A stretch of DNA of 53,499 nt from Oscillospiraceae bacterium. GTDB lineage: Bacteria > Bacillota > Clostridia > Oscillospirales > Acutalibacteraceae. The notes under the pieces were generated by a model, which was not told the origin of the DNA, ran no database searches, and saw nothing but the letters and a program-made list of their open reading frames with translations. Numbering within the stretch: the stretch's first letter is position 1; every line of letters begins with the position of its first letter. Where the stretch lies: contig CACYEQ010000041.1 in assembly GCA_902773485.1 (NCBI GenBank), positions 1-53,499 on the forward strand. The letters run 5' to 3'. The translations under genes were made by a program, and so were the position numbers. Shown here piece by piece: positions 1 through 53,499 of the stretch.

Positions 1-25
1 GCCCCCGTTTTGCGAGTGCTAGATT

Positions 26-54
26 ATAATACCACAATCCTTACCCTTTGTCAA
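26..54 (-). promoter_or_regulatory. Sigma-A-like promoter reading leftward out of the window
   Basis: Minus strand: TTGACA (49-54), 17 nt spacer, TATTAT (26-31) preceded by TGn (extended -10). The target lies outside the window. Confidence 0.4.
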
Positions 55-217
55 CCCCTTTTTTTATCTTTTTTTAAAAAAATTTTTTTATTCAATATTT
101 TGGTATATTTTTAAATTTTGCATACAATATTTAGGTGTATATACATATATATTATATAATAATTTTTAAAAAATGACACAAACTAATTTTAGATTTTTAT
201 TATAAGAGGTGAAAATA

Positions 218-400
218 ATGACAAAACCAATTGGCAGTTTTTTTAAAGGTCTCGGAACAGGCGTCGCAGTCGGCGCTGTTGCAGGAATGATTGCTTGCAG
301 TATGAGCGGCAGCAATCAAAAAAGCACAAAGAAAAAATTAAGACACGCCGTTAAAGGCGTATCGGATTTTATGGAAAATCTTTCATATATGATAAAATAA
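218..400 (+). CDS. Small hypothetical membrane protein (60 aa; Gly/Ala-rich hydrophobic segment)
   Basis: ATG at 218 sits 8 nt after AGAGG (205-209); the track ORF starts at an upstream GTG (209). One predicted TM (GLGTGVAVGAVAGMIAC), followed by a terminator. Confidence 0.55.
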   Translation: MTKPIGSFFKGLGTGVAVGAVAGMIACSMSGSNQKSTKKKLRHAVKGVSDFMENLSYMIK

Positions 401-408
401 CAAAAATT

Positions 409-436
409 GCCTCAGGTTTTAAGCCTGAGGTTTTTC
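409..436. terminator. Bidirectional intrinsic terminator (GCCTCAGG..CCTGAGG hairpin)
   Basis: Stem cctcagg(410-416)/cctgagg(424-430), T5 on the plus strand and a T-run on the minus strand. Lies between convergent genes. Confidence 0.7.
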
Positions 437-450
437 TTATATTTTATACA

Positions 451-1125
451 TTATACAGATACATCAACTCTGCCGTTTTTTACGATAATTTTTCGGTCGG
501 TTTGCTCTGCTATTTCACGGTCGTGGGTGATGATAATTACTGTTTTTCCTTTTTTGTTGAGGTCTTTTAAAATTTTCATTATTTGTTTTGTACTGTCGCT
601 GTCAAGGTTGCCGGTAGGCTCATCTGCCAAAATTATTTCAGGATTACCCACAATCGCCCTGGCAATTGCCACACGCTGTTGCTGACCGCCTGAAAGTTCA
701 TAAGGTTTATGGTTGATTCTGTTTTCAAGCCCGACTGTTTCAAGCGCTGTTTTTGCTTTTTGCCTGCGCTTTTTCTTTGGCATTTTTGCATAAAGCAGAG
801 GAAGTTCCACATTTTCAAGTGCATTCAGCGTTTGAATAAGGTTGAATTTTTGAAAAACAAACCCGATATTATCTCGTCGCAAAGCGGTAAGTTCACCTTC
901 TTTAAAATTTGCAATATTTCGGTTTTCAAAAAAATATTTTCCGCCACTCGGCTTATCAAGACAGCCTAAAATATTCATTAAAGTTGATTTTCCCGACCCC
1001 GACGAGCCGATAATGCCGACAAATTCACCCGCCCTTATATCAATACTAACTTCTCTTACGGCAACTATTCTTTCCGCTTTGGTTTTGTAAATTTTATTTA
1101 TTCTTTCTGTTTTAATTACGCTCAT
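451..1125 (-). CDS. ABC transporter ATP-binding protein, MacB/LolD-type, with no adjacent permease
   Basis: Walker A GSSGSGKST, signature LSGGQQQR, Walker B ILADEPT. ATG at 1125 lies 5 nt after AGGTGA; the track start GTG 1134 falls inside the SD. Confidence 0.9.
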   Translation of the reverse strand: MSVIKTERINKIYKTKAERIVAVREVSIDIRAGEFVGIIGSSGSGKSTLMNILGCLDKPSGGKYFFENRNIANFKEGELTALRRDNIGFVFQKFNLIQTLNALENVELPLLYAKMPKKKRRQKAKTALETVGLENRINHKPYELSGGQQQRVAIARAIVGNPEIILADEPTGNLDSDSTKQIMKILKDLNKKGKTVIIITHDREIAEQTDRKIIVKNGRVDVSV

Positions 1126-1227
1126 TTTTATCACCTAAAATATTTTTGCCGAATAAAAAACAAAAATTCTTAAATATTCAGCCAATTATTTGTAAAACTA
1201 TATTTAAAAGAAAAAGGAGAGATTTTA

Positions 1228-1665
1228 ATGACCAACAAAGAATATTCAAAAATGGTAGATAACGCAAACGAAAAATCAAATGTTTTAAAAGACTGCTTTT
1301 TTGCGTTTTTAGTGGGCGGTCTTATTTGCGTTTTGGGACAAGCACTTTGCGATTTATACAGAATGTGCGATGACAACATACTTAACGCAAGAGCACTTTC
1401 GAGCATTACGCTGGTTGCGATTTCAATTATTTTAACAGGACTTAATATTTATCCGAAAATTGCAAAGTTTGCAGGTGCAGGAACGCTCGTTCCGATAACA
1501 GGATTTGCAAACGCCTGCGCCTCGCCGGCGATTGAATTTAAACCCGAAGGGCATGTTTTAGGTATAGGTGCAAATATTTTTAAAATTTCAGGACCGGTTA
1601 TAGTTTACGGTTTGTTTGCAGGCTGGATTTACGGAATTTTTGTTTACATTATGAATTTATTTTAA
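1228..1665 (+). CDS. spoVAC: Stage V sporulation protein AC
   Basis: Family-typical motifs FLVGGLICVLGQ and AGAGTLVPITGFAN. SD AAAGGAGAG upstream. Confidence 0.9.
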   Translation: MTNKEYSKMVDNANEKSNVLKDCFFAFLVGGLICVLGQALCDLYRMCDDNILNARALSSITLVAISIILTGLNIYPKIAKFAGAGTLVPITGFANACASPAIEFKPEGHVLGIGANIFKISGPVIVYGLFAGWIYGIFVYIMNLF

Positions 1666-1679
1666 GAAAGGGTGTTTTT

Positions 1680-2693
1680 ATGGCAAGAAGAGTCGGAAAG
1701 CAAACTATTGTTTTTGATAAGGATATAGCAATTTTAAACAGCGCTTGCTGTGTAGGAAAAACAGAGGGCGAGGGACCGATAGCGGCAACTTTTGATAAAA
1801 TTTTTGATGATGATTATTTGGGACAGGAAACATACGAGGCAGCAGAGAGTATGTTATTAAAGGAGGCTATTAGTGCAGTTTTGAAAAAATCGGGAAAATC
1901 GAGAAGCGATGTAAACATTGCCATACTCGGTGACCTGTTAGACCAGAGCATGGCATCTTCTTTTGCAATTAAAGATTTTTCTATTCCTCATTTCAGTGTT
2001 TTTTCTGCCTGCTCGGCATCTGCGTTGACCCTCGGACTCGGCTCAAATCTTGTTGATTCGGGTGCCTCGTCGCTTACGCTTTGCGCCGTTTCTTCACACT
2101 TTTGCACCGCCGAAAGACAGTTTCGGTTTCCGCTCAATTACGGTTCAAAAAGAACGCCTAATTCACAAAGAACAGTTACGGGAGCAGGCGCATTTTTGCT
2201 TTGCGAAAATGAAAATTCGCCTAAAATCAAGGCGGTAACTTTTGGTAAAATTAAAGATTACGATATAACCGATGCTAACAATATGGGTGCGGCTATGGCG
2301 CCTGCGGCGGCAGACACCATAAAAGCTTACCTCACCGACACGGGCAAAAAACCTGATGACTTTGACCTTATTTTAACGGGAGATTTAGGGCTTGTCGGTT
2401 CAAGGCTGGTTGTTGAAATTCTGAGAGAGGACGGTATTAATATTGCTTCGCAACACGATGACGGCGGTCTTATAATTTTTGATATAAACGATGAAAAATG
2501 TGCTGCCGGCGGTTCGGGTTGCGGTTGTTCGGCAAGTGTTTTTGCAGGTCATATTATGAACAAACTGAAAAACGGAGAAATTAAGCGAATGCTTTTATGT
2601 GCTACGGGTGCGCTTATGTCTCCGACTTCTGCAAATCAGGGGCTTTCTATTCCGTCAATTGCACATTTAATTGAGATTGAGGGGTGCAAATAA
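1680..2693 (+). CDS. spoVAD: Stage V sporulation protein AD (thiolase-like fold)
   Basis: 337 aa directly downstream of spoVAC, with SpoVAD-like sequence throughout. Confidence 0.9.
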   Translation: MARRVGKQTIVFDKDIAILNSACCVGKTEGEGPIAATFDKIFDDDYLGQETYEAAESMLLKEAISAVLKKSGKSRSDVNIAILGDLLDQSMASSFAIKDFSIPHFSVFSACSASALTLGLGSNLVDSGASSLTLCAVSSHFCTAERQFRFPLNYGSKRTPNSQRTVTGAGAFLLCENENSPKIKAVTFGKIKDYDITDANNMGAAMAPAAADTIKAYLTDTGKKPDDFDLILTGDLGLVGSRLVVEILREDGINIASQHDDGGLIIFDINDEKCAAGGSGCGCSASVFAGHIMNKLKNGEIKRMLLCATGALMSPTSANQGLSIPSIAHLIEIEGCK

Positions 2694-2968
2694 TGATTAA
2701 AGGTGTAAACAAGGTGATAATCGAAGTCAACGATACCGAAAATGAGGTTTTTGAAAAAGCGATTTTGTATGTTCGCCCTGAATTTTCGGGTAAAAAGCAA
2801 TCTAAACTTCAAAATCACGCAAAAGCGTACATTAACACGGCTACTTTGAACAACGACCGTTTTCAATTTGATTTTGAAGAATCCGGAAAACGCCATCGCC
2901 GTCTTTTCTTAATTCTGGCAGGGTATCTTTTGTTGCTCGGCACGGTGATTTATTTTATTTTCAGTTAA
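2693..2968 (+). CDS. Hypothetical 91-aa protein with a single C-terminal TM, translationally coupled to spoVAD
   Basis: TAATG stop/start overlap with spoVAD and GAGGGG SD. C-terminal hydrophobic helix LFLILAGYLLLLGTVIYFIF. Not SpoVAE-like. Confidence 0.6.
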   Translation: MIKGVNKVIIEVNDTENEVFEKAILYVRPEFSGKKQSKLQNHAKAYINTATLNNDRFQFDFEESGKRHRRLFLILAGYLLLLGTVIYFIFS

Positions 2969-3113
2969 TTTTTCCTCTAAAACGCTTGCGGTTTTACGCC
3001 AAAAGCGTTTTTTATTTTAAATAATTTTGAAAAAATTGCAAAAAACTATTGTTTTTTGGATAAAAATTTGTAATAATATATTAGATATAGTATTTTTTGA
3101 GAGGAAGTATAAT

Positions 3114-4754
3114 TTGGATTATAAAAAATTAGCGAACCTTTTATTCCCGAATGTGAAATACACAAGAGATTATTGGGAAGAAAAATATCCTACAAGAGAT
3201 TTGCCCGAAGGTGCGGCAGTCTCCCGAATGGCACCGAGCCCCACAGGCTTTGTTCACTTAGGCAACTTTGTTCAGGTGCTTACAAGCGAGCGAATTGCAC
3301 ACCAATCAGGCGGTGTTTTGTATCTTAGAATCGAAGATACCGACGCAAAGCGTGAAGTTAAGGGTGCAGTCCAAACGGTTATTAATTCGCTTAAACATTA
3401 TTCGATTAATTTTGACGAGGGTGCGACCATTGACGGTGATAACGGCGAATACGGACCTTACCGCCAGCGTCAGCGTGTTGATATTTATCATACTTTTGCA
3501 AAAGAACTCGTAGAAAAAGGGCTTGCTTACCCCTGCTTTTGCACAGAGGAAGAGTTAGCCGAAATTCATAATATGCAGGAAAAAGAAAAAGCAAATTTCG
3601 GATATTTCGGTAAATGGGCTGTTTGGCGTGACCGCTCAATGCAAGAGATTGAAGAGCAAATCAACAATGGCAAACCTTGGGTTTTGCGTTTTCGCTCAAC
3701 AGGTTCGATTGAAAACAAAATCAAATTTACCGATTTGATTAAAGGAAATCTTGAACTTACGGAAAACGATATTGACCACGTTTTGTTAAAGTCAGACGGC
3801 GTTCCGACTTATCATTTCGCTCACGCAGTTGACGACCATTTTATGCGCACTACTCATATTGTAAGGGGCGATGAATGGCTTTCAACTCTGCCGTTTCATA
3901 TTCAACTTTTTAAATCGCTTGATTTTAAAATTCCGAAATATCTGCATATTGGTCCGCTTATGGTTATGGACGGCGATTCTAAACGAAAACTCTCAAAGAG
4001 AAAAGACCCGCAGGCGGCACTCACTTTCTATGAAGAAGCAGGTTACCCGAAAGAGTCGATTTATGATTATTTGATGACGATTTTAAACTCGAATTTTGAA
4101 GATTGGCGAAGAGCGAATAAAACGGCAGACGCGCACGAATTCAAATTCACATACAAAAAAATGAACCCCGCAGGCTCGCTTTTTGACGAGGCGAAGTTAA
4201 ACGATGTTTCAAAAAATGTTATTTCTTTGTTTTCTGCCGAAAAGGTTGTTGAAGATTTGCTTGAATGGGCAGAAAAATTTGATAAAGAGTTTTTTGAATT
4301 ATTAAATAAAGATAAGGAATATGCCGTTAAAATTTTCGCTATCGGCAGGGGCGGTAAAAAGCCGAGAAAAGATTTCGCCGTTTGGAGTGAAACTAAGGAT
4401 TATTGCTCATATTTTTATGACGAATTGTTCAAAATAACCGATAATTACCCTGAAAAAATTTCATCACAAGACATTAAAAACATTTTGAGCGAATATTTAG
4501 AAGTTTACGATGAAAACGATGACAATTCCGAGTGGTTTAACAAGGTTAAGAGTTTAAGCGAAAAGTTGGGATATACCACCGACATGAAAGCATACAAGCA
4601 AAATCCCGATGAGTTTAAGGGAAGTGTTGCCGAAGTTTCAACGGTTATAAGAGTAGCGGTAACAGGCAGACAAAATACGCCCGACCTTTGCACTATTATG
4701 CAACTTCTGGGTAAAGAGCGTGTTGTAAACAGAATTAAACAGGCAATAAAATAA
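3114..4754 (+). CDS. gltX: Glutamate--tRNA ligase
   Basis: Class I motifs PSPTGFVHLGN (HIGH-like) and KLSKRK (KMSKS). TTG at 3114 lies 6 nt after GAGAGGAAG; the track start at 3027 adds a non-homologous N-extension. Confidence 0.9.
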   Translation: MDYKKLANLLFPNVKYTRDYWEEKYPTRDLPEGAAVSRMAPSPTGFVHLGNFVQVLTSERIAHQSGGVLYLRIEDTDAKREVKGAVQTVINSLKHYSINFDEGATIDGDNGEYGPYRQRQRVDIYHTFAKELVEKGLAYPCFCTEEELAEIHNMQEKEKANFGYFGKWAVWRDRSMQEIEEQINNGKPWVLRFRSTGSIENKIKFTDLIKGNLELTENDIDHVLLKSDGVPTYHFAHAVDDHFMRTTHIVRGDEWLSTLPFHIQLFKSLDFKIPKYLHIGPLMVMDGDSKRKLSKRKDPQAALTFYEEAGYPKESIYDYLMTILNSNFEDWRRANKTADAHEFKFTYKKMNPAGSLFDEAKLNDVSKNVISLFSAEKVVEDLLEWAEKFDKEFFELLNKDKEYAVKIFAIGRGGKKPRKDFAVWSETKDYCSYFYDELFKITDNYPEKISSQDIKNILSEYLEVYDENDDNSEWFNKVKSLSEKLGYTTDMKAYKQNPDEFKGSVAEVSTVIRVAVTGRQNTPDLCTIMQLLGKERVVNRIKQAIK

Positions 4755-4766
4755 AGGGGAAAAATA

Positions 4767-6440
4767 ATGGATATTTCAAACATTACACCTACCAATTTCA
4801 TTGAAGAATTTATTAATAAAGATTTGGAAGAGGGCGTTTATTCAAGGGTGCAAACCCGTTTTCCGCCCGAGCCGAACGGCTATTTGCACATTGGCCACGC
4901 AAAGGCTATTTGCATTGATTTCGGCACAGCCGAAAAATACGGCGGTATTTGCAATTTGCGTCTTGATGACACCAACCCTACCAAAGAAGATACAGAATAT
5001 GTTGACGCAATAATCGAAGATATTAAGTGGCTGGGGTTTCATATAGACAATGTCTATTATGCTTCGGATTATTTTGATAATATTCACAAATATGCAATAG
5101 AACTTATAAAACAAGGCAAAGCATATGTTTGCGATTTGACACCTGAGCAGATAAGGGAATACAGAGGTACTTACGAAAAACCGGGCAAAGAAAGTCCTTA
5201 CAGAAACCGCTCGATTGAGGAGAATCTTGATTTATTTGAGCGAATGACTAACGGCGAATTTGCCGACGGCGAAAAGGTGCTTCGTGCTAAAATTGATATG
5301 GCTTCACCAAATCTTAATATGCGTGACCCGATTATTTACCGTGTTTTACACGCACACCACCACAGAACGGGTGACAAATGGTGCGTTTATCCTATGTATG
5401 ATTTCGCTCACCCTTTGTCTGATGCTGACGAAAATGTAACATTTTCGCTTTGTACTTTGGAATTTGAGGACCATAGACCGCTTTACGATTGGCCTTTAAA
5501 AGAACTTAAAAAGTGGAAAGAACCGCCTCGCCAGATTGAGTTTGCAAGAATGAATTTAAACTACACTATTACCTCAAAACGCCGTTGCTTAAAACTTGTA
5601 AACGAAGGGTTAGTCAGCGGTTGGGACGACCCAAGAATGGCAACACTTTCGGGTATGCGTCGCAGAGGTTACCCTGCCGAAGCAATTCGTGATTTTGTAA
5701 GCAAAATCGGCGTTTCAAAAGCAAATTCGGTTATTGATTATTCTTTGCTTGAATCTTGCGTTCGTGATAATTTGAATAAAAATGCCGAACGTGCAATGGT
5801 TGTTTTAAATCCGCTTAAAGTTATTGTTGATAATTACGAAGACGGCAAAACAGAGCAAATTGAAGTGCCGATAAATCCCGAACAACCCGAACTCGGCACT
5901 AAAAAAGTACCTTTTTCAAAAGAGATTTACATTGAAAAAGAGGACTTTATGGAATGTCCTCCGAACAGAAAATATTTCCGCCTTTGCCCCGAAAAAGAGG
6001 TGCGCTTGAAAGGTGCGTATTTTATTAAATATGTTTCTTGCGAAAAGGACGAAAACGGCGAAGTTACCGCTGTTCATGTAACCTATGACCCTGCTTCTTA
6101 CGGCGGTGAATCACCCGACGGCAGAAAGGTAAAAGGCACAATACATTGGGTATCTACCGAGCATTGCAGTTGTGCTACTGTTCGACTTTATGATAGACTT
6201 TTCACAGTCGAAAACCCTGTCGGCAATCCTGATATTGACTTTACCGAGTATTTAAACCCGAACTCCTGCGTAACCCTTGAAAACTGCAAAATTTCTGATG
6301 ATGTAGCGAAAGCCGAAGTCGGCGCAACATTCCAATTTATGCGTCAAGGGTATTTTTGCATTGATAAGGATTCAACCGCTGACAAAAAGGTTATTAACCG
6401 AGTTGTCGCATTAAAAGATTCCTTTGCAAAAAAGAACTAA
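4767..6440 (+). CDS. glnS: Glutamine--tRNA ligase
   Basis: FPPEPNGYLHIGHAKA (HIGH), an ITSKR KMSKS-like motif, and GlnRS-type C-terminal anticodon-binding domains. Confidence 0.92.
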   Translation: MDISNITPTNFIEEFINKDLEEGVYSRVQTRFPPEPNGYLHIGHAKAICIDFGTAEKYGGICNLRLDDTNPTKEDTEYVDAIIEDIKWLGFHIDNVYYASDYFDNIHKYAIELIKQGKAYVCDLTPEQIREYRGTYEKPGKESPYRNRSIEENLDLFERMTNGEFADGEKVLRAKIDMASPNLNMRDPIIYRVLHAHHHRTGDKWCVYPMYDFAHPLSDADENVTFSLCTLEFEDHRPLYDWPLKELKKWKEPPRQIEFARMNLNYTITSKRRCLKLVNEGLVSGWDDPRMATLSGMRRRGYPAEAIRDFVSKIGVSKANSVIDYSLLESCVRDNLNKNAERAMVVLNPLKVIVDNYEDGKTEQIEVPINPEQPELGTKKVPFSKEIYIEKEDFMECPPNRKYFRLCPEKEVRLKGAYFIKYVSCEKDENGEVTAVHVTYDPASYGGESPDGRKVKGTIHWVSTEHCSCATVRLYDRLFTVENPVGNPDIDFTEYLNPNSCVTLENCKISDDVAKAEVGATFQFMRQGYFCIDKDSTADKKVINRVVALKDSFAKKN

Positions 6441-6453
6441 AATAAAACTTAAA

Positions 6454-6483
6454 AACGCCTCGAAAATTCGAGGCGTTATTTTT
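6454..6483. terminator. Bidirectional intrinsic terminator
   Basis: aacgcctcg/cgaggcgtt hairpin (6454-6477) followed by a T-run. Lies between convergent glnS and acpS. Confidence 0.75.
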
Positions 6484-6841
6484 ATTTATTCTGAGCAACT
6501 ACTATTGCCTGAGCGAGAGTAGATGTATGGGTAATACTAAGCGAAAATACTTTATTTTCGTTTTCTTCTTTCGCTTTGCCTGAAAGAAAAATGTAAGGTG
6601 CACCGCTTTGTTTATGCAAAACCTCTATTTCATTTAATGGGTATGCACCAAGCCCCACTCCGAGCGACTTTAAAAAAGCCTCTTTTACGGCGAACGCGCC
6701 TGCTATTGTTTCAGCTTTAAAATTTCTTGATTTAAACTCTGTAATTTCTTTTTTTCCAAAATATTTTTGCAAAAAAGCCTCGTTTTTGAGCGATTTTTCA
6801 ATTCGCTCAATTTCAACTAAATCAATTCCAACCGAAAACAT
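6482..6841 (-). CDS. acpS: Holo-[acyl-carrier-protein] synthase
   Basis: N-terminus MFSVGIDLVEIERI is typical of AcpS. The internal ATG at 6841 was chosen and overlaps the upstream gene by 20 nt. Confidence 0.85.
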   Translation of the reverse strand: MFSVGIDLVEIERIEKSLKNEAFLQKYFGKKEITEFKSRNFKAETIAGAFAVKEAFLKSLGVGLGAYPLNEIEVLHKQSGAPYIFLSGKAKEENENKVFSLSITHTSTLAQAIVVAQNK

Positions 6842-7382
6842 CTTTTGACACCGTTTTAGGAACGAATTTTTTAAGTGCACCCAAAATTCTCTCGTTCGGC
6901 TGAATTACAATTAAAACCGAGCCTGCGGTTTTATGATTCACAACAATATAATAAAGCGGTTGTTCATCAAGATTTGCGGCGATTACCTTTGAATCAACCT
7001 CTCTTTGATCGAATCTTTGCCTTGCTTTTTCATCATAAACGCCGAATTCCTCAAAATCTTTACAGTTGGTTGAAATAATACGGTCACGCTTTGATTTACC
7101 GATAATTCTGTCAATATCAAAATCGCCGTTTGTTATCGAATATTCATATTCAAGATAAAGGCGCTTTACATACCACCTTGTAAGATAGCCTATTCCGAAA
7201 GAGGCAAGCAGTAAAAGTGACGACAATATTGAATAGGTCGGGCTGGCCATGCCCATAAGCAAAAACGCATACATCAAAACTAAACAAATTAAAATTATTG
7301 CCGTAACAACAAATCCTATTTTTAAAACCTTTTGCAAAGTGTTTGGTTTTTTCTTCACAATCTGCTCAAAAAATACATCCAT
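6822..7382 (-). CDS. Hypothetical membrane protein (two N-terminal TMs plus a soluble C-terminal domain)
   Basis: 186-aa ORF in an operon with acpS. No catalytic motif recognised. Confidence 0.7.
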   Translation of the reverse strand: MDVFFEQIVKKKPNTLQKVLKIGFVVTAIILICLVLMYAFLLMGMASPTYSILSSLLLLASFGIGYLTRWYVKRLYLEYEYSITNGDFDIDRIIGKSKRDRIISTNCKDFEEFGVYDEKARQRFDQREVDSKVIAANLDEQPLYYIVVNHKTAGSVLIVIQPNERILGALKKFVPKTVSKDVFGWN

Positions 7383-7392
7383 AAAAAACTCC

Positions 7393-8229
7393 TTATTTTA
7401 TCTTCATTGAAATATCAAACGCTTTTACCGAGTGAGTTAAAGCACCGATTGAAATAATATCAACACCTGTTTTTGCAACTGCCGAAATAGTTTCATCGGT
7501 AATATTTCCGCTTGCCTCTAAGAGTGCTTTGCCGTCAGTAATTTCAACCGCTTTTTTCATAGTTTCTATATCCATATTGTCAAGCATAATAACCTCGACT
7601 CCGGTGCTAAGTGCCTCTTTAACCTCTTGAAGATTTCTCGTTTCAACCTCGATTTTAACCATATGCCCGAGATTTTCACGGCATTTTTCCACCGCTTTTG
7701 TAATCCCGCCGCAAGCGTCTATATGATTATCTTTTAACATAACCGCATCTGAAAGGTTGTAGCGGTGATTTTTGCCGCCGCCTACGGTTACGGCATATTT
7801 TTGAATAGGACGAAGTCCCGGCAATGTTTTTCTGGTATCTGCAACGGAAGCGTTAGTACCCTTACAAAGTGTTACCGCTTTGTTAGTCATAGTGGCAATG
7901 CCGGACATGTGTTGTAAAATGTTAAGAGCGGTGCGTTCGCCCTTTAAAAGTTTTAAGGTATGACCCGAAAGATCGGCAATAATATCGCCTTTTTTCACCT
8001 TTTCGCCGTCTTTTTTATAAACCTTTGCCTTAAATTCCTTATCTAAAAGTTCAAAAACGCGAATAGCAATGTCAAGTCCGCATAGAACACCTTCTGCCTT
8101 TGCCTCAAAATAAGCAGTTGTAATATCGTTTTCATCAATAACCAAGTCAGCGGAAGTATCAATATAGTTAATATCCTCCTGCAAAGCGTTTTTTATTAAA
8201 TCATCAACATAAAAATCAAGTAATTTCAT
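7393..8229 (-). CDS. nadC: Nicotinate-nucleotide pyrophosphorylase (carboxylating)
   Basis: QPRTase-like sequence (RKTLPGLR, GGGKNHR). ATGA overlap with nadB. Confidence 0.9.
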   Translation of the reverse strand: MKLLDFYVDDLIKNALQEDINYIDTSADLVIDENDITTAYFEAKAEGVLCGLDIAIRVFELLDKEFKAKVYKKDGEKVKKGDIIADLSGHTLKLLKGERTALNILQHMSGIATMTNKAVTLCKGTNASVADTRKTLPGLRPIQKYAVTVGGGKNHRYNLSDAVMLKDNHIDACGGITKAVEKCRENLGHMVKIEVETRNLQEVKEALSTGVEVIMLDNMDIETMKKAVEITDGKALLEASGNITDETISAVAKTGVDIISIGALTHSVKAFDISMKIK

Positions 8230-9692
8230 CGGTTAATTGCTCCTCTCAAAACTATTGCGGCAACGGTTGCAAGCGACTTTGCCTCCTCATAATCCGCATT
8301 TTTCAAAAATATATCGTTATCAAGTCTGCGCCGTATTTGCTCGATTATTTTTAAGCCTTTTTCGGCTGCATTTTGGTCGGGTATTACAAAATGAGATTTT
8401 TGCATAATATCTCTTATTTGCGTTCTGATCCCGCTCGGCAGCGGAGCAACGCCGTTTTTAAATTCGGGTGCTGCACCGTGAACAGATACAAATGTAGGCT
8501 CGTGAGCCTGTCGGTTAATCTCTTTTGCGGCTCGTTTTGAAAAAACGAGTGCTTCTAAAAGTGAATTTGAAGCAAGTCGGTTTTTACCGTGAACGCCTGT
8601 ATTTGAACATTCGCCCACCGCATAAAGCCGAGAAATTCCTGTATAAGAATTATCATCAACTCTAATTCCGCCCATTAAATAGTGATGGCAAGGGAAAACA
8701 GGTATTGGCTCTTTGGTTAAATCAATACCTTCTTCCAAGCATCTACCGTAAATCAGCGGAAAACGATTCTTCAAATAATCGCTGTCAAGTCGGGAAATAT
8801 CGAGATAAAACTTGTCCGAACCCGTTCTGCGATATTCCATCATAATCGAATGCGAAACTTTATCTCTCGGAGCGAGTTCCAACCTCTCATCATAACGGTG
8901 CATAAAGCGTTCTTTGTTGCAGTTTAAAAGATATGCACCCTCGCCTCTGACCGCCTCGCTGATTAAAAAGCGTTCTCTGCCCGAATCGGCGGCAAAAGCG
9001 GTTGGGTGAAACTGAATATAATCAAGGTCTTTAATTTTTGCACCGAGTTCATAAGCAAACCTAATTCCGTCGCCCGTTGCAATTTTGGAATTGGTGGTAT
9101 ACTTATAAACCCTGCCTATTCCGCCTGTTGCTAAAATCAAAAAAGATGCCGAAACTGTTACATATTCACCGTTTTTAAGCAAAGTAGCAAAATAGCCGTC
9201 GTTTGCGTGAGCCACATCAACGCAAAGCGTATTTTCGCAAACCTCAACATTCGGTAAATTTTTAACTTTATCAATCAAAACGGTAGTCATTTCATCACCT
9301 GTTGAATCTTTATGATGCACTATTCTATGGCGGGAATGACCGCCTTCAAGCGTCATATTAAGCGAGCCGTCGGCATTTCTATCAAAATCAACACCCATAT
9401 TAACAATATTCATAACATCGGCCGGGCCGTTTTCTACCAGCACCCTTACAGCGTGTTTGTCATTAGCCTGTCGGCCTGCTATCATTGTGTCCTCAAAATG
9501 CAGGTCGAAACTGTCGTTTTCTTTATCCAAAACAGCGGCTACACCGCCCTGTGCGAGCGATGAATTTGAAAGTTTAAGTTCCGCTTTTGAAATCAGCAAA
9601 ACATCTAAATTGGAATCAAGATTTAATGCAGAATAAAGCCCGGAAACACCCGAACCTAATATAAGCACATCGTACTTTCTGCTGTTTAACAT
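8226..9692 (-). CDS. nadB: L-aspartate oxidase
   Basis: N-terminal FAD fold DVLILGSGVSGL and a succinate-dehydrogenase/fumarate-reductase flavoprotein-like core. SD AAGGTGA. Confidence 0.9.
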   Translation of the reverse strand: MLNSRKYDVLILGSGVSGLYSALNLDSNLDVLLISKAELKLSNSSLAQGGVAAVLDKENDSFDLHFEDTMIAGRQANDKHAVRVLVENGPADVMNIVNMGVDFDRNADGSLNMTLEGGHSRHRIVHHKDSTGDEMTTVLIDKVKNLPNVEVCENTLCVDVAHANDGYFATLLKNGEYVTVSASFLILATGGIGRVYKYTTNSKIATGDGIRFAYELGAKIKDLDYIQFHPTAFAADSGRERFLISEAVRGEGAYLLNCNKERFMHRYDERLELAPRDKVSHSIMMEYRRTGSDKFYLDISRLDSDYLKNRFPLIYGRCLEEGIDLTKEPIPVFPCHHYLMGGIRVDDNSYTGISRLYAVGECSNTGVHGKNRLASNSLLEALVFSKRAAKEINRQAHEPTFVSVHGAAPEFKNGVAPLPSGIRTQIRDIMQKSHFVIPDQNAAEKGLKIIEQIRRRLDNDIFLKNADYEEAKSLATVAAIVLRGAINR

Positions 9693-9925
9693 TTAAATAT
9701 CACCTTATTTTCAGTTTAATACGCTCTTACTTGAAAAACTCTTATATTTTCATCTGATTTCAACTTGATTGCATTTAAATTTCGCTTGAAGTATTTCCCC
9801 CAAGCAACCAAACGGGTTTGAATAAGTGCAGTTTTCATGCCGTGTCTTGCGACGAAAACAGTCGCACGCACACCTAAAATTCCTCCGCCTACTACTAATT
9901 AATAGTTTTTCCTATATACTTCAAA

Positions 9926-11002
9926 TTAACTACCGCTCTCTGCTTTTAACTGTTCGGCTCTGTCAGCAGTAATGAGTGCATCAATAACCTCGTCTAAATC
10001 GCCGTTCATAAACTGTTCGAGTTTGTATATTGTAAGACCGATTCTGTGGTCAGTTATTCTGCTTTGAGGAAAGTTATAAGTTCTGATTCTCTGAGAACGG
10101 TCGCCGGAACCTACCATAGTTTTTCTGGTTTCGGCAATCTGAGCCTGTTGTTCCTGTTGCACCTTATCATAAATGCGTGAACGCAAAATCTTCATCGCTT
10201 TTTCACGGTTTTTATGTTGCGAACGCTCATCTTGACATTCAACAACAGTACCCGTCGGCAAGTGAGTTATTCTTATAGCCGATTCGGTTTTGTTTACATG
10301 CTGACCGCCTGCGCCCGAAGAACGGTAGGTATCAATCTGCAAATCGGCAGGGTTGATATCGATTTCAACATCTTCCGCCTCGGGGAGTACCGCAACGGTA
10401 ACCGCCGAAGTATGAATACGCCCCTGACTTTCGGTTTCGGGAACTCTTTGCACTCGGTGACCGCCCGATTCAAATTTAAGCCTTGAATAAGCGCCCTCAC
10501 CCTCAACCATAAACGAAACTTCCTTATAACCGCCGAGCCCCGTTTCATTAGCTGAGAGAATATCTACTTTCCAACCCTTGCTTTCGGCATACATTGTATA
10601 CATTCTAAGCAGTTCGCCTGCAAAAAGCGCCGCCTCTTCACCGCCTGCGCCTCCTCGAATTTCGATAATAACATTTTTATCATCATTAGGGTCGGTGGGC
10701 AGAAGAAGTATTTTCAATTCTTCGGTGCATTGTTCCATAACCTGCTTTGAATTTTCAATTTCATCTTCAAGCATTTCTTTTATATCTTGGTCAACTTCCG
10801 AGTCGCCGATCATCTGCTTTGCATCAGTGAGATTCTGCTTAGCGTCGTTGTATTCTCTGAATTTTTCAACAATAGGAGTTAATTTTTTAGTTTCTCTCAT
10901 AAGTGAAGTATAAAGTTTTTGGTCGGTAACAATCGAAGGGTCCATCAACTTGCTTTCGATTTCTTCAAATTTTTTCTCAACCTCTTTTAACTTATCAAAC
11001 AT
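9926..11002 (-). CDS. prfA: Peptide chain release factor 1
   Basis: GGQ motif ([11 protein letters not shown]) and an RF1-type PxT tripeptide (PET). Confidence 0.95.
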
Positions 11003-11019
11003 AAAAGTTTCCTTTCAAT

Positions 11020-11481
11020 CTATATTAAATCTTTTTTCATATAAACAACATCGTCCATAGGGTTGTTGTAATAAGGCGAAATTTCGTAAAATCCGTATTT
11101 TTTGTAAAGATGAATTGCACTTTGAAGCGGTTTCACCGTATCAAGCACCATTTCGCTGTAACCATCACCTTGTGCGGTTTCAATAATTTTCTCTACCAAT
11201 TGTCCGACGAGATGCAGTTTGCGATATTCAGGCTTTACATAAAGCCTTTTCATCTCACAACGCTTGTTAGAATGTTTATGAAAAGCAACACAGCCTACGG
11301 CTTTGCCGTCATCACAAAGTGCCACTAGAATTCTGCCGTTCGGCTCGGTATATTTGCCTTTTAAATTCGACAACTCATCATCAAAAGACTGAAACGATAA
11401 ATCCCTGTCAAGTGCATTTTGATATTCAATAATAAGTTGTTTAATATCATCTAAATAATCTTTTCCGTCTACAATTTTCAT
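11020..11481 (-). CDS. GNAT family N-acetyltransferase
   Basis: Acetyl-CoA binding-like segment (LYVKPEYRKLHLVGQLVEK). ATG 11481 forms an ATGA overlap with the upstream ORF. Confidence 0.8.
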   Translation of the reverse strand: MKIVDGKDYLDDIKQLIIEYQNALDRDLSFQSFDDELSNLKGKYTEPNGRILVALCDDGKAVGCVAFHKHSNKRCEMKRLYVKPEYRKLHLVGQLVEKIIETAQGDGYSEMVLDTVKPLQSAIHLYKKYGFYEISPYYNNPMDDVVYMKKDLI

Positions 11482-11675
11482 CTTGCGATTTGTTCTCCGT
11501 TTCGCATAATTTTGCGAATATTTTTTTCGCATGCGGAGCGGGGTATCATTATCTCGTGGTCACACCCCAAACATCTGATTTTAAAATCCATACCGATGCG
11601 TTTTACCTCAAACTCTTTTGATTTACATGGATGCGGTTTTTTCATTGTAATAATATCGCCGACCCTAATATCCAT
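11478..11675 (-). CDS. DUF951-family small protein
   Basis: MKKPHPC...RCLGC...IMIPRS pattern, typical of DUF951. Confidence 0.8.
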   Translation of the reverse strand: MDIRVGDIITMKKPHPCKSKEFEVKRIGMDFKIRCLGCDHEIMIPRSACEKNIRKIMRNGEQIAR

Positions 11676-11845
11676 ACATTTCTCCTTAAATATACTAATT
11701 TACCTTATATTATATAATATATACGCCCAATAATCAAACAATTTTTTTAAAATTACCAAAAAAATAATAATTTAGGCTTTTCAAACAATCATCAAACGAA
11801 ACAAACTTAAACTTTCGCATATTATATATTGAGGTGATTAAAATT

Positions 11846-12001
11846 ATGGAATATCTTTATAAAGATTTTGCAAATCAATGCGTTAAAACAAGAATTTCTA
11901 ATTGCTGCTGCGATAACGATTCAGACATAATCGACGATTTAGCCGAAGTTATTTGTAAAAAGTGCAAAAAGAAAAAATGTAAATGTAATAACGATGATTA
12001 A
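11846..12001 (+). CDS. Cys-rich 51-aa small ORF (MEYLYKDFANQCVKTRISNCCCDNDSDIIDDLAEVICKKCKKKKCKCNNDD)
   Basis: Strong SD GAGGTGA 7 nt upstream of ATG 11846, eight Cys including a CCC run, and its own terminator 8 nt after the stop. Below the 60-aa cutoff of the ORF track. Confidence 0.45.
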   Translation: MEYLYKDFANQCVKTRISNCCCDNDSDIIDDLAEVICKKCKKKKCKCNNDD

Positions 12002-12009
12002 AACTTCAT

Positions 12010-12034
12010 GGGCTGCCAAAAAGGCAGCCTTTTT
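12010..12034 (+). terminator. Intrinsic terminator after the Cys-rich small ORF
   Basis: ggctgcc-aaaaa-ggcagcc hairpin followed by T6. Confidence 0.75.
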
Positions 12035-12046
12035 TATAAAAAACTA

Positions 12047-12075
12047 TTGACAAATAAAAATAATAGTGTTATACT
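12047..12075 (+). promoter_or_regulatory. Sigma-A promoter of the Cys-leader/cystathionine-lyase operon
   Basis: TTGACA (12047-52), 17 nt spacer, TATACT (12070-75) with TGn extended -10 (12067-68). Confidence 0.6.
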
Positions 12076-12121
12076 ATACCTATCATATAGATAGGTTTTA
12101 TAGGAAAGGCAGGAAAATATT

Positions 12122-12211
12122 ATGAAATTTTACAATATTACCGCCGAAAAATTTAATATGTGTTGTTGTTTCGCTTGTATTTGTTCGGGCGAGGCTGATT
12201 TGTTGTGTTAA
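12122..12211 (+). CDS. Putative regulatory leader peptide, 29 aa, 6 Cys (MKFYNITAEKFNMCCCFACICSGEADLLC)
   Basis: ATG preceded by GGAAAGGCAGGAAA. Three consecutive TGT codons at 12161-12169 plus TGT at 12176, 12182 and 12206. Lies between the promoter and a terminator upstream of Cys-forming enzymes. Confidence 0.6.
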   Translation: MKFYNITAEKFNMCCCFACICSGEADLLC

Positions 12212-12239
12212 ATTTTAGCACATTAATTTATGCGTTAAT

Positions 12240-12278
12240 CGCCTGAAATTCCGATAATTCGGAATTCGGGCGTTTTTT
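12240..12278 (+). terminator. Leader (attenuator) terminator
   Basis: cgcctgaaattccg / cggaattcgggcg hairpin (12240-12272) plus T6. Its 5' arm can instead pair with 12184-12192 inside the leader ORF. Confidence 0.7.
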
Positions 12279-12306
12279 ATTTTATTATTTTAAGGAGATT
12301 TTTATT

Positions 12307-13467
12307 ATGTCAAACTACAAAAATATTGATTCAGCATTAATTCACGGGGGTATTTACGGAGATGAGTTCACAGGCTCGGTTAATGTGCCGATTTACCAAA
12401 CTTCAACCTACGAACAACCGGGGCTTGGCGAGAACAAAGGCTGGGAGTATTCGAGAACGGGCAACCCGACTCGTGCGTCACTCGAAGCACTCGTTGCAGA
12501 ACTCGAAGCCGGCACTCACGGTTTTGCTTTCGGCTCAGGGATGGCAGCCATTACCGCTGTTTTAAGCCTTTTCAAAACAGGCGATAAAATTATAATTTCA
12601 AGCAATGTTTACGGCGGAACTTTCAGAGTTTTAAACAAAGTTTTCAACCATTTTGGTATCACTTATTCAATTGAAGACACTGCTGATACCAAAACTCTTG
12701 ATACTAAAATAACCGACAATGTTAAGGCAATTTTGATTGAAAGCCCTGCAAATCCACTGCTTACAATTACCGATATCAAAGCGGTATCAACACTAGCCAA
12801 AAAGCACGGTATTTTAACGATTGTTGACAACACATTTATGACCCCTTATTTGCAACAGCCAATTAAACTCGGTGCTGATATTGTTGTACATTCCGCAACA
12901 AAATACTTAGGCGGTCACAGCGATCTAATAGCGGGACTTGCGGTTGTGAACGATGACGAATTAGCCGAACAACTCGCATTCATTCAAAATTCAACAGGAG
13001 GAGTTTTAGGACCTTTCGACTCATTTTTACTAATTCGAGGAATTAAAACGCTCGGTGTTCGTATGGACAGACACACCAAAAACGCCGAAAAAGCGGCACA
13101 GTTTTTGCTCGAAAACAAAGCGGTTAAAAAAGTTTATTACCCCGGCTTGAAAAACGCGCAAGGTTATGAAATTAACAAAAAACAGGCGAAAAACGGCGGT
13201 GCAATGATTTCATTTGAACTTTATGAAAATTACGATATTAAGACATTTTTCAAATCGCTCACGCTTGTTGCATTGGCAGAGAGTCTGGGCGGAGTTGAAT
13301 CGCTCATTTGCCACCCTGCAAGTATGACTCACGCCTCAATTCCTTATGAAACAAGGCAAAAAGTCGGCATTACAGACGGACTTATTCGTCTGTCACTTGG
13401 AATTGAAAACATAGATGATATTTTGTCTGATTTGCAGCAGGCAATTCAAAAAAGCGAGGTAAAATAA
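12307..13467 (+). CDS. Cystathionine gamma-lyase/beta-lyase family PLP enzyme (Cys/Met metabolism)
   Basis: 386 aa with PLP-lysine context HSATKYLGGHSD, typical of the MetB/MetC/MccB family. Confidence 0.9.
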   Translation: MSNYKNIDSALIHGGIYGDEFTGSVNVPIYQTSTYEQPGLGENKGWEYSRTGNPTRASLEALVAELEAGTHGFAFGSGMAAITAVLSLFKTGDKIIISSNVYGGTFRVLNKVFNHFGITYSIEDTADTKTLDTKITDNVKAILIESPANPLLTITDIKAVSTLAKKHGILTIVDNTFMTPYLQQPIKLGADIVVHSATKYLGGHSDLIAGLAVVNDDELAEQLAFIQNSTGGVLGPFDSFLLIRGIKTLGVRMDRHTKNAEKAAQFLLENKAVKKVYYPGLKNAQGYEINKKQAKNGGAMISFELYENYDIKTFFKSLTLVALAESLGGVESLICHPASMTHASIPYETRQKVGITDGLIRLSLGIENIDDILSDLQQAIQKSEVK

Positions 13468-13468
13468 T

Positions 13469-14380
13469 ATGAGTTATTACAATTCAATGCACGAACTTAT
13501 CGGCAACACGCCGATTGTTAAACTGAATAATTTAGGGTTGCCAAAAGAAGTGAATTTGTTTGCAAAACTTGAACTTTACAACCCTGCCGGAAGCGTTAAA
13601 GACAGAGTCGGTATGGCTATGATTGAAGACGCCGAGCAAAGAGGTATCTTAAAAAAAGGCGGTACGATTATTGAGGGAACCGCAGGAAATACAGGGCTTG
13701 GAATTGCTTTTGCCGCTTTGAACAAAGGCTACAAAGTTATATTTGTTGTGCCTACAAAGTTTTCAGAGGAAAAACAAACGCTTATGAGAGCGCTCGGTGC
13801 CAAGATTATCAATACTCCGCGAGAAGAGGGAATGCTCGGCGCTGCAAAAAAGGCAGAAGAACTGAAAGCACAAATTTTAAATGCGGTTTCCTTAAAACAA
13901 TTTGAAAACCCTGCTAATCCAAAAGTGCATTATAAAACGACGGGCAAAGAAATTTACGATGATTTAGAGGGAAAAATCGACTATGCTGTTTTGGGTGCAG
14001 GAAGCGGTGGAACATATTCGGGAGTGTTAAAATACTTGAAAGAAAAAAATCCAAACGTAAAAGGCATTTTGGCAGACCCTGTCGGCTCTACTATGGGCGG
14101 CGGAGAACACGGCGATTACAACATTGAAGGAATCGGCAACGATTTTATTGCAAAAACTATGGATATGTCGCTGGTTGACGAGGTTATAAAAATTGATGAT
14201 TATGATGCTGTCTCAGGTGCTCGCAAATTAGCAAAAAGTGAGGGGATTTTTGCAGGTTCATCATCAGGTGCGGCTTTGGCAGCAGCCGAAAAACTAATAA
14301 AACGTGGTGCAACAGGCAATATTGTTATTGTTTTGCCGGACAGAGGCGACCGCTATTTCAGCAAAAATCTTTACGAATAA
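13469..14380 (+). CDS. Cysteine synthase / cystathionine beta-synthase family PLP enzyme (CysK/MccA-like)
   Basis: GSVKDR PLP-lysine motif and GTAGNTG loop. 303 aa. Confidence 0.9.
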   Translation: MSYYNSMHELIGNTPIVKLNNLGLPKEVNLFAKLELYNPAGSVKDRVGMAMIEDAEQRGILKKGGTIIEGTAGNTGLGIAFAALNKGYKVIFVVPTKFSEEKQTLMRALGAKIINTPREEGMLGAAKKAEELKAQILNAVSLKQFENPANPKVHYKTTGKEIYDDLEGKIDYAVLGAGSGGTYSGVLKYLKEKNPNVKGILADPVGSTMGGGEHGDYNIEGIGNDFIAKTMDMSLVDEVIKIDDYDAVSGARKLAKSEGIFAGSSSGAALAAAEKLIKRGATGNIVIVLPDRGDRYFSKNLYE

Positions 14381-14386
14381 ACAAAT

Positions 14387-14416
14387 AAGGAACGCTTTTG
14401 CGTTCCTTATTTTTTA
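14387..14416. terminator. Bidirectional intrinsic terminator
   Basis: aaggaacgc-tttt-gcgttcctt hairpin with flanking T/A runs. Overlaps the stop codon of the convergent kinase gene. Confidence 0.7.
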
Positions 14417-15840
14417 TTAAAATCGTACCAAAATTCAACGCCGTTTTTATGGTTTGCAAATCCGCATTCATCGTGATTTATAAGCGAAATTTCTTTTACA
14501 ATAAAAAGACCTATTCCCGAATGTTTTTCCTGCTCTTTCGAGTGCTTCGATTTATAAAAATCAGTCCAAATTCGCTCGCCGTCAACCTCTGAAATACAGC
14601 TTCCCTCATTATAAACCGACAATCTGCATTTGTAATCGTCGGTTTTAAGGCTGACCTTAATCTTATGCTGATTTTTACAATACTGAATTGCATTCATTAA
14701 ATAATTATCAAAAATATGCTCTATATTTTGAGGTGATGCCTCAATTTCATAAGGCTCAATATCGGTTTCTAGTTTTATACCCTTTGCTTTAAGCAGCAAC
14801 TCACTTTTTTTACAAAGTTCGTTTATCATTTCATCAAGTCTGATTTTCTTTATTTCACTTTCAAAAATCGTTTTTTCGCCCGCCTGTATATTAAGCAGTC
14901 TGCTTATGAGTTTGCTCATTTTTTCGATTTCTTCCAAAGCCGAATTATAATAATAAAGTTTTTTCTGGCTGTCTTTGGTTAAATTCATCATTTCAATCTG
15001 ACTTGAAATAATAGCAAGCGGGGTTTTCAGTTCGTGAGTAATATTGGTAAGAACCCTTTTTCGCATATCCTCATATTCGGTCATTCGTTTGTTATCTTCT
15101 TTTAAAAGGAAATTGTAATTGTTAAGGCTGTTTACATATTCGGAAATGGTATCCGCCATAGAGTTAAAATTATTTGCCAAAACGCCTATTTCATCTTTTC
15201 CGATTTTACCGCTGTATCTTGCGGAATAATCGCCCTTTGAAATTTTTGTTGTAACTTCGCTCAGGCGTGTAACCGATTTAGTTGTGCTATGGGTAAGAGC
15301 AAACATAAGTATACCGCTTGCAATTACAAATGCGCCTAACATTATCAGCAAAAATCTGTTTGAATATGCGAAAACCGAATCGGTCGTTTTCAAACTCTGC
15401 TCAATATAAACATAATATGTTTTACCGTGATTTTTAAGTTTTGTTTTCAAAACAATGCTCTCATCACGCTTGTTTTGATTTAAAATTTCAGGTGCGGAAT
15501 TTTCTTTAAAATCATCTATATTATCGTAAAAAATCTCTTTAATAATATCGTCGGTTCTGGCGCTGCGCTTGGTTGAATAAACCGCCGATAAATTGCTGTC
15601 GCAAATAAACAAATCATAAGTCTGCTCGTAATACACTTCCAAAAAATCGTCGATTTTAGAAATATTACTGCTGAAACTAATCGAATTAAGTTGTTTTAAT
15701 GCGTGTTTCATTACATCTTTTTCATTAGAAATATAAAGCGACTTCGCGTTGCTTATATAAAGAAAAGATACTGCACCGATTGTAATAATCAAAACGGTCA
15801 TAATATAAACGGCAAGTTTAAAAGAAAGTTTTTTAAACAA
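14407..15840 (-). CDS. Sensor histidine kinase (2 TM, HAMP, HisKA, HATPase_c)
   Basis: H-box ITHELKTPLA and G-box GIGLFIVKE. N-terminal TM, periplasmic-like domain, then second TM. Confidence 0.9.
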   Translation of the reverse strand: MFKKLSFKLAVYIMTVLIITIGAVSFLYISNAKSLYISNEKDVMKHALKQLNSISFSSNISKIDDFLEVYYEQTYDLFICDSNLSAVYSTKRSARTDDIIKEIFYDNIDDFKENSAPEILNQNKRDESIVLKTKLKNHGKTYYVYIEQSLKTTDSVFAYSNRFLLIMLGAFVIASGILMFALTHSTTKSVTRLSEVTTKISKGDYSARYSGKIGKDEIGVLANNFNSMADTISEYVNSLNNYNFLLKEDNKRMTEYEDMRKRVLTNITHELKTPLAIISSQIEMMNLTKDSQKKLYYYNSALEEIEKMSKLISRLLNIQAGEKTIFESEIKKIRLDEMINELCKKSELLLKAKGIKLETDIEPYEIEASPQNIEHIFDNYLMNAIQYCKNQHKIKVSLKTDDYKCRLSVYNEGSCISEVDGERIWTDFYKSKHSKEQEKHSGIGLFIVKEISLINHDECGFANHKNGVEFWYDFNKK

Positions 15841-16539
15841 CTAATTTTCCTCCTGAATCTCAAAAAAGTAACCTACACCGTAAACCGAGCGAATGTAATT
15901 ATGCTTATCGGTAAGTTTCTTGCGAAGTTGCTTAACTATTGTATCAACAGTTCTGTAATCGCCGTAATAATCCATTCCCCAAACAGAATCCAAAATTGCC
16001 TCACGGCTTAAAACCCTGTGTTCGTTTTCTATCATAAATTTCAAAACATCAAATTCTTTCGGAGTAAATTCAAGCGGTTTTCCATCAAGAAAAACACGGC
16101 GTTTTTCAACATTGATTGATAGTTTCCCTTTTTCAACAACAGTATTTTTGCTTGAATTTGTTCTCGAAAGGCAGGATTTAATATGCTCTTTTAAAACCGA
16201 AAGCAAAAACGGTTTTGTAATATAATTATCCGCACCAAATTCAAACCCTTTTAACTGGTCTTCTTCGTGCTCCCTTGCCGAAAGCATTATAACAGGCACA
16301 TCTGATTGTTTGCGAATAATTTTTAAAACATCAAATCCGTCGATTCTCGGCATAATTCCGTCAAGCAAAACCAAATCAATTTTATGATGCTGTTTATCAA
16401 AAATATTTATTGCGTCGGCTCCGTCAACTGCGGTAATAACTTCAAATCCGCTTTCGGTAAGATAATCTTCAAGCGTACTGCGAAGTTTTTTATCGTCATC
16501 GACAACCAAAATGGTAGCAGGACTGTTTATTGCAGACAT
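15841..16539 (-). CDS. OmpR-family response regulator
   Basis: Receiver domain (ILVVDDD...DLVLLDGIMP) plus a winged-helix C-terminus. ATG 16539 has better SD spacing than ATG 16548. Confidence 0.9.
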   Translation of the reverse strand: MSAINSPATILVVDDDKKLRSTLEDYLTESGFEVITAVDGADAINIFDKQHHKIDLVLLDGIMPRIDGFDVLKIIRKQSDVPVIMLSAREHEEDQLKGFEFGADNYITKPFLLSVLKEHIKSCLSRTNSSKNTVVEKGKLSINVEKRRVFLDGKPLEFTPKEFDVLKFMIENEHRVLSREAILDSVWGMDYYGDYRTVDTIVKQLRKKLTDKHNYIRSVYGVGYFFEIQEEN

Positions 16540-16730
16540 AAAATTCATTCCTTTTTATAATCTTTTTTAAATTATATACAATAAAAATGATAACAATGTG
16601 ATACTTTTAATCAGTATAACACAAAAACCTAAAAAAAGCACCGGTTAAATTAAAAAAACACTTGAAATTAAGTCAAAAATCTGTTATAGTGTTCTTAATA
16701 CAAATACACAGTTCGCCGGAGGTGGACAAA

Positions 16731-17168
16731 ATGAGCAACAATTCAAAACTAATTGTTGATACCAAAGTGTTGCCCGAAATTTTTCTTAAAGTAAAACAAA
16801 TCAAAGACAGACTTGGTAGTGGGCGCGAGACTTCAACAAGCGAGGCTTGCAAAAAAGCAGGTGTTTCGAGAAGTGCTTACTACAAATATAAAGACCATAT
16901 TTTTGATTTTGACGAAACTGCGGGCAATATTGTAACGCTTCATGCGGTTTTGTCGGATAGAGCAGGAATATTGTCTATGTTTATGTCGGTGCTTTATGAG
17001 AGCGGAGCAAACATTCTTACGGTAAATCAAAATATTCCAACAGGAGCGAGAGCACCTGTTTCTGTATCTTTCAGAATGAAAGAATGCGAGTTTTCGGTAA
17101 ACGATTTAATTGATAAACTAAAACAGATTGACGGTGTTAAATCTGTTCACAGAGTTTTAGGTGAGTAA
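16731..17168 (+). CDS. ACT domain-containing protein (UPF0735/PheB-like)
   Basis: ATG 16731 follows GGAGGTGG. N-terminal HTH-like segment plus a C-terminal ACT domain. The track start at 16662 is probably spurious. Confidence 0.8.
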   Translation: MSNNSKLIVDTKVLPEIFLKVKQIKDRLGSGRETSTSEACKKAGVSRSAYYKYKDHIFDFDETAGNIVTLHAVLSDRAGILSMFMSVLYESGANILTVNQNIPTGARAPVSVSFRMKECEFSVNDLIDKLKQIDGVKSVHRVLGE

Positions 17169-17183
17169 AGGAAGGTTTTAATA

Positions 17184-18404
17184 ATGATAAAAATTGCAGT
17201 TATGGGCTACGGTGTAGTAGGCTCGGGTGTAGTAGAGGTTTTTTATAAAAACCACGAATCTATTCAGAAAAAAGCGGGTAAACAAATGGAAATTGCTCAT
17301 ATTCTAGATTTGAGAGAATTTCCGGGCGACCCTCACGAGGCGCTTTTTACCAAAGATTTTAATGATATTTTGAATGATGATGAAGTTAAAATCGTTGTTG
17401 AAACAATGGGCGGTGTAAACCCTGCTTATGATTTTGTTAAAAAATGCCTGCTTGCAGGCAAAAGCGTTGCAACTTCTAACAAAGAACTCGTTGCAAAACG
17501 CGGCGATGAATTGCTTGAAATTGCAAAGGATAATAATGTAAACTTCTTGTTTGAGGCGTCGGTAGGCGGCGGTATTCCGATACTTCGCCCAATCACTCAA
17601 TGCCTTGCAGCAAACGAAATTGAAGAAATTTACGGTATATTAAACGGCACAACAAACTATATTTTAACACAGATGATAAATTCTTCGGTAAGTTTTGAAG
17701 ATGCTCTCAAAAAAGCACAGAAACTCGGCTATGCTGAAAAAGACCCTACCGCCGATATTGAGGGCGACGACGCTTGCAGAAAAATTTGTATTTTATCTGC
17801 ACTTGCTTTTGGTAAACACGTTTACCCCGAGCAGGTTTACACTGAGGGTATTACTAAAATTACCCTATCCGATGTTGCTTTTTGCGAGTCGGCAGGTATG
17901 GTAATAAAACTTATCGGCAAAACCGCTAAACTTTCTGATAAAAAAGTTTTTGCAACAGTTTACCCCGCTGTTCTTTCTTCTCACAGCCAACTTGCTACCG
18001 TTGATGATGTTTACAATGCGGTTATGGTAAGGGGCGACGCAATCGGCGATGTTGTTTTCTACGGCAGAGGTGCAGGTAAACTTCCTACCGCTTCGGCAGT
18101 TGTTGCCGATGTAATCGATTGTGCAAAACACTTAACTTCGAGAAAATATGTTTCTTGGAGCAAAGGCGAGAAAGATTATGTTGAAGATTACAAACAAGAT
18201 ACCGTTGCTATGTATGTAAGAATGAAATCTTTTGCCGAATCTGTTGAAAAGGCGTTTGGCAAAGTAAAATTCTTAAATTATGATAAAGCCGAAGAGGGCG
18301 AAATCGCATTTATCACCGATCCGATGAAAGAGCAGGCTTTTGATAGTATTCTAAGCCTTGTTGACGGCGAAGTTTTATCAAAAATTCGTGTGCTTGATAT
18401 ATAA
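17184..18404 (+). CDS. hom: Homoserine dehydrogenase
   Basis: N-terminal Rossmann fold VMGYGVVGSG, a catalytic domain and a C-terminal ACT-like region. Confidence 0.9.
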   Translation: MIKIAVMGYGVVGSGVVEVFYKNHESIQKKAGKQMEIAHILDLREFPGDPHEALFTKDFNDILNDDEVKIVVETMGGVNPAYDFVKKCLLAGKSVATSNKELVAKRGDELLEIAKDNNVNFLFEASVGGGIPILRPITQCLAANEIEEIYGILNGTTNYILTQMINSSVSFEDALKKAQKLGYAEKDPTADIEGDDACRKICILSALAFGKHVYPEQVYTEGITKITLSDVAFCESAGMVIKLIGKTAKLSDKKVFATVYPAVLSSHSQLATVDDVYNAVMVRGDAIGDVVFYGRGAGKLPTASAVVADVIDCAKHLTSRKYVSWSKGEKDYVEDYKQDTVAMYVRMKSFAESVEKAFGKVKFLNYDKAEEGEIAFITDPMKEQAFDSILSLVDGEVLSKIRVLDI

Positions 18405-18425
18405 ATTCAGGAGGAAAACCTAATA

Positions 18426-19742
18426 ATGTCTTTAATAGTTGCAAAGTTCGGCGGCTCATCTTTGGCTGATGCAAACCAGTTCAGAAAAGTTGCAAAAATA
18501 GTAAAAGAAAACCCCGACAGAAAATACATTGTACCTTCTGCACCGGGCAAGCGTTTTGATGATGATATTAAAGTTACTGATTTGCTTTACAACGCTTATG
18601 AACTCGCCAGCGAGGGCGAGGATTTTATACCTGTTTTAAAAACTATTGAGCAAAGATTTGACAGCATTATTGCCGATTTAGGACTTGATATAGATTTAAA
18701 ACCCGAATACGAAAAAATCCGCATTGCACTTGAATCTGACGCAGGAAGGGACTATGCCGCTTCACGAGGCGAATATCTTTCGGGTATGATTTTGGCAGAA
18801 TTGCTCGGCTACCATTTTATGGACGCCGCCAAATGTATAAGATTTAACGAAACAGGTAGTTTTAATTCTGATTTTACTTTCGAAAAAACAGCAGAGCATT
18901 TATCTCATTACGAACACGCGGTAATTCCGGGATTTTACGGAAGAATGCCTAACGGCACAATAAAAACATTCTCCCGAGGCGGTTCGGATATTACGGGTTC
19001 GCTGGTTACTCGTGCTGTCGGTGCTGATTTATATGAAAACTGGACAGATGTTGACGGATTTTTGATAACCGACCCGAGAATTATTAAAAACGCAAAAATA
19101 ATTAAAAAAATTACATATAAAGAACTTCGTGAACTTTCATATATGGGTGCAACAGTGCTTCACGAAGACGCAATTTTCCCTGTTCATCAGGCAGGTATTC
19201 CAATAAACATTCGCAATACCAACAATCCGAGCGCACCCGGTACTATGATTGTTTCAGAATACAAGGTTGATGAGAACACACCGAATATTACAGGTATTGC
19301 AGGTAAAAAGGGCTTTTCAATTATTAACATTGAAAAAGCGATGATGAATTCAGAAATCGGATTTGGCAAAAAAGTTTTGTCTGTTTTAGAGCGTGAAGGG
19401 CTTTGTTTTGAACATCTTCCGTCAGGCATTGATACTATGTCGGTAGTTATAGAAACCAAAGCGATTGAAGATAAAAAAGAAGATTTAGTTTACACAATCA
19501 AGCGTGAAACGCTGGCTGACAGTATTTCTTTTGAAGATAACCTTGCTTTAATAGCGGTTGTCGGCGTGGGAATGAAAAATGTAACAGGCACAGCGGCAAA
19601 AGTTTTAACAGCAATTTCAAAGAAAAACATAAACATTCGTATGCTTGACCAAGGCTCATCGGAAATCAATATTATTATCGGTGTAGATGCACAGAATTTT
19701 GAAGAAGCATTGCAAGCAATTTATACTGAATTTTTTGATTAA
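18426..19742 (+). CDS. Aspartate kinase
   Basis: VAKFGGSSLA N-terminus, amino-acid kinase fold, and two C-terminal ACT domains. Confidence 0.9.
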   Translation: MSLIVAKFGGSSLADANQFRKVAKIVKENPDRKYIVPSAPGKRFDDDIKVTDLLYNAYELASEGEDFIPVLKTIEQRFDSIIADLGLDIDLKPEYEKIRIALESDAGRDYAASRGEYLSGMILAELLGYHFMDAAKCIRFNETGSFNSDFTFEKTAEHLSHYEHAVIPGFYGRMPNGTIKTFSRGGSDITGSLVTRAVGADLYENWTDVDGFLITDPRIIKNAKIIKKITYKELRELSYMGATVLHEDAIFPVHQAGIPINIRNTNNPSAPGTMIVSEYKVDENTPNITGIAGKKGFSIINIEKAMMNSEIGFGKKVLSVLEREGLCFEHLPSGIDTMSVVIETKAIEDKKEDLVYTIKRETLADSISFEDNLALIAVVGVGMKNVTGTAAKVLTAISKKNINIRMLDQGSSEINIIIGVDAQNFEEALQAIYTEFFD

Positions 19743-19760
19743 TAATTCTGAGCAAAATAA

Positions 19761-19791
19761 AAAGACGCTTTAAAAAAGCGTCTTTTTTGAT
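19761..19791. terminator. Bidirectional intrinsic terminator
   Basis: aaagacgctt/aagcgtcttt hairpin followed by a T-run. Lies between convergent genes. Confidence 0.75.
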
Positions 19792-19793
19792 GT

Positions 19794-20378
19794 TTATTTT
19801 TCTTCAATTAATTTCATAATCGGTTTTACATTAATAATTGCAATACAACCTATTATTGTAATAATTGTTTCGGGCAACATATATCCGCCGTTGTATGTTA
19901 AACTGTAAACCCATGCGCCTATCCAACCTTTTGAATAGTCAGCCCAGATTGTAACGCCTGAAATAAAGTGGCACAAAAATCTCAACAAGCAACCAATAAA
20001 AGCACCGAGCCCGATTGCCACGCTTCTGTTTTCAATTTTATTTCTGAATAGTCCTGCAAGACCGATTACGCCGAAAGCGATAAAATAATCTGCAAAAATC
20101 AAAATTAAGTAAGCAACAATTCCCGAAACATAAGAAAAGTTTGAAAGGCCGTCAATTACCATATTAAGCACGCCCATAACTGCACCGCTCAAAAATCCCC
20201 AGCCTATGCCGTAACACCAGCCTATTAATGCAAGCGGAACCATACTGAAAACGGTTACAGAACCACCAAAAGGCCATTTAATTGGTGTTAAGATGTTCAA
20301 AACGAGCGAAAGAGCAATGAAAACTGCCGAAACGGTCATTCTTCTTGTTAATTGTTTTTGTGTAAGTTTTGTTGACAT
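19794..20378 (-). CDS. thiT: ECF transporter S-component, thiamine-specific (ThiT-like)
   Basis: 194-aa polytopic membrane protein directly downstream of a TPP riboswitch. Confidence 0.8.
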   Translation of the reverse strand: MSTKLTQKQLTRRMTVSAVFIALSLVLNILTPIKWPFGGSVTVFSMVPLALIGWCYGIGWGFLSGAVMGVLNMVIDGLSNFSYVSGIVAYLILIFADYFIAFGVIGLAGLFRNKIENRSVAIGLGAFIGCLLRFLCHFISGVTIWADYSKGWIGAWVYSLTYNGGYMLPETIITIIGCIAIINVKPIMKLIEEK

Positions 20379-20416
20379 AATTTATGTCCTCCTAAAAAAA
20401 TATTAGACAAATAAAA

Positions 20417-20550
20417 ATGCGTTTCGACACCGAAACGCAAAAAATCCTTGATATTTAGAAATTCCTACGCCGGCATTATCCGTATCAGGTTACAGGGTTT
20501 AAAGTTGCAACAAACTTATTCTCAGCCGACTTAAAATCAGCACCCCTTTT
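20417..20550 (-). promoter_or_regulatory. TPP (THI-box) riboswitch with terminator expression platform
   Basis: Minus strand reads AGGGGTGC..GGCTGAGA..AACCCTGTAACCTGATACGGATAATGCCGGCGTAGGA. This is followed by gcgtttcg/cgaaacgc (20419-20438) and a U-run. Confidence 0.88.
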
Positions 20551-20565
20551 CATTTGTCATCTAGT

Positions 20566-20594
20566 ATTATATACCTTTGTTAAACCTTTGTCAA
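20566..20594 (-). promoter_or_regulatory. Sigma-A promoter for the TPP riboswitch-thiT unit
   Basis: Minus strand: TTGACA (20589-94), 17 nt spacer, TATAAT (20566-71). Confidence 0.6.
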
Positions 20595-20633
20595 GGGAAA
20601 ATAAAATTCAAATACAGAGAATATTTTTTGTGT

Positions 20634-20661
20634 ATTCAAAATTTAGCATTATATTTTGAAT
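20634..20661. promoter_or_regulatory. Perfect 9-bp inverted repeat (ATTCAAAAT-N10-ATTTTGAAT), candidate operator upstream of the RHH gene
   Basis: Arms at 20634-20642 and 20653-20661. The repeat overlaps a possible -35 (TTGAAT 20656-61). Confidence 0.35.
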
Positions 20662-20712
20662 ATATACAAATTATATAATATTAAATACAATAAATTAAAG
20701 AGGTGATTTATT

Positions 20713-20895
20713 GTGGAGTATTTTAAACCGACAAAACCTGAAAAAGAAGTTATTTCAATAAGAATACCTACTGATTTATTAAAAGATGTTTATAAGAAAT
20801 CAGCAGAAGCCGATATCAGCCGAAACGAATTTATAAATCAATGTATTAATTTCGCAATTGACAATATGCAAAATTGTTTGTTTTACAGAGTGTAA
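20713..20895 (+). CDS. Ribbon-helix-helix (CopG/Arc-like) small DNA-binding protein
   Basis: GTG start 5 nt after AGAGGTGA. The segment VISIRIPTDLLKDVYKKSAEADISRNEFINQCINFAI fits a beta-alpha-alpha RHH pattern. Confidence 0.6.
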   Translation: MEYFKPTKPEKEVISIRIPTDLLKDVYKKSAEADISRNEFINQCINFAIDNMQNCLFYRV

Positions 20896-20922
20896 ATGTA
20901 TTACTCTTTTAATTGTATGGCA

Positions 20923-21240
20923 GGGGCGGTGGCTCTCGCCGTGCGAAGAACCTCCGCTCGCAACACTTCGGCGAGTAGTCTGATTTAACTTTAAGATTTG
21001 TGATGCCTCAGGGTTAATAATTCGCTTCAACTTTGAGGCTTTTATTTTTTATCAAATATATAAATGTTTTGTAGGGGAGTGCATTGCACTCCCGAAATAA
21101 ATGCACAAAACAAAAACAGGAACGCATTGCGTTCCCCTACAAAATACATTTTTGTTTGAAAGCCTTCGACTTTCGGGAAGGTGGCAAGCGAATGATTGAC
21201 GAATGAGGACAAAAACTGCGATTGCTACGCCCCCTACATT
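20923..21240. repeat. Composite intergenic repeat, copy 1
   Basis: Modules: GC hairpin, CTTCGGCGAG, GCCTCAGGG hairpin with T-run, ATCAAATATATAAATGTTTTGTAGGGG, and hairpins. Shares ordered modules with copies at 38966, 42300-42903, 46612, and 49851. Confidence 0.8.
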
Positions 21241-21242
21241 TT

Positions 21243-22373
21243 TTATTTTTTACTATCGTAATCTTCTAAAAAATTATGCTTAACGCCGTCTTTTTTGTAG
21301 GCGATAACGGTGTTTAAATTTACATTTTCAACGCTTTTGAAAATATGCTTTTCAACAAGCGGATTTGTCTTTTTAATTTCGGCTATCAACTGCTTGATTT
21401 CGACCCGTTTCGAGCGGTTTTCCTCGTTGTTACAGGTTGTACAAGTATCGGTAAACTTGCAGGCACACTGAATAAAATGTAAATCATTATAATCCCGCCA
21501 TGCTTTAATATCATCTTCACGGATAAGGTAAAGCGGACGAATTAACTCCATACCCTCAAAATTCGTACTGTGAAGTTTGGGCATCATAGTTTGCACCTGT
21601 GCACCGTAAAGCATACCCATTAATATAGTTTCAATAACATCATCAAAGTGGTGACCGAGTGCAATTTTGTTGCAACCCATTTGTTTGGCAAAATTGTAAA
21701 GATACCCCCGCCTCATTCTCGCGCAAAGGTAGCAGGGCGATTTTTCAATATTGTAAACCGACTCAAAGATGTTCGACTCAAAAATTTCAATAGGAACATT
21801 GAGTTTTTTTGCATTTTGCTCAATAACTTTGCGGTTTTCAGCATTATAGCCGGGGTCCATTACTAAAAATTTTACGCTAAAATCAAAATCGCTGAACCTT
21901 TGCAATTGCTGAAAAAGTTTAGCCATAAGCATTGAATCTTTACCGCCCGAAATGCAAACGGCGACTTTATCGCCCGGTTTTATCAGTTCATAGGTTTTAA
22001 TCGCTTTGGTAAACTTTGAAAAAATAGTTTTGCGAAACTTTTTTTGCAGACTTTTTTCTACCGATTTGCAAAAATCAACCGAATCTTCTCGTTCAATCTC
22101 GCTCATAAGCCAAGCGATATATCCGCCTTTAAGACTGTACGCATCAAGCCCGACTTTGCAAAGTTTTTCGGCGGTTTTGATACTTTTCTGTCCTCTTGTG
22201 CAACAAATAACGATTTTTTTATCGGGTTGTGGCGGGTTTTTTAAAAGTTCTTCTTCCGATATGCAAACCGCATTTTTTATTTCGCCGTGCATAATTTCAA
22301 TTTCGCTTCTTGTGTCGTAAATTATGTAACTGTTTTTATCCAGTATTTTTAGTTCTTCAATTGTAATTTCCAT
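21243..22373 (-). CDS. Rhodanese domain fused to a TtcA/PP-loop tRNA thiolation-type ATPase
   Basis: N-terminal rhodanese (~100 aa) with active-site loop CCTRGQKS. Followed by PP-loop SGGKDS and conserved Cys pairs (CYLCARMRR; CACKF...CTTC). Confidence 0.85.
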   Translation of the reverse strand: MEITIEELKILDKNSYIIYDTRSEIEIMHGEIKNAVCISEEELLKNPPQPDKKIVICCTRGQKSIKTAEKLCKVGLDAYSLKGGYIAWLMSEIEREDSVDFCKSVEKSLQKKFRKTIFSKFTKAIKTYELIKPGDKVAVCISGGKDSMLMAKLFQQLQRFSDFDFSVKFLVMDPGYNAENRKVIEQNAKKLNVPIEIFESNIFESVYNIEKSPCYLCARMRRGYLYNFAKQMGCNKIALGHHFDDVIETILMGMLYGAQVQTMMPKLHSTNFEGMELIRPLYLIREDDIKAWRDYNDLHFIQCACKFTDTCTTCNNEENRSKRVEIKQLIAEIKKTNPLVEKHIFKSVENVNLNTVIAYKKDGVKHNFLEDYDSKK

Positions 22374-22470
22374 TTTTAATCCTTTTTCGTTTTAGTTATT
22401 AGAATTATATTATATTAAGCGAAAATTGTCAAACGCAAATAAATATTTATGACTGCTGAGCAAAAAATGC

Positions 22471-22498
22471 TTGACAAAATAAAAGGTTTGTGTATAAT
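22471..22498 (+). promoter_or_regulatory. Sigma-A promoter of the T-box leader
   Basis: TTGACA (22471-76), 16 nt spacer, TATAAT (22493-98). Confidence 0.6.
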
Positions 22499-22514
22499 AT
22501 AATAGTATAAAGAG

Positions 22515-22801
22515 AAACCGAAGAAGATGAGTAAGTAACTTTTTATTTGTTTTTCAGAGAGCCGTCGGGCGGTGTAAGACGGTAGGCGATACTAAAGCGA
22601 ATGGACATCGGAGGGTGACACGAAAGCCGAAAATTATGGGCGAGTAGCAGTCAACGGGATTTTTCTGTACCCGTTACCAATGCAGACTTGTATATTTTTG
22701 TACAAGAATTAAGCGGATACATACTTTGTATCAACTTGGGTGGTACCGCAGGAGATTTTGTTTTATTCCTGTCCCTTGAAATCAAGGGACAGGTTTTTTT
22801 T
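22515..22801 (+). promoter_or_regulatory. T-box riboswitch, Trp specifier (UGG)
   Basis: GA/K-turn GAAGATGAGTA and AGAGAG bulge with distal GGTGTAAG. Specifier context GAA-TGG-A (TGG 22592-94) and F-box CCGTTA. T-box AACTTGGGTGGTACCGCA (22733-50) and terminator cctgtcccttga/tcaagggacagg (22768-92) plus T9. Confidence 0.9.
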
Positions 22802-22914
22802 ATTTTAAAAAAAGGAGAAAATATATATGATAAAAACAAAACGATGGCGAATTTCAAAACTATTTTAGGCTTTTATTTAAAAAATTTATAAATATATTTA
22901 AGGAGAAAACTATC

Positions 22915-23907
22915 ATGAAAAAAATATTAGCATTACTTTTAACTTTATCATTGGCAATTTGCTTCGCCTCTTGCGGCAGCGATGAAGCAAAAAAAGGAAC
23001 AAAAACAGACAAAACTTACAAAATAGGCATAATTCAGTATATGAGCCACCCTTCGCTTGACAACTGCTACAACGGCATTATCAAAGGGCTTGACGAAGCA
23101 GGCGTTAAATATGAGGCTGACTATCAAACAGGCTCAGCAAACTCTGCTGACGCTGACTGCACAAACTTTGCAAAGAAAATGGTAAGCGACGGCGTTGATA
23201 TGATTTTTGCAATAGCAACACCTGCCGCACAAAGCGCTTACAATGCAACCGCCGATACTGATATTCCTGTTATTTTCTGTGCTGTATCCGACCCTGAGGG
23301 TGCAAAACTCGTTAAATCTAACGATAAACCCGGTTCACTTTGCACAGGTACATCTGATGTTCTTGACCTTGCGGCTCAAGTTGATATGATTCAGGCTATG
23401 CAGAAAGATGTTAAAAAAATCGGTATTCTTTACACCGCTTCTGAGGCAAACTCGGTAACTAACCTTAAAAATTTCCAAAAAGTTTGCGATGAAAGAAAAC
23501 TCGAAGTTGTTTCAAAAGCAGTAAACAACGCTGCTGATATTCCATCTGCCGCAGAAGATTTGGCAGCTCAGGTTGACTGCATTAACAACTTTACAGATAA
23601 CAATGTTGTAAACAATTTAAAAGTTGTATTAAAAGCCGCCGAGAACCACAAAATTCCTGTTTACGGTTCGGAAGAAGAGCAGGTTAAAAACGGTTGCTTG
23701 GCGTCAGTTTCAATCGACTATGTTGCACTGGGCAAAGTAACAGGTAAAATGGGAGCCGATGTCTTAGGCGGTAAAGACGCTGCAACAATGGCGGTAAAAA
23801 CAATTACCGACGCTACACCTATTGTAAATACAGATGTGTTAAAAACTCTTAATATGACAATGCCTGAAAGTTATTCGAACGCACAAACTGTAACTACTAA
23901 CAAATAA
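22915..23907 (+). CDS. ABC transporter substrate-binding lipoprotein (TrpX-like, ABC_sub_bind family)
   Basis: Signal peptide with lipobox FASC. Lies downstream of the Trp T-box, in the family seen in TrpXYZ-type aromatic amino-acid importers. Confidence 0.8.
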   Translation: MKKILALLLTLSLAICFASCGSDEAKKGTKTDKTYKIGIIQYMSHPSLDNCYNGIIKGLDEAGVKYEADYQTGSANSADADCTNFAKKMVSDGVDMIFAIATPAAQSAYNATADTDIPVIFCAVSDPEGAKLVKSNDKPGSLCTGTSDVLDLAAQVDMIQAMQKDVKKIGILYTASEANSVTNLKNFQKVCDERKLEVVSKAVNNAADIPSAAEDLAAQVDCINNFTDNNVVNNLKVVLKAAENHKIPVYGSEEEQVKNGCLASVSIDYVALGKVTGKMGADVLGGKDAATMAVKTITDATPIVNTDVLKTLNMTMPESYSNAQTVTTNK

Positions 23908-23923
23908 TTAAAGGAAGTAAAAA

Positions 23924-24874
23924 ATGAATTTTTTAAGCGCCTGTGATGTATTTTTAAGTCAAGGCTTTGTTTATTCACTTATTGCACTGGGCTACTATGT
24001 TTCATTTCATATATTGGATTTTCCCGATTTGACCGTAGAGGGAACATTTCTTTCGGGTGCGGTCGCTTACGGACTTATTTGTGCAAAAGGAATTAATCCG
24101 TTTATCGGAATACTTTTAGCGTTTATAGTAGGTGCATTGTTTGGTGCATTAACGGGAATTTTAAATGTAAAACTTAAAATTCGACCGCTTCTTTGCGGTA
24201 TTTTGGTATCAACCATGTTAATTTCTATTAACCTTGTCGCAACAAGCGTAGGTCTTATCGGCGATTTCACCGTAAGCGGTGAAACATCAATTCCTTACGG
24301 CAGAGATGTTATAACGCTTCATTCATCAAGCATTTTTTCATTCATACCCGCAAAAGTGCGAGAACTCGGCAATATCGGGCTTCGAGATTTAGTAATTTTC
24401 TTCATGTTTGCACTTATTTGCAAAATTTTGCTCGACTTATACTTAAAAACCAAAAACGGATTGTTGCTTCGTGCGACGGGCAACAATCCGCAGTTTGTAA
24501 AAATGCTGTCGTGCGACCCGGGCAAGTCGAAAATTATCGGTCTTGCTATCGGAAACGGTCTTGCTGCAATTTCCGGTGCGCTATACACCGAAATTAACGG
24601 AAATGTAAACCAGAGTATGGGTATCGGAATGATTGTTATAGGCTTGGCTTCGTTGATTATCGGTATCTCGCTTTTCCAAAAAGTTAAGTTTATGAAAGAT
24701 ACTACCAAAGTAATCTTAGGTGCAATAATTTACCAGGCTTGCCTGACCGTAGCACAGAAACTCGGCGTTCCGAGTGCTTATAACAAAATGATTATGGCAG
24801 TTCTGTTTACAATTGCTTTGCTTTTATCAGGCAAACTTCAAGTTAAAGGAGGCAGTAAAAATGCTCGAACTTAG
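23924..24874 (+). CDS. ABC transporter permease (TrpY-like)
   Basis: 316-aa polytopic membrane protein in the same operon. Confidence 0.85.
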   Translation: MNFLSACDVFLSQGFVYSLIALGYYVSFHILDFPDLTVEGTFLSGAVAYGLICAKGINPFIGILLAFIVGALFGALTGILNVKLKIRPLLCGILVSTMLISINLVATSVGLIGDFTVSGETSIPYGRDVITLHSSSIFSFIPAKVRELGNIGLRDLVIFFMFALICKILLDLYLKTKNGLLLRATGNNPQFVKMLSCDPGKSKIIGLAIGNGLAAISGALYTEINGNVNQSMGIGMIVIGLASLIIGISLFQKVKFMKDTTKVILGAIIYQACLTVAQKLGVPSAYNKMIMAVLFTIALLLSGKLQVKGGSKNART

Positions 24875-25634
24875 AAATGTTTACACCTCTTTTAACAAAG
24901 GCACCGTTGATGAAATGAATCTTTTTAAAGATTTTAATTTAAAAGTGAACAAAGGCGAGTTTGTTTCTATTATCGGTTCAAACGGAAGCGGTAAAACAAC
25001 GCTTTTGAACCTTATTTGCGGAACGCTCGAACTTGACAGCGGTTCGGTATTTTTCGACGGAAAAGATATTACAAAAGTTAAAGAATACAAGCGAGCAAAA
25101 CATATAGGCAGGGTTTTTCAGGACCCGAAAATGGGTACTTGTTCAAATCTTACTATACTTGAAAATTTCGCACTTGCCGATAACAAACAAAAAAGATATT
25201 CGCTGGCGGGTGCTATTTCAAGAAAGCGTATTGATTATTACAGGCAGATTATAAGTGAATGTAATATGGGGCTTGAAGACAGAATGAATGTCAAAGTAGG
25301 CGCACTTTCGGGCGGTCAGCGCCAGGCACTTGCACTGGTTATTGCAGGTATGACTGATATTGATTTGCTGATTTTAGACGAGCACACGGCGGCGCTTGAC
25401 CCGAATTCCAGTGAAACAATTATGCTCTTGACTGACAAGGTCGTTAAAGAGAAAAATCTTACCGCTATGATGGTAACGCATAATATTCGCCACGCCACCA
25501 ATTACGGCAACCGTCTTTTGATGATGAGTGCAGGCGAGATTATTATGGATAAAGCAGAGCATGAAAAGAAAACTACTTCTATTAATGATATTTTGACCGT
25601 TTTCAATGAAATCAGCATAGAAGTCGGCAACTAA
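24861..25634 (+). CDS. ABC transporter ATP-binding protein (TrpZ-like)
   Basis: Walker A GSNGSGKTT, signature LSGGQRQ, Walker B LILDEHT. ATG 24861 follows AAAGGAGG; the track start at 24813 lies inside the permease gene. Confidence 0.9.
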   Translation: MLELRNVYTSFNKGTVDEMNLFKDFNLKVNKGEFVSIIGSNGSGKTTLLNLICGTLELDSGSVFFDGKDITKVKEYKRAKHIGRVFQDPKMGTCSNLTILENFALADNKQKRYSLAGAISRKRIDYYRQIISECNMGLEDRMNVKVGALSGGQRQALALVIAGMTDIDLLILDEHTAALDPNSSETIMLLTDKVVKEKNLTAMMVTHNIRHATNYGNRLLMMSAGEIIMDKAEHEKKTTSINDILTVFNEISIEVGN

Positions 25635-25653
25635 TTTTTAACTCAAACAAAAA

Positions 25654-25692
25654 GCAGATATACGGCTATTCCGTATATCTGCCTATTTTTTT
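25654..25692. terminator. Bidirectional intrinsic terminator
   Basis: 12-bp stem gcagatatacgg/ccgtatatctgc with T-runs on both strands. Lies between convergent genes. Confidence 0.8.
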
Positions 25693-25701
25693 TATAACAT
25701 T

Positions 25702-26223
25702 TTATTGTAGAAAATTGTTCAAAAACTTATTCTTTTTAACTAAAAAGTACAACGGTGTTCCCAAAACGAAAACCACAACGGCTTCGCCTGTTCCCACGAT
25801 AAAAAATGCCCATAAGAACGATGAGAACGCATCCGGAACGAACAAACGCAGTTCAATTCCGACTATTACCGCATTTGCAATAATCGGCGGCAGGAACGAC
25901 CAAAAAGGAAAACCCTTAATTGTTACATTTCGCAACAACCAACTAATCAGCGCCGCTATGAGCGTTGCGAGCGAGCCGAAAACGACATCGACCATACCAA
26001 GCCCGGAAAAAGCCATACCGATTAAATTCGCTATAACGCATCCGGCAAAAAGACCGGGTACTGCCGAAAATGTAAATATCGGCAAAATTGTGAGTGCTTC
26101 CGAAACTCGAAATTCAATACCTAAGTTTCCATAAGAAACCGCTCCGAGTGCGAGCGTCAAAACCGTATAAACTGCGCCGATTAACGCTCCTTTTACAACA
26201 AAATTTGTGTGTTTTTTTTGCAT
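25702..26223 (-). CDS. queT: QueT-family queuosine-precursor transporter (ECF S-component-like)
   Basis: 173-aa polytopic membrane protein immediately downstream of a preQ1-I riboswitch. Confidence 0.8.
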   Translation of the reverse strand: MQKKHTNFVVKGALIGAVYTVLTLALGAVSYGNLGIEFRVSEALTILPIFTFSAVPGLFAGCVIANLIGMAFSGLGMVDVVFGSLATLIAALISWLLRNVTIKGFPFWSFLPPIIANAVIVGIELRLFVPDAFSSFLWAFFIVGTGEAVVVFVLGTPLYFLVKKNKFLNNFLQ

Positions 26224-26232
26224 ATTAATGCA

Positions 26233-26272
26233 TCTCCTTGTTTTTATTTAAGTCAGGTAATCGCGACTGACT
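26233..26272 (-). promoter_or_regulatory. preQ1-I riboswitch (translational; the SD is part of the pseudoknot tail)
   Basis: Minus strand reads GUCAG-UCGCGAUUAC-CUGAC-UUAAAUAAAAACAAGGAG. It has the P1 stem, loop and A-rich tail layout of class I preQ1 aptamers, and AAGGAG lies 6 nt before the ATG. Confidence 0.8.
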
Positions 26273-26283
26273 TATTAACTTTT

Positions 26284-27624
26284 TCAGTCTTCCGCTTGTT
26301 CGCTCTCGCTTTTTTTCGGCGGAAGTTTTTCGGCTTTTATAAATTCAATTCTTCGCTCTTTGATTTCCAAAGCAGTGAATTTATAGCCGTTTTCTGTGAT
26401 ACTTGGTGTTTCGTTATCTTTTGGTATTCTGCCGAGTCGATAAAGCATAAAACCGCCCAAAGTATCGTAATCTTCATCAGGAAATTTAATATTTAACATT
26501 TCTTCAACTTCCTCAATATCGCAAGTGCCTTCAATTTTGAAAGTCGTTTCGTTTAATTTATTAATTTCTTCCTGTTCATCATCATATTCATCTTGAATAT
26601 TGCCCAAAATAGACTCAATTAAATCTTCCAGAGTTACAATACCTGCCGTTCCGCCGTATTCATCAACAACAATTGCCATTTGAATTCGCTTTTCGGTAAA
26701 TTCTTTAAAAAGTTCGGAACAACGCTTTGTCTGCGGAATGTGGTAAGCTTCTCTCATAACAGATCGAAGTGTCAATCGCTCGGGCAATTTTTTGCCTACA
26801 TATTTCAGCAAATCTTTAACATAAACAATACCAATAATATTGTCAAGGTCGTCTTCATAAACAGGAATTCTTGAAAAACCTTCATCAATTGCTATTTTCA
26901 ACGCACCGTCAAGTTTTTCATCAATATCAACCGCAACAATTTCGGTACGGTGATTCATAACATCATCTACCGAAATATCGTCAAACTCAAAAATATTGTT
27001 TATTATTTCTTTTTGTCCTTCTTCCAAAACGCCCGATTCTTCGGCATCGTCTACCATTTGCAAAATATTCTCTTCGGTAACCTCTTCATCAAAATCCGGG
27101 TTGGTGCCGAATGCGTTTGAAACTTTCTGCCAAATAAACTCTAACAAAGTAAATACAGGATAAATTAAAGCGGAAATAAAAGCAGAGTAGTTAAGCAATT
27201 TTTTCGCGCTGCTTTCAGAATGTGAAAGGCCAATGATTTTTGCAATCATTTCACCAAAAAGATATAAAACAACAGACGTTACCGCAATTATTAAAATTGC
27301 TCCGAGAACATTTAAAGAAGCGATCGAAAAATAGTCTTTTGCCGAGAATAAATTGCACAAAGCAACTCTCATTTTTGTAGCAAAACAAAGCACCGAAAAT
27401 CCTGCCAAAAGCATAGCACAAAACGCTTTTGCGGCTTTTACCCTATCCATTTCGCTTTTTTCATTTTGAATATATTTTAAAACTCTTTTTGCGCGTCTGT
27501 CGCCTTTTTCTGCCCTTTTTTCAGTTGCCGATTCGCTTAACTGGCCAACCGCCACCGAAAAGGCGTTTATTAATGTGTAGGTAAGCAAAACCAATGCAAG
27601 AATTAATATTTTTATCAGAAGCAT
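26284..27624 (-). CDS. CNNM/DUF21-CBS-CorC_HlyC family membrane protein (hemolysin-like / Mg-Co efflux-type)
   Basis: N-terminal 4-TM DUF21 domain, a CBS pair and a C-terminal CorC/HlyC domain. Confidence 0.85.
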   Translation of the reverse strand: MLLIKILILALVLLTYTLINAFSVAVGQLSESATEKRAEKGDRRAKRVLKYIQNEKSEMDRVKAAKAFCAMLLAGFSVLCFATKMRVALCNLFSAKDYFSIASLNVLGAILIIAVTSVVLYLFGEMIAKIIGLSHSESSAKKLLNYSAFISALIYPVFTLLEFIWQKVSNAFGTNPDFDEEVTEENILQMVDDAEESGVLEEGQKEIINNIFEFDDISVDDVMNHRTEIVAVDIDEKLDGALKIAIDEGFSRIPVYEDDLDNIIGIVYVKDLLKYVGKKLPERLTLRSVMREAYHIPQTKRCSELFKEFTEKRIQMAIVVDEYGGTAGIVTLEDLIESILGNIQDEYDDEQEEINKLNETTFKIEGTCDIEEVEEMLNIKFPDEDYDTLGGFMLYRLGRIPKDNETPSITENGYKFTALEIKERRIEFIKAEKLPPKKSESEQAED

Positions 27625-27715
27625 AATATTCTACCTCCGATATTTTTAACAAAATTAGTCGCCGGACCGTCGTCCATCAAAAATTCCTCCGTTTATTAAA
27701 AATTGCAGCTATACT

Positions 27716-28426
27716 TTAACCGCCGAGATATGCTTTTTTAATATCTTCACTCTCGGAAAGTTCCTTACCTGTTCCCGAAAGAGTAATATTTCCTGTTTCA
27801 AGTACATAAGCCCTGTCAGCAATCGAAAGTGCCATTTTTGCGTTTTGTTCAACCAGCAAAACGGTAATACCGCTGCCGTGCATAGCCTCGATAATTTTAA
27901 ATACCTCTTTAACAAGCAACGGCGAAAGTCCCATTGAAGGCTCATCCATAACGATGATTTTCGGGTCGCTCATCATCGCTCTGCCCATTGCAAGCATTTG
28001 CTGTTCACCGCCCGAAAGCGTTCCTGCAACTTGATTTTTTCTCTCTTTAAGACGGGGAAAATGGTGGTAAACTCTCTCTAATGATTTAGCAATCTCATCT
28101 TTATTTTTTCTTGTGTAAGCACCGAGTTTCAAGTTATCATAAACCGATAACTGCTGAAAAACTCGTCTGCCTTCCGGTACATGAGCCATACCCATATAAA
28201 CAATTTTATGTGCCGGAACTTTTGTAATATCTTTTCCGTCGTAAATTATTGAACCGCTTTTAGCGGGAATCAGCCCTGTAACGGTATGCAAAATTGTGGT
28301 TTTACCTGCACCGTTTGCACCGATTAACGATACGATTTCGCCCTCGTTTACTTCAAAGGAAACACCCTTTAAAGCATTAATCATACCGTAATAAACTTCC
28401 AAGTCTTTAACTTCAAGCAATGCCAT
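27716..28426 (-). CDS. livF: Branched-chain amino acid ABC transporter ATP-binding protein
   Basis: Walker A GANGAGKTT and signature LSGGEQQ, in LivF position and size. Confidence 0.9.
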   Translation of the reverse strand: MALLEVKDLEVYYGMINALKGVSFEVNEGEIVSLIGANGAGKTTILHTVTGLIPAKSGSIIYDGKDITKVPAHKIVYMGMAHVPEGRRVFQQLSVYDNLKLGAYTRKNKDEIAKSLERVYHHFPRLKERKNQVAGTLSGGEQQMLAMGRAMMSDPKIIVMDEPSMGLSPLLVKEVFKIIEAMHGSGITVLLVEQNAKMALSIADRAYVLETGNITLSGTGKELSESEDIKKAYLGG

Positions 28427-28444
28427 AAGTTGTATTTCCTTTCT

Positions 28445-29203
28445 TTAATCTCCGAGATACGCTGTTATTACTTCGGGGTTTTTAAGAACTTCTTCGGGTG
28501 TGCCGTTTGCAAGTTCTGTTCCGAAATTAAGCACCGTTAATTTTTCGCAAATTCCTGCAACCAATCTCATATCGTGTTCTATCAGCAAAACAGTCATATC
28601 AAATTTATCACGCACAAAGCGTATTGTATCCATAAGTTCCTGCGTTTCATTTGGGTTCATGCCTGCGGCAGGCTCATCAAGTAAAAGCAATTTCGGGTTT
28701 GTTGCAATAGCCCTTGCAATTTCAAGTTTTCTTTGCTGACCGTAAGGCAGGTTATCAGCCTTAATATCGGCAAACTCTTGCAAATCAAACACTTTTAATA
28801 GTTCGGTTGCTTTTTTAGTAAATGTTTTTTCGGTTTTAAAAAACTTCGGCAATCGCAAGATTGAGGTTACCGTTGAGTATTTATATTGATTATGAAGTCC
28901 TACTTTTATATTGTCAATAACCGAAAGTTCTTTGAAAAGGCGAATGTTTTGGAATGTTCTTGCAATTCCCGCCTTATTTATATAGGTAGTCGATTTACCT
29001 GTAATATCAACACCGTCAAGCAAAATTTCGCCGTCGGTCGGTTTATAAACACCTGTTAGCATATTAAACACGGTAGTTTTGCCTGCACCGTTCGGTCCGA
29101 TAAGTCCGTAAAGATCGCCCTTTTCAATAACCATATCAAGTTTATCAACCGCTCTGAGTCCGCCGAAAGAGATACCGAGATTTTTAACATCTAAGATAGC
29201 CAT
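28445..29203 (-). CDS. livG: Branched-chain amino acid ABC transporter ATP-binding protein
   Basis: Walker A GPNGAGKTT with a LivG-type C-terminal extension. Confidence 0.9.
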   Translation of the reverse strand: MAILDVKNLGISFGGLRAVDKLDMVIEKGDLYGLIGPNGAGKTTVFNMLTGVYKPTDGEILLDGVDITGKSTTYINKAGIARTFQNIRLFKELSVIDNIKVGLHNQYKYSTVTSILRLPKFFKTEKTFTKKATELLKVFDLQEFADIKADNLPYGQQRKLEIARAIATNPKLLLLDEPAAGMNPNETQELMDTIRFVRDKFDMTVLLIEHDMRLVAGICEKLTVLNFGTELANGTPEEVLKNPEVITAYLGD

Positions 29204-29205
29204 TT

Positions 29206-30288
29206 TTACTCGCCCTCCTTTTTGTTCTTCGGAAAGGCTCTTCTAAATACCGATTTTGTTGACAGCGAAACTTTTTCTCTGTAACCTTTAATTGTCGGGT
29301 TGTTTCCGAAAACCATCATAACAATGAGTATAATCGCATAGAATAGCATACGATAGTCAGAAAGTCCTCTGAGCACCTCCGGCAATAAATACAAAACAGT
29401 TGCCGCAATTATTGAACCTCTGATATTTCCGATACCGCCGAGAACTACAAATACCAAAATTAATATAGAAGTATTATAATCAAACTTAACCGCTTGAAGA
29501 GTTGCAAAGTTATGCGAGTAAAGTGCACCGCCGAGTCCTGCTAAAAATGCAGTAAGTGCAAATGCGATAAGTTTATATTTTGTAATATTAATACCTACCG
29601 ATTCAGCTGCAATACGGTTATCACGAATAGACATAACCGCTCTGCCTGTTCGCGAGCGAATGAAATTAAGCGTGATTACAAGGGTGATCATAATAAGTAC
29701 AAAGCCTACAATAAAGGTTGAATCGTGAGGTGTTCCGTTAAGTCCGAGCGGTCCGTTAATAAGCGTTTTTCCGTCGGGCTCCAAATTCAATTCGCTTTGT
29801 GAAATAAGCGAAAAATGCAAACCCTTGCTATCATAACCGAAATATGTTGCCGAAAAAATATTTTTAATAATTTCGCCGAATGCAAGTGTTACGATTGCGA
29901 GGTAGTCGCCTTTTAAACGAAGTACCGGAATACCGATAAGCACGCCGAAGACAGCTGCAAAGATACCGCCTACCAAAATAGCGAGCGGAAATCTTACCCA
30001 AACCGATGTAATAGTTTCCTGAGTTGATATTGAGAATAATGCACTTGAATATGCTCCGATACACATAAAACCTGCCTGGCCGAGAGAAAGTTCTCCCAAA
30101 ATACCCACAGTAATATTAAGCGAAATGGCAAGAATAATATAAGCACAGGTAGGAACTAATAAGCCTTCAAGCATATAAGAAATGCCACCGCTGACTCTTA
30201 AAGCCTGAACTATTACAAATGCAATTATTACAATGGCATAAGTGATAAAATCTTTTGTTGAATCTTTTTTCAGAGTTTTTAACTTCAT
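29206..30288 (-). CDS. livM: Branched-chain amino acid ABC transporter permease
   Basis: 360-aa polytopic permease in the liv operon. Confidence 0.88.
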   Translation of the reverse strand: MKLKTLKKDSTKDFITYAIVIIAFVIVQALRVSGGISYMLEGLLVPTCAYIILAISLNITVGILGELSLGQAGFMCIGAYSSALFSISTQETITSVWVRFPLAILVGGIFAAVFGVLIGIPVLRLKGDYLAIVTLAFGEIIKNIFSATYFGYDSKGLHFSLISQSELNLEPDGKTLINGPLGLNGTPHDSTFIVGFVLIMITLVITLNFIRSRTGRAVMSIRDNRIAAESVGINITKYKLIAFALTAFLAGLGGALYSHNFATLQAVKFDYNTSILILVFVVLGGIGNIRGSIIAATVLYLLPEVLRGLSDYRMLFYAIILIVMMVFGNNPTIKGYREKVSLSTKSVFRRAFPKNKKEGE

Positions 30289-30303
30289 AGTTTTATCACC
30301 GCC

Positions 30304-31185
30304 TTAAACTTTTTCGTTAACAGTTTTGCCTAAAATACCTGTCGGTTTAACAAGCAAAACAAGAATTAATACAGCAAAAACAATTGCGTCAGCCAACTGA
30401 GCGGAAATATAGGCTTTACCGAAAATCTCGATAACGCCGATTAAAATACCGCCTATCATTGCGCCGGGAATTGAACCAATACCGCCGAATACTGCCGCTA
30501 CAAACGCTTTAATGCCCGGCATTGCCCCTGTTGTAGGAACAAGATTCGGATATTTTGAACACAAAAGCACACCTGCCACTGCGGCCAAAGCTGAGCCGAT
30601 TGCAAAAGTCAGTGCAATAGTACCGTTTACATTAACACCCATTAACTGAGCAGCACCTCTGTCTTCCGAAACCGCAATCATTGCTCTGCCGGGTTTTGTT
30701 TTGTTTACAAAAATCGAAAGACCCACAACTATAAGCACCGAAGCGATAATTGTAACCATTGTTACACCCGAAATTTCGAGTTCGCCCCCTGCCAGTTTAA
30801 GCGAAGGTATTTTTACAACCGAAGTAAACATTTTCGGACTTGAACCGAAAATAAGCAAAGCCGAGTTTTGCAAAAAATAACTAACGCCGATAGCGGTAAT
30901 AAGAACCGCCAGCGGTGTTGCCGAACGAAGCGGTTTGTAAGCCACTTTTTCAATTGTTATACCGAGCAGGGTACAAATAAGTATCGACATAATAACCGCA
31001 ACATAAGAAGGAAGTCCGAGTTCAATCATAGAAATAAACGCAACATATCCTCCAACCATAATAATATCGCCGTGTGCGAAGTTAAGCATTTTTGCAATAC
31101 CGTAAACCATAGTATAACCGAGCGCTATTACAGCATAAATACTTCCAAGGCTTATTCCGTTAATAAGGTTTGTTAAAAAGCCCAC
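30304..31185 (-). CDS. livH: Branched-chain amino acid ABC transporter permease
   Basis: 293-aa polytopic permease in the liv operon. Confidence 0.88.
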   Translation of the reverse strand: MGFLTNLINGISLGSIYAVIALGYTMVYGIAKMLNFAHGDIIMVGGYVAFISMIELGLPSYVAVIMSILICTLLGITIEKVAYKPLRSATPLAVLITAIGVSYFLQNSALLIFGSSPKMFTSVVKIPSLKLAGGELEISGVTMVTIIASVLIVVGLSIFVNKTKPGRAMIAVSEDRGAAQLMGVNVNGTIALTFAIGSALAAVAGVLLCSKYPNLVPTTGAMPGIKAFVAAVFGGIGSIPGAMIGGILIGVIEIFGKAYISAQLADAIVFAVLILVLLVKPTGILGKTVNEKV

Positions 31186-31221
31186 TTTATTTCCACCTCT
31201 TAAAAAATAAAATTATTTAAT

Positions 31222-31251
31222 ATTATACCATAAATCACTGATAATTACAAT
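31222..31251 (-). promoter_or_regulatory. Possible internal promoter for livHMGF
   Basis: Minus strand: TTGTAA (31246-51), 18 nt spacer, TATAAT (31222-27). Confidence 0.4.
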
Positions 31252-31325
31252 AAAAAAATGTTTGATTTACCGATTTTATACTCATATTTTTTGAAAAAAT
31301 ACAATTTAAACCGAGTTTTAAACAG

Positions 31326-31362
31326 AAAAACTCCCAAAGTCGAAAACATCGACTTTGAGAGT
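31326..31362 (-). terminator. Intra-operon terminator/attenuating hairpin after the binding-protein gene
   Basis: Minus strand: ctctcaaagtcga/tcgactttgggag stem (the G-U pair forms only on the minus strand) followed by U5. Confidence 0.65.
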
Positions 31363-31395
31363 TTAGTAAAACATTCTATTCTATTATTATACTAA

Positions 31396-32568
31396 TCAGT
31401 CCATAGAAACATAAGTGCCTTTTTGAATTTCAACTGCTTTCGGCTGTTTATTAACTTCGCCCGAAGCCTTCCATGTCATATTAGCACCTGTTAAACCTTG
31501 ATAAGTTACTTTTGTGATTTGTTCTTTAAGAATATCACAAATTTTAGAAATATCCATATCAGCAGTTACTTTACCGTCTTTAATGCACTGTGCTATAACA
31601 TTAACGCCGTCGTACATATCAGCAGCAAACTGGTTAGGAGTATCTGTATAAGCGGCTTTGAAATCTTTAACAAATTTCTGTGTAGCCTCATCTTTTGAGT
31701 CTGCTGCAAAAGGTGTTAAGAGCATAACTCCCTCAGCAAGAGATTTATCAAAGTTTTCAATGTCAAGCAAACCGTCTAAACCATCGCAACCAAAGAATTT
31801 TGGAGTAAAGCCTGCATCTTTTGACTGTTTAAGAATTTGAGCAGCCTCTGAATAGTAGATTGGCAAAAATACAAGTTCTGCACCTTTTGATTTAGCGTCA
31901 TTAATCTGAGCAGAAAAGTCTGTTTTATTATCTTTTGTGAAAGATTTTTCAGAAACAAGGTTTAAACCTTTTGTTGAACATTCCTGTTTGAATGTGTTGA
32001 AAATACCCGAAGAATAAGCATCGGAACTGTCATAAATTACAGCAACTTTTGTTGCAAGTTTATTATCTGCAATGTAGTCAGCCGATTTGATACCCTGGTT
32101 AGGGTCTGTAAAGCAAACCTGGAAGCAGTTGTCATTTTTGATAACATCAGCACCGGAAGCAGATGGAGTGATTTGGAAGATATTATCTTGTTTAGTTGTT
32201 TCGGTTATAGCAAGACAAGCGCCTGTTGTAACTGTACCTGCAAAGATTTTCATATCTTCATCTTTAAGTTTGTTGTAAGCGGCAGGTGCTTTTTCAGGAT
32301 CTGCAACATCGTCTTCCATTTTGAATTCGAGTTTAATATCGCCTAAAAGACCTGATGCGTTAATATCCTTAACTGCGAGTTCGCCTGCATTTTTAACTGC
32401 AATGCCGTAAACTGCCGCATCGCCTGTGAGCGGACCTGTACAACCGATTACAATTGTTTTGTCAGATGAGCCTTCGTTTGACTCTTTTTTGTCACCGCAA
32501 GAAACCAGACATGTAGCAGCCATTGCAACACAAAGTGCAAGACATAAGAGTTTGATTACTTTTTTCAT
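31396..32568 (-). CDS. livJ: Branched-chain amino acid ABC transporter substrate-binding lipoprotein
   Basis: Lipobox LVSC and a type I periplasmic-binding fold (Leu/Ile/Val-binding family). Confidence 0.88.
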   Translation of the reverse strand: MKKVIKLLCLALCVAMAATCLVSCGDKKESNEGSSDKTIVIGCTGPLTGDAAVYGIAVKNAGELAVKDINASGLLGDIKLEFKMEDDVADPEKAPAAYNKLKDEDMKIFAGTVTTGACLAITETTKQDNIFQITPSASGADVIKNDNCFQVCFTDPNQGIKSADYIADNKLATKVAVIYDSSDAYSSGIFNTFKQECSTKGLNLVSEKSFTKDNKTDFSAQINDAKSKGAELVFLPIYYSEAAQILKQSKDAGFTPKFFGCDGLDGLLDIENFDKSLAEGVMLLTPFAADSKDEATQKFVKDFKAAYTDTPNQFAADMYDGVNVIAQCIKDGKVTADMDISKICDILKEQITKVTYQGLTGANMTWKASGEVNKQPKAVEIQKGTYVSMD

Positions 32569-32741
32569 TGTTATTACCTCTTTTTAAAAAATTATATTTT
32601 CATTGTTTACACAAACAAATGAATTTCATAGACAAACACTATTATGTATTATTACCGTAAATTATAACATTATTAGAAAAATTTGTCAATTATTTTTTTA
32701 AAAAAAGTTATATTTTTACAATAAAAATATCAAATATATGG

Positions 32742-32770
32742 TTGATATTTGCGATAATTCAAAGTATAAT
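32742..32770 (+). promoter_or_regulatory. Sigma-A promoter for murD
   Basis: TTGATA (32742-47), 17 nt spacer, TATAAT (32765-70). Confidence 0.5.
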
Positions 32771-32809
32771 AAAAAAAGATGAATTTTATTTAAGGGGCAA
32801 AAAGATTTT

Positions 32810-34204
32810 ATGGATACAAGAGTTGAAAAATTTTTAAATAGTATGAACGGTAAAAAAATCGCTTTTTGCGGTATCGGCAGGTCTAATCTGCCGTTAGTTG
32901 CACTTTTCAAAAAATACGGCGCGTGCATTACTGTTTGCGACAGAAAAGAAAGATCCGCTTTTTCGCAAGATGTTTTAGAGTCGGTTGAAAAAACGGGCGC
33001 TTCTTTAAAATTCGGCGAAGATTATCTTAAAAATCTAGATATTGATATACTTTTCAGAACACCCGGAATGTATTTTAACCAGCCGATTTTGCAGGAATTT
33101 ATTAAAAAAGGTGTTGTTGTTACTTCGGAAATGGAAGTGTTTTTCGACATTTGCCCTTGCAAAATTTATGCAATTACGGGAACCGACGGCAAAACCACTA
33201 CTACCACAATTGTTTCAAAAGTGCTTGAAAAAGCAGGTAAAAAGGTGTTTTTAGGCGGAAACATCGGCACACCGCTTTTGCCTTTAATTGAGCAGATGAC
33301 CGCGGACGATGTTGCGGTGGTTGAACTTTCTTCTTTTCAGTTGATTTCTATGAGAAAATCGCCCGATATCAGTGCTGTTACAAATATTTTCGAGGACCAT
33401 ATGAATGTTCATAAAGATATGGCGGAATATATCGGCGCGAAGATTAATATTCTCTCTCATCAAAACGCTTTTTCACGCACCGTTTTGAATATGGATAATG
33501 AGGAAACAAAAAAACTTTCTTCGCTTGTTCGCGGAAAACTTATTTATTTTTCTCGCAAACAAAAACCCGAAACAGGTGCTTATCTTTCCCACGACGGATA
33601 TTTATGTTACACCGAAAACGGCAAAACAGAAAAAATTATTCATAAAGATGAAATCAAAATCCCCGGGCTTCACAATGTTGAAAACTATTTAACCGCAATT
33701 GCTGTTTTACACGGCGATGTTGAAAACGATTGCTTTGTAAGTGTTGCAAATGAGTTCGGCGGTGTTGAGCACAGAATTGAATTTGTAAGAGAGTTAGACG
33801 GAGTTCGCTATTATAACGATTCAATTGCAACCTCGCCTGCAAGTGTTACAGCAGGGCTTAAAGCATTTGGCAAAAAGGTTATAATAATTGCGGGCGGTTC
33901 TGACAAACAACTTGATTATACTACGCTTTCGGGTGCAATTAATAAGTATGTAAAAGTGCTTATATTGCTCGGCGAAACTGCCGAAAAAATCAAAAAAGCA
34001 GTTGTAGAAGATAAAACTTACAATCAAAACGAAATAAAAATTATTGATGCCGACACTCTTGAAAACGCGGTAAATATCGCCCGTGAAAACGCTGTTTTAG
34101 GCGATGTTATCTCGCTTTCGCCTGCCTCGGCAAGTTTTGATAAATACAAAGATTTTGAAGAGCGCGGCAGACATTTCAAAAAGGTAGTAAAGGACTTAAA
34201 ATAA
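32810..34204 (+). CDS. murD: UDP-N-acetylmuramoyl-L-alanine--D-glutamate ligase
   Basis: Mur ligase P-loop GTDGKTTTT with MurD-like N- and C-terminal domains. Confidence 0.92.
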   Translation: MDTRVEKFLNSMNGKKIAFCGIGRSNLPLVALFKKYGACITVCDRKERSAFSQDVLESVEKTGASLKFGEDYLKNLDIDILFRTPGMYFNQPILQEFIKKGVVVTSEMEVFFDICPCKIYAITGTDGKTTTTTIVSKVLEKAGKKVFLGGNIGTPLLPLIEQMTADDVAVVELSSFQLISMRKSPDISAVTNIFEDHMNVHKDMAEYIGAKINILSHQNAFSRTVLNMDNEETKKLSSLVRGKLIYFSRKQKPETGAYLSHDGYLCYTENGKTEKIIHKDEIKIPGLHNVENYLTAIAVLHGDVENDCFVSVANEFGGVEHRIEFVRELDGVRYYNDSIATSPASVTAGLKAFGKKVIIIAGGSDKQLDYTTLSGAINKYVKVLILLGETAEKIKKAVVEDKTYNQNEIKIIDADTLENAVNIARENAVLGDVISLSPASASFDKYKDFEERGRHFKKVVKDLK

Positions 34205-35196
34205 TGAAAGATAACCTTATTAAACTTTGCAATTCTTGTTTTTTAGGCAGTCAAACGGACGCAGGCGAATTAGCAAAACAACTGCTTACGCCTTATGTTG
34301 ACGAAATAAAAACAGATATTTCAGGAAGTATTTTTGGATACATTTTCGGCGAAAACGATAAAAACATTCTTTTAGAAGCACATATTGATGAAATCGGATT
34401 TTGCGTTACAAATGTACTTTCAGGCGGATTTTTACGCCTTTCGGCGGTCGGCGGAATCGACATTCGCACCCTGCCCGCCTGCAAGGTGATAATTCACGGC
34501 AAAAAAGATATTAAAGGCGTTTTCACCTCTACTCCGCCTCATTTGGCGAGTCAAAAACAAAAAGAATTTTCAAAACTTGATGAAATTTTAGTTGATACCG
34601 GGCTTGAAAATGTCGAAGAATTTGTTTCGGTAGGCGATTTTGCTACTTTTGATGTAAAGGCAAGAGATTTGCAAAACGGTTATTTTACCGCAAAATCGGT
34701 TGATGACAGAAGTGGTTGCGTTTCATTAATTGAAGTTGCAAAGAGAATAAAGCAAAATGGCAAACCGAAAAACAATGTTATAATTATGCTGGCGTCGGGA
34801 GAAGAATTGGGCAATCGAGGTGCAAAAATCGGCGCTTTCGACAAACAAATCGCGGAAGCGATAGCGGTTGATGTTTCGTTCGGCTGTTCATTCGGTTGCA
34901 ACGCACAGGATTGCGGTAAATGTGAAGAAGGCGCAATGATAGGCGTTTCGCCGATACTTAACAAAAAAATGCGTGAAGATTTGGAGAAAAAGGCAAAGCA
35001 AAACGGCATTCCTTACCAATTCGAGGCTATGAGCGGACTTACTTCAACCGATGCCGATGTTATAAACATAACCGAAAACGGCATAAAATGTGCTTTGCTC
35101 TCGATTCCGATAAAATATATGCACACGCCTATTGAGACGGTGTATTTAGACGATATAAAAGCGGTTGCGGATTTAATTTTTGAGTATGTTAAATAA
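34204..35196 (+). CDS. M42 family metallopeptidase (glutamyl aminopeptidase/FrvX-like)
   Basis: AHIDEIGF and SVDDRSG motifs. Start overlaps the murD stop. Confidence 0.85.
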   Translation: MKDNLIKLCNSCFLGSQTDAGELAKQLLTPYVDEIKTDISGSIFGYIFGENDKNILLEAHIDEIGFCVTNVLSGGFLRLSAVGGIDIRTLPACKVIIHGKKDIKGVFTSTPPHLASQKQKEFSKLDEILVDTGLENVEEFVSVGDFATFDVKARDLQNGYFTAKSVDDRSGCVSLIEVAKRIKQNGKPKNNVIIMLASGEELGNRGAKIGAFDKQIAEAIAVDVSFGCSFGCNAQDCGKCEEGAMIGVSPILNKKMREDLEKKAKQNGIPYQFEAMSGLTSTDADVINITENGIKCALLSIPIKYMHTPIETVYLDDIKAVADLIFEYVK

Positions 35197-35211
35197 AGTA
35201 GGAGAAATTTT

Positions 35212-35865
35212 ATGGCAAAAGTAACTAAACATATACAATCTGTCGGCGAGGAAATTGCAAATGCGGTATCTCACGGTGTAGGCTCGTTGCTTGCAATTGC
35301 AGGAACGGTGGTTTTAATCGTTTTTGCGGCGATTTATTCCGATGCGCTTGCGATCGTGAGTTCGGCACTTTACGGCACAACACTGATAATTTTATATACT
35401 AATTCAACGCTTTACCATTCTATTACCAACAAAACTGCAAAACGGGTTTTTAGGGTTTTCGATCATTGCTCTATTTTTATGCTGATTTTGGGTACATATA
35501 TCCCGGTTTCGCTGTCGCTTTTGCGAAATTGGATAGGTTGGACTCTTTTCGGAATAAATGTCACTTGTGCGGTTGTAGGCATTGTGTTGAATTCGATAAA
35601 TCTTGAAAAGTTTGATAAAATTTCGCAGATACTTTACATTATTATGGGCTGGCTGGTAGTTATAACCGCTTATCCCGTGTTTAAGGCGGTTTTTGCAAGA
35701 GGCGGAGTTTTGGGAATAGTTTTACTCGGTCTCGGCGGTGTTTTTTATACAGTCGGCGTAGTTTTTTACAGGTCTAACAAAAAATATATGCACTTTATTT
35801 GGCATTTCTTTGTGCTTTTCGGTAGTTTATCTCATTACTTTTTTGTTCTTTTTTACTGTATTTAA
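35212..35865 (+). CDS. Hemolysin III / PAQR family membrane protein
   Basis: Seven TMs with conserved His motifs (NAVSHG, HFxWH). Confidence 0.85.
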   Translation: MAKVTKHIQSVGEEIANAVSHGVGSLLAIAGTVVLIVFAAIYSDALAIVSSALYGTTLIILYTNSTLYHSITNKTAKRVFRVFDHCSIFMLILGTYIPVSLSLLRNWIGWTLFGINVTCAVVGIVLNSINLEKFDKISQILYIIMGWLVVITAYPVFKAVFARGGVLGIVLLGLGGVFYTVGVVFYRSNKKYMHFIWHFFVLFGSLSHYFFVLFYCI

Positions 35866-35932
35866 AGTAAAAAATTAAGTTTTTTAATTCTGTTCTGTTT
35901 TTAAGCCAATATTTACAGTTTTGTTATAATGC

Positions 35933-35961
35933 TTGCTAATTTTTGATATGTGTGTTATAAT
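35933..35961 (+). promoter_or_regulatory. Sigma-A promoter for the pseudokinase-lipoprotein pair
   Basis: TTGCTA (35933-38), 17 nt spacer, TGnTATAAT (35953-61). Confidence 0.5.
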
Positions 35962-35994
35962 TTAAATAATTATTATTGACGAAAGGTATTTATT

Positions 35995-37722
35995 ATGGCT
36001 GATATTGATAAACTTTGTTTTGGTTGTATGAGAGAAAAGCCCGATTTTTCACCCGAATGCCCTCATTGCAAGTTTGACGAAACAAAGGGCAACGACCCGC
36101 AGGCTTTGCCGATTAAAACGCTTTTGCAAAAAAGATATTATGTCGGCAAAACTTTCAACGAAAACGGTGAAGGCTTTACTTATATCGGATATGATATATT
36201 AAAGAATTGCCCTGTAAGAATCAGAGAATACTTTCCGCAAGGTATGGCACAACGAATTAATACGCTGGTTAAACCGCTTTCGCAGTTTGGATTTGCTTTT
36301 GAAAATTACCGTCTTGAATTTAATTCGCTTGCAAAAAATCTTTCAAGAATGAACGGTTTTTCGGGGCTTTTAAATGTTCTTGATATTTTTGAAGAAAACG
36401 GAACCTCTTATTACATTACCGAATATGTTGAGGCAATAACGCTTCGTGACTTTTTGCTCCGCAACGGCGGAATTTTAACATTCGAGCAAATAAGACCTAT
36501 GATTATGCCGTTGCTTTCAACAATTTCTTCGCTTCACTCGGTAGATATTATTCACAGAGGAATTTCGCCCGATACTATTTTAGTCGGCAAAGACGGAAGA
36601 TTAAGATTAACAGAATTTTGCATTAAAGAAGCAAGAACCGCAAGAGGCGAGTTTAAATCTCACCTGCACAAAGGCTATGCCGCAATTGAGCAGTACGGAT
36701 TTGACGGCGAGCAAGGCGCTTGGACCGATGTTTATGCGCTTGGCGCTTTGGTTTACAGAATGTTGGTAGGCAACCCACCTCCTGAGGCTACCGTAAGGGT
36801 TACCGATGATAAAATGACAATTCCTGCCGATGTTGCAAAATCACTATCGGGAAGTGCATTATCTGCACTTGCAAATGCACTTGAAATTATGCCTGATGAG
36901 AGAACTTCATCTGTTGAAGAGTTTCGCTCGGATATTTTAAGCACGCCGAAGTTAAGCCCGAAATATAACAATAAAACAGGCGAAGTAAAAGCAGTTGCAA
37001 GCAAGCAATATAGAAGAAAAATTTTAATTATTTCAATTTGCTCTGCACTGATATGTCTTTTGTTAATAGCAGCGGTTTTATTTATTTTTTACGGCAATTC
37101 TGATAAAAATGACAAAGATACAACCGTAACTACCACCGCAAAAGTTGAGAGTGCAACCGACGACAACGGTAACGATATTACCGAAGTTCAAAATTATGTA
37201 GGGTTGAAAATAAGTGATTTATTGTCTGATGCGCAGTATTTAAAAGAGCGTGCAAGACTTAATTTTGATGTTGAATCAAAAAAATACGATTCTTCGCCGA
37301 AAGGCACAATTCTTTCGCAAACGCCTAAGGCGGGAACTAAACTTAAAAAGAACCAAACGGTAAAATTTGTTGTAAGTTTAGGACCGAGAAACTTCTCAAT
37401 GCCGAATATTGTCGGACTTTCTAAACAAGAGGCGCTTATAAAACTTCTTGAGGCAGGTTTTTCGACTGAAAACATAAAATTCGGCGAGAAATATCTTCCT
37501 AATTCACCGCCTGACGCTGTATCAGATGTTTCGCCGAGCGTCGGCTCAACAGTAACAGGTGATGAAAAGGTAATCGTAAATGTAAATATTTATGTTACCA
37601 CCACTACCACTACAACAACTACTACCACTACAACTACCACTACAACTACCACTAAAAAAACAACCGTTGCGACTTCAAAGACAACTACAACGGTTGCTCA
37701 AAATGATTACGATGAAGATTAA
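35995..37722 (+). CDS. Membrane protein: zinc ribbon, Hanks-type kinase-like domain (catalytic residues substituted), TM, two PASTA domains and a poly-Thr tail
   Basis: CFGC..CPHC ribbon. Kinase fold is recognisable (DVYALGALVY), but VAIK reads VRIR, HRD reads HRG, and DFG reads EFC. TM at ~aa 345-367 and two PASTA repeats. Confidence 0.85.
   Translation: MADIDKLCFGCMREKPDFSPECPHCKFDETKGNDPQALPIKTLLQKRYYVGKTFNENGEGFTYIGYDILKNCPVRIREYFPQGMAQRINTLVKPLSQFGFAFENYRLEFNSLAKNLSRMNGFSGLLNVLDIFEENGTSYYITEYVEAITLRDFLLRNGGILTFEQIRPMIMPLLSTISSLHSVDIIHRGISPDTILVGKDGRLRLTEFCIKEARTARGEFKSHLHKGYAAIEQYGFDGEQGAWTDVYALGALVYRMLVGNPPPEATVRVTDDKMTIPADVAKSLSGSALSALANALEIMPDERTSSVEEFRSDILSTPKLSPKYNNKTGEVKAVASKQYRRKILIISICSALICLLLIAAVLFIFYGNSDKNDKDTTVTTTAKVESATDDNGNDITEVQNYVGLKISDLLSDAQYLKERARLNFDVESKKYDSSPKGTILSQTPKAGTKLKKNQTVKFVVSLGPRNFSMPNIVGLSKQEALIKLLEAGFSTENIKFGEKYLPNSPPDAVSDVSPSVGSTVTGDEKVIVNVNIYVTTTTTTTTTTTTTTTTTTTKKTTVATSKTTTTVAQNDYDED
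37597..37653 (+). repeat. In-frame Thr-codon microsatellite (19 consecutive Thr; 12-nt unit ACTACCACTACA about 2.75 times at 37621-37653)
   Basis: Direct reading of codons ACC/ACT/ACA. Confidence 0.9.
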
Positions 37723-37739
37723 TTAAAGGAGATTGTATT

Positions 37740-38966
37740 ATGAATAAAACAAAAAAAATATTTTCTTTATTGATTTCAGCGGTAATTATAATGTCGCTTG
37801 CGAGTTGTACATACACTTTAAACGCTGAGATTAAAGAAGATGGCTCGGTTGATGCTTATAACAAATATACTATCGCAGAGTCAGAACTCGACAAATTCTA
37901 TATCGCTTATGAAGATTCTTCTTTATCAGGTCTTATTCCTAATAATTCGGCTTTTCCGCAGAACAAAGAAGAATTTATTTCACAGTCCGACGCAAAAGGT
38001 CTTACTGTCACAACAGACGGTGTGAAATATTACTCTTATCAAGAAAAAAACGATAGTATTACAAATTTAAATAGCCTTAGCGAGAATGTATTAATGCAAG
38101 GTGTAGGCGAATTTACAACAACCGATTTTTGGCTTTATTCAGTCAGCGGTGATAATTCGTTATACACAAGTGTAGCATCAATGTTATCGTTAGTTAAAGC
38201 GACAGGTGTTGACGCAAAAGTTGAATATGTAATAAAAATGCCTTATAAAATTGTAAAAACAAACGCAACAAAAGTTGATGATTACACAGTTAGTTTTTCT
38301 TATGACGATAAAAAGGTTTATGCAACAACTGAAAAATCTACTGCCGATTGGACAAAATCCGATAACATTGAAATGCAGGTAATAAATTTTGCAAAAGCAA
38401 AACTCAAACCTGTAAAAATCAGCAGTTTGGCAGTTGCTTATAAAAACAATAAGTCGATTGCTATTGAATGGGATTTTGAAGATTATTTCAGCAAATATAC
38501 CATTCAGCGTAAAGTTGGGAGCGGAAAATGGACTACTGTAAAAAACACTTCCTCTTTTTCATATACCGATAAAAATGTAAAAGCAGGTAAAAAGTATTCT
38601 TACCGCGTAAGAGCGTATATTAAAACTTCTGATTTCACACTTACAGGTGCTTTCAGCAAGACAAAATCGCTTAAATTTGCAAATCTTACCGCAAAACCTA
38701 GTATAAGCGTTAAAAAAGGCGTTAAAAAGGCTACTGTTACTATTAAAAAGTTTGATAAGACCGTAAAAGGTTATCAAATTCAGTATTCAACAAGCAGTAA
38801 ATTTAAAAAGCCAAGCAAAGTTTACACAACTAAGTCGAAAAAAGTTATTAAAAAGTTGAAATCAGGCAAGAAATATTATTTCAGAGTGAGAAAATATTGT
38901 AAAGATATTGACGGCGACGAAGTTTACGGTGCTTTCAGCAAAACAAAATCCGTAAAAATAAAATAG
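37740..38966 (+). CDS. Lipoprotein with an uncharacterised N-terminal domain and two C-terminal fibronectin type III-like repeats
   Basis: Lipobox LASC. Two repeats of ~90 aa end in KKYSYRVRAY and KKYYFRVRKY. Starts 17 nt after the pseudokinase gene. Confidence 0.8.
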   Translation: MNKTKKIFSLLISAVIIMSLASCTYTLNAEIKEDGSVDAYNKYTIAESELDKFYIAYEDSSLSGLIPNNSAFPQNKEEFISQSDAKGLTVTTDGVKYYSYQEKNDSITNLNSLSENVLMQGVGEFTTTDFWLYSVSGDNSLYTSVASMLSLVKATGVDAKVEYVIKMPYKIVKTNATKVDDYTVSFSYDDKKVYATTEKSTADWTKSDNIEMQVINFAKAKLKPVKISSLAVAYKNNKSIAIEWDFEDYFSKYTIQRKVGSGKWTTVKNTSSFSYTDKNVKAGKKYSYRVRAYIKTSDFTLTGAFSKTKSLKFANLTAKPSISVKKGVKKATVTIKKFDKTVKGYQIQYSTSSKFKKPSKVYTTKSKKVIKKLKSGKKYYFRVRKYCKDIDGDEVYGAFSKTKSVKIK

Positions 38967-39125
38967 CGGTGAGCCACCGCTCCCAACACTTCGGCGAGAA
39001 GTTAGATATTACTTATAAATTTGTAGTGCCTCAGGGTTAAAGTTTCCGCTTTTACCCTGAGGCTTTTTTGTTTTTACCAAACATATAAAAATTTTGTAGG
39101 GGATGGCTTGCGGTGCATCCCGAAA
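38966..39125 (+). repeat. Composite intergenic repeat, copy 2 (same orientation as copy 1)
   Basis: Reads GCGGTGAGCCACCGC hairpin, CAACACTTCGGCGAG, GCCTCAGGGT..ACCCTGAGGC, ACCAAACATATAAAAATTTTGTAGGGG, then a hairpin. Confidence 0.85.
39028..39075 (+). terminator. Intrinsic terminator carried by the repeat (ends the pseudokinase-lipoprotein unit)
   Basis: Perfect 10-bp stem gcctcagggt/accctgaggc followed by TTTTTTGTTTTT. Confidence 0.85.
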
Positions 39126-39144
39126 AAGTCCGGAAAATTATATA

Positions 39145-39182
39145 AAAAGCAGGGCGGTCTGAGTGACCGCCCTGTTTGCTTT
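39145..39182. terminator. Bidirectional terminator (gyrA 3' end)
   Basis: 10-bp stem cagggcggtc/gaccgccctg (39150-39174) flanked by A/T runs. Confidence 0.8.
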
Positions 39183-41699
39183 TTACTCGTTTTCATCGGG
39201 ATTTTCTATTGGTTTTACATCATCTTCCGAGGTTTTTTTGTTATCGATATTTTCAGCCGATGTTTCAGGTTCTTCCTCTTCTTTTTCGGTAAGCGAGAGA
39301 GTTATTATTCGCTCATCATCTTTAACCCTCATTACTCGAACACCCTTTGAAGGCCGCGCAAACTTTGAAATTGAATTTACAGGCGTTCTAATAACAATAC
39401 CTGCCGATGTAATAAGCATAATATCTTCATCGCTGCATTCATCAACCATAGCGATTTGTGCAACATCGCCGTATTTTGCGGTTCGGTAGTTGATAATACC
39501 TTTACCGCCACGGGATTGAATACGGTAATCGTCAACCGTTGACTGTCTGCCGTAGCCGGTTTCGGTGATTGTGAGAATGTTTGCGTTCTCTCTTACAACC
39601 GCCATACCGATAACCTCGTCGCCTTCTTTCAGCGTTATCGCTTTAACACCTCTTGCTGTTCTGCCGAGCGGTCTTGCGTCGTTTTCGTTAAATCTTATCG
39701 CCATACCTTTTTTGGTTGCAATAATAAGTTCATCGTCGCCGTCGGTAAGATCAACGAATCTCAATTCATCGCCCTCATCAAGCGTTACCGCATTTACACC
39801 GCCTTTTCGGTTGGTTTTGTAAACGCCAAACTGCGAACGCTTTACAACGCCGTTTTTAGTTCCCATTACAATATATTTTTCATCATCAAATTCTGATAAA
39901 TGTACCATCGCGGTAACTCTTTCGCCCGCTTCAAGCGGTAAAAGGTTAATAATGTTAAGACCTTTTGAAGTTCTTGTTCCCTCAGGCACAACATAGGCTT
40001 TTTGATGATAAACTCTGCCTAAATTCGTGAAATACAAAATAATATCGTGAGTTGAGCAAATAAACATATGCTCTGCATAATCTTCATCACGGGTGGTCAT
40101 ACCTTTAAGACCTTTACCTCCACGGTTTTGAGCGTGGTAAGTATCAACAGGCAAACGCTTAATGTAGCCCATTTTCGTAAGCGTAAGCACGCAATCTTCA
40201 ACAGGAATTAAATCTTCATCGTCAACATCGCCCTCAACCATAGAAATTTCGGTTTTGCGGTCATCGTTGAATCTATCACGGATTTTAAGCACTTCTTCTT
40301 TAACAATTTCAAGAATTCTCTGCTCATTTGCGAGAATATCTTTAAAATCGGCAATTTTTTCGTGAAGCGACTGCAATTCAGACTCGATTTTTTCAATTTC
40401 CAAACCTGTCAACTGGGCAAGTCGCATATCTACAATGTGTTTTGCCTGAATTTCATCAATCGGGAAGTTTTCCATTAATGAAGTTTTTGCTTCGTCAACG
40501 GTTTTGGAAGAACGAATTATTTTTATAACTTTATCAATATCGTCAAGCGCAATTTTTAATCCTTCCAAAATATGCGCTCTGTCCATCGCTTTTTTAAGGT
40601 CAAATTTTGTGCGACGAGTAATGATTTCTTCTTGATATTTAACATATTCGTGCATAATTTCTTTTAAATTAAGCACTTTCGGAACGCCGTCAACCAGCGC
40701 CAGCATAATAACACCAAACGTTGTTTGCAACTGGGTATATGTATAAAGTTTGTTGAGTGTAACCTGTGGGTTTACATCTTTTTTTAGTTCAACAACGATT
40801 TTCATACCGTCACGGTTTGAATAATCAACAATATCGTCAATACCCTCAATTTTCTTGTTATCAGCCAAATCAACAATTGATTTAACAAGTTCTCTTTTAT
40901 TAACCTGATAAGGTATTTCGGTAATTACAATCTGGAATTTGTTGTTACGAATTTCCTCAATTTCGGCTTTACCGCGAACAACAATTTTTCCTCTGCCGGT
41001 AGCATAAGCCGAGCGGATTCCGCTTTTACCCATAATAACGCCGCCTGTCGGAAAATCAGGACCGGGCAAAAGTTCGTTCATCTCATCGAATGTAATATCC
41101 GGATTGTCAATATAGCCGACAATGCAGTCAATTACTTCGCCCAAGTTATGAGGCGGAATATTTGTAGCCATACCAACGGCGATACCTTTTGAACCGTTTA
41201 CCAGCAAATAAGGAATGCGGGAAGGAAGTGTTGTAGGCTCTTTGAGTCGGTCGTCGTAGTTGGGCATAAAGTCAACAGTGTCTTTATCAATATCGGCAAG
41301 CATTTCAACTGCCATTTTTGACATTCTTGCCTCAGTATAACGGTACGCTGCGGCAGGGTGACCGTCAACCGAACCGAAGTTTCCGTGACCGTCAATCATT
41401 TCATAGCGCATTGAGAAATCCTGTGCCATTCTGACTAATGCGTCATAAACCGAAGTATCTCCGTGAGGGTGGTAAGATCCCAGCACCGCACCAACAATAT
41501 CGGCACATTTACGGTAAGGCTTGTCAGGCGTAAGATTTCTTTCAAACATTGTATAAAGAATTCTTCTGTGAACAGGCTTTAAACCGTCACGAACATCCGG
41601 CAATGCACGGGAAACTATAACGCTCATTGAATAATCAAGGAACGATTTTTCCATAGTATCGCATATTTCGACAGGTATAATTTTCTCTTCAAAATCCAT
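39183..41699 (-). CDS. gyrA: DNA gyrase subunit A
   Basis: 838 aa with active-site region AAAYRYTE and a QRDR-like HPHGDTSVYDA. Acidic C-terminal tail. Confidence 0.97.
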   Translation of the reverse strand: MDFEEKIIPVEICDTMEKSFLDYSMSVIVSRALPDVRDGLKPVHRRILYTMFERNLTPDKPYRKCADIVGAVLGSYHPHGDTSVYDALVRMAQDFSMRYEMIDGHGNFGSVDGHPAAAYRYTEARMSKMAVEMLADIDKDTVDFMPNYDDRLKEPTTLPSRIPYLLVNGSKGIAVGMATNIPPHNLGEVIDCIVGYIDNPDITFDEMNELLPGPDFPTGGVIMGKSGIRSAYATGRGKIVVRGKAEIEEIRNNKFQIVITEIPYQVNKRELVKSIVDLADNKKIEGIDDIVDYSNRDGMKIVVELKKDVNPQVTLNKLYTYTQLQTTFGVIMLALVDGVPKVLNLKEIMHEYVKYQEEIITRRTKFDLKKAMDRAHILEGLKIALDDIDKVIKIIRSSKTVDEAKTSLMENFPIDEIQAKHIVDMRLAQLTGLEIEKIESELQSLHEKIADFKDILANEQRILEIVKEEVLKIRDRFNDDRKTEISMVEGDVDDEDLIPVEDCVLTLTKMGYIKRLPVDTYHAQNRGGKGLKGMTTRDEDYAEHMFICSTHDIILYFTNLGRVYHQKAYVVPEGTRTSKGLNIINLLPLEAGERVTAMVHLSEFDDEKYIVMGTKNGVVKRSQFGVYKTNRKGGVNAVTLDEGDELRFVDLTDGDDELIIATKKGMAIRFNENDARPLGRTARGVKAITLKEGDEVIGMAVVRENANILTITETGYGRQSTVDDYRIQSRGGKGIINYRTAKYGDVAQIAMVDECSDEDIMLITSAGIVIRTPVNSISKFARPSKGVRVMRVKDDERIITLSLTEKEEEEPETSAENIDNKKTSEDDVKPIENPDENE

Positions 41700-41744
41700 G
41701 TTGCTAATTTATCTCCAATCTGAAAATTATTCTTTATTTAAAAA

Positions 41745-42272
41745 TTATTTTTCTTCTGTTTCAGGTATATCGCAAAAATAATCTAAAACCTTTTTTAGTG
41801 CTGGCTTATTAGTATAATTCAAAACCCTTTTAGGAATTGCCATTAATCTGCCGTCAACAAGCTTAATTATAATTTCATTTTCGCTTGTAAGCACCGCAAA
41901 AACATCTTCTTTTAAAATATCCCAATTTGCGTCATACGCATCAACCACTACATTAATCTTATCTTCAAAAATTGTAAGCACGGTGTTTTCACCTGTTGTA
42001 GAGCCTCTTACAGTATTTTTTTCGTTGTTTTTGTAGCCGAAATAAGCGAAAATATTTACTATTATCAACGCAACTGTTGGCAAATAAGCATTTGGGTTTT
42101 CAAAAATTTCGGTAAGCGATTTGCCCACAAGCGGAATAAACGATAAAACTATTACAAGCACTGATATTACCGCAATAAAAATCATTCTTTTCTTGTAATT
42201 TTTCAATACGCCTGCGGTGTAAAGTGCTTCTTTTACCTCGTCAGCCGATAAAATATATGATAGTTGCTCCAT
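41745..42272 (-). CDS. YcxB-like hypothetical membrane protein inserted between gyrB and gyrA
   Basis: 175 aa with two central TMs and a C-terminal domain resembling the YcxB-like family (..LMAIPKRVL..). Function unknown. Confidence 0.6.
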   Translation of the reverse strand: MEQLSYILSADEVKEALYTAGVLKNYKKRMIFIAVISVLVIVLSFIPLVGKSLTEIFENPNAYLPTVALIIVNIFAYFGYKNNEKNTVRGSTTGENTVLTIFEDKINVVVDAYDANWDILKEDVFAVLTSENEIIIKLVDGRLMAIPKRVLNYTNKPALKKVLDYFCDIPETEEK

Positions 42273-42299
42273 AAATACCTCGTTTTAAAAATAGATTTT

Positions 42300-42903
42300 T
42301 CAAAATTACAAGGGAAACCATTCCACCGCTTCGCGGTCCCCTTTCCCTTGACAGGGACGGCACGGTGTGCCACCGCAGGCAAATCTTCGGCAAAATGTTT
42401 GTTTTAAAATTTAGTTTTGTGTCGCCTCAGGGTTGAAGTTTGATTTAACTTTATGTTTTGCAATAGCATATTTAGGTGCCCCTTTTAGGGGAACTTTCGC
42501 CTTTTGGCGATAAAGGGTGGTTTTGCTCAAACTGCCCACAATGTCATTCTGAACGAAAGTGAAGAATCCCCAACACTTAAATCTAAATAAATTCTTTGTT
42601 GCGTGTGAAATAATTATAAAATGAATGAACCACGAGCGAATATTGCGTGTCGAGGCACTCGACGAGATTCCTCGTTACACTCGGAATGACTTTATTAGAA
42701 ATTTAAGCAGATTTTGGCGGGGGCTTCCCAGCCGACCCCTACAAAATGTTTATATGTTTGATAAAAAAACAAAAAACTCAAAGATAAATCAAACTTCAAC
42801 CCTGAGGGGATACAAACTATAAATTATATTAAGGCTTATACCCGAAGAGTATACCCGTCGAGGCACTCGACCCGAAGAGTATGCCCGTGGTGGCTCGCCA
42901 CTA
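42300..42903. repeat. 600-nt cluster of intergenic repeat modules (partial copy in one orientation, complete copy in the other, extra hairpin modules)
   Basis: CGCCTCAGGGTTGAAGTTTGATTTAAC (42422-) and covarying hairpin pair GTCATTCT..AGAATC (42543-68) / GATTCC..GGAATGAC (42666-90). GTCGAGGCACTCGAC occurs twice. CCCCTACAAAATGTTTATATGTTTGAT (42736-) and GTGGCTCGCCAC abut the gyrB stop. Confidence 0.8.
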
Positions 42904-44868
42904 TATGTCGAGGTTTTCTACAAACTGTGCGTTTTCTTCGATAAATTTCTTTCTCGGCTCAACTTCATCGCCCATTAGCACGCTGAAAACTTTATCGGCA
43001 CGCTCGGCATCAGCCATAGTAACTTTAAGCATAGTTCTGAAAGAAGGGTCCATTGTGGTTTCCCAAAGTTGTTCGGGGTCCATTTCACCAAGACCTTTGT
43101 AACGCTGAATAGAAGCGTTTCCGCCGAGTTCAGCATTATATTTATCACGCTCTGCCTCGTTAAAAGCGTATCTTTTCTGTTTGCCTTTTTTAACTTCAAA
43201 AAGTGGCGGCTGAGCGATATAAATATGACCGTTTTCGATAAGTTGAGGCATATAACGGAAGAAGAATGTAAGCAAAAGTGTTGCGATATGTGCGCCGTCG
43301 ACATCCGCATCGGACATAATTATTACTTTATGATAACGTAGTTTTTCGATATCAAAATTATCGCCGATACCCGTTCCCAAAGCGATAACGACAGGTGTTA
43401 ATTTATCGTTGCCGTAAACTTTATCGATTCTCGCTTTTTCAACATTGAGCATTTTGCCCCAAAGAGCCAAAATTGCCTGATATTTACTATCTCTGCCTTT
43501 AATTGCAGAACCGCCCGCTGAATCACCCTCGACTATGTAGAGTTCGTTTTTTGTCGGGTCACGAGAAATACAATCAGCCAATTTATCAGGCATACGCATT
43601 TTGCCTATACCTTTTGATTTTTCACGCTCTAATTCTCTGGCTTTTTGCGCTTTTTCTCTTGCAGCGGTTGCCGACATTACTTTGCTGACAACCAACTTTG
43701 CAACTGCCGGGTTATCTTCAAAATAATCGGTCAATTTCTCGTTCATAGCCTGTGAAACGAGCGTTCCGATATATGTATTTCCGAGTTTTGCTTTGGTTTG
43801 ACCTTCAAACTGCGCGTCGGTAAGTTTTACCGAAATGACTGCTATCAAACCCTCTTGAACATCTTCTCCTTTAAAATTTGAATCGTTATCTTTTAAATAC
43901 TTAAATTTTCTTGCGTAATCGTTTACAACTTTGGTAAGCGATTTTTTGAAAGAATTTTCGTGAGTACCGCCGTCAACGGTATGAATGTTGTTTGCAAACG
44001 AGATGATATTTGTATCGTAACCGCTGTTATAAAGCAAAGCGACTTCAACCTGTGCATCGCCCTTTACTGCGGAAATGTAAATATCGTCTTCTGTAATTCG
44101 GTTAGCGGCTTTCTTTTTAGAAAGCAAGAAATCGCAATAAGATTTAATACCTCCCTCAAAATGAAGAACATCTGATCTCGGCTCACCTTTATCGTCAACT
44201 TCTGCGTCAAAACGCTTGTCGGAAAGGTTAATTCTGATACCTGCGTTCAAAAACGCTTGCTCACGAAGTCTGGTCAACAAAGTTTCATAATCGTATCTTG
44301 TAGTTTCGGTGAAAGTTTTTGCGCTGGCTTTAAAAGTAACGGTTGTACCCGAGCCCTCGCATTCGCCGATACATTTTAAATCATAAACAGGTTTTGAATC
44401 TTCAAAACGCTGGCGGTAGAGTTTGCCGTCTTTTCGCACTTCTACTTCGAGCCAATCGGAAAGAGCATTTACAACTGATGAACCAACACCGTGCAAACCG
44501 CCTGATACTTTATAGCCCGAACCACCAAATTTACCGCCTGCGTGAAGTTGAGTAAATACAACGGTAACCGCCGGCATGCCCATTTTTTTCTGAATATCAA
44601 CAGGAATACCTCGACCGTTGTCGGAAACTCTTATAATATCATCATCTAAAATTTCGACATTAATATCGGTGCAATAGCCTGCCAACGCCTCATCGATAGA
44701 GTTATCGACAATTTCGTAAACAAGATGGTGCAAACCTCGCTCGCCTGTCGAGCCGATATACATACCGGGGCGTTTTCTTACGGCTTCAAGTCCTTCAAGA
44801 ACCTGAATCGCCGAGGCATCATATTCCTCCTCAACCTGCGTGTTCATCAATACTTCTTCGTTTTCCAT
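42901..44868 (-). CDS. gyrB: DNA gyrase subunit B
   Basis: GHKL ATPase, Toprim (EGDSAGG) and C-terminal ..[14 protein letters not shown] 44868 follows AAAGGTGAAG; the track start at 44907 is upstream of the SD. Confidence 0.97.
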
Positions 44869-44939
44869 TTTATCTTCACCTTTCCGGCACAGAACCTGTG
44901 CACGCATTCTCCTCGGGTAAAAACTTTAATATGACTAAT

Positions 44940-45000
44940 AGTTTGCTTCCCCTCGGGGTTTAAATTTTTGGTTTTTATTTTCGTGCCGTAAGGCACACAT
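44940..45000. repeat. Repeat-family fragment (CCCCTCGGGG hairpin; GTGCCGTAAGGCAC hairpin related to 49855-49867)
   Basis: The reverse complement GTGTGCCTTACGGCACGAAAA matches GTGTGCTTACAGCACGAAAA at 49853-49872. Confidence 0.6.
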
Positions 45001-45028
45001 TAATTATTAATTATTAATTATTAATTAT
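45001..45028. repeat. Tandem heptamer (TAATTAT) x4
   Basis: Direct reading. A shorter version, TAATTATTAATT, occurs at 46612-46623 next to another repeat copy. Confidence 0.9.
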
Positions 45029-45041
45029 TCACTATTCATTT

Positions 45042-45287
45042 TCACACCAATTTGTTTTTAACCCTGTAACTTAATGTTTTTGGGGCGATTGGTGAAATGT
45101 AAGCGTTGTTTTTTGTTACCACTAACGACAACGGTAAATCATAAATACTTGTATAAACTATGCTATTTTCTTTTTCGGCATTATTAAGAAAATCCCTTGT
45201 TTTTTTCGATACAGTAACATTATCCATATCAAAAATGCCTATAATTTCATCATTTTTGACAAATGTATTTCCGCCGAGATACAACAT
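45042..45287 (-). CDS. remB: DUF370 family protein (RemB/YaaB-like)
   Basis: 81 aa in the conserved position between recF and gyrB, with a family-like sequence (..IIGIFDMD..). Confidence 0.8.
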   Translation of the reverse strand: MLYLGGNTFVKNDEIIGIFDMDNVTVSKKTRDFLNNAEKENSIVYTSIYDLPLSLVVTKNNAYISPIAPKTLSYRVKNKLV

Positions 45288-45300
45288 AATTCTTCACCAT

Positions 45301-46386
45301 TTATTCGTTTGTAAGCAGACCGTTTTCCATTTTAAAAACCTTGCCCTCATTCAGCGATTTTATTGTATTTGGGTCGCAACAGGTAATAAAAACCTGCCAA
45401 CCTTTTATATGATTAAGAATATAATCCTGTCTTGTTAAATCAAGTTCGCTCATTACATCATCTAAAATTGCTATCGGCTGTTCGCCTGTATGCTTTTTCA
45501 AAATTTCCGCTTCGGAAAGTTTTAAAGATACTACCGCCGAACGACGTTGACCTTGCGAGCCGAATATTTTAAGCGAAAGTCCGTTAATAAAAAATTCCAT
45601 ATCATCACGGTGCGGTCCGCAATTGGTGGTGGCGGTGACTGCGTCTTGCACTCGATTTTTCTTTAAATGAGTTAAAATTTCTTTCTCGCTGCCGTCGCCC
45701 GTTGTGCATTTATATTTAATTGAGATTTCCTCTTTATTTGAAGAAATTCCACTGTAAATTTCTTTAATATATTCGCCGAGTGCTTCAATATATTTTTTTC
45801 TTTGAGCGATTATGTAAGCACCGCATTTTGCAATTCTGCCCTCGTAAACATCAAGCATAAAATCGAGTTCGGGGTGAAATACAACATCTTTTAAAACGGT
45901 ATTTCTTTGTAAAACCGCTCGGTTATAAGAGTTTAGAATTTTATTATATTTAGGTCGAACAGTTGAAATTGCGTTATCTAAAAATTTTCTTCTTACAACA
46001 GGGCCTTCTTTAATCAAATCCATATCAGCAGGCGAGAAAAGCACCGCCGTGAATTTTTCGGAAAGACCGCTTGCGGAACTTAAATTTATATCATTAACCG
46101 AAGCCAGACGTTTATTTGTGATAATAATGTCGGCTTTTTGCGAACGTTCTCCCGAAAAAAACAAAGTTTTGATTTTTGCGGTTTGATTTTCGCTCATTAT
46201 ATTTATAAGTTGATTATCTTTTGTTCCTCTGAAACTCTTTTTACCGGTAAAAAGCCAAATTGCTTCAATAAGGTTAGTTTTTCCCTGTGCGTTATCGCCG
46301 TAAATTATGTTGATTTCTTTATCGGGAACAAACTCCCCTTTTTTAAGATTACGGTAATTTTCGTATTCAATTTTCTCAATATACAT
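45301..46386 (-). CDS. recF: DNA replication/repair protein RecF
   Basis: Walker A GDNAQGKTN, SMC-like signature and Walker B ILDDVMSELD. Confidence 0.95.
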   Translation of the reverse strand: MYIEKIEYENYRNLKKGEFVPDKEINIIYGDNAQGKTNLIEAIWLFTGKKSFRGTKDNQLINIMSENQTAKIKTLFFSGERSQKADIIITNKRLASVNDINLSSASGLSEKFTAVLFSPADMDLIKEGPVVRRKFLDNAISTVRPKYNKILNSYNRAVLQRNTVLKDVVFHPELDFMLDVYEGRIAKCGAYIIAQRKKYIEALGEYIKEIYSGISSNKEEISIKYKCTTGDGSEKEILTHLKKNRVQDAVTATTNCGPHRDDMEFFINGLSLKIFGSQGQRRSAVVSLKLSEAEILKKHTGEQPIAILDDVMSELDLTRQDYILNHIKGWQVFITCCDPNTIKSLNEGKVFKMENGLLTNE

Positions 46387-46593
46387 TTAATTTATCACTT
46401 CAATTATTTCATCAAAAATCTCAATTCTATCGCCAGAGCGAATTTTTTTTCCTCGCATAAGGCAAGTTTCACCGTTTACTCTTACCTCTCCGTTTTGAAT
46501 AAACATTTTTGCAGCACCGCCCGTAGACACAATGCCCGATAGTTTTAAAAGCGAGTCTAGTTTTATAAATTCTGTATCAATTTTAATTTGCAT
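46387..46593 (-). CDS. yaaA: S4-domain RNA-binding protein YaaA
   Basis: 68 aa in the conserved position between dnaN and recF, with an S4-like fold sequence. Confidence 0.85.
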   Translation of the reverse strand: MQIKIDTEFIKLDSLLKLSGIVSTGGAAKMFIQNGEVRVNGETCLMRGKKIRSGDRIEIFDEIIEVIN

Positions 46594-46611
46594 TTTTTGT
46601 TTTCTTTCATT

Positions 46612-46820
46612 TAATTATTAATTTTTTTATTTCAGCGATTGCTACGTCTCCGCCCTACTATATGTTTATTTGTTTTTACATATTTTAACGGGATGTTAAG
46701 GATGCCATCCCTTACAAATTTTTTATATAGTTTCATCAAACTTTAACCCTGAGGCAACGCAAAATTACAAGTTAAATCAAACTTTTCGCCGAAAAATATG
46801 CCCGCGGTGGCTCACCGCTA
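46612..46820 (-). repeat. Composite intergenic repeat, copy 4 (inverted relative to copies 1 and 2)
   Basis: The minus strand reads ATAG-CGGTGAGCCACCGC..TTTTCGGCGAAAAGTTTGATTTAACTT..GCCTCAGGGTTAAAG..TTTGTAAGGGATG..CATCCC. The junction is identical to the one at 38963. Confidence 0.85.
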
Positions 46821-47930
46821 TTCGGATTTCATAATAACAGGTACTACGATAAAGAGAAAATCATCACCTTCAAGAGGTAAAATTTTAATCGGTCTTTGCG
46901 AGCCGTTCACAACAACCTTAACTTTATCGGTATCTACTGCTCTGAGTGCGTCAATAAAAAATCTTGAATTAAAACCTATTTCCTGCTCATCGCCCGAAAT
47001 ATCACAATTAAGAAAATCAGAAGATTTTCCGTTTATTGTGGAACAACGCATATAAACCTGATTATCTTTAAAAGTACATCTTATAGGAGATTTTACCCTG
47101 TCAGTAATAACAAGCGAAATTCTTTCAATCAAATTAAGCATTTCTTTTGTTTCGGTAATAACAACTGTCTGTTCGCCCTCGGGAATTACCGAATTATTGT
47201 TATAATTGAAGAATTCACCCTCTAATAATCTTGAAATTAATATGTAATCTTTAATTTTAAACTCTATATGGCGACGGCTTACGCTTACAGTTACATCAAA
47301 ATCGCTTTCTTCACCGATAATTTTCAAAATTTCATTAAGTCCTTTTGAAGGAACAACAAAATTAAAATCGCCGTTATCGTTAATTTCTTCTTTTCGAATA
47401 GCCAAACGGCAACCGTCAGCAGAAACAAGTTTTAACACATTATTGTTAAGTTCAAACAAAATACCTTTATAAATAGGTCTGTCATCAGCGGTAGAAACTG
47501 CAAAAACTGTTTGTGAAATCATACTGCGAAGCGTATCTGCATTAACTGAAAATGATTTTTCATCGTCAAGTTTCGGCAGTTCGGGGTACTCGTTTGCGTC
47601 CAAAGCGATAATTGTAAATTCACTTGTTCCGCCTGTTATTAATGCTTTATTAATATCATAAATTTCTATTGTTACTCTGTCGGAAGGTAATTTTCTTAAA
47701 ATCTCACCCAGAATTTTAGCATTAAGCACAGTACATCCCTCGGTTACAATATCGGCTGAAATTTTTGTTTGCATTGCTATTTCAAGGTCATAACCCGAAA
47801 GAATTAACTCATTTTGATTTGTTCTAATTAATATTCCTTCAAGAGTTGCAAGCGATGATTTTGAAGTAACTGCTCTCGCTACGCAACTTACTGCGTTTGA
47901 TAATAATGCTGTTTCACAAGAAAATTTCAT
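46818..47930 (-). CDS. dnaN: DNA polymerase III beta subunit (sliding clamp)
   Basis: 370 aa with three-domain clamp sequence, downstream of dnaA. Confidence 0.96.
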   Translation of the reverse strand: MKFSCETALLSNAVSCVARAVTSKSSLATLEGILIRTNQNELILSGYDLEIAMQTKISADIVTEGCTVLNAKILGEILRKLPSDRVTIEIYDINKALITGGTSEFTIIALDANEYPELPKLDDEKSFSVNADTLRSMISQTVFAVSTADDRPIYKGILFELNNNVLKLVSADGCRLAIRKEEINDNGDFNFVVPSKGLNEILKIIGEESDFDVTVSVSRRHIEFKIKDYILISRLLEGEFFNYNNNSVIPEGEQTVVITETKEMLNLIERISLVITDRVKSPIRCTFKDNQVYMRCSTINGKSSDFLNCDISGDEQEIGFNSRFFIDALRAVDTDKVKVVVNGSQRPIKILPLEGDDFLFIVVPVIMKSE

Positions 47931-48338
47931 TTTTTATTCTCCTTAAATTATAATATTTTTAACATACGCTTAAAAAAATTAATATTTTAAAATTCAAAAA
48001 CTTACAAAAATAACTATTAATTATAGTAATAGTAGTAGGGGTATTTAAAAATGTTAATAACTTGTCTGTTGCCAGTAAAATACACACTTTTGATATCAAC
48101 ATTGAATGTTAATTATTATATGTGAAAATTTGAAAATATTTTTGAGTGTTATGTTTTAAACATTTTTGTTGAAAATTAAATGTTATATGTTTAAATTTTG
48201 TCGAAAAATTTTTGCATAATTTTTTTCGTCAAAAGCCATCGATGGCTCACTGTGTCATCATCTGTAATGGTATTTTTAATAACAATGCGTAGCACACCAA
48301 ATTTATTAATTATCAATTATTCTTTATTTATTAAAATA
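47931..48338. other. oriC: Replication origin core (oriC, dnaA-dnaN spacer)
   Basis: Degenerate DnaA boxes, given on the plus strand: TGTGAAAAT 48121-29, TGTTGAAAA 48167-75, TGTCGAAAA 48209-17, TGTTAATAA 48051-59. Also a GGGG cluster, a trio array, and a >90% AT stretch at 47950-48017. Confidence 0.7.
48018..48041 (+). promoter_or_regulatory. DnaA-trio-like array with adjacent GC cluster
   Basis: The plus strand reads TAA TTA TAG TAA TAG TAG TAG GGGG. This equals 3'-GAT-5'-type trios (consensus 3'-[G/A]A[T/A]-5') abutting a GC cluster, with a DnaA-box-like TGTTAATAA 10 nt beyond. Confidence 0.6.
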
Positions 48339-49652
48339 CTACTTGAATTTTGGCGGGGTTTTACCTGTAAGATTACGCATTACTTTTTCAACTTTTCTTT
48401 CTTCGATATCATTTTTCAAAATCAAGTTATCAATTTTGTTGCAGGAATAAAGAACAGTTGAATGGTCTTTATCAAACTCTTTACCGATGTTTTTTAAAGA
48501 AGTATCGGTAATTTTGCGAATAACATACATTGCAACCTGTCTTGCGTGAGAAATTTCAGCGTCTTGTCTTTGTGAATAAATATCATCAACCGAAACATTG
48601 TAAACACTTGAAACGCTTTCAATAATTCTTTTTATTGTAACAGGTTCGGGTTCATCATCACGTTTAATATCTCTTATTGTGTTTTCGGCAACCGAAAGTG
48701 TAATATTATCGTAAATCATTGAATAAGCCTGCAACTTTTTAACAACGCCCTCTAATTGACGAATATTGCTTTTAACATTATCGGCAACATAAATCAAAAT
48801 ATCTTCCGGCAATTTAAAATTCATAAGTTGCGCTTTTCTTTTTAAAATACCTATTCTTGTTTCATATTCCGGCGGTTGAATATCGGCAATAATACCTGCT
48901 TCAAACCTGCCTACAAGTCTTTCCGGAATTGAATCAATATCTTTCGGCGGACGGTCGGAAGTTAAAACTATTTGTTTTCGTTTTTCATAAAGTTCGTTAA
49001 AAGTATTAAAAAACTCTTCCTGTGTAGCCTCTTTACCTGCAATAAATTGAATATCGTCAATAAGCAAAACATCTACATTTCTGTATTTTTCACGAAGTTT
49101 ATGCATAGTTCCGTGTTGCAAGCAATAAATAACCTCATTTGTAAATGCTTCGCAAGTAGCCAAAACTATTTTTTTATCAGGAAATTTTTCTTTTATTCTG
49201 GTTGAAATAGCAGAAAGCAAATGAGTTTTACCGAGTCCCGAATTTCCCCAAATAAAAAGCGGATTATAAATAATACCGTCGTTTTCGGCAACGGCAAGAG
49301 AAGCCGCATGAGCGAAACGGTTTGAAGAACCAACAATAAATGTATCAAACGTATATTCATATTGTTCCGAAGTATCAACAAATTTAATAGGAGAAATAGG
49401 CTTATCTTCTTCGGTAATAATAACAACTTTTACGGGGAATTTTAATACTTCTGTAAAAGCGTCAACTAAAATACCTTTATAATTATCTTCAATAATATTT
49501 TTCAAAAAAGGCGTATTTACATATAAAATCACATTACTTCCTTCAATTTTTTGTAAAGAAATAGTGGTAAACCAAGCGTTAAAAGTAACTTCGTTCACCT
49601 GTGTTTTACAATATTTGCTGACCGCTTGCCAAACTTCCTGTAACGTTTCCAT
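48339..49652 (-). CDS. dnaA: Chromosomal replication initiator protein DnaA
   Basis: AAA+ Walker A GNSGLGKTH, Walker B LLIDDIQF, and a domain IV HTH (..DHSTVLYSC..). Confidence 0.97.
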   Translation of the reverse strand: METLQEVWQAVSKYCKTQVNEVTFNAWFTTISLQKIEGSNVILYVNTPFLKNIIEDNYKGILVDAFTEVLKFPVKVVIITEEDKPISPIKFVDTSEQYEYTFDTFIVGSSNRFAHAASLAVAENDGIIYNPLFIWGNSGLGKTHLLSAISTRIKEKFPDKKIVLATCEAFTNEVIYCLQHGTMHKLREKYRNVDVLLIDDIQFIAGKEATQEEFFNTFNELYEKRKQIVLTSDRPPKDIDSIPERLVGRFEAGIIADIQPPEYETRIGILKRKAQLMNFKLPEDILIYVADNVKSNIRQLEGVVKKLQAYSMIYDNITLSVAENTIRDIKRDDEPEPVTIKRIIESVSSVYNVSVDDIYSQRQDAEISHARQVAMYVIRKITDTSLKNIGKEFDKDHSTVLYSCNKIDNLILKNDIEERKVEKVMRNLTGKTPPKFK

Positions 49653-49850
49653 TATGTAATTTTTCCTCCTTTATTTTTAATAAGCCGAATTATAACCAAT
49701 TATATTTTAACATATTTTTATTAATTTTGCAATATATTATTTAATATTATATATATTATATAATATATACTTAATAAATAAGCGTAAAAAATGTTAAAAT
49801 AAATAAAAAGCAAATAGAAAATAAAGAAAAATGAATAATAAAAAAAATTA

Positions 49851-50115
49851 GTGTGTGCTTACAGCACGAAAAATTCACATCAGGCTTAATACCTGAGACA
49901 TTACGAATATTTAAGCAATATCAAACTTATAGCCCGAAGAGTTGCGTTGCAATCATTGTAGGGAGGGAGTAAACCCCTGTCCTACAAAATGTTTATATGT
50001 TTGATGAAAACAAAAAGCCTCAGAGTTAAAGCAAAACTTCAAAACTGAGGCAACACAAATATTAAAGTTACATCAAATTTTTCGCCGAAGAGAAGCGTGT
50101 CTAGGCACTCGACCG
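49851..50115 (-). repeat. Composite intergenic repeat, copy 5 (about 1.5 units) upstream of dnaA
   Basis: Reads CCTACAAAATGTTTATATGTTTGATGAAAACAAAAAGCCTCAGAGTT..AACTGAGGC..TTAAAGTTACATCAAATTTTTCGCCGAAGAG..GTCTAGGCACTCGAC. Near-identical stretches occur at 42738-42775. Confidence 0.85.
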
Positions 50116-50125
50116 CAAAAAAGTC

Positions 50126-50154
50126 TTGACAAAATATAAAAAGTAGTATATAAT
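50126..50154 (+). promoter_or_regulatory. Sigma-A promoter of the rpmH-rnpA operon
   Basis: TTGACA (50126-31), 17 nt spacer, TATAAT (50149-54). Confidence 0.65.
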
Positions 50155-50261
50155 TCTTAAATGGTTTAGAATCTTTTATTATGCCTTTTCTAAAACAACT
50201 ATAAAGTATCTGAAAACTTAATAAAAGTTCAAAATAAAAATATTAAAGAAAGGTGAAAAAA

Positions 50262-50396
50262 ATGTTAAGAACATTCCAACCAAAAAAACTACACAGAAAA
50301 AAAGTTCACGGTTTCAGAAAAAGAATGGCTGACAGAAACGGCCGTAAAGTTCTTGCAAGAAGAAGAGCAAAAGGAAGAAAAAGACTCTCTTATTAA
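50262..50396 (+). CDS. rpmH: 50S ribosomal protein L34
   Basis: 44 aa: [54 protein letters not shown]. Below the ORF-track size cutoff. Confidence 0.95.
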
Positions 50397-50412
50397 TTAA
50401 AGGTAAATTATA

Positions 50413-50745
50413 GTGGAAATTATCACTATTAAAGAGAATAGGGATTTCAGACGGCTTTACAGAAAAAAGACATCTTATATTTCTCCTGCGCTTGTAGTTT
50501 ATTTTAAAGAAAACGGCGCGGGATTTTCTCGCTTAGGAATAACTGTCGGCAAAAAGGTGGGCAAAGCGGTTAAAAGAAACAGAGCAAAAAGAGTTATAAG
50601 ACAAGCATACAGAGAACTTTTGCCTTTGTTTTCAAGAAATGTTGATATGGTAATAGTCGCAAGAAAAAAATCGGCTGAAATAAAGAGTTTTGAAGCAAGA
50701 GAAGAACTTGAAAAACTTTTGAAGAAAGCCAAAATTATTGATTAA
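50413..50745 (+). CDS. rnpA: Ribonuclease P protein component
   Basis: 110 aa, basic, with an RNR-like motif [10 protein letters not shown]. Follows rpmH. Confidence 0.9.
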
Positions 50746-50747
50746 TT

Positions 50748-50993
50748 ATGAAGTATATTCTTATTTTTTTAGTTAAAACTTATAAAAAAATAATATCTCC
50801 GATAAAACCGCCTTGTTGCAGATTTTCGCCGACTTGTTCGGCTTACGCAGTAGAGGCGTTAAAGGTTCACGGTGCTGTACGCGGCTCATATCTTTCGATA
50901 AAAAGAATACTTCGTTGTAATCCCTTTTGTAAAGGAGGAGCAGATCCTGTTCCGCCTAAAATCAGTTATAAGAAAAATTGTAAGAAAGGTTAA
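50748..50993 (+). CDS. yidD: Membrane protein insertion efficiency factor YidD
   Basis: [11 protein letters not shown] motif. Confidence 0.9.
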
Positions 50994-50998
50994 AAAAT

Positions 50999-51793
50999 AT
51001 GGATACAATTTTAACCCCTTTTGTTTGGTTATTAAAGCAACTTTGTGAATTTTTTCAAAGTTACCCCGTTGCTATATTTGTCTTTACGTTAATTGTAAAT
51101 ATGGCACTTATTCCTTTTAACATTAAGCAACAAAAGAATATGGCAAAACAAGCAAGACTTCGTCCTAAACTTGAAGCGTTGAAAGAAAAATTCGGCGATG
51201 ACAGAATGAAATATCAGTCTGCAATGCAGGAACTTTATCAAAAAGAAAACATCAGCCCGACAGGCGGTTGTTTGCCTATGATTATTCGTATGGTTATTTT
51301 GATGATGGTATTTTACAGCGTTAATATGATTATTTACGGCTCTGCAACCAGAGGTGCAAAAATTGCTTCGCAAATTGATGTATCATATTTTAATTTGTTT
51401 GGTCTTGATTTGTCGCAAACACCGCATTTCAGCACAGATGTTATAAATGCGTTTAATTCTACTTGGTTGATTCCTATAATCTGTTTTTTAGCGCAGATGC
51501 TTTCTATGTTTATTTCAAACAGACAGCAGGCAAAGAATAATCCGCAGATGGCGTCGCAAGGCGGTTCAATGAAAATTATGATGTTTACAATGCCGGTAAT
51601 TTCGCTGATTTTCACATTCCAGGTAACTTGTGCTACCGGTTTTTACTGGATTTGTTCAAGCGTTGTAAACACAGTCATATTGCTTATTGTTAATCACTTC
51701 TATTCTGCCGATAAAATTTTGGCAAAAGAAATGATTGAAGAGGGAATTTCCAGAAGACAAAAAGAACAAAAAATTATTGACAGTCAGAATTGA
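50999..51793 (+). CDS. yidC: Membrane protein insertase YidC/SpoIIIJ family
   Basis: 264 aa with the YidC/Oxa1 core (..GGCLPMIIRMVIL..). Confidence 0.9.
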   Translation: MDTILTPFVWLLKQLCEFFQSYPVAIFVFTLIVNMALIPFNIKQQKNMAKQARLRPKLEALKEKFGDDRMKYQSAMQELYQKENISPTGGCLPMIIRMVILMMVFYSVNMIIYGSATRGAKIASQIDVSYFNLFGLDLSQTPHFSTDVINAFNSTWLIPIICFLAQMLSMFISNRQQAKNNPQMASQGGSMKIMMFTMPVISLIFTFQVTCATGFYWICSSVVNTVILLIVNHFYSADKILAKEMIEEGISRRQKEQKIIDSQN

Positions 51794-51807
51794 GAGGAAA
51801 ATATTAA

Positions 51808-52677
51808 ATGATTATTGATGCTATTGCCACAGGCAAAACGGTAGAAGAAGCAAAAGAAAAAGCTTTGCAACAATTGGGTTCTGCCGTAGAAAATGTTGAA
51901 GTAGATTTTGAAATTATTGATATGCCGAAACCGAAAACTTTGGGTTTGTTCGGCGGTTCCGATGCAAAAGTAAGAGTTTTTGCAGAGGTTGAAGAAAAGC
52001 AAGAAAAAAACGAAGAAAAAACTGAAGAAGTTAAAATAAAACCAATTATAAAAAGTGCCGAAATGGATAAAGAAACCGAAGAAAAAGTGGTTGATTATTT
52101 AAAATCAATTCTTACAAATATGGGTGTTGAAAATATTGAGGTTGAGGTTAAAGAGGCGGAAGACGGAACAAAAATCAACTTTAACGGCGACAATCTCGGT
52201 GTTTGTATTGGCAGAAAAGGCGAAACTATTGACGCAATACAGCATTTAATTTCGCTGGTTGCAAACAAGGGTAAAGACGATTATATAAGAATTTCGCTGA
52301 ACCCGGGTGAGTACCGCGAAAAAAGAGAGCAGGTTTTAATAAACCTTGCAAAGAAAAGCGCTTATAAAGCCAAAAAATTCAATAAGAATATAATGCTAGA
52401 AGCAATGAATTCTTATGAAAGAAGAATTGTTCACAACGCAGTTCAGGAAGTTGAAGGCGTTGAAAGTTGGTCAATCGGCGAAAACGACCACAGAAGAGTT
52501 TGTATTGGTACTTCAAAAGATAATAAGACTTTCAGACCGAACAGAGGAAGAAACGGGCGCAGAAACAATTATAACAGAGGCGGTCGCAGACCTGCAAGAC
52601 AATCTTATCAGCCTAAAAATGCTGAGCGTGCGCCGAAATCCGATAACGATATGCCTTTGTACGGAGTAATAAAATAA
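51808..52677 (+). CDS. jag: Jag/KhpB RNA-binding protein (Jag_N, KH, R3H)
   Basis: KH GxxG-like GRKGETIDAIQHL, R3H (ERRIVHNAV), and an Arg/Gly-rich tail. Conserved position after yidC. Confidence 0.9.
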   Translation: MIIDAIATGKTVEEAKEKALQQLGSAVENVEVDFEIIDMPKPKTLGLFGGSDAKVRVFAEVEEKQEKNEEKTEEVKIKPIIKSAEMDKETEEKVVDYLKSILTNMGVENIEVEVKEAEDGTKINFNGDNLGVCIGRKGETIDAIQHLISLVANKGKDDYIRISLNPGEYREKREQVLINLAKKSAYKAKKFNKNIMLEAMNSYERRIVHNAVQEVEGVESWSIGENDHRRVCIGTSKDNKTFRPNRGRNGRRNNYNRGGRRPARQSYQPKNAERAPKSDNDMPLYGVIK

Positions 52678-52707
52678 ACCGTAGCACAAAACAATATTAA
52701 AAACAAT

Positions 52708-52738
52708 GCCTCAGGAGTTAAGCCTGAGGCGTTTTTTT
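52708..52738 (+). terminator. Intrinsic terminator (GCCTCAGG..CCTGAGGC hairpin)
   Basis: 8-bp stem followed by GTTTTTTT. The hairpin core is the same as at 409-436 and in the repeat family. Confidence 0.8.
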
Positions 52739-52773
52739 ATATATTTTGCTATATACTTTACTAATATTACTGC

Positions 52774-53310
52774 TTATCCGTTTATTATTTTATCAGCCTT
52801 TAAAACTGCGGCGATGGTTTTAGCGTCGGCAATTTCACCGTTTACTATCTTTTCCACAAGTTTTTTAAAAGGTATTTTTTCCACATTTAAAAATTCGTCC
52901 TTATCTAACTTTTGGGAAGAAAATTTTAATTTTCTCGCTAAAAACAAGTAAATTATTTCACCGCAATATCCGGGCGAGGGGTAGAGTTCGCCGAGCGAAG
53001 TTATTTCATCGGCAACAGCGCCTATTTCTTCTTTTAATTCTCTTATACCGCCGTCAAGCGGGTTTTCGTCGCCCTCACGCTTGCCTGCGGGAATTTCGGC
53101 AACAACTTTTTGATAAGGTGAACGCCACTGTTTTACAACATAAGCGTTGTTTTCGTCATCGATGGGCAAAATTCCTATTCCGCCGTTGTGTTCAACAATT
53201 TCTCTTGTGCCGATTGAATTGTTCGGCAACTGCACTTTATCAACTCTTACATTGATAATTTTTCCTTTAAATGCATATTCTTTATCAAGGGTTTTTTCTG
53301 CTAATTCCAT
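52774..53310 (-). CDS. nudF: ADP-ribose pyrophosphatase (Nudix hydrolase)
   Basis: Nudix box GKREGDENPLDGGIRELKEEIG. ATG 53310 follows AGGAG; the track start at 53403 is an upstream extension. Confidence 0.85.
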   Translation of the reverse strand: MELAEKTLDKEYAFKGKIINVRVDKVQLPNNSIGTREIVEHNGGIGILPIDDENNAYVVKQWRSPYQKVVAEIPAGKREGDENPLDGGIRELKEEIGAVADEITSLGELYPSPGYCGEIIYLFLARKLKFSSQKLDKDEFLNVEKIPFKKLVEKIVNGEIADAKTIAAVLKADKIING

Positions 53311-53350
53311 AAATAAAAATCTCCTAAAAAAATATTTTGAGGTGGTAAAA

Positions 53351-53499
53351 ATGGCAACTTCCATTGAACAACGCGAATACAGTATTAACGAGGTAATAAA
53401 CAAAATTTATGCTTTGGGCGAAGAATTTTCTTTTCTTGATGTTTTTCAGATAGGAAAATCGGTTTTGGGTCGCCCTATTCTGGCATTCAGAATAGGTAA
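53351..53499 (+). CDS. 5' fragment of an M14-like peptidase (gamma-D-glutamyl-diamino acid endopeptidase-like), truncated by the window end
   Basis: ATG follows GAGGTGG. The N-terminus ..FQIGKSVLGRPILAFRIG resembles M14 carboxypeptidase family N-termini. Only 49 codons are visible. Confidence 0.45.
   Translation, partial: MATSIEQREYSINEVINKIYALGEEFSFLDVFQIGKSVLGRPILAFRIG

Follow-up and report, generated by a model that had tools for sequence, protein, structure and literature searches.

A candidate cysteine-responsive, ribosome-mediated transcription attenuator upstream of an mccB-mccA-like operon in a Ruminococcus-like rumen bacterium

Genes and sequence elements at the locus

In the 53,499-nucleotide stretch of DNA analysed here (the window), two consecutive genes for PLP enzymes of cysteine metabolism lie behind a leader that contains a short Cys-rich ORF (Table 1). 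The lyase scores 567.5 bits against NF005810, for which the curated cut-off is 594, and the MccA/CysK-like enzyme scores 342 bits against TIGR01136 (cut-off 344), its relatives carrying PF00291. Further neighbours are a GNAT acetyltransferase and a two-component system.

Table 1. Features of the leader and the operon, with positions in the window
Feature	Position	Strand	Remarks
Sigma-A-type promoter	12047..12075	+	TTGACA 12047-12052, 17 nt, TG 12067-68, TATACT 12070-75
Inverted repeat CCTATC-ATATA-GATAGG, perfect 6-5-6	12079..12095	+	At or overlapping the predicted transcription start
Shine-Dalgarno (SD) region of leader ORF, AAAGGCAGGA	12106..12114	+	AGGA 7 nt 5′ of ATG
Leader ORF, 29 codons, MKFYNITAEKFNMCCCFACICSGEADLLC, 6 Cys	12122..12211	+	Stop codon at 12209
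Putative regulatory codons TGT TGT TGT (Cys 14-16)	12161..12169	+	Invariant across six variants
Segment 1, 5′ arm of anti-anti-terminator (1:2) hairpin	12168..12177	+	From folding and relatives
Segment 2	12184..12195	+	12186-12195 pair with segment 1; 12184-12192 (TTCGGGCGA) with segment 3
Segment 3, terminator 5′ arm (TCGCCTGAA + ATTCCGA)	12239..12254	+	Common to the anti-terminator
Segment 4, terminator 3′ arm (TCGGAATTCGGGCG) + T6 tract	12259..12278	+	3:4 hairpin
Lyase SD AAGGAG	12292..12297	+	14 nt 3′ of T-tract, outside terminator hairpin
MccB-like cystathionine gamma-lyase/homocysteine desulfhydrase (PLP, Cys/Met metabolism family)	12307..13467	+	NF005810, PF01053
MccA/CysK-like PLP enzyme (cysteine synthase / O-acetylserine-dependent cystathionine beta-synthase family)	13469..14380	+	
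Operon-end terminator	14383..14412	+ (predicted on both strands)	Starts 2 nt after stop codon

With a score of 11/12 plus an extended TG (TGtTATACT, an extended -10), the promoter is the top promoter-like site within 11500-14600. The leader ORF is SD-led, has a 5′ UTR of about 40 nt and is itself located inside the 5′ UTR of the Cys operon. Between this ORF and the first structural gene, 29 nt 5′ of the lyase ATG, there is an intrinsic terminator (12240-12272) with a canonical, GC-rich hairpin of 14 bp followed by a T6 tract at 12273-12278. The octamer TTCGGGCG is present at 12184-12191 and again at 12265-12272, and its complement CGCCTGAA at 12240-12247. The original prediction had named the promoter, the 29-codon ORF with its CCC run, the terminator and the alternative pairing of TTCGGGCG with CGCCTGAA, and each was found at the coordinates claimed for it. 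The palindrome near the transcription start, which may be either a 5′-end hairpin or else a protein operator, is present in all relatives with one-base changes that give a U-G pair in one lineage and a C-A mismatch in another.

The leader had also been described as having neither a T-box nor an S-box, and here the Rfam models agree, since they give no match. For the T-box (RF00230) none was obtained in 11650-12400 even at E <= 10, and among the Rfam riboswitch and leader families searched against the leader (gathering scores and E <= 10) the best matches reach 15-23 bits against thresholds of 37-94. These weak matches (Clostridium-PBP, Pseudomon-1, Phe_leader and others) were rejected as far below threshold and as reflecting the promoter/SD or the terminator; Phe_leader, the only leader-family match, scores 15.9 bits against a threshold of 55 and falls on the region of the upstream ORF. 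Elsewhere in the same window the T-box covariance model does match.

Alternative helices and folding

Two mutually exclusive helices had been predicted, and folding confirms that a 9-bp anti-terminator (12184-12192:12239-12247) excludes the terminator. But a third helix had been missed, namely a 10-bp hairpin (12168-12177:12186-12195, termed 1:2) that sequesters TTCGGGCG and, in folds without a ribosome, engages the anti-terminator strand. Its 5′ arm shares bases with the last of the three consecutive Cys codons and extends through codon 19. As modelled, the 1:2 hairpin completes a four-segment attenuator, with energies of -11.9 kcal/mol for the 1:2 core (-19.7 when extended to 12149-12216), -13.3 for the 2:3 duplex and -20.2 for the 3:4 terminator. 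The minimum free energy (MFE) structure without a ribosome consists of the 1:2 hairpin and the terminator, and the leader fold has z = -4.87 relative to dinucleotide shuffles.

A ribosome was modelled by an assumed footprint of -15/+12..14 in folds that end 5′ of the lyase SD. When the footprint is placed on C14, C15 or C16, the 9-bp anti-terminator becomes the MFE structure and the 1:2 hairpin is gone as long as the nascent 3′ end lies between 12247 and about 12269-12271. At the same 3′ ends, folds without a ribosome or with one at the stop codon have the 1:2 hairpin (10 or 8 bp) and no anti-terminator, and the terminator forms once segment 4 emerges. Nor is there any switch to the anti-terminator with the footprint on C19, C21, C29 or the stop codon. 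The energetic doubt attached to the original prediction, that the anti-terminator might not be able to compete, is thereby answered in its favour, as at these 3′ ends this helix is the MFE structure with the footprint on codons 14-16, and it is absent with no ribosome or with one at the stop codon. The related idea that a stall on Cys codons frees segment 2 applies to Cys 14-16 and not to the other Cys codons, whose positions do not allow anti-termination; a ribosome halted at C19 or C21 would itself cover segment 2, and neither codon is conserved. Similarly, the terminator expected in Cys-replete cells does form in the folds, but this off state of the switch needs the overlooked 1:2 hairpin. 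The stop codon is 17 nt 3′ of segment 2, and a ribosome there leaves segment 2 uncovered, so that the 1:2 hairpin must form again for the off state to arise. In equilibrium folds of the full-length leader the MFE structure always contains the terminator, the terminator fold being only about 2 kcal/mol better, and the attenuation model therefore depends on kinetics. It may be added that terminator prediction also picked out the 1:2 hairpin and the U-rich stretch behind it as terminator-like, which suggests a candidate pause site.

Conservation among close relatives

Close relatives, with lyases 90-92% identical, were reached by protein search and exact-protein contig look-ups, and gave five distinct leader variants (six including the window leader). 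Conservation of the Cys-rich ORF and of the alternative pairing, on which the original prediction had been made to depend, is borne out, as all five keep the promoter, the SD and ATG, the CCC run, the frame and all three helices. The promoter hexamers and the TG are unchanged in 6/6 variants, GGAAAGG..AGGAAAA around the leader SD is mostly kept, and the reading frame is preserved across a 3-nt in-frame indel. Helices are retained through pairing-compatible changes (G-U to A-U, U-G to U-A). Thus the 1:2 pairing is maintained through U-G/U-A changes, segment 2 reads TTCAGGCGG or GTCAGGCGG with its pairing to segment 3 retained, the CGCCTGAA of segment 3 is invariant, and the inner stem of the terminator varies by lineage with pairing intact. 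The ribosome-dependent fold switch was reproduced in three relatives. All changes in the 1:2 and 2:3 helices are one-sided, and because no double compensatory change occurs in them, covariation is weak for the window leader type. One further relative (L168) has an IS110 transposase gene at the place of the leader and is uninformative. The closest species in the genome and metagenome collections has a lyase at most 83% identical and a different operon layout, and no true similarity was seen when the leader was compared by blastn with the 160 loci that the genome and metagenome scans had yielded.

At the peptide level, codons 2-12 and the tail vary freely, while M-CCC-FA, SG and LLC are kept and the conserved SG codons coincide with an RNA pairing strand. 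These data bear on the possibility that the ORF encodes a functional Cys-rich peptide (a modified-peptide precursor or a metal/redox binder) that has its own leaky terminator. Six Cys in 29 residues would suit such a peptide, as would a second Cys-rich small ORF just upstream (11846-12001), apparently under protein-level selection. We nevertheless hold it to be highly improbable, given the drift of the sequence outside the kept residues, the overlap of the SG codons with RNA pairing, the loss of C19 and C21 in relatives and the occurrence of unrelated poly-Cys peptides at the same operon position elsewhere; further, no maturase, radical-SAM enzyme or transporter is found nearby. The upstream ORF, which contains CCC and is conserved, could be a second cysteine-dependent element. 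As a tandem attenuator it was rejected, since no alternative pairing to its terminator was obtained at any ribosome position (best alternative duplex only -7.6 kcal/mol), and a protein search with its product returned only itself.

Unrelated poly-Cys leaders in distant relatives

Beyond the close relatives, short poly-Cys ORFs of unrelated sequence occur together with terminators at lyase loci of Ruminococcus, other Oscillospiraceae, Fibrobacter and Lachnospiraceae. Many distant relatives thus show, before genes of the same pathway, the arrangement looked for when the original prediction was made, the ORFs preceding the first gene of methyltransferase(-MetK)-LuxS-MccB-MccA operons. Plain counts of (TGY)3 by strand (105 vs 59) discriminate poorly, since other reading frames of genes contain the pattern as well, and they were replaced by an ORF-plus-terminator pipeline, in which a terminator follows the Cys-run short ORF in 50 of 116 cases on the same strand as against 10 of 90 on the opposite strand. 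Anti-terminator duplexes are enriched among the leaders (mean z = -1.43; p <= 0.05 in 37.5%), and in most families the Cys run lies 14-45 nt 5′ of the anti-terminator strand, which is the spacing that a stalled ribosome requires. The unrelated families have in common the poly-Cys ORF and the terminator, and share no RNA motif. Covariation comes from the R. flavefaciens-type family and not from the window leader type: in that family the terminator covaries, and the anti-terminator is 82% paired with two compensatory pairs, a score reached by only 2 of 500 shuffles. In a generic masked folding of 45 leaders, 5 or more anti-terminator pairs formed in 84% of them when the footprint was placed on Cys, in 76% when the ribosome was omitted and in 47% when the stop codon was covered; this test is noisy, mis-scored the window itself owing to boundaries, and was not relied on.

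These comparisons also bear on whether the short ORF, the repeated octamer and the terminator might have come together by chance. AT-rich intergenic DNA has many short ORFs and terminator-like hairpins, and loosely defined Cys-run short ORFs are frequent on both strands. Yet the two strands of the 53.5-kb window together contain 8 copies of TTCGGGCG, where shuffles expect 1.3, and the probability that another copy falls within about 120 nt of the first, on one strand, is about 0.003-0.02. TGYTGYTGY is found 3 times in the whole window, 2 of these being less than 260 nt apart on the same strand and directly upstream of the operon; only two short ORFs of the window contain CCC, the leader ORF and the upstream ORF. 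When the terminator 5′ arm is paired with the segment that follows the Cys run, the best duplex is stronger than in 96% of shuffles, a modest result (p = 0.037). Along with the octamer and TGY-run statistics, the conservation in relatives, the strand asymmetry of the ORF-plus-terminator pairs and the covariation in the sister family leave chance a negligible probability, and the comparative data effectively refute it.

A broader reading is that anaerobes of the rumen and gut may widely use poly-Cys leader-peptide terminator/anti-terminator switches as a regulatory class not described before, one that has repeatedly arisen or diversified as several families of unrelated sequence and that stands before the methionine-to-cysteine salvage operon (methyltransferase-LuxS-MccB-MccA), where Clostridium has the Cys T-box; we judge the case for this to be evenly poised. 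The hosts may comprise Ruminococcus, other Oscillospiraceae, Lachnospiraceae, Fibrobacter and possibly Treponema, and the leaders may also precede a Na:alanine-family symporter and a CysK-like gene, amounting to a 'Cys ribulon' outside the Actinobacteria.

Proposed mechanism

From its sequence, the folds and the comparisons, we consider it quite probable that the window leader is a Cys-responsive, ribosome-mediated transcription attenuator of the trp/his/leu type in a Ruminococcus-like rumen bacterium. Transcription would start about 7 nt 3′ of the -10 box, and the leader would be translated while it emerges. With no ribosome present, or after reading through to the stop at 12209, segment 1 is expected from folding and conservation to hold segment 2; segments 3 and 4 would then form the terminator and polymerase would stop at the T6 tract. 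When Cys-tRNA(Cys) is scarce, the first ribosome would stall with codon 14, 15 or 16 in its A site, its footprint (to about 12179-12181) covering segment 1 and leaving segment 2 (from 12184) free. Free segment 2 could pair with segment 3 as the latter emerges, in which case the terminator could not nucleate and transcription would proceed into the mccB-like and mccA-like genes, whose products would make cysteine from homocysteine or cystathionine. The termination decision is presumably kinetic, and the 1:2 hairpin with the U-rich stretch probably pauses the polymerase so that the ribosome catches up.

Bacillus subtilis polymerase outruns its ribosomes, and a short distance between stop codon and terminator serves as a proxy for this (PMC7858274). 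Such short distances are present in the window (2 nt at 14380/14383 and 9 nt at 12001/12010), and by this measure would count against synchronisation of ribosome and polymerase. If the organism is uncoupled like B. subtilis, attenuation that depends on the ribosome would call for strong pausing of the polymerase. The uncoupling in B. subtilis (PMC7858274), and the usual reliance of Firmicutes on T-boxes, riboswitches and proteins, could favour a terminator/anti-terminator switch run by a protein, a small RNA or an unrecognised ligand fold, with the ORF incidental or modulating. The strong structure of the leader (the z value given above) and the conserved palindrome, which has no role in the ribosome model, fit this alternative as well. 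We think it unlikely, as against it stand the lack of any Rfam family at E <= 10 beyond noise far under the gathering scores, the sharing of a poly-Cys ORF and terminator rather than an RNA motif among unrelated families, the conservation of ATG, frame and CCC across an in-frame indel, and a spacing of the Cys run from the anti-terminator strand that suits a stalled ribosome.

Comparison with known systems

The enterobacterial trp/his/leu/thr/pheA attenuators share with the window leader an SD-led ORF, a run of codons for the end product, mutually exclusive 1:2, 2:3 and 3:4 helices and a terminator, and the helices of the trp leader have energies of similar size. The window leader differs in its specificity for cysteine, as proposed, in its low-GC clostridial (Oscillospiraceae-like) host, in having no sequence similarity to them and in the position of the stop codon, which is 3′ of segment 2 here and between segments 1 and 2 there.

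Poly-Cys ORFs before cysteine genes are likewise known from the mycobacterial polycysteine short ORFs of the 'Cys ribulon' (bioRxiv 10.1101/834739) and the predicted actinobacterial Cys leaders (PMC1262725). In the mycobacterial case too, a ribosome stall at Cys codons is the signal and control is exerted operon by operon. These ORFs are leaderless, have no intrinsic terminators and unmask a downstream ribosome-binding site, whereas the window leader has an SD-led ORF and a canonical terminator opposed by an anti-terminator, with the downstream SD outside the hairpin. A Cys-responsive attenuator acting in the mycobacterial manner, through translation or Rho and not through an intrinsic terminator, has in its favour that the only experimentally studied poly-Cys short ORFs unmask a downstream ribosome-binding site (bioRxiv 10.1101/834739) and that the actinobacterial Cys leaders are without terminators (PMC1262725). 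For the window leader we take it to be very unlikely in view of the conserved canonical 14-bp GC-rich hairpin and T6 within the 5′ UTR, the lyase SD lying past the T-tract and clear of the hairpin, and the SD-led rather than leaderless ORF.

Another ribosome-mediated Cys attenuator has been predicted for uORFC-8-2 upstream of cysS in Rhodobacterales (PMC8632094). As in the window leader, its first stem contains the Cys codons and its terminator has a U run; its tandem Cys are usually at 14-15 as compared with 14-16 here. It differs in belonging to Alphaproteobacteria, in controlling a Cys-tRNA synthetase and not Cys synthesis, and in its unrelated sequence. The Rfam scan of the leader gave nothing resembling uORFC-8-2, a motif that may not be in Rfam.

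The Cys T-box of ubiG-mccB-mccA in C. acetobutylicum and C. perfringens (PMC2566862, PMC2940859) holds the same position before genes of the same methionine-to-cysteine pathway. It has in common with the proposed attenuator the signal (uncharged vs charged tRNA-Cys) and the output (terminator read-through), but the T-box reads the tRNA by RNA-RNA contact, whereas in the window leader the ribosome would read it. The T-box of the C. acetobutylicum ubiG-mccBA operon has been shown experimentally (PMC2566862). In our collection the T-box covariance model matches at this position before the operon in four Clostridium loci (L062, L073, L076 and L078), a T-box regular expression matches 6 loci, and the Clostridium specifier, read by eye, is UGC. 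Judged from sequence, the Clostridium T-box with UGC matches the known C. acetobutylicum Cys T-box, which would place a different sensor on the same operon.

Significance

Leader-peptide attenuation is textbook knowledge for Proteobacteria; in Firmicutes, whose leaders are mostly T-boxes and riboswitches, it is regarded as rare. Our literature search found no report of a Cys-specific leader attenuator with an intrinsic terminator in Clostridia, and an earlier survey recorded no leader-peptide system beyond Proteobacteria and Actinobacteria except a His leader in bacilli (PMC2965389). Of the Cys examples known, the mycobacterial ones are translational, and that for cysS in Rhodobacterales is an untried prediction. 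The mechanism itself is already known, and the advance is one of distribution and specificity, not of principle. With dozens of analogous leaders, the operon would provide a natural case of sensor replacement, T-box against ribosome, and poly-Cys leaders could serve as a simple annotation marker for cysteine regulons in uncultured rumen and gut bacteria. The leaders also offer a direct test of whether, in these Firmicutes, ribosomes can keep pace with RNA polymerase. Should the switches operate as proposed, ribosome and polymerase would be functionally synchronised in a low-GC Firmicute lineage that is expected to be uncoupled.

Leader architecture and alternative folds

Every element named in the original prediction of a cysteine leader-peptide attenuator (12047-12306) was found in its predicted place, and the promoter is the top promoter-like site within 11500-14600. 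The first operon gene (12307-13467) encodes an MccB-like cystathionine gamma-lyase/homocysteine desulfhydrase (NF005810, 567.5 bits, slightly under the curated cut-off of 594) and the second (13469-14380) an MccA/CysK-like PLP enzyme (TIGR01136, 342 bits; cut-off 344).

Coordinates of the leader elements, the operon signals and the upstream small ORF
Feature	Position	Strand	Remark
Promoter	TTGACA 12047-12052, 17 nt, TG 12067-68, TATACT 12070-75	+	11/12 plus extended TG
Leader ORF	from ATG 12122, 29 codons	+	MKFYNITAEKFNMCCCFACICSGEADLLC; AGGA Shine-Dalgarno (SD) 7 nt ahead of ATG
Cys run	12161-12169	+	TGT TGT TGT, inside leader ORF
Octamer copies	12184-12191 and 12265-12272	+	TTCGGGCG
Octamer complement	12240-12247	+	CGCCTGAA
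Intrinsic terminator	12240-12272, then T6	+	14-bp hairpin, -20.2 kcal/mol
Lyase start signals	SD 12292-12297, ATG 12307	+	
Operon-end terminator	14383-14412		closes two-gene operon
Second small ORF	11846-12001	+	MEYLYKDFANQCVKTRISNCCCDNDSDIIDDLAEVICKKCKKKKCKCNNDD; strong own SD GAGGTGA; includes CCC
Terminator of upstream ORF	12010-12030 plus T-run	+	

On both strands of the window the octamer occurs 8 times against 1.3 expected, and TGYTGYTGY has three matches, two of which lie on the same strand less than 260 nt apart at the leader. Short ORFs with three consecutive Cys codons (CCC) number just two in 53.5 kb, the leader ORF and the upstream one. The leader folds with z = -4.87 relative to shuffles, and none of 200 shuffles was equally good.

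We number the arms of the leader RNA as segments 1-4, where 1:2 is the anti-anti-terminator, 2:3 the anti-terminator and 3:4 the terminator. The 1:2 hairpin, overlooked in the original prediction, pairs 12168-12177 with 12186-12195 (10 bp, -11.9 kcal/mol in the minimum-energy fold; -19.7 in its extended form, 12149-12216). Since segment 1, which overlaps the last TGT of the Cys run as well as codons 17-19, pairs with segment 2, which overlaps the first octamer copy, the leader has a complete four-segment layout. For masked folding, nascent 3′ ends from 12247 to 12277 were used and a footprint from -15 to +12 or +14 nt relative to the A-site codon was kept single-stranded. The 1:2 hairpin is present (10 or 8 bp) when the ribosome is missing or stands at the stop codon; the anti-terminator then forms at none of these 3′ ends and the terminator grows once segment 4 emerges. 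A ribosome whose A site is at Cys 14, 15 or 16 abolishes the 1:2 hairpin, and a 9-bp anti-terminator (12184-12192 with 12239-12247) is the minimum-energy structure until the 3′ end reaches 12269-12271; the terminator fold wins, by about 2 kcal/mol, only once the complete segment 4 is available. Therefore the switch is kinetic, like the classical systems. A stall at C19 or C21, both not conserved in relatives, masks segment 2 and gives no anti-termination. Directly 3′ of the 1:2 hairpin lies TGATTTGTTG, and a consensus scan flagged 12168-12205 as terminator-like; we infer that hairpin and tract form a candidate RNA polymerase pause site, at which transcription would be brought into step with translation of the leader.

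It may be added that a perfect inverted repeat, CCTATC-ATATA-GATAGG (12079-12095), overlaps the predicted transcription start, persists in every close relative apart from single-base changes, and is unaccounted for by the attenuator model. It could be a 5′-terminal stabilising hairpin or a repressor operator, which would in the latter case add a second control layer.

Conservation in close relatives

In the genome and metagenome scans the lyase homologues were at most 83% identical, and nothing resembled the leader at the nucleotide level. A large protein search recovered lyases of 90-92% identity; on their contigs the two-gene operon recurs behind the same leader, of which five further distinct variants were obtained. 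In the alignment of these close-relative leaders (A2, mean identity 88%) both promoter hexamers, the TG, the ATG, ATGTGTTGTTGTTTCGCTT, CGCCTGAA, the terminator 3′ arm with its T-tract and the lyase SD are unchanged. The peptides (MNFKNITAEKFYMCCCFACRFSGGANLLCKS, MKNNKFTTVKLNMCCCFACVSGGTDLLCKK, MKFNKFATVKLNMCCCFAYLSGGTDLLCKK) keep M-CCC-FA, SG and LLC only, a 3-nt indel leaves the frame intact, the stop codon position shifts, and the conserved SG codons coincide with the anti-terminator strand. That the ORF encodes a functional Cys-rich peptide is unlikely, as the peptide is so poorly conserved and the gene neighbourhood also speaks against it. Segment 2 varies from TTCGGGCGA to TTCAGGCGG or GTCAGGCGG (GAGGC to GGGGC or GGAAC), and the 1:2 and 2:3 pairings survive every such change (G-U to A-U, U-G to U-A); all of these changes are one-sided, with no double compensatory ones at this level of identity. 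Masked folding gave the same switch in three relatives. At L168, a locus whose lyase is 85% identical, an IS110-family transposase gene (74-1285, -) occupies the expected leader position.

The upstream small ORF is absent from the close relatives other than L173, where its homologue (MDYCYSDFANQSVKTRISNCCCDETQNQ...) has synonymous changes, Cys codons included, and keeps the N-terminal 23 residues while its tail diverges. As a classical attenuator this ORF was rejected, its terminator getting no anti-terminator. A comparable pair is seen in another lyase locus, L139, where a CCC...CCC ORF is followed by MIYKFFENLKCCCCKFLSKRTYL and then the lyase. Also in L139, a promoter-like TTGACA ... TATAAT (2270-2310) abuts the ATG of the poly-Cys ORF, so that the mRNA translated here may be leaderless or nearly so.

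Distant relatives and sister leader families

Many of the 160 lyase loci have a Cys-run short ORF on the operon strand, for example MRNNMMCCCMCNMNRKRILRTYAQRCCGSF in the R. flavefaciens group, MNFPFNSLNFACCCRCRTGI in Fibrobacter, MKGSVQTFRRNCCCCCE in Lachnospiraceae, and further MFSIISLTVCCCCCSENNC... and MKKEVIEM...SCCMCCCNDTDGF. These lie immediately ahead of the operon's first gene and are usually followed by a hairpin and U-run; with one fixed pipeline, a terminator follows the Cys-run ORF in 50 of 116 cases on the operon strand versus 10 of 90 on the opposite strand. The gene order behind the leaders is LCM-type SAM-dependent methyltransferase, LuxS, lyase and MccA-like enzyme, a set reported as the methionine-to-cysteine route of the C. 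acetobutylicum ubiG-mccBA operon (PMC2566862). The best duplex between the terminator 5′ arm and the stretch past the Cys run beats shuffles (mean z = -1.43; p <= 0.05 in 37.5% of 48 leaders, with p = 0.037 for the window leader) and usually begins 14-45 nt past the first Cys codon. In A1, an alignment of 17 R. flavefaciens-type leaders, five terminator pairs have compensatory changes, and columns 83-93 and 174-184, which make up the proposed anti-terminator, are 82% paired, two pairs showing GC/AU and CG/UA exchanges; the anti-terminator's score was matched by only 2 of 500 column shuffles and all slid registers scored lower.

In two Ruminococcus-like loci with a poly-Cys leader the methyltransferase apparently forms a fusion with an entire SAM synthetase (MetK), as a single 707-aa ORF with Pfam support in L002 (329-2452) and a similar 700-aa ORF in L003 (353-2455); if true, SAM synthesis and consumption would sit in one polypeptide of a methionine-to-cysteine operon. 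Poly-Cys leaders with terminators also occur in loci labelled Fibrobacter or similar (L019, L020, L022, L057, L088, L091, L093, L095, L107), Spirochaetes (L007) and Succinatimonas (L036). The lyases next to these leaders are about 73-79% identical to that of the window, and the labels, which name other phyla, suggest horizontal transfer of operon and leader among rumen bacteria, or metagenome binning errors. Poly-Cys short ORFs also precede a Na:alanine-family symporter (L038, 1403-1525), an ORF with a CysK-like N-terminus by eye (L112, 307-369) and ORFs other than methyltransferase or lyase (L117, 32-106; L041, 2813-2965), which hints at a wider cysteine regulon under the same control.

A T-box stands at the leader position in loci of C. 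ljungdahlii, C. tepidum and two Clostridium sp., with the apparent specifier UGC (GAAUGCA, read by eye); motif search suggests T-boxes in 6 of the 160 loci. One and the same operon thus has a T-box in front of it there and a poly-Cys leader in other lineages. The window leader is neither T-box nor S-box, as predicted. A different trans-acting factor or unknown riboswitch driving the switch is improbable, since the leader matches no Rfam model and the unrelated leader families have nothing in common except the poly-Cys ORF and terminator. Elsewhere in the window, an ABC transporter operon (permease, ATPase and, at 22915-23907, a PF04392 substrate-binding protein) is preceded by a T-box leader (22512-22779, +, 99.5 bits), and a TPP riboswitch (20445-20557, -, 70.2 bits) has a ThiT/YuaJ-type thiamine transporter gene downstream (19794-20378, -).

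Mechanism and relation to known systems

Sequence, folding models and comparison together show, for the predicted RNA, the attenuator parts and their mutual exclusivity, the geometric fit of a ribosome stalled on Cys 14-16 with a free segment 2, and the conservation of all of these while the peptide drifts, the design recurring before the same pathway. On this basis we judge the feature to be real, its comparative support good and its interpretation as a cysteine attenuator probably correct. The leader ORF would be translated, scarce Cys-tRNA would stall the ribosome, the polymerase would wait for it, and cysteine shortage would give more read-through. In B. subtilis transcription outruns ribosomes, and a short distance from stop codon to terminator is used as a proxy (PMC7858274). 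In the window, terminator stems start 2 nt (14380/14383) and 9 nt (12001/12010) past stop codons, which is the main caveat, being awkward for a ribosome-dependent attenuator in the same organism; a ribosome-dependent switch would therefore need an efficient pause.

All structural criteria of the trp/his/leu attenuators testable here are found in the window leader, which, as modelled, would work alike. Cysteine leader peptides were predicted in Actinobacteria without terminators (PMC1262725), shown to act on translation in mycobacteria (bioRxiv 10.1101/834739), and, for Rhodobacterales, predicted ahead of cysS, where the tandem Cys codons are at positions 14-15 (PMC8632094). The window leader is not of the mycobacterial leaderless type, and such a translational mechanism is unlikely because the leader has a canonical terminator and the lyase SD lies 14 nt past the T-tract, not within the terminator hairpin. 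Among Firmicutes, a premature-terminator survey reported leader peptides for histidine only (PMC2965389), and in the literature searched, mostly non-subscription journals, no Cys leader-peptide attenuator is described for Clostridia, Ruminococcus or Fibrobacter, nor for a position ahead of mccB/mccA. The window leader is one of several new families of a known type of system, for which the principle is textbook; of interest are its specificity, the group of hosts, how broadly it seems to be distributed and how it stands in tension with uncoupled transcription.

Follow-up and report, generated by a model that had tools for sequence, protein, structure and literature searches.

A dispersed family of short repeats occupies much of the origin gene cluster in this uncultured rumen Clostridia bacterium, and we read it, with a probability of about 0.6, as a BIME-like mosaic, specific to the lineage, in which small hairpin repeats are combined, and not as a single transposon. 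The family is real, small, non-coding, and narrow in distribution. It is an example of the long-known REP/BIME kind, and the kind itself is not new. The window, meaning the whole stretch of DNA analysed, comprises 53,499 nucleotides of contig CACYEQ010000041.1. Its source genome (G000) is a fragmented 1.38-Mb draft metagenome-assembled genome with 156 contigs and a completeness of 87.7%.

Copy number and distribution of the repeat family

A covariance model of the family (R1) and an iterated nhmmer profile were used to search the source genome and its relatives. R1 identified 19 copies in the whole draft genome (E values 1e-4 to 1e-22), eight of them on this contig, and profile matches had E values of 1e-9 to 1e-26. 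Self-BLAST of the assembly identified the family as its main dispersed short repeat. The six copies or fragments with an ordered set of modules listed in an earlier note on this DNA were borne out by repeat finding, direct reading, and alignment (Table 1). R1 also found 23 copies in G005 and 19 in G011, and BLAST recovered no copy in the other 28 relatives. In a strict pattern scan of ~185,000 species genomes, matches were limited to two rumen Ruminococcaceae MAGs.

Pairwise identity between copies reaches at most 86%; the copies are old and were not amplified locally. One long stretch previously described as near-identical is real (42738-42773 and 49981-50016, 92% identical). Copies in the window are 70% identical among themselves versus 69% to copies elsewhere and are not mutual nearest relatives, so their crowding is not explained by any demonstrated process.

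Module architecture and hairpin structure

The mosaic is built from four parts: GTAG-tagged REP hairpins of the form GTAGGG-stem-CCC, tandem units of a hairpin plus CTCTTCGG, an AT-rich linker, and a GCCTCAGGG hairpin. The short unit consists of a 6-bp hairpin with a 3-nt loop followed by ..GCAACTCTTCGG and is often in tandem with a period of 29-30 nt. Three continuations of the GCCTCAGGG element define subfamilies, with a full hairpin and U-run in alpha, a GGTGCCCC..GGGGAAC tail in beta, and a GTGCCGTAAGGCAC tail in gamma. Order and orientation of the modules differ between copies, and the earlier description of a non-autonomous, REP-like family with shuffled modules is supported. No terminal inverted repeats were found: the 6-bp hairpin unit lies at one end, and at the other there is either a GTAG hairpin or a tail rich in A and T.

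Hairpin stems are maintained through compensating changes. The short hairpin has two-sided changes at five of six pairs and a covariation score of 0.255, compared to 0.133 for shuffles (none of 500 as high) and 0.056-0.106 for slid controls. G-U pairs are tolerated in the terminator stem, where three pairs show 7-8 G-U cells; such pairs function only in RNA of that strand and indicate RNA of a single strand. In all six copies that were folded, the stem forms a hairpin with a U-run after it, the shape of an intrinsic terminator; alpha copies have fold z-scores down to -5.9. CTTCGG and CCTCAG are near-invariant among copies. GC stems carry GTAGGG heads at their foot, and a "double-foot" form is among them. 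A GTAG-type head lies within 120 nt of 11 of 19, 24 of 25, and 13 of 17 copies in the three genomes, where ~24% is expected by chance.

Table 1. Repeat copies and their modules in the window
Feature	Position	Strand	Evidence or remark
Composite copy A, alpha	20923..21240	+	R1 E 3e-21
A, hairpin unit	20943-20972		
A, AT linker, GCCTCAGGG hairpin, T-run	20973-21050		
A, CATATAAA..TTTTGTAGGGG with REP hairpin	21051-21095		
A, inverted REP	about 21117-21142		
A, additional motif GCCTTCGACTTTCGGGAAGGTGGCA	21163-21187		
A, inverted REP	21218-21238		4 nt from TAA stop of gene 21243-22373 (-)
Copy B, alpha	38964..39123	+	R1 E 1.5e-22; 38966-39125 in the earlier note
FN3 lipoprotein gene TAG stop	38964-38966		runs straight into B hairpin GCGGTGAGCCACCGC (38966-38980)
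B, CTTCGGC	38989-38995		
B, terminator hairpin	39028-39063		T-run to 39075; fold -40.4 kcal/mol, z -5.85
B, TTTTGTAGGGG with REP hairpin	39094-39121		
Copy C, beta, partial	42290..42530	+	R1 E 3e-18; faces complete copy D (-); with D, 42300-42903 in the earlier note
C, leader motifs CCATTCCACCGC..GGTCCCC..GACGGC			
C, hairpin CGGTGTGCCACCG	42363-42375		
C, CTTCGGC	42386-42392		
C, GCCTCAGGG	42423-42431		3' partner missing
C, beta tail GGTGCCCCTTTTAGGGGAAC / TCGCCTTTTGGCGA / AAAGGGTGG			
Third hairpin type, inverted pair	42546..42691		GTCATTCTGAACGAAAGTGAAGAATCC (42546-42572) facing GAGATTCCTCGTTACACTCGGAATGAC (42665-42691); direct reading
Stray GTCGAGGCACTCGAC hairpin	42650-42664		between the third-type pair; direct reading
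Copy D, alpha, complete	42715..42903	-	R1 E 6e-18; folded
gyrB TAG stop at D end	42903-42901	-	
D, two tandem hairpin+CTCTTCGG units (AT linker follows)	42900-42842	-	
D, CCCTCAGGG hairpin and T-run	about 42810-42765	-	
D, CATATAAA..TTTTGTAGGGG with REP hairpin	42765-42715	-	
Gamma-type fragment, remB-gyrB spacer	about 44885..44990	+	antisense to operon; R1 E 4e-7
Gamma fragment, module order			hairpin GCACAGAACCTGTGC, CTCCTCGG, CCCCTCGGGG, GTGCCGTAAGGCAC, TTAATTA run
Copy E	46631..46820	-	R1 E 3e-15; 46612-46820 in the earlier note
dnaN TAG stop	46820-46818	-	runs into E GCGGTGAGCCACCGC, then TTTTTCGGC
E, GCCTCAGGG			3' half of hairpin missing, hence no terminator
E, REP-like GTAAGGGATGGCATCC..	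46717-46688	-	
E, REP GTAGGGCGGAGACGTAGCAATCGC	46660-46631	-	
Copy F, alpha, complete	50116-49956	-	R1 E 2e-21; folded
F, hairpin GTCGAGTGCCTAGAC, then CTCTTCGGC			
F, terminator hairpin and T-run	50052-50018	-	
F, "double-foot" REP GTAGG..CCTAC	49987-49958	-	
Copy F', partial gamma	49965-49851	-	follows F; R1 E 4e-6
F/F', motifs after double-foot REP			CTCTTCGG, GTCTCAGG..CCTGA, GTGCTGTAAGCAC

Enrichment at the origin gene cluster

The genome-wide scan confirmed the origin-proximal enrichment that had been proposed, and it holds in three related genomes (G000, G005, and G011), which are kin with at least three sites in common and do not provide independent cases. In G000, 3.9% of the assembly holds 6 of 17 loci (binomial 3e-5), and a stretch of 11.2 kb holds five (2e-7). 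The dnaA contig of G005 has 5 of 19 loci (P 0.002), and 3 of 19 matches in G011 are on three short origin-cluster contigs. All eight matches on the contig fall in the spacers to which the earlier note had assigned the family, with none in other window spacers by nhmmer and R1. Its statement that every intergenic spacer is filled was too broad. From the lipoprotein gene to rpmH, five of nine spacers are occupied, three are too short for a copy (gyrA/ycxB, 45 bp; remB/recF, 13 bp; recF/yaaA, 0 bp), and the 408-bp dnaN/dnaA spacer has no copy by either search.

Corresponding spacers differ in length between G000 and its relatives. The ycxB/gyrB spacer is 628 bp in G000 versus 15 bp in G005, 42 bp in G007, and 73 bp in G001; yaaA/dnaN is 224 bp versus 40 bp (G005) and 5 bp (G007); and dnaA/rpmH is 610 bp versus 331 bp (G005) and 359 bp (G007). 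All three are empty of the family in G005, the closest relative. In G011, an oppositely oriented copy fills yaaA/dnaN, and dnaA/rpmH is filled by five GTAG hairpins only. Since sites are empty in sister species, the copies are lineage-specific insertions, and the blocks entered these spacers after the split from the sister species. Three other sites (gyrB/remB, downstream of trpS, and downstream of a sugar-transferase gene) also hold a copy in one or both of the relatives, which were assembled independently.

Gene ends, orientation, and termination

Eight copies abut gene ends and begin exactly at the stop codon, which they supply as TAG (8/8 at element junctions versus 13.6% TAG genome-wide). 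GTAG REP ends as a source of TAG stops, and REPs <20 bp from 3' gene ends, have been published (PMC3733652). No sense-orientation bias was found in same-direction spacers of the three genomes, with 4 sense versus 5 antisense copies in G000 and 3 versus 10 in the relatives. The idea of a portable terminator may hold for alpha copies but is not supported for the whole family, given this orientation pattern and the lack of the complete hairpin in beta and gamma copies. The F/F' pair (49851..50116) is in a divergent promoter region, dnaA/rpmH, just upstream of the rpmH -35 box (50126). Alpha copies at operon ends are predicted to serve now as ordinary intrinsic terminators for the adjoining genes.

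A RAYT-like gene in the closest relative

The reported lack of a transposase or RAYT gene extends to the whole 87.7%-complete G000 assembly, in which no Y1/RAYT gene was found; none was detected in one relative either. It does not extend to G005, where a 168-aa RAYT-like ORF lies between gyrA and ycxB in the same gene cluster. This ORF matches NF047646, "REP-associated tyrosine transposase" (E 1e-18), and PF01797 (28 bits), and has weak, marginal similarity to 4ER8 (E 0.002). It has an in-frame inverted REP pair, TTGTAGGGGTCGGCTTCCCAGACGACCCG, that recurs beside dispersed G005 copies. Both G005 RAYT sites are compact and RAYT-free in G000 (45 bp and 22 bp). No GTAGGG[GC]-type REP head lies within about 1 kb of the second G005 RAYT, which weakens the idea of copies clustering near the enzyme gene. 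RAYT-like genes are also present in G007, yet BLAST found no family copy there.

We infer that the modules spread as single-stranded hairpin DNA through a RAYT-type HUH enzyme, the putative gene for which sits in the gyrB-ycxB-RAYT-gyrA operon of G005. The crowding around oriC would follow from a preference of the enzyme for sites close to the gene that encodes it, and later loss of the enzyme would have left an orphan population in G000, subject to drift and recombination only. The hairpin+CTCTTCGG and GCCTCAGGG modules, which are not GTAG hairpins, could be passive linker motifs or depend on another mobiliser.

Comparison with known repeat systems

GTAG-tagged REPs are known with RAYT/TnpA-REP subclass 2.4 (Bertels group 4) (Di Nocera et al. 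2013, PMC3733652; Quentin et al. 2018, PMC6006769), and the REP type linked to this subclass is the GTAGGGG hairpin (PMC6006769). The present family resembles it in the GTAG(G) tag at the foot of a GC-rich hairpin with three G-C pairs at its base, the double-foot form, the extragenic location at 3' gene ends, and the use of the tag's TAG as a stop codon. The in-frame inverted pair of the same REP in the G005 RAYT gene is a subclass 2.4 hallmark. It differs in having about 20 composite copies, far under classic REP families, few GTAG hairpins, and no RAYT found in G000. Its REPs are joined to hairpin+CTCTTCGG units and the GCCTCAGGG terminator, non-REP modules that are absent from the published descriptions (PMC3733652, PMC6006769), and its host is a rumen Clostridia bacterium, whereas the subclass is documented in Proteobacteria, Cyanobacteria, and Bacteroidetes.

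Like E. coli BIMEs (TnpA-REP/RayT, PDB 4ER8), the family forms mosaic clusters of hairpin repeats and fixed linker motifs in intergenic spacers, and roles in termination and mRNA stability are proposed for both. E. coli BIMEs have REPs of alternating orientation and short linkers, whereas tandem-array REPs in G005 are direct, with a spacing of about 127 nt, and a terminator and a second covarying hairpin lie within the "linker" itself. Pneumococcal BOX elements (boxA-boxB(n)-boxC) are modular non-coding Firmicute repeats that are intergenic and transcribed, with a variable tandem internal module and no transposase of their own. The present family shares the modularity, intergenic location, short tandem module in variable number, and lack of its own transposase; to our knowledge BOX has no GTAG hairpins and no RAYT link, in a comparison made by description only. 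Correia elements and other MITEs are likewise small, non-autonomous intergenic repeats at TA-rich insertion sites that may carry terminators or promoters. In Neisseria Correia elements the termini are 26-bp inverted repeats and the TA duplication is clear, whereas this family has no inverted termini and any duplication at its junctions is ambiguous.

Alternative explanations

The same features bear on the name MITE, used in the earlier note, which we do not retain. A true MITE would be a Correia-like deletion derivative of a DDE-type insertion sequence, inserted at and duplicating TA, with transposase supplied in trans by an IS elsewhere. This is unlikely. A TA duplication can be read into two filled/empty pairs (GAA-TA-[element]-TA-AAAAA at yaaA/dnaN and ATA-TA-[element]-TA-AAAC at ycxB/gyrB), and the element end (A)TAG-CGG.. 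superficially resembles the Correia terminus. However, inverted termini are absent, the A/T-rich flanks make the junctions ambiguous by 2-3 nt, so no duplication reads equally well, and the variable module order and orientation are not expected of a cut-and-paste unit with fixed ends. The fragmentation of the draft might suggest an assembly or collapsed-repeat artefact, but its probability is negligible: copies differ by 14-50%, each has unique coding flanks, tested module words are not commoner at contig ends than expected, and independently assembled genomes are occupied at the same sites.

That the family is primarily a selected RNA element is possible but doubtful. It would be a 3'-UTR cassette in which hairpins that stabilise the RNA are combined with a terminator and a conserved CUCUUCGGCGAAAAGUUUGAU stretch in single-stranded form. 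Recombination, and not transposition, would have copied it from one gene end to another, and it might yield a 3'-UTR-derived small RNA family. The G-U pairs, the nearly constant motifs, the exact start at stop codons, and the alpha fold z-scores all fit such an element. The 7 sense versus 15 antisense copies over three genomes argue against it, as do copies in divergent promoter regions, the missing beta and gamma terminators, and the lack of an Rfam family match; the conserved motifs show no covariation, and pairing between them is an RNAalifold prediction. Selection for a DNA function at the origin, with mosaics as binding or topological elements insulating oriC and the gyrase genes, is very unlikely. 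E. coli BIMEs bind gyrase and IHF, enrichment around dnaA recurs in three related genomes, and the same two spacers were filled independently and differently in G000 and G011. But the family is dispensable, given the three empty spacers in G005 and eight other genus members without a BLAST-detectable copy; more than half of the copies adjoin unrelated housekeeping genes on other contigs; and the dnaN/dnaA spacer is free of it.

Position of the gyrB start

The gamma-type fragment overlaps the gyrB start given by the ORF finder (44907) and has orthologues in G005 (L023:8541) and G011 (L059:1372). Alignments of gyrB in G007, G001, and G003 begin at residue 9 or 14, and gyrB probably starts at the ATG near 44868.

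A REP/BIME repeat family in the origin region

The repeat belongs to the REP/BIME kind, and its host group is poorly described. Much work exists on such repeats and on RAYT enzymes (REP-associated tyrosine transposases) in Proteobacteria; in Clostridia they are barely covered by the literature searched. The window is one entire contig (C41) of a draft genome (G000; 1.375 Mb in 156 contigs, 35% G+C, 87.7% complete). Its gene order (a lipoprotein gene convergent with gyrA, then ycxB-like, gyrB, remB, recF, yaaA, dnaN and dnaA, followed by rpmH and rnpA facing away) and a sign switch in GC skew near 48-50 kb place the origin region within it.

Direct reading, repeat finding and alignment recovered every copy that an earlier note had listed. 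Its observation is thereby confirmed, and its interpretation is partly supported: the family is REP-like and biased to the origin, it is not a MITE, and it would supply terminators in part. The claim that every spacer of the origin cluster is filled was too broad, as five of nine hold the repeat, three are too short for anything, and the 408-bp dnaN-dnaA spacer is free of it. An iterated nhmmer profile gave 20 matches in G000, eight of them on the window contig, and a covariance model (R1, 24 pairs) gave 19 copies. Among dispersed short repeats in the assembly, it ranks as the main one by self-BLAST; copies outside the window adjoin trpS, argS, cysS, tuf, der, a sigma factor gene, and others. 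Exact TGTAGGGG words (n = 11) and GTAGGGG words (n = 23) occur in 1.38 Mb of G000. The word CTCTTCGG was considered as a sign of a wider family of short hairpin units and rejected; of its 72 matches in G000, ~20 belong to the repeat and most are chance matches within genes. Rfam 15 contains no family for the repeats at gathering or permissive thresholds (no E value below 0.27 in 38900-50300), and its matches in the window are T-box and TPP elements outside the repeats.

Positions of repeat copies, hairpin heads, and neighboring features
Feature	Sequence	Position	Remark
Copy A	window	20923-21240	
Copy B	window	38964-39123	
Copy C	window	42290-42530	
Copy D	window	42715-42903	
Copy E	window	46631-46820	
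Copy F with partial copy F'	window	49851-50116	
GTAGGGG/GTAAGGG/GTAGGAC heads with self-complementary cores	window	21069, 21142(-), 39094, 42744(-), 46660(-), 46717(-), 49956/49987	49956/49987 is a double foot
TTAATTA run	window	44990-45030	~4.5 copies
AGGTGA site and gyrB ATG codons	window	44868-44907	first in-frame ATG at 44907
Ordinary-looking terminators	window	394-438, 52693-52737	
Inverted GTAG pair in RAYT gene	L023 (G005)	5708-5736 / 5883-5911	29 nt
Inverted GTAG pair in RAYT gene	L052 (G005)	1053-1078 / 1226-1251	
Restriction-modification pair	L023 (G005:C10)	8908-10447	between remB and recF
Head-to-tail array	L038 (G005:C10:34000-43000)	1630-2150	
Gene stop inside GTAG head	L038 (G005)	7465	

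Read from the gene-abutting end, a copy of the alpha subfamily starts with one to four tandem units spaced 29-30 nt, each formed by a hairpin (6-bp stem, 3-nt loop) and then ..GCAACTCTTCGG. Next come the AT-rich linker GAAAAGTTTGATTTAACTTTAAnATTTGTG, GCCTCAGGGTT..AACCCTGAGGC with a T-run, and ATCAAACATATAAAnnTTTTGTAGGGG with a GC hairpin of variable sequence. The beta and gamma subfamilies match alpha through GCCTCAGGG and diverge beyond, into GGTGCCCCTTTGAGGGGAAC / TGTCGCCTTTAGGCGAC / TAAAGGGTGG in beta and GTGCCGTAAGGCAC with an ATTATT-rich stretch in gamma. The 628-bp block between ycxB and gyrB also contains a third hairpin type, GTCATTCTGAACGAAAGTGAAGAATCC, as an inverted pair. These tails, the variable number of tandem units, and the third hairpin type in one block bear out the modular shuffling described earlier. 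Downstream of remB, the gamma-type tail gives way to a TTAATTA run, and ATTATT-rich tails lie beside gamma copies in the relative G011 as well. In the sister species G005, at least five ~127-nt units are arrayed head to tail on the rpmH side of dnaA, ~10 kb away from it. A unit runs from a GTAG hairpin through a short hairpin with CTTCGGC to GCCTCAGGG, and the REPs are in direct orientation.

Insertion sites and junctions

The family was found by BLAST in two of 11 other species of the genus (G005 and G011) and in none of 19 genomes of other genera. A strict pattern scan of ~185,000 species genomes matched only the rumen MAGs Ruminococcaceae bacterium RUG11462 and RUG12659, the two nearest relatives sharing the repeat. 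In JGI metagenomes, a ycxB protein query returned no relatives and a DNA pattern of the repeat had no match in contigs.

G005 has a DnaA 90% identical to that of G000 and provides empty sites. The ycxB-gyrB spacer is 628 bp in G000 and 15, 42, and 73 bp in G005 and two other relatives, G007 and G001; the yaaA-dnaN spacer is 224 bp in G000 and 40, 5, and 5 bp in the same three; and the dnaA-rpmH spacer is 610 bp in G000, 331 bp in G005, and 359 bp in G007. Judged from these spacer lengths, the copies in the three spacers are insertions. In G011, yaaA-dnaN is filled by a beta copy in reverse orientation and dnaA-rpmH by five GTAG hairpins alone. Sites common to G000 and G005 are a fragment between gyrB and remB (present in G011 too), a copy after trpS, and a copy after a sugar-transferase gene. 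Set against the empty spacers, the filled ones form clean site pairs within the best-conserved gene cluster on the chromosome.

Other sequences also occupy these spacers. Where G000 has 13 bp between remB and recF, G005 has an insert of two genes, for an N6/N4 methylase (PF01555) and a TdeIII-type endonuclease (PF09520), that form a type II restriction-modification pair. Two additional ORFs lie between gyrB and remB in G001, and the dnaN-dnaA spacer of G007 is 1027 bp and ORF-free. Across the genus, the origin-cluster spacers form an insertion hot spot. Left of gyrA (window ~27.7-39 kb), synteny is unlike that in both relatives (L023/L027), so the lipoprotein-gyrA spacer has no orthologous site for comparison. 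In both, gyrA converges with a gene for a small membrane protein, and past that gene the sequence matches window ~27.7-29.6 kb, inverted. The PASTA pseudokinase and lipoprotein genes abutting gyrA in G000 have no match in the loci compared.

Eight copies begin right at the stop codon of a gene running in the same direction (lipoprotein, gyrB, dnaN, trpS, histidine kinase, a 249-aa protein, sugar transferase, and O-acetylhomoserine sulfhydrylase). Every one of these stops is TAG, a codon that ends 13.6% of long ORFs. In G005, where the sites are empty, these genes stop with TAA, indicating that the G of TAG comes with the element; one G005 gene stop falls inside a GTAG head. Supply of a TAG stop by the GTAG REP tag near 3' gene ends is a published trait (PMC3733652). 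The MITE label was rejected because the element ends, defined by comparing filled and empty sites, are dissimilar and not inverted repeats. Two sites are compatible with a TA duplication, and their A/T-run flanks equally allow a reading without one.

The repeats can also mislead annotation, as they supply stop codons and, upstream of gyrB, imitate a ribosome-binding site with its start codon. The first in-frame gyrB ATG lies within the repeat, and what looks like a ribosome-binding site for it is the CTCCTCGG motif in reverse complement. When gyrB is aligned to G007, G001, and a further relative, G003, the matches begin at residue 9 or 14. Near 44868 there is an ATG with a good AGGTGA site ahead of it. 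The real start is probably 13 codons downstream, and annotation pipelines may miscall it.

REP heads and the RAYT enzyme

Short GC-rich imperfect palindromes with an unpaired 5' GT[AG]G tag at the stem foot, a feature of GTAG-type REPs, are present. In the three genomes, 11/19, 24/25, and 13/17 copies have a GTAG-type head no more than 120 nt away, against a chance expectation of ~24%. Together with the extragenic position near 3' gene ends and the TAG stops, the tagged palindromes support a REP-like nature. A strict GTAG-plus-hairpin regular expression was dropped, as it missed most imperfect stems and caught mostly tRNAs.

Two features differ from known GTAG-type REP/RAYT systems (TnpA-REP subclass 2.4). 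Those have dozens to hundreds of copies, whereas G000 has only 19 composite copies; they also have a cognate RAYT in the same genome, whereas none was detected in G000 and its sister G005 has one. For Y1/RAYT genes, the reported lack in the window extends to the whole 87.7%-complete assembly, in which neither a PF01797 match nor a tblastn match to the sister RAYTs was found; this search covered Y1 transposases only. Both G005 RAYT sites are compact in G000 (45 and 22 bp) and carry no RAYT gene. G000 has apparently lost the enzyme, leaving a natural "orphan" repeat population that can be compared with a sister species retaining it. With ~20 copies and GTAG hairpins mixed with two other modules, the family is compact and tractable; the case leaves thinking on how such elements work unchanged.

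G005 has, between gyrA and ycxB, an ORF of 168 aa that overlaps ycxB by 8 nt and therefore most likely belongs to a gyrB-ycxB-ORF-gyrA operon. It scores 67.7 bits against the NCBIfam model "REP-associated tyrosine transposase" (below the 80-bit equivalog cut-off) and 28 bits against PF01797, and matches E. coli TnpA-REP 4ER8 weakly. A second copy lies between typA and a hydrolase gene. Each gene contains an in-frame, perfect inverted GTAG-hairpin pair with arms 146-147 nt apart. About 25 of 30 homologs sampled across the order (L069-L098) have such a pair with GTAG heads, placed at the same two sites in the gene. Its arms are identical or nearly so within a gene and different between genes, a pattern that suggests concerted evolution of the arms. 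Such an in-frame pair is already known as a hallmark of TnpA-REP subclass 2.4 (PMC6006769) and is not new. Its contribution in this case is a link between enzyme and repeats: the REP inside the origin-cluster RAYT of G005 (GTAGGGGTCGGCTTCCCAGAC..) recurs beside dispersed G005 copies (L041, L044) and resembles the hairpin of copy D (GTAGGGGTCGGCTGGGAAGCC).

Origin bias

The proposed enrichment near the origin was borne out in all three genomes, which are kin and share several sites. In G000, six of 17 loci are on the window contig, 3.9% of the assembly (binomial P = 3e-5), and five fall within 11.2 kb (2e-7). Five of 19 loci in G005 are on the 87-kb dnaA contig (P = 0.002), four within ~25 kb of dnaA, and three of 19 matches in G011 are on three short contigs bearing the origin cluster. 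Tested module words were no commoner at contig ends than expected, giving no indication of hidden copies elsewhere. The origin bias is real.

Local amplification as the source of the cluster was rejected, as window copies are no closer to one another (70% identity) than to distant copies (69%); with the best pair in G000 at 86%, there was neither a local burst nor recent activity. We prefer a reading in which the enzyme gene would have sat in the origin cluster and acted mainly nearby, so that copies would have crowded there. It is weakened by the second G005 RAYT, which has no REP heads within ~1 kb. A bolder version, to which we give very little credence, holds that the crowding is no accident of ancestry. 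A RAYT-type single-stranded DNA enzyme of the gyrB-gyrA operon beside oriC would seed hairpin modules preferentially into often-unwound origin-proximal DNA, and mosaics with a second hairpin type and a built-in terminator would be kept around dnaA, dnaN, and the gyrase genes, where they would act as insulators, either topological or transcriptional. Were both the seeding and the retention true, this would be a REP system with positional, replication-linked biology.

Hairpin structure and termination

In a 15-copy alignment of the short hairpin, five of six pairs change on both sides with pairing kept. The covariation score is 0.255 versus 0.133 in shuffles (0/500 reach it) and 0.056-0.106 in slid controls. 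Three positions of the long GCCTCAGGG stem carry 7-8 G-U cells apiece; the stem stays paired largely through these cells, whose pairing requires RNA of that strand. The structure of the repeat is under selection.

Folding was used for terminators, as a simple scan overlooks long bulged hairpins. A hairpin followed by a U-run was present in 6/6 folded copies (copy B, -40.4 kcal/mol, z = -5.85), and the alpha copies A, B, D, F, and those on contigs C16 and C120 have a GC stem-loop with a direct U-run. Copy E and the beta and gamma copies lack the complete terminator hairpin. Alpha copies at operon ends (B and those on C120, C33, and C38) look like working intrinsic terminators, and copy D is probably another. 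In copy E, within the dnaN-yaaA-recF-remB-gyrB run, the hairpin's 3' half has been lost, and the remB-gyrB copy is antisense and terminator-free; both fit selection against termination inside an operon. No sense bias was found in same-direction spacers (sense:antisense 4:5 in G000 and 3:10 in relatives), and the family is also present in divergent promoter regions. The idea of portable terminators would therefore describe a co-opted subset and not the family as a whole.

Two ordinary-looking terminators near the ends of the window share a GCCTCAGG..CCTGAGGC stem with the terminator module of the repeat, and could either derive from the module by reduction or represent the stem from which it grew. 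CCTCAGG occurs 13 times on the window contig and 102 times in G000, counting both strands.
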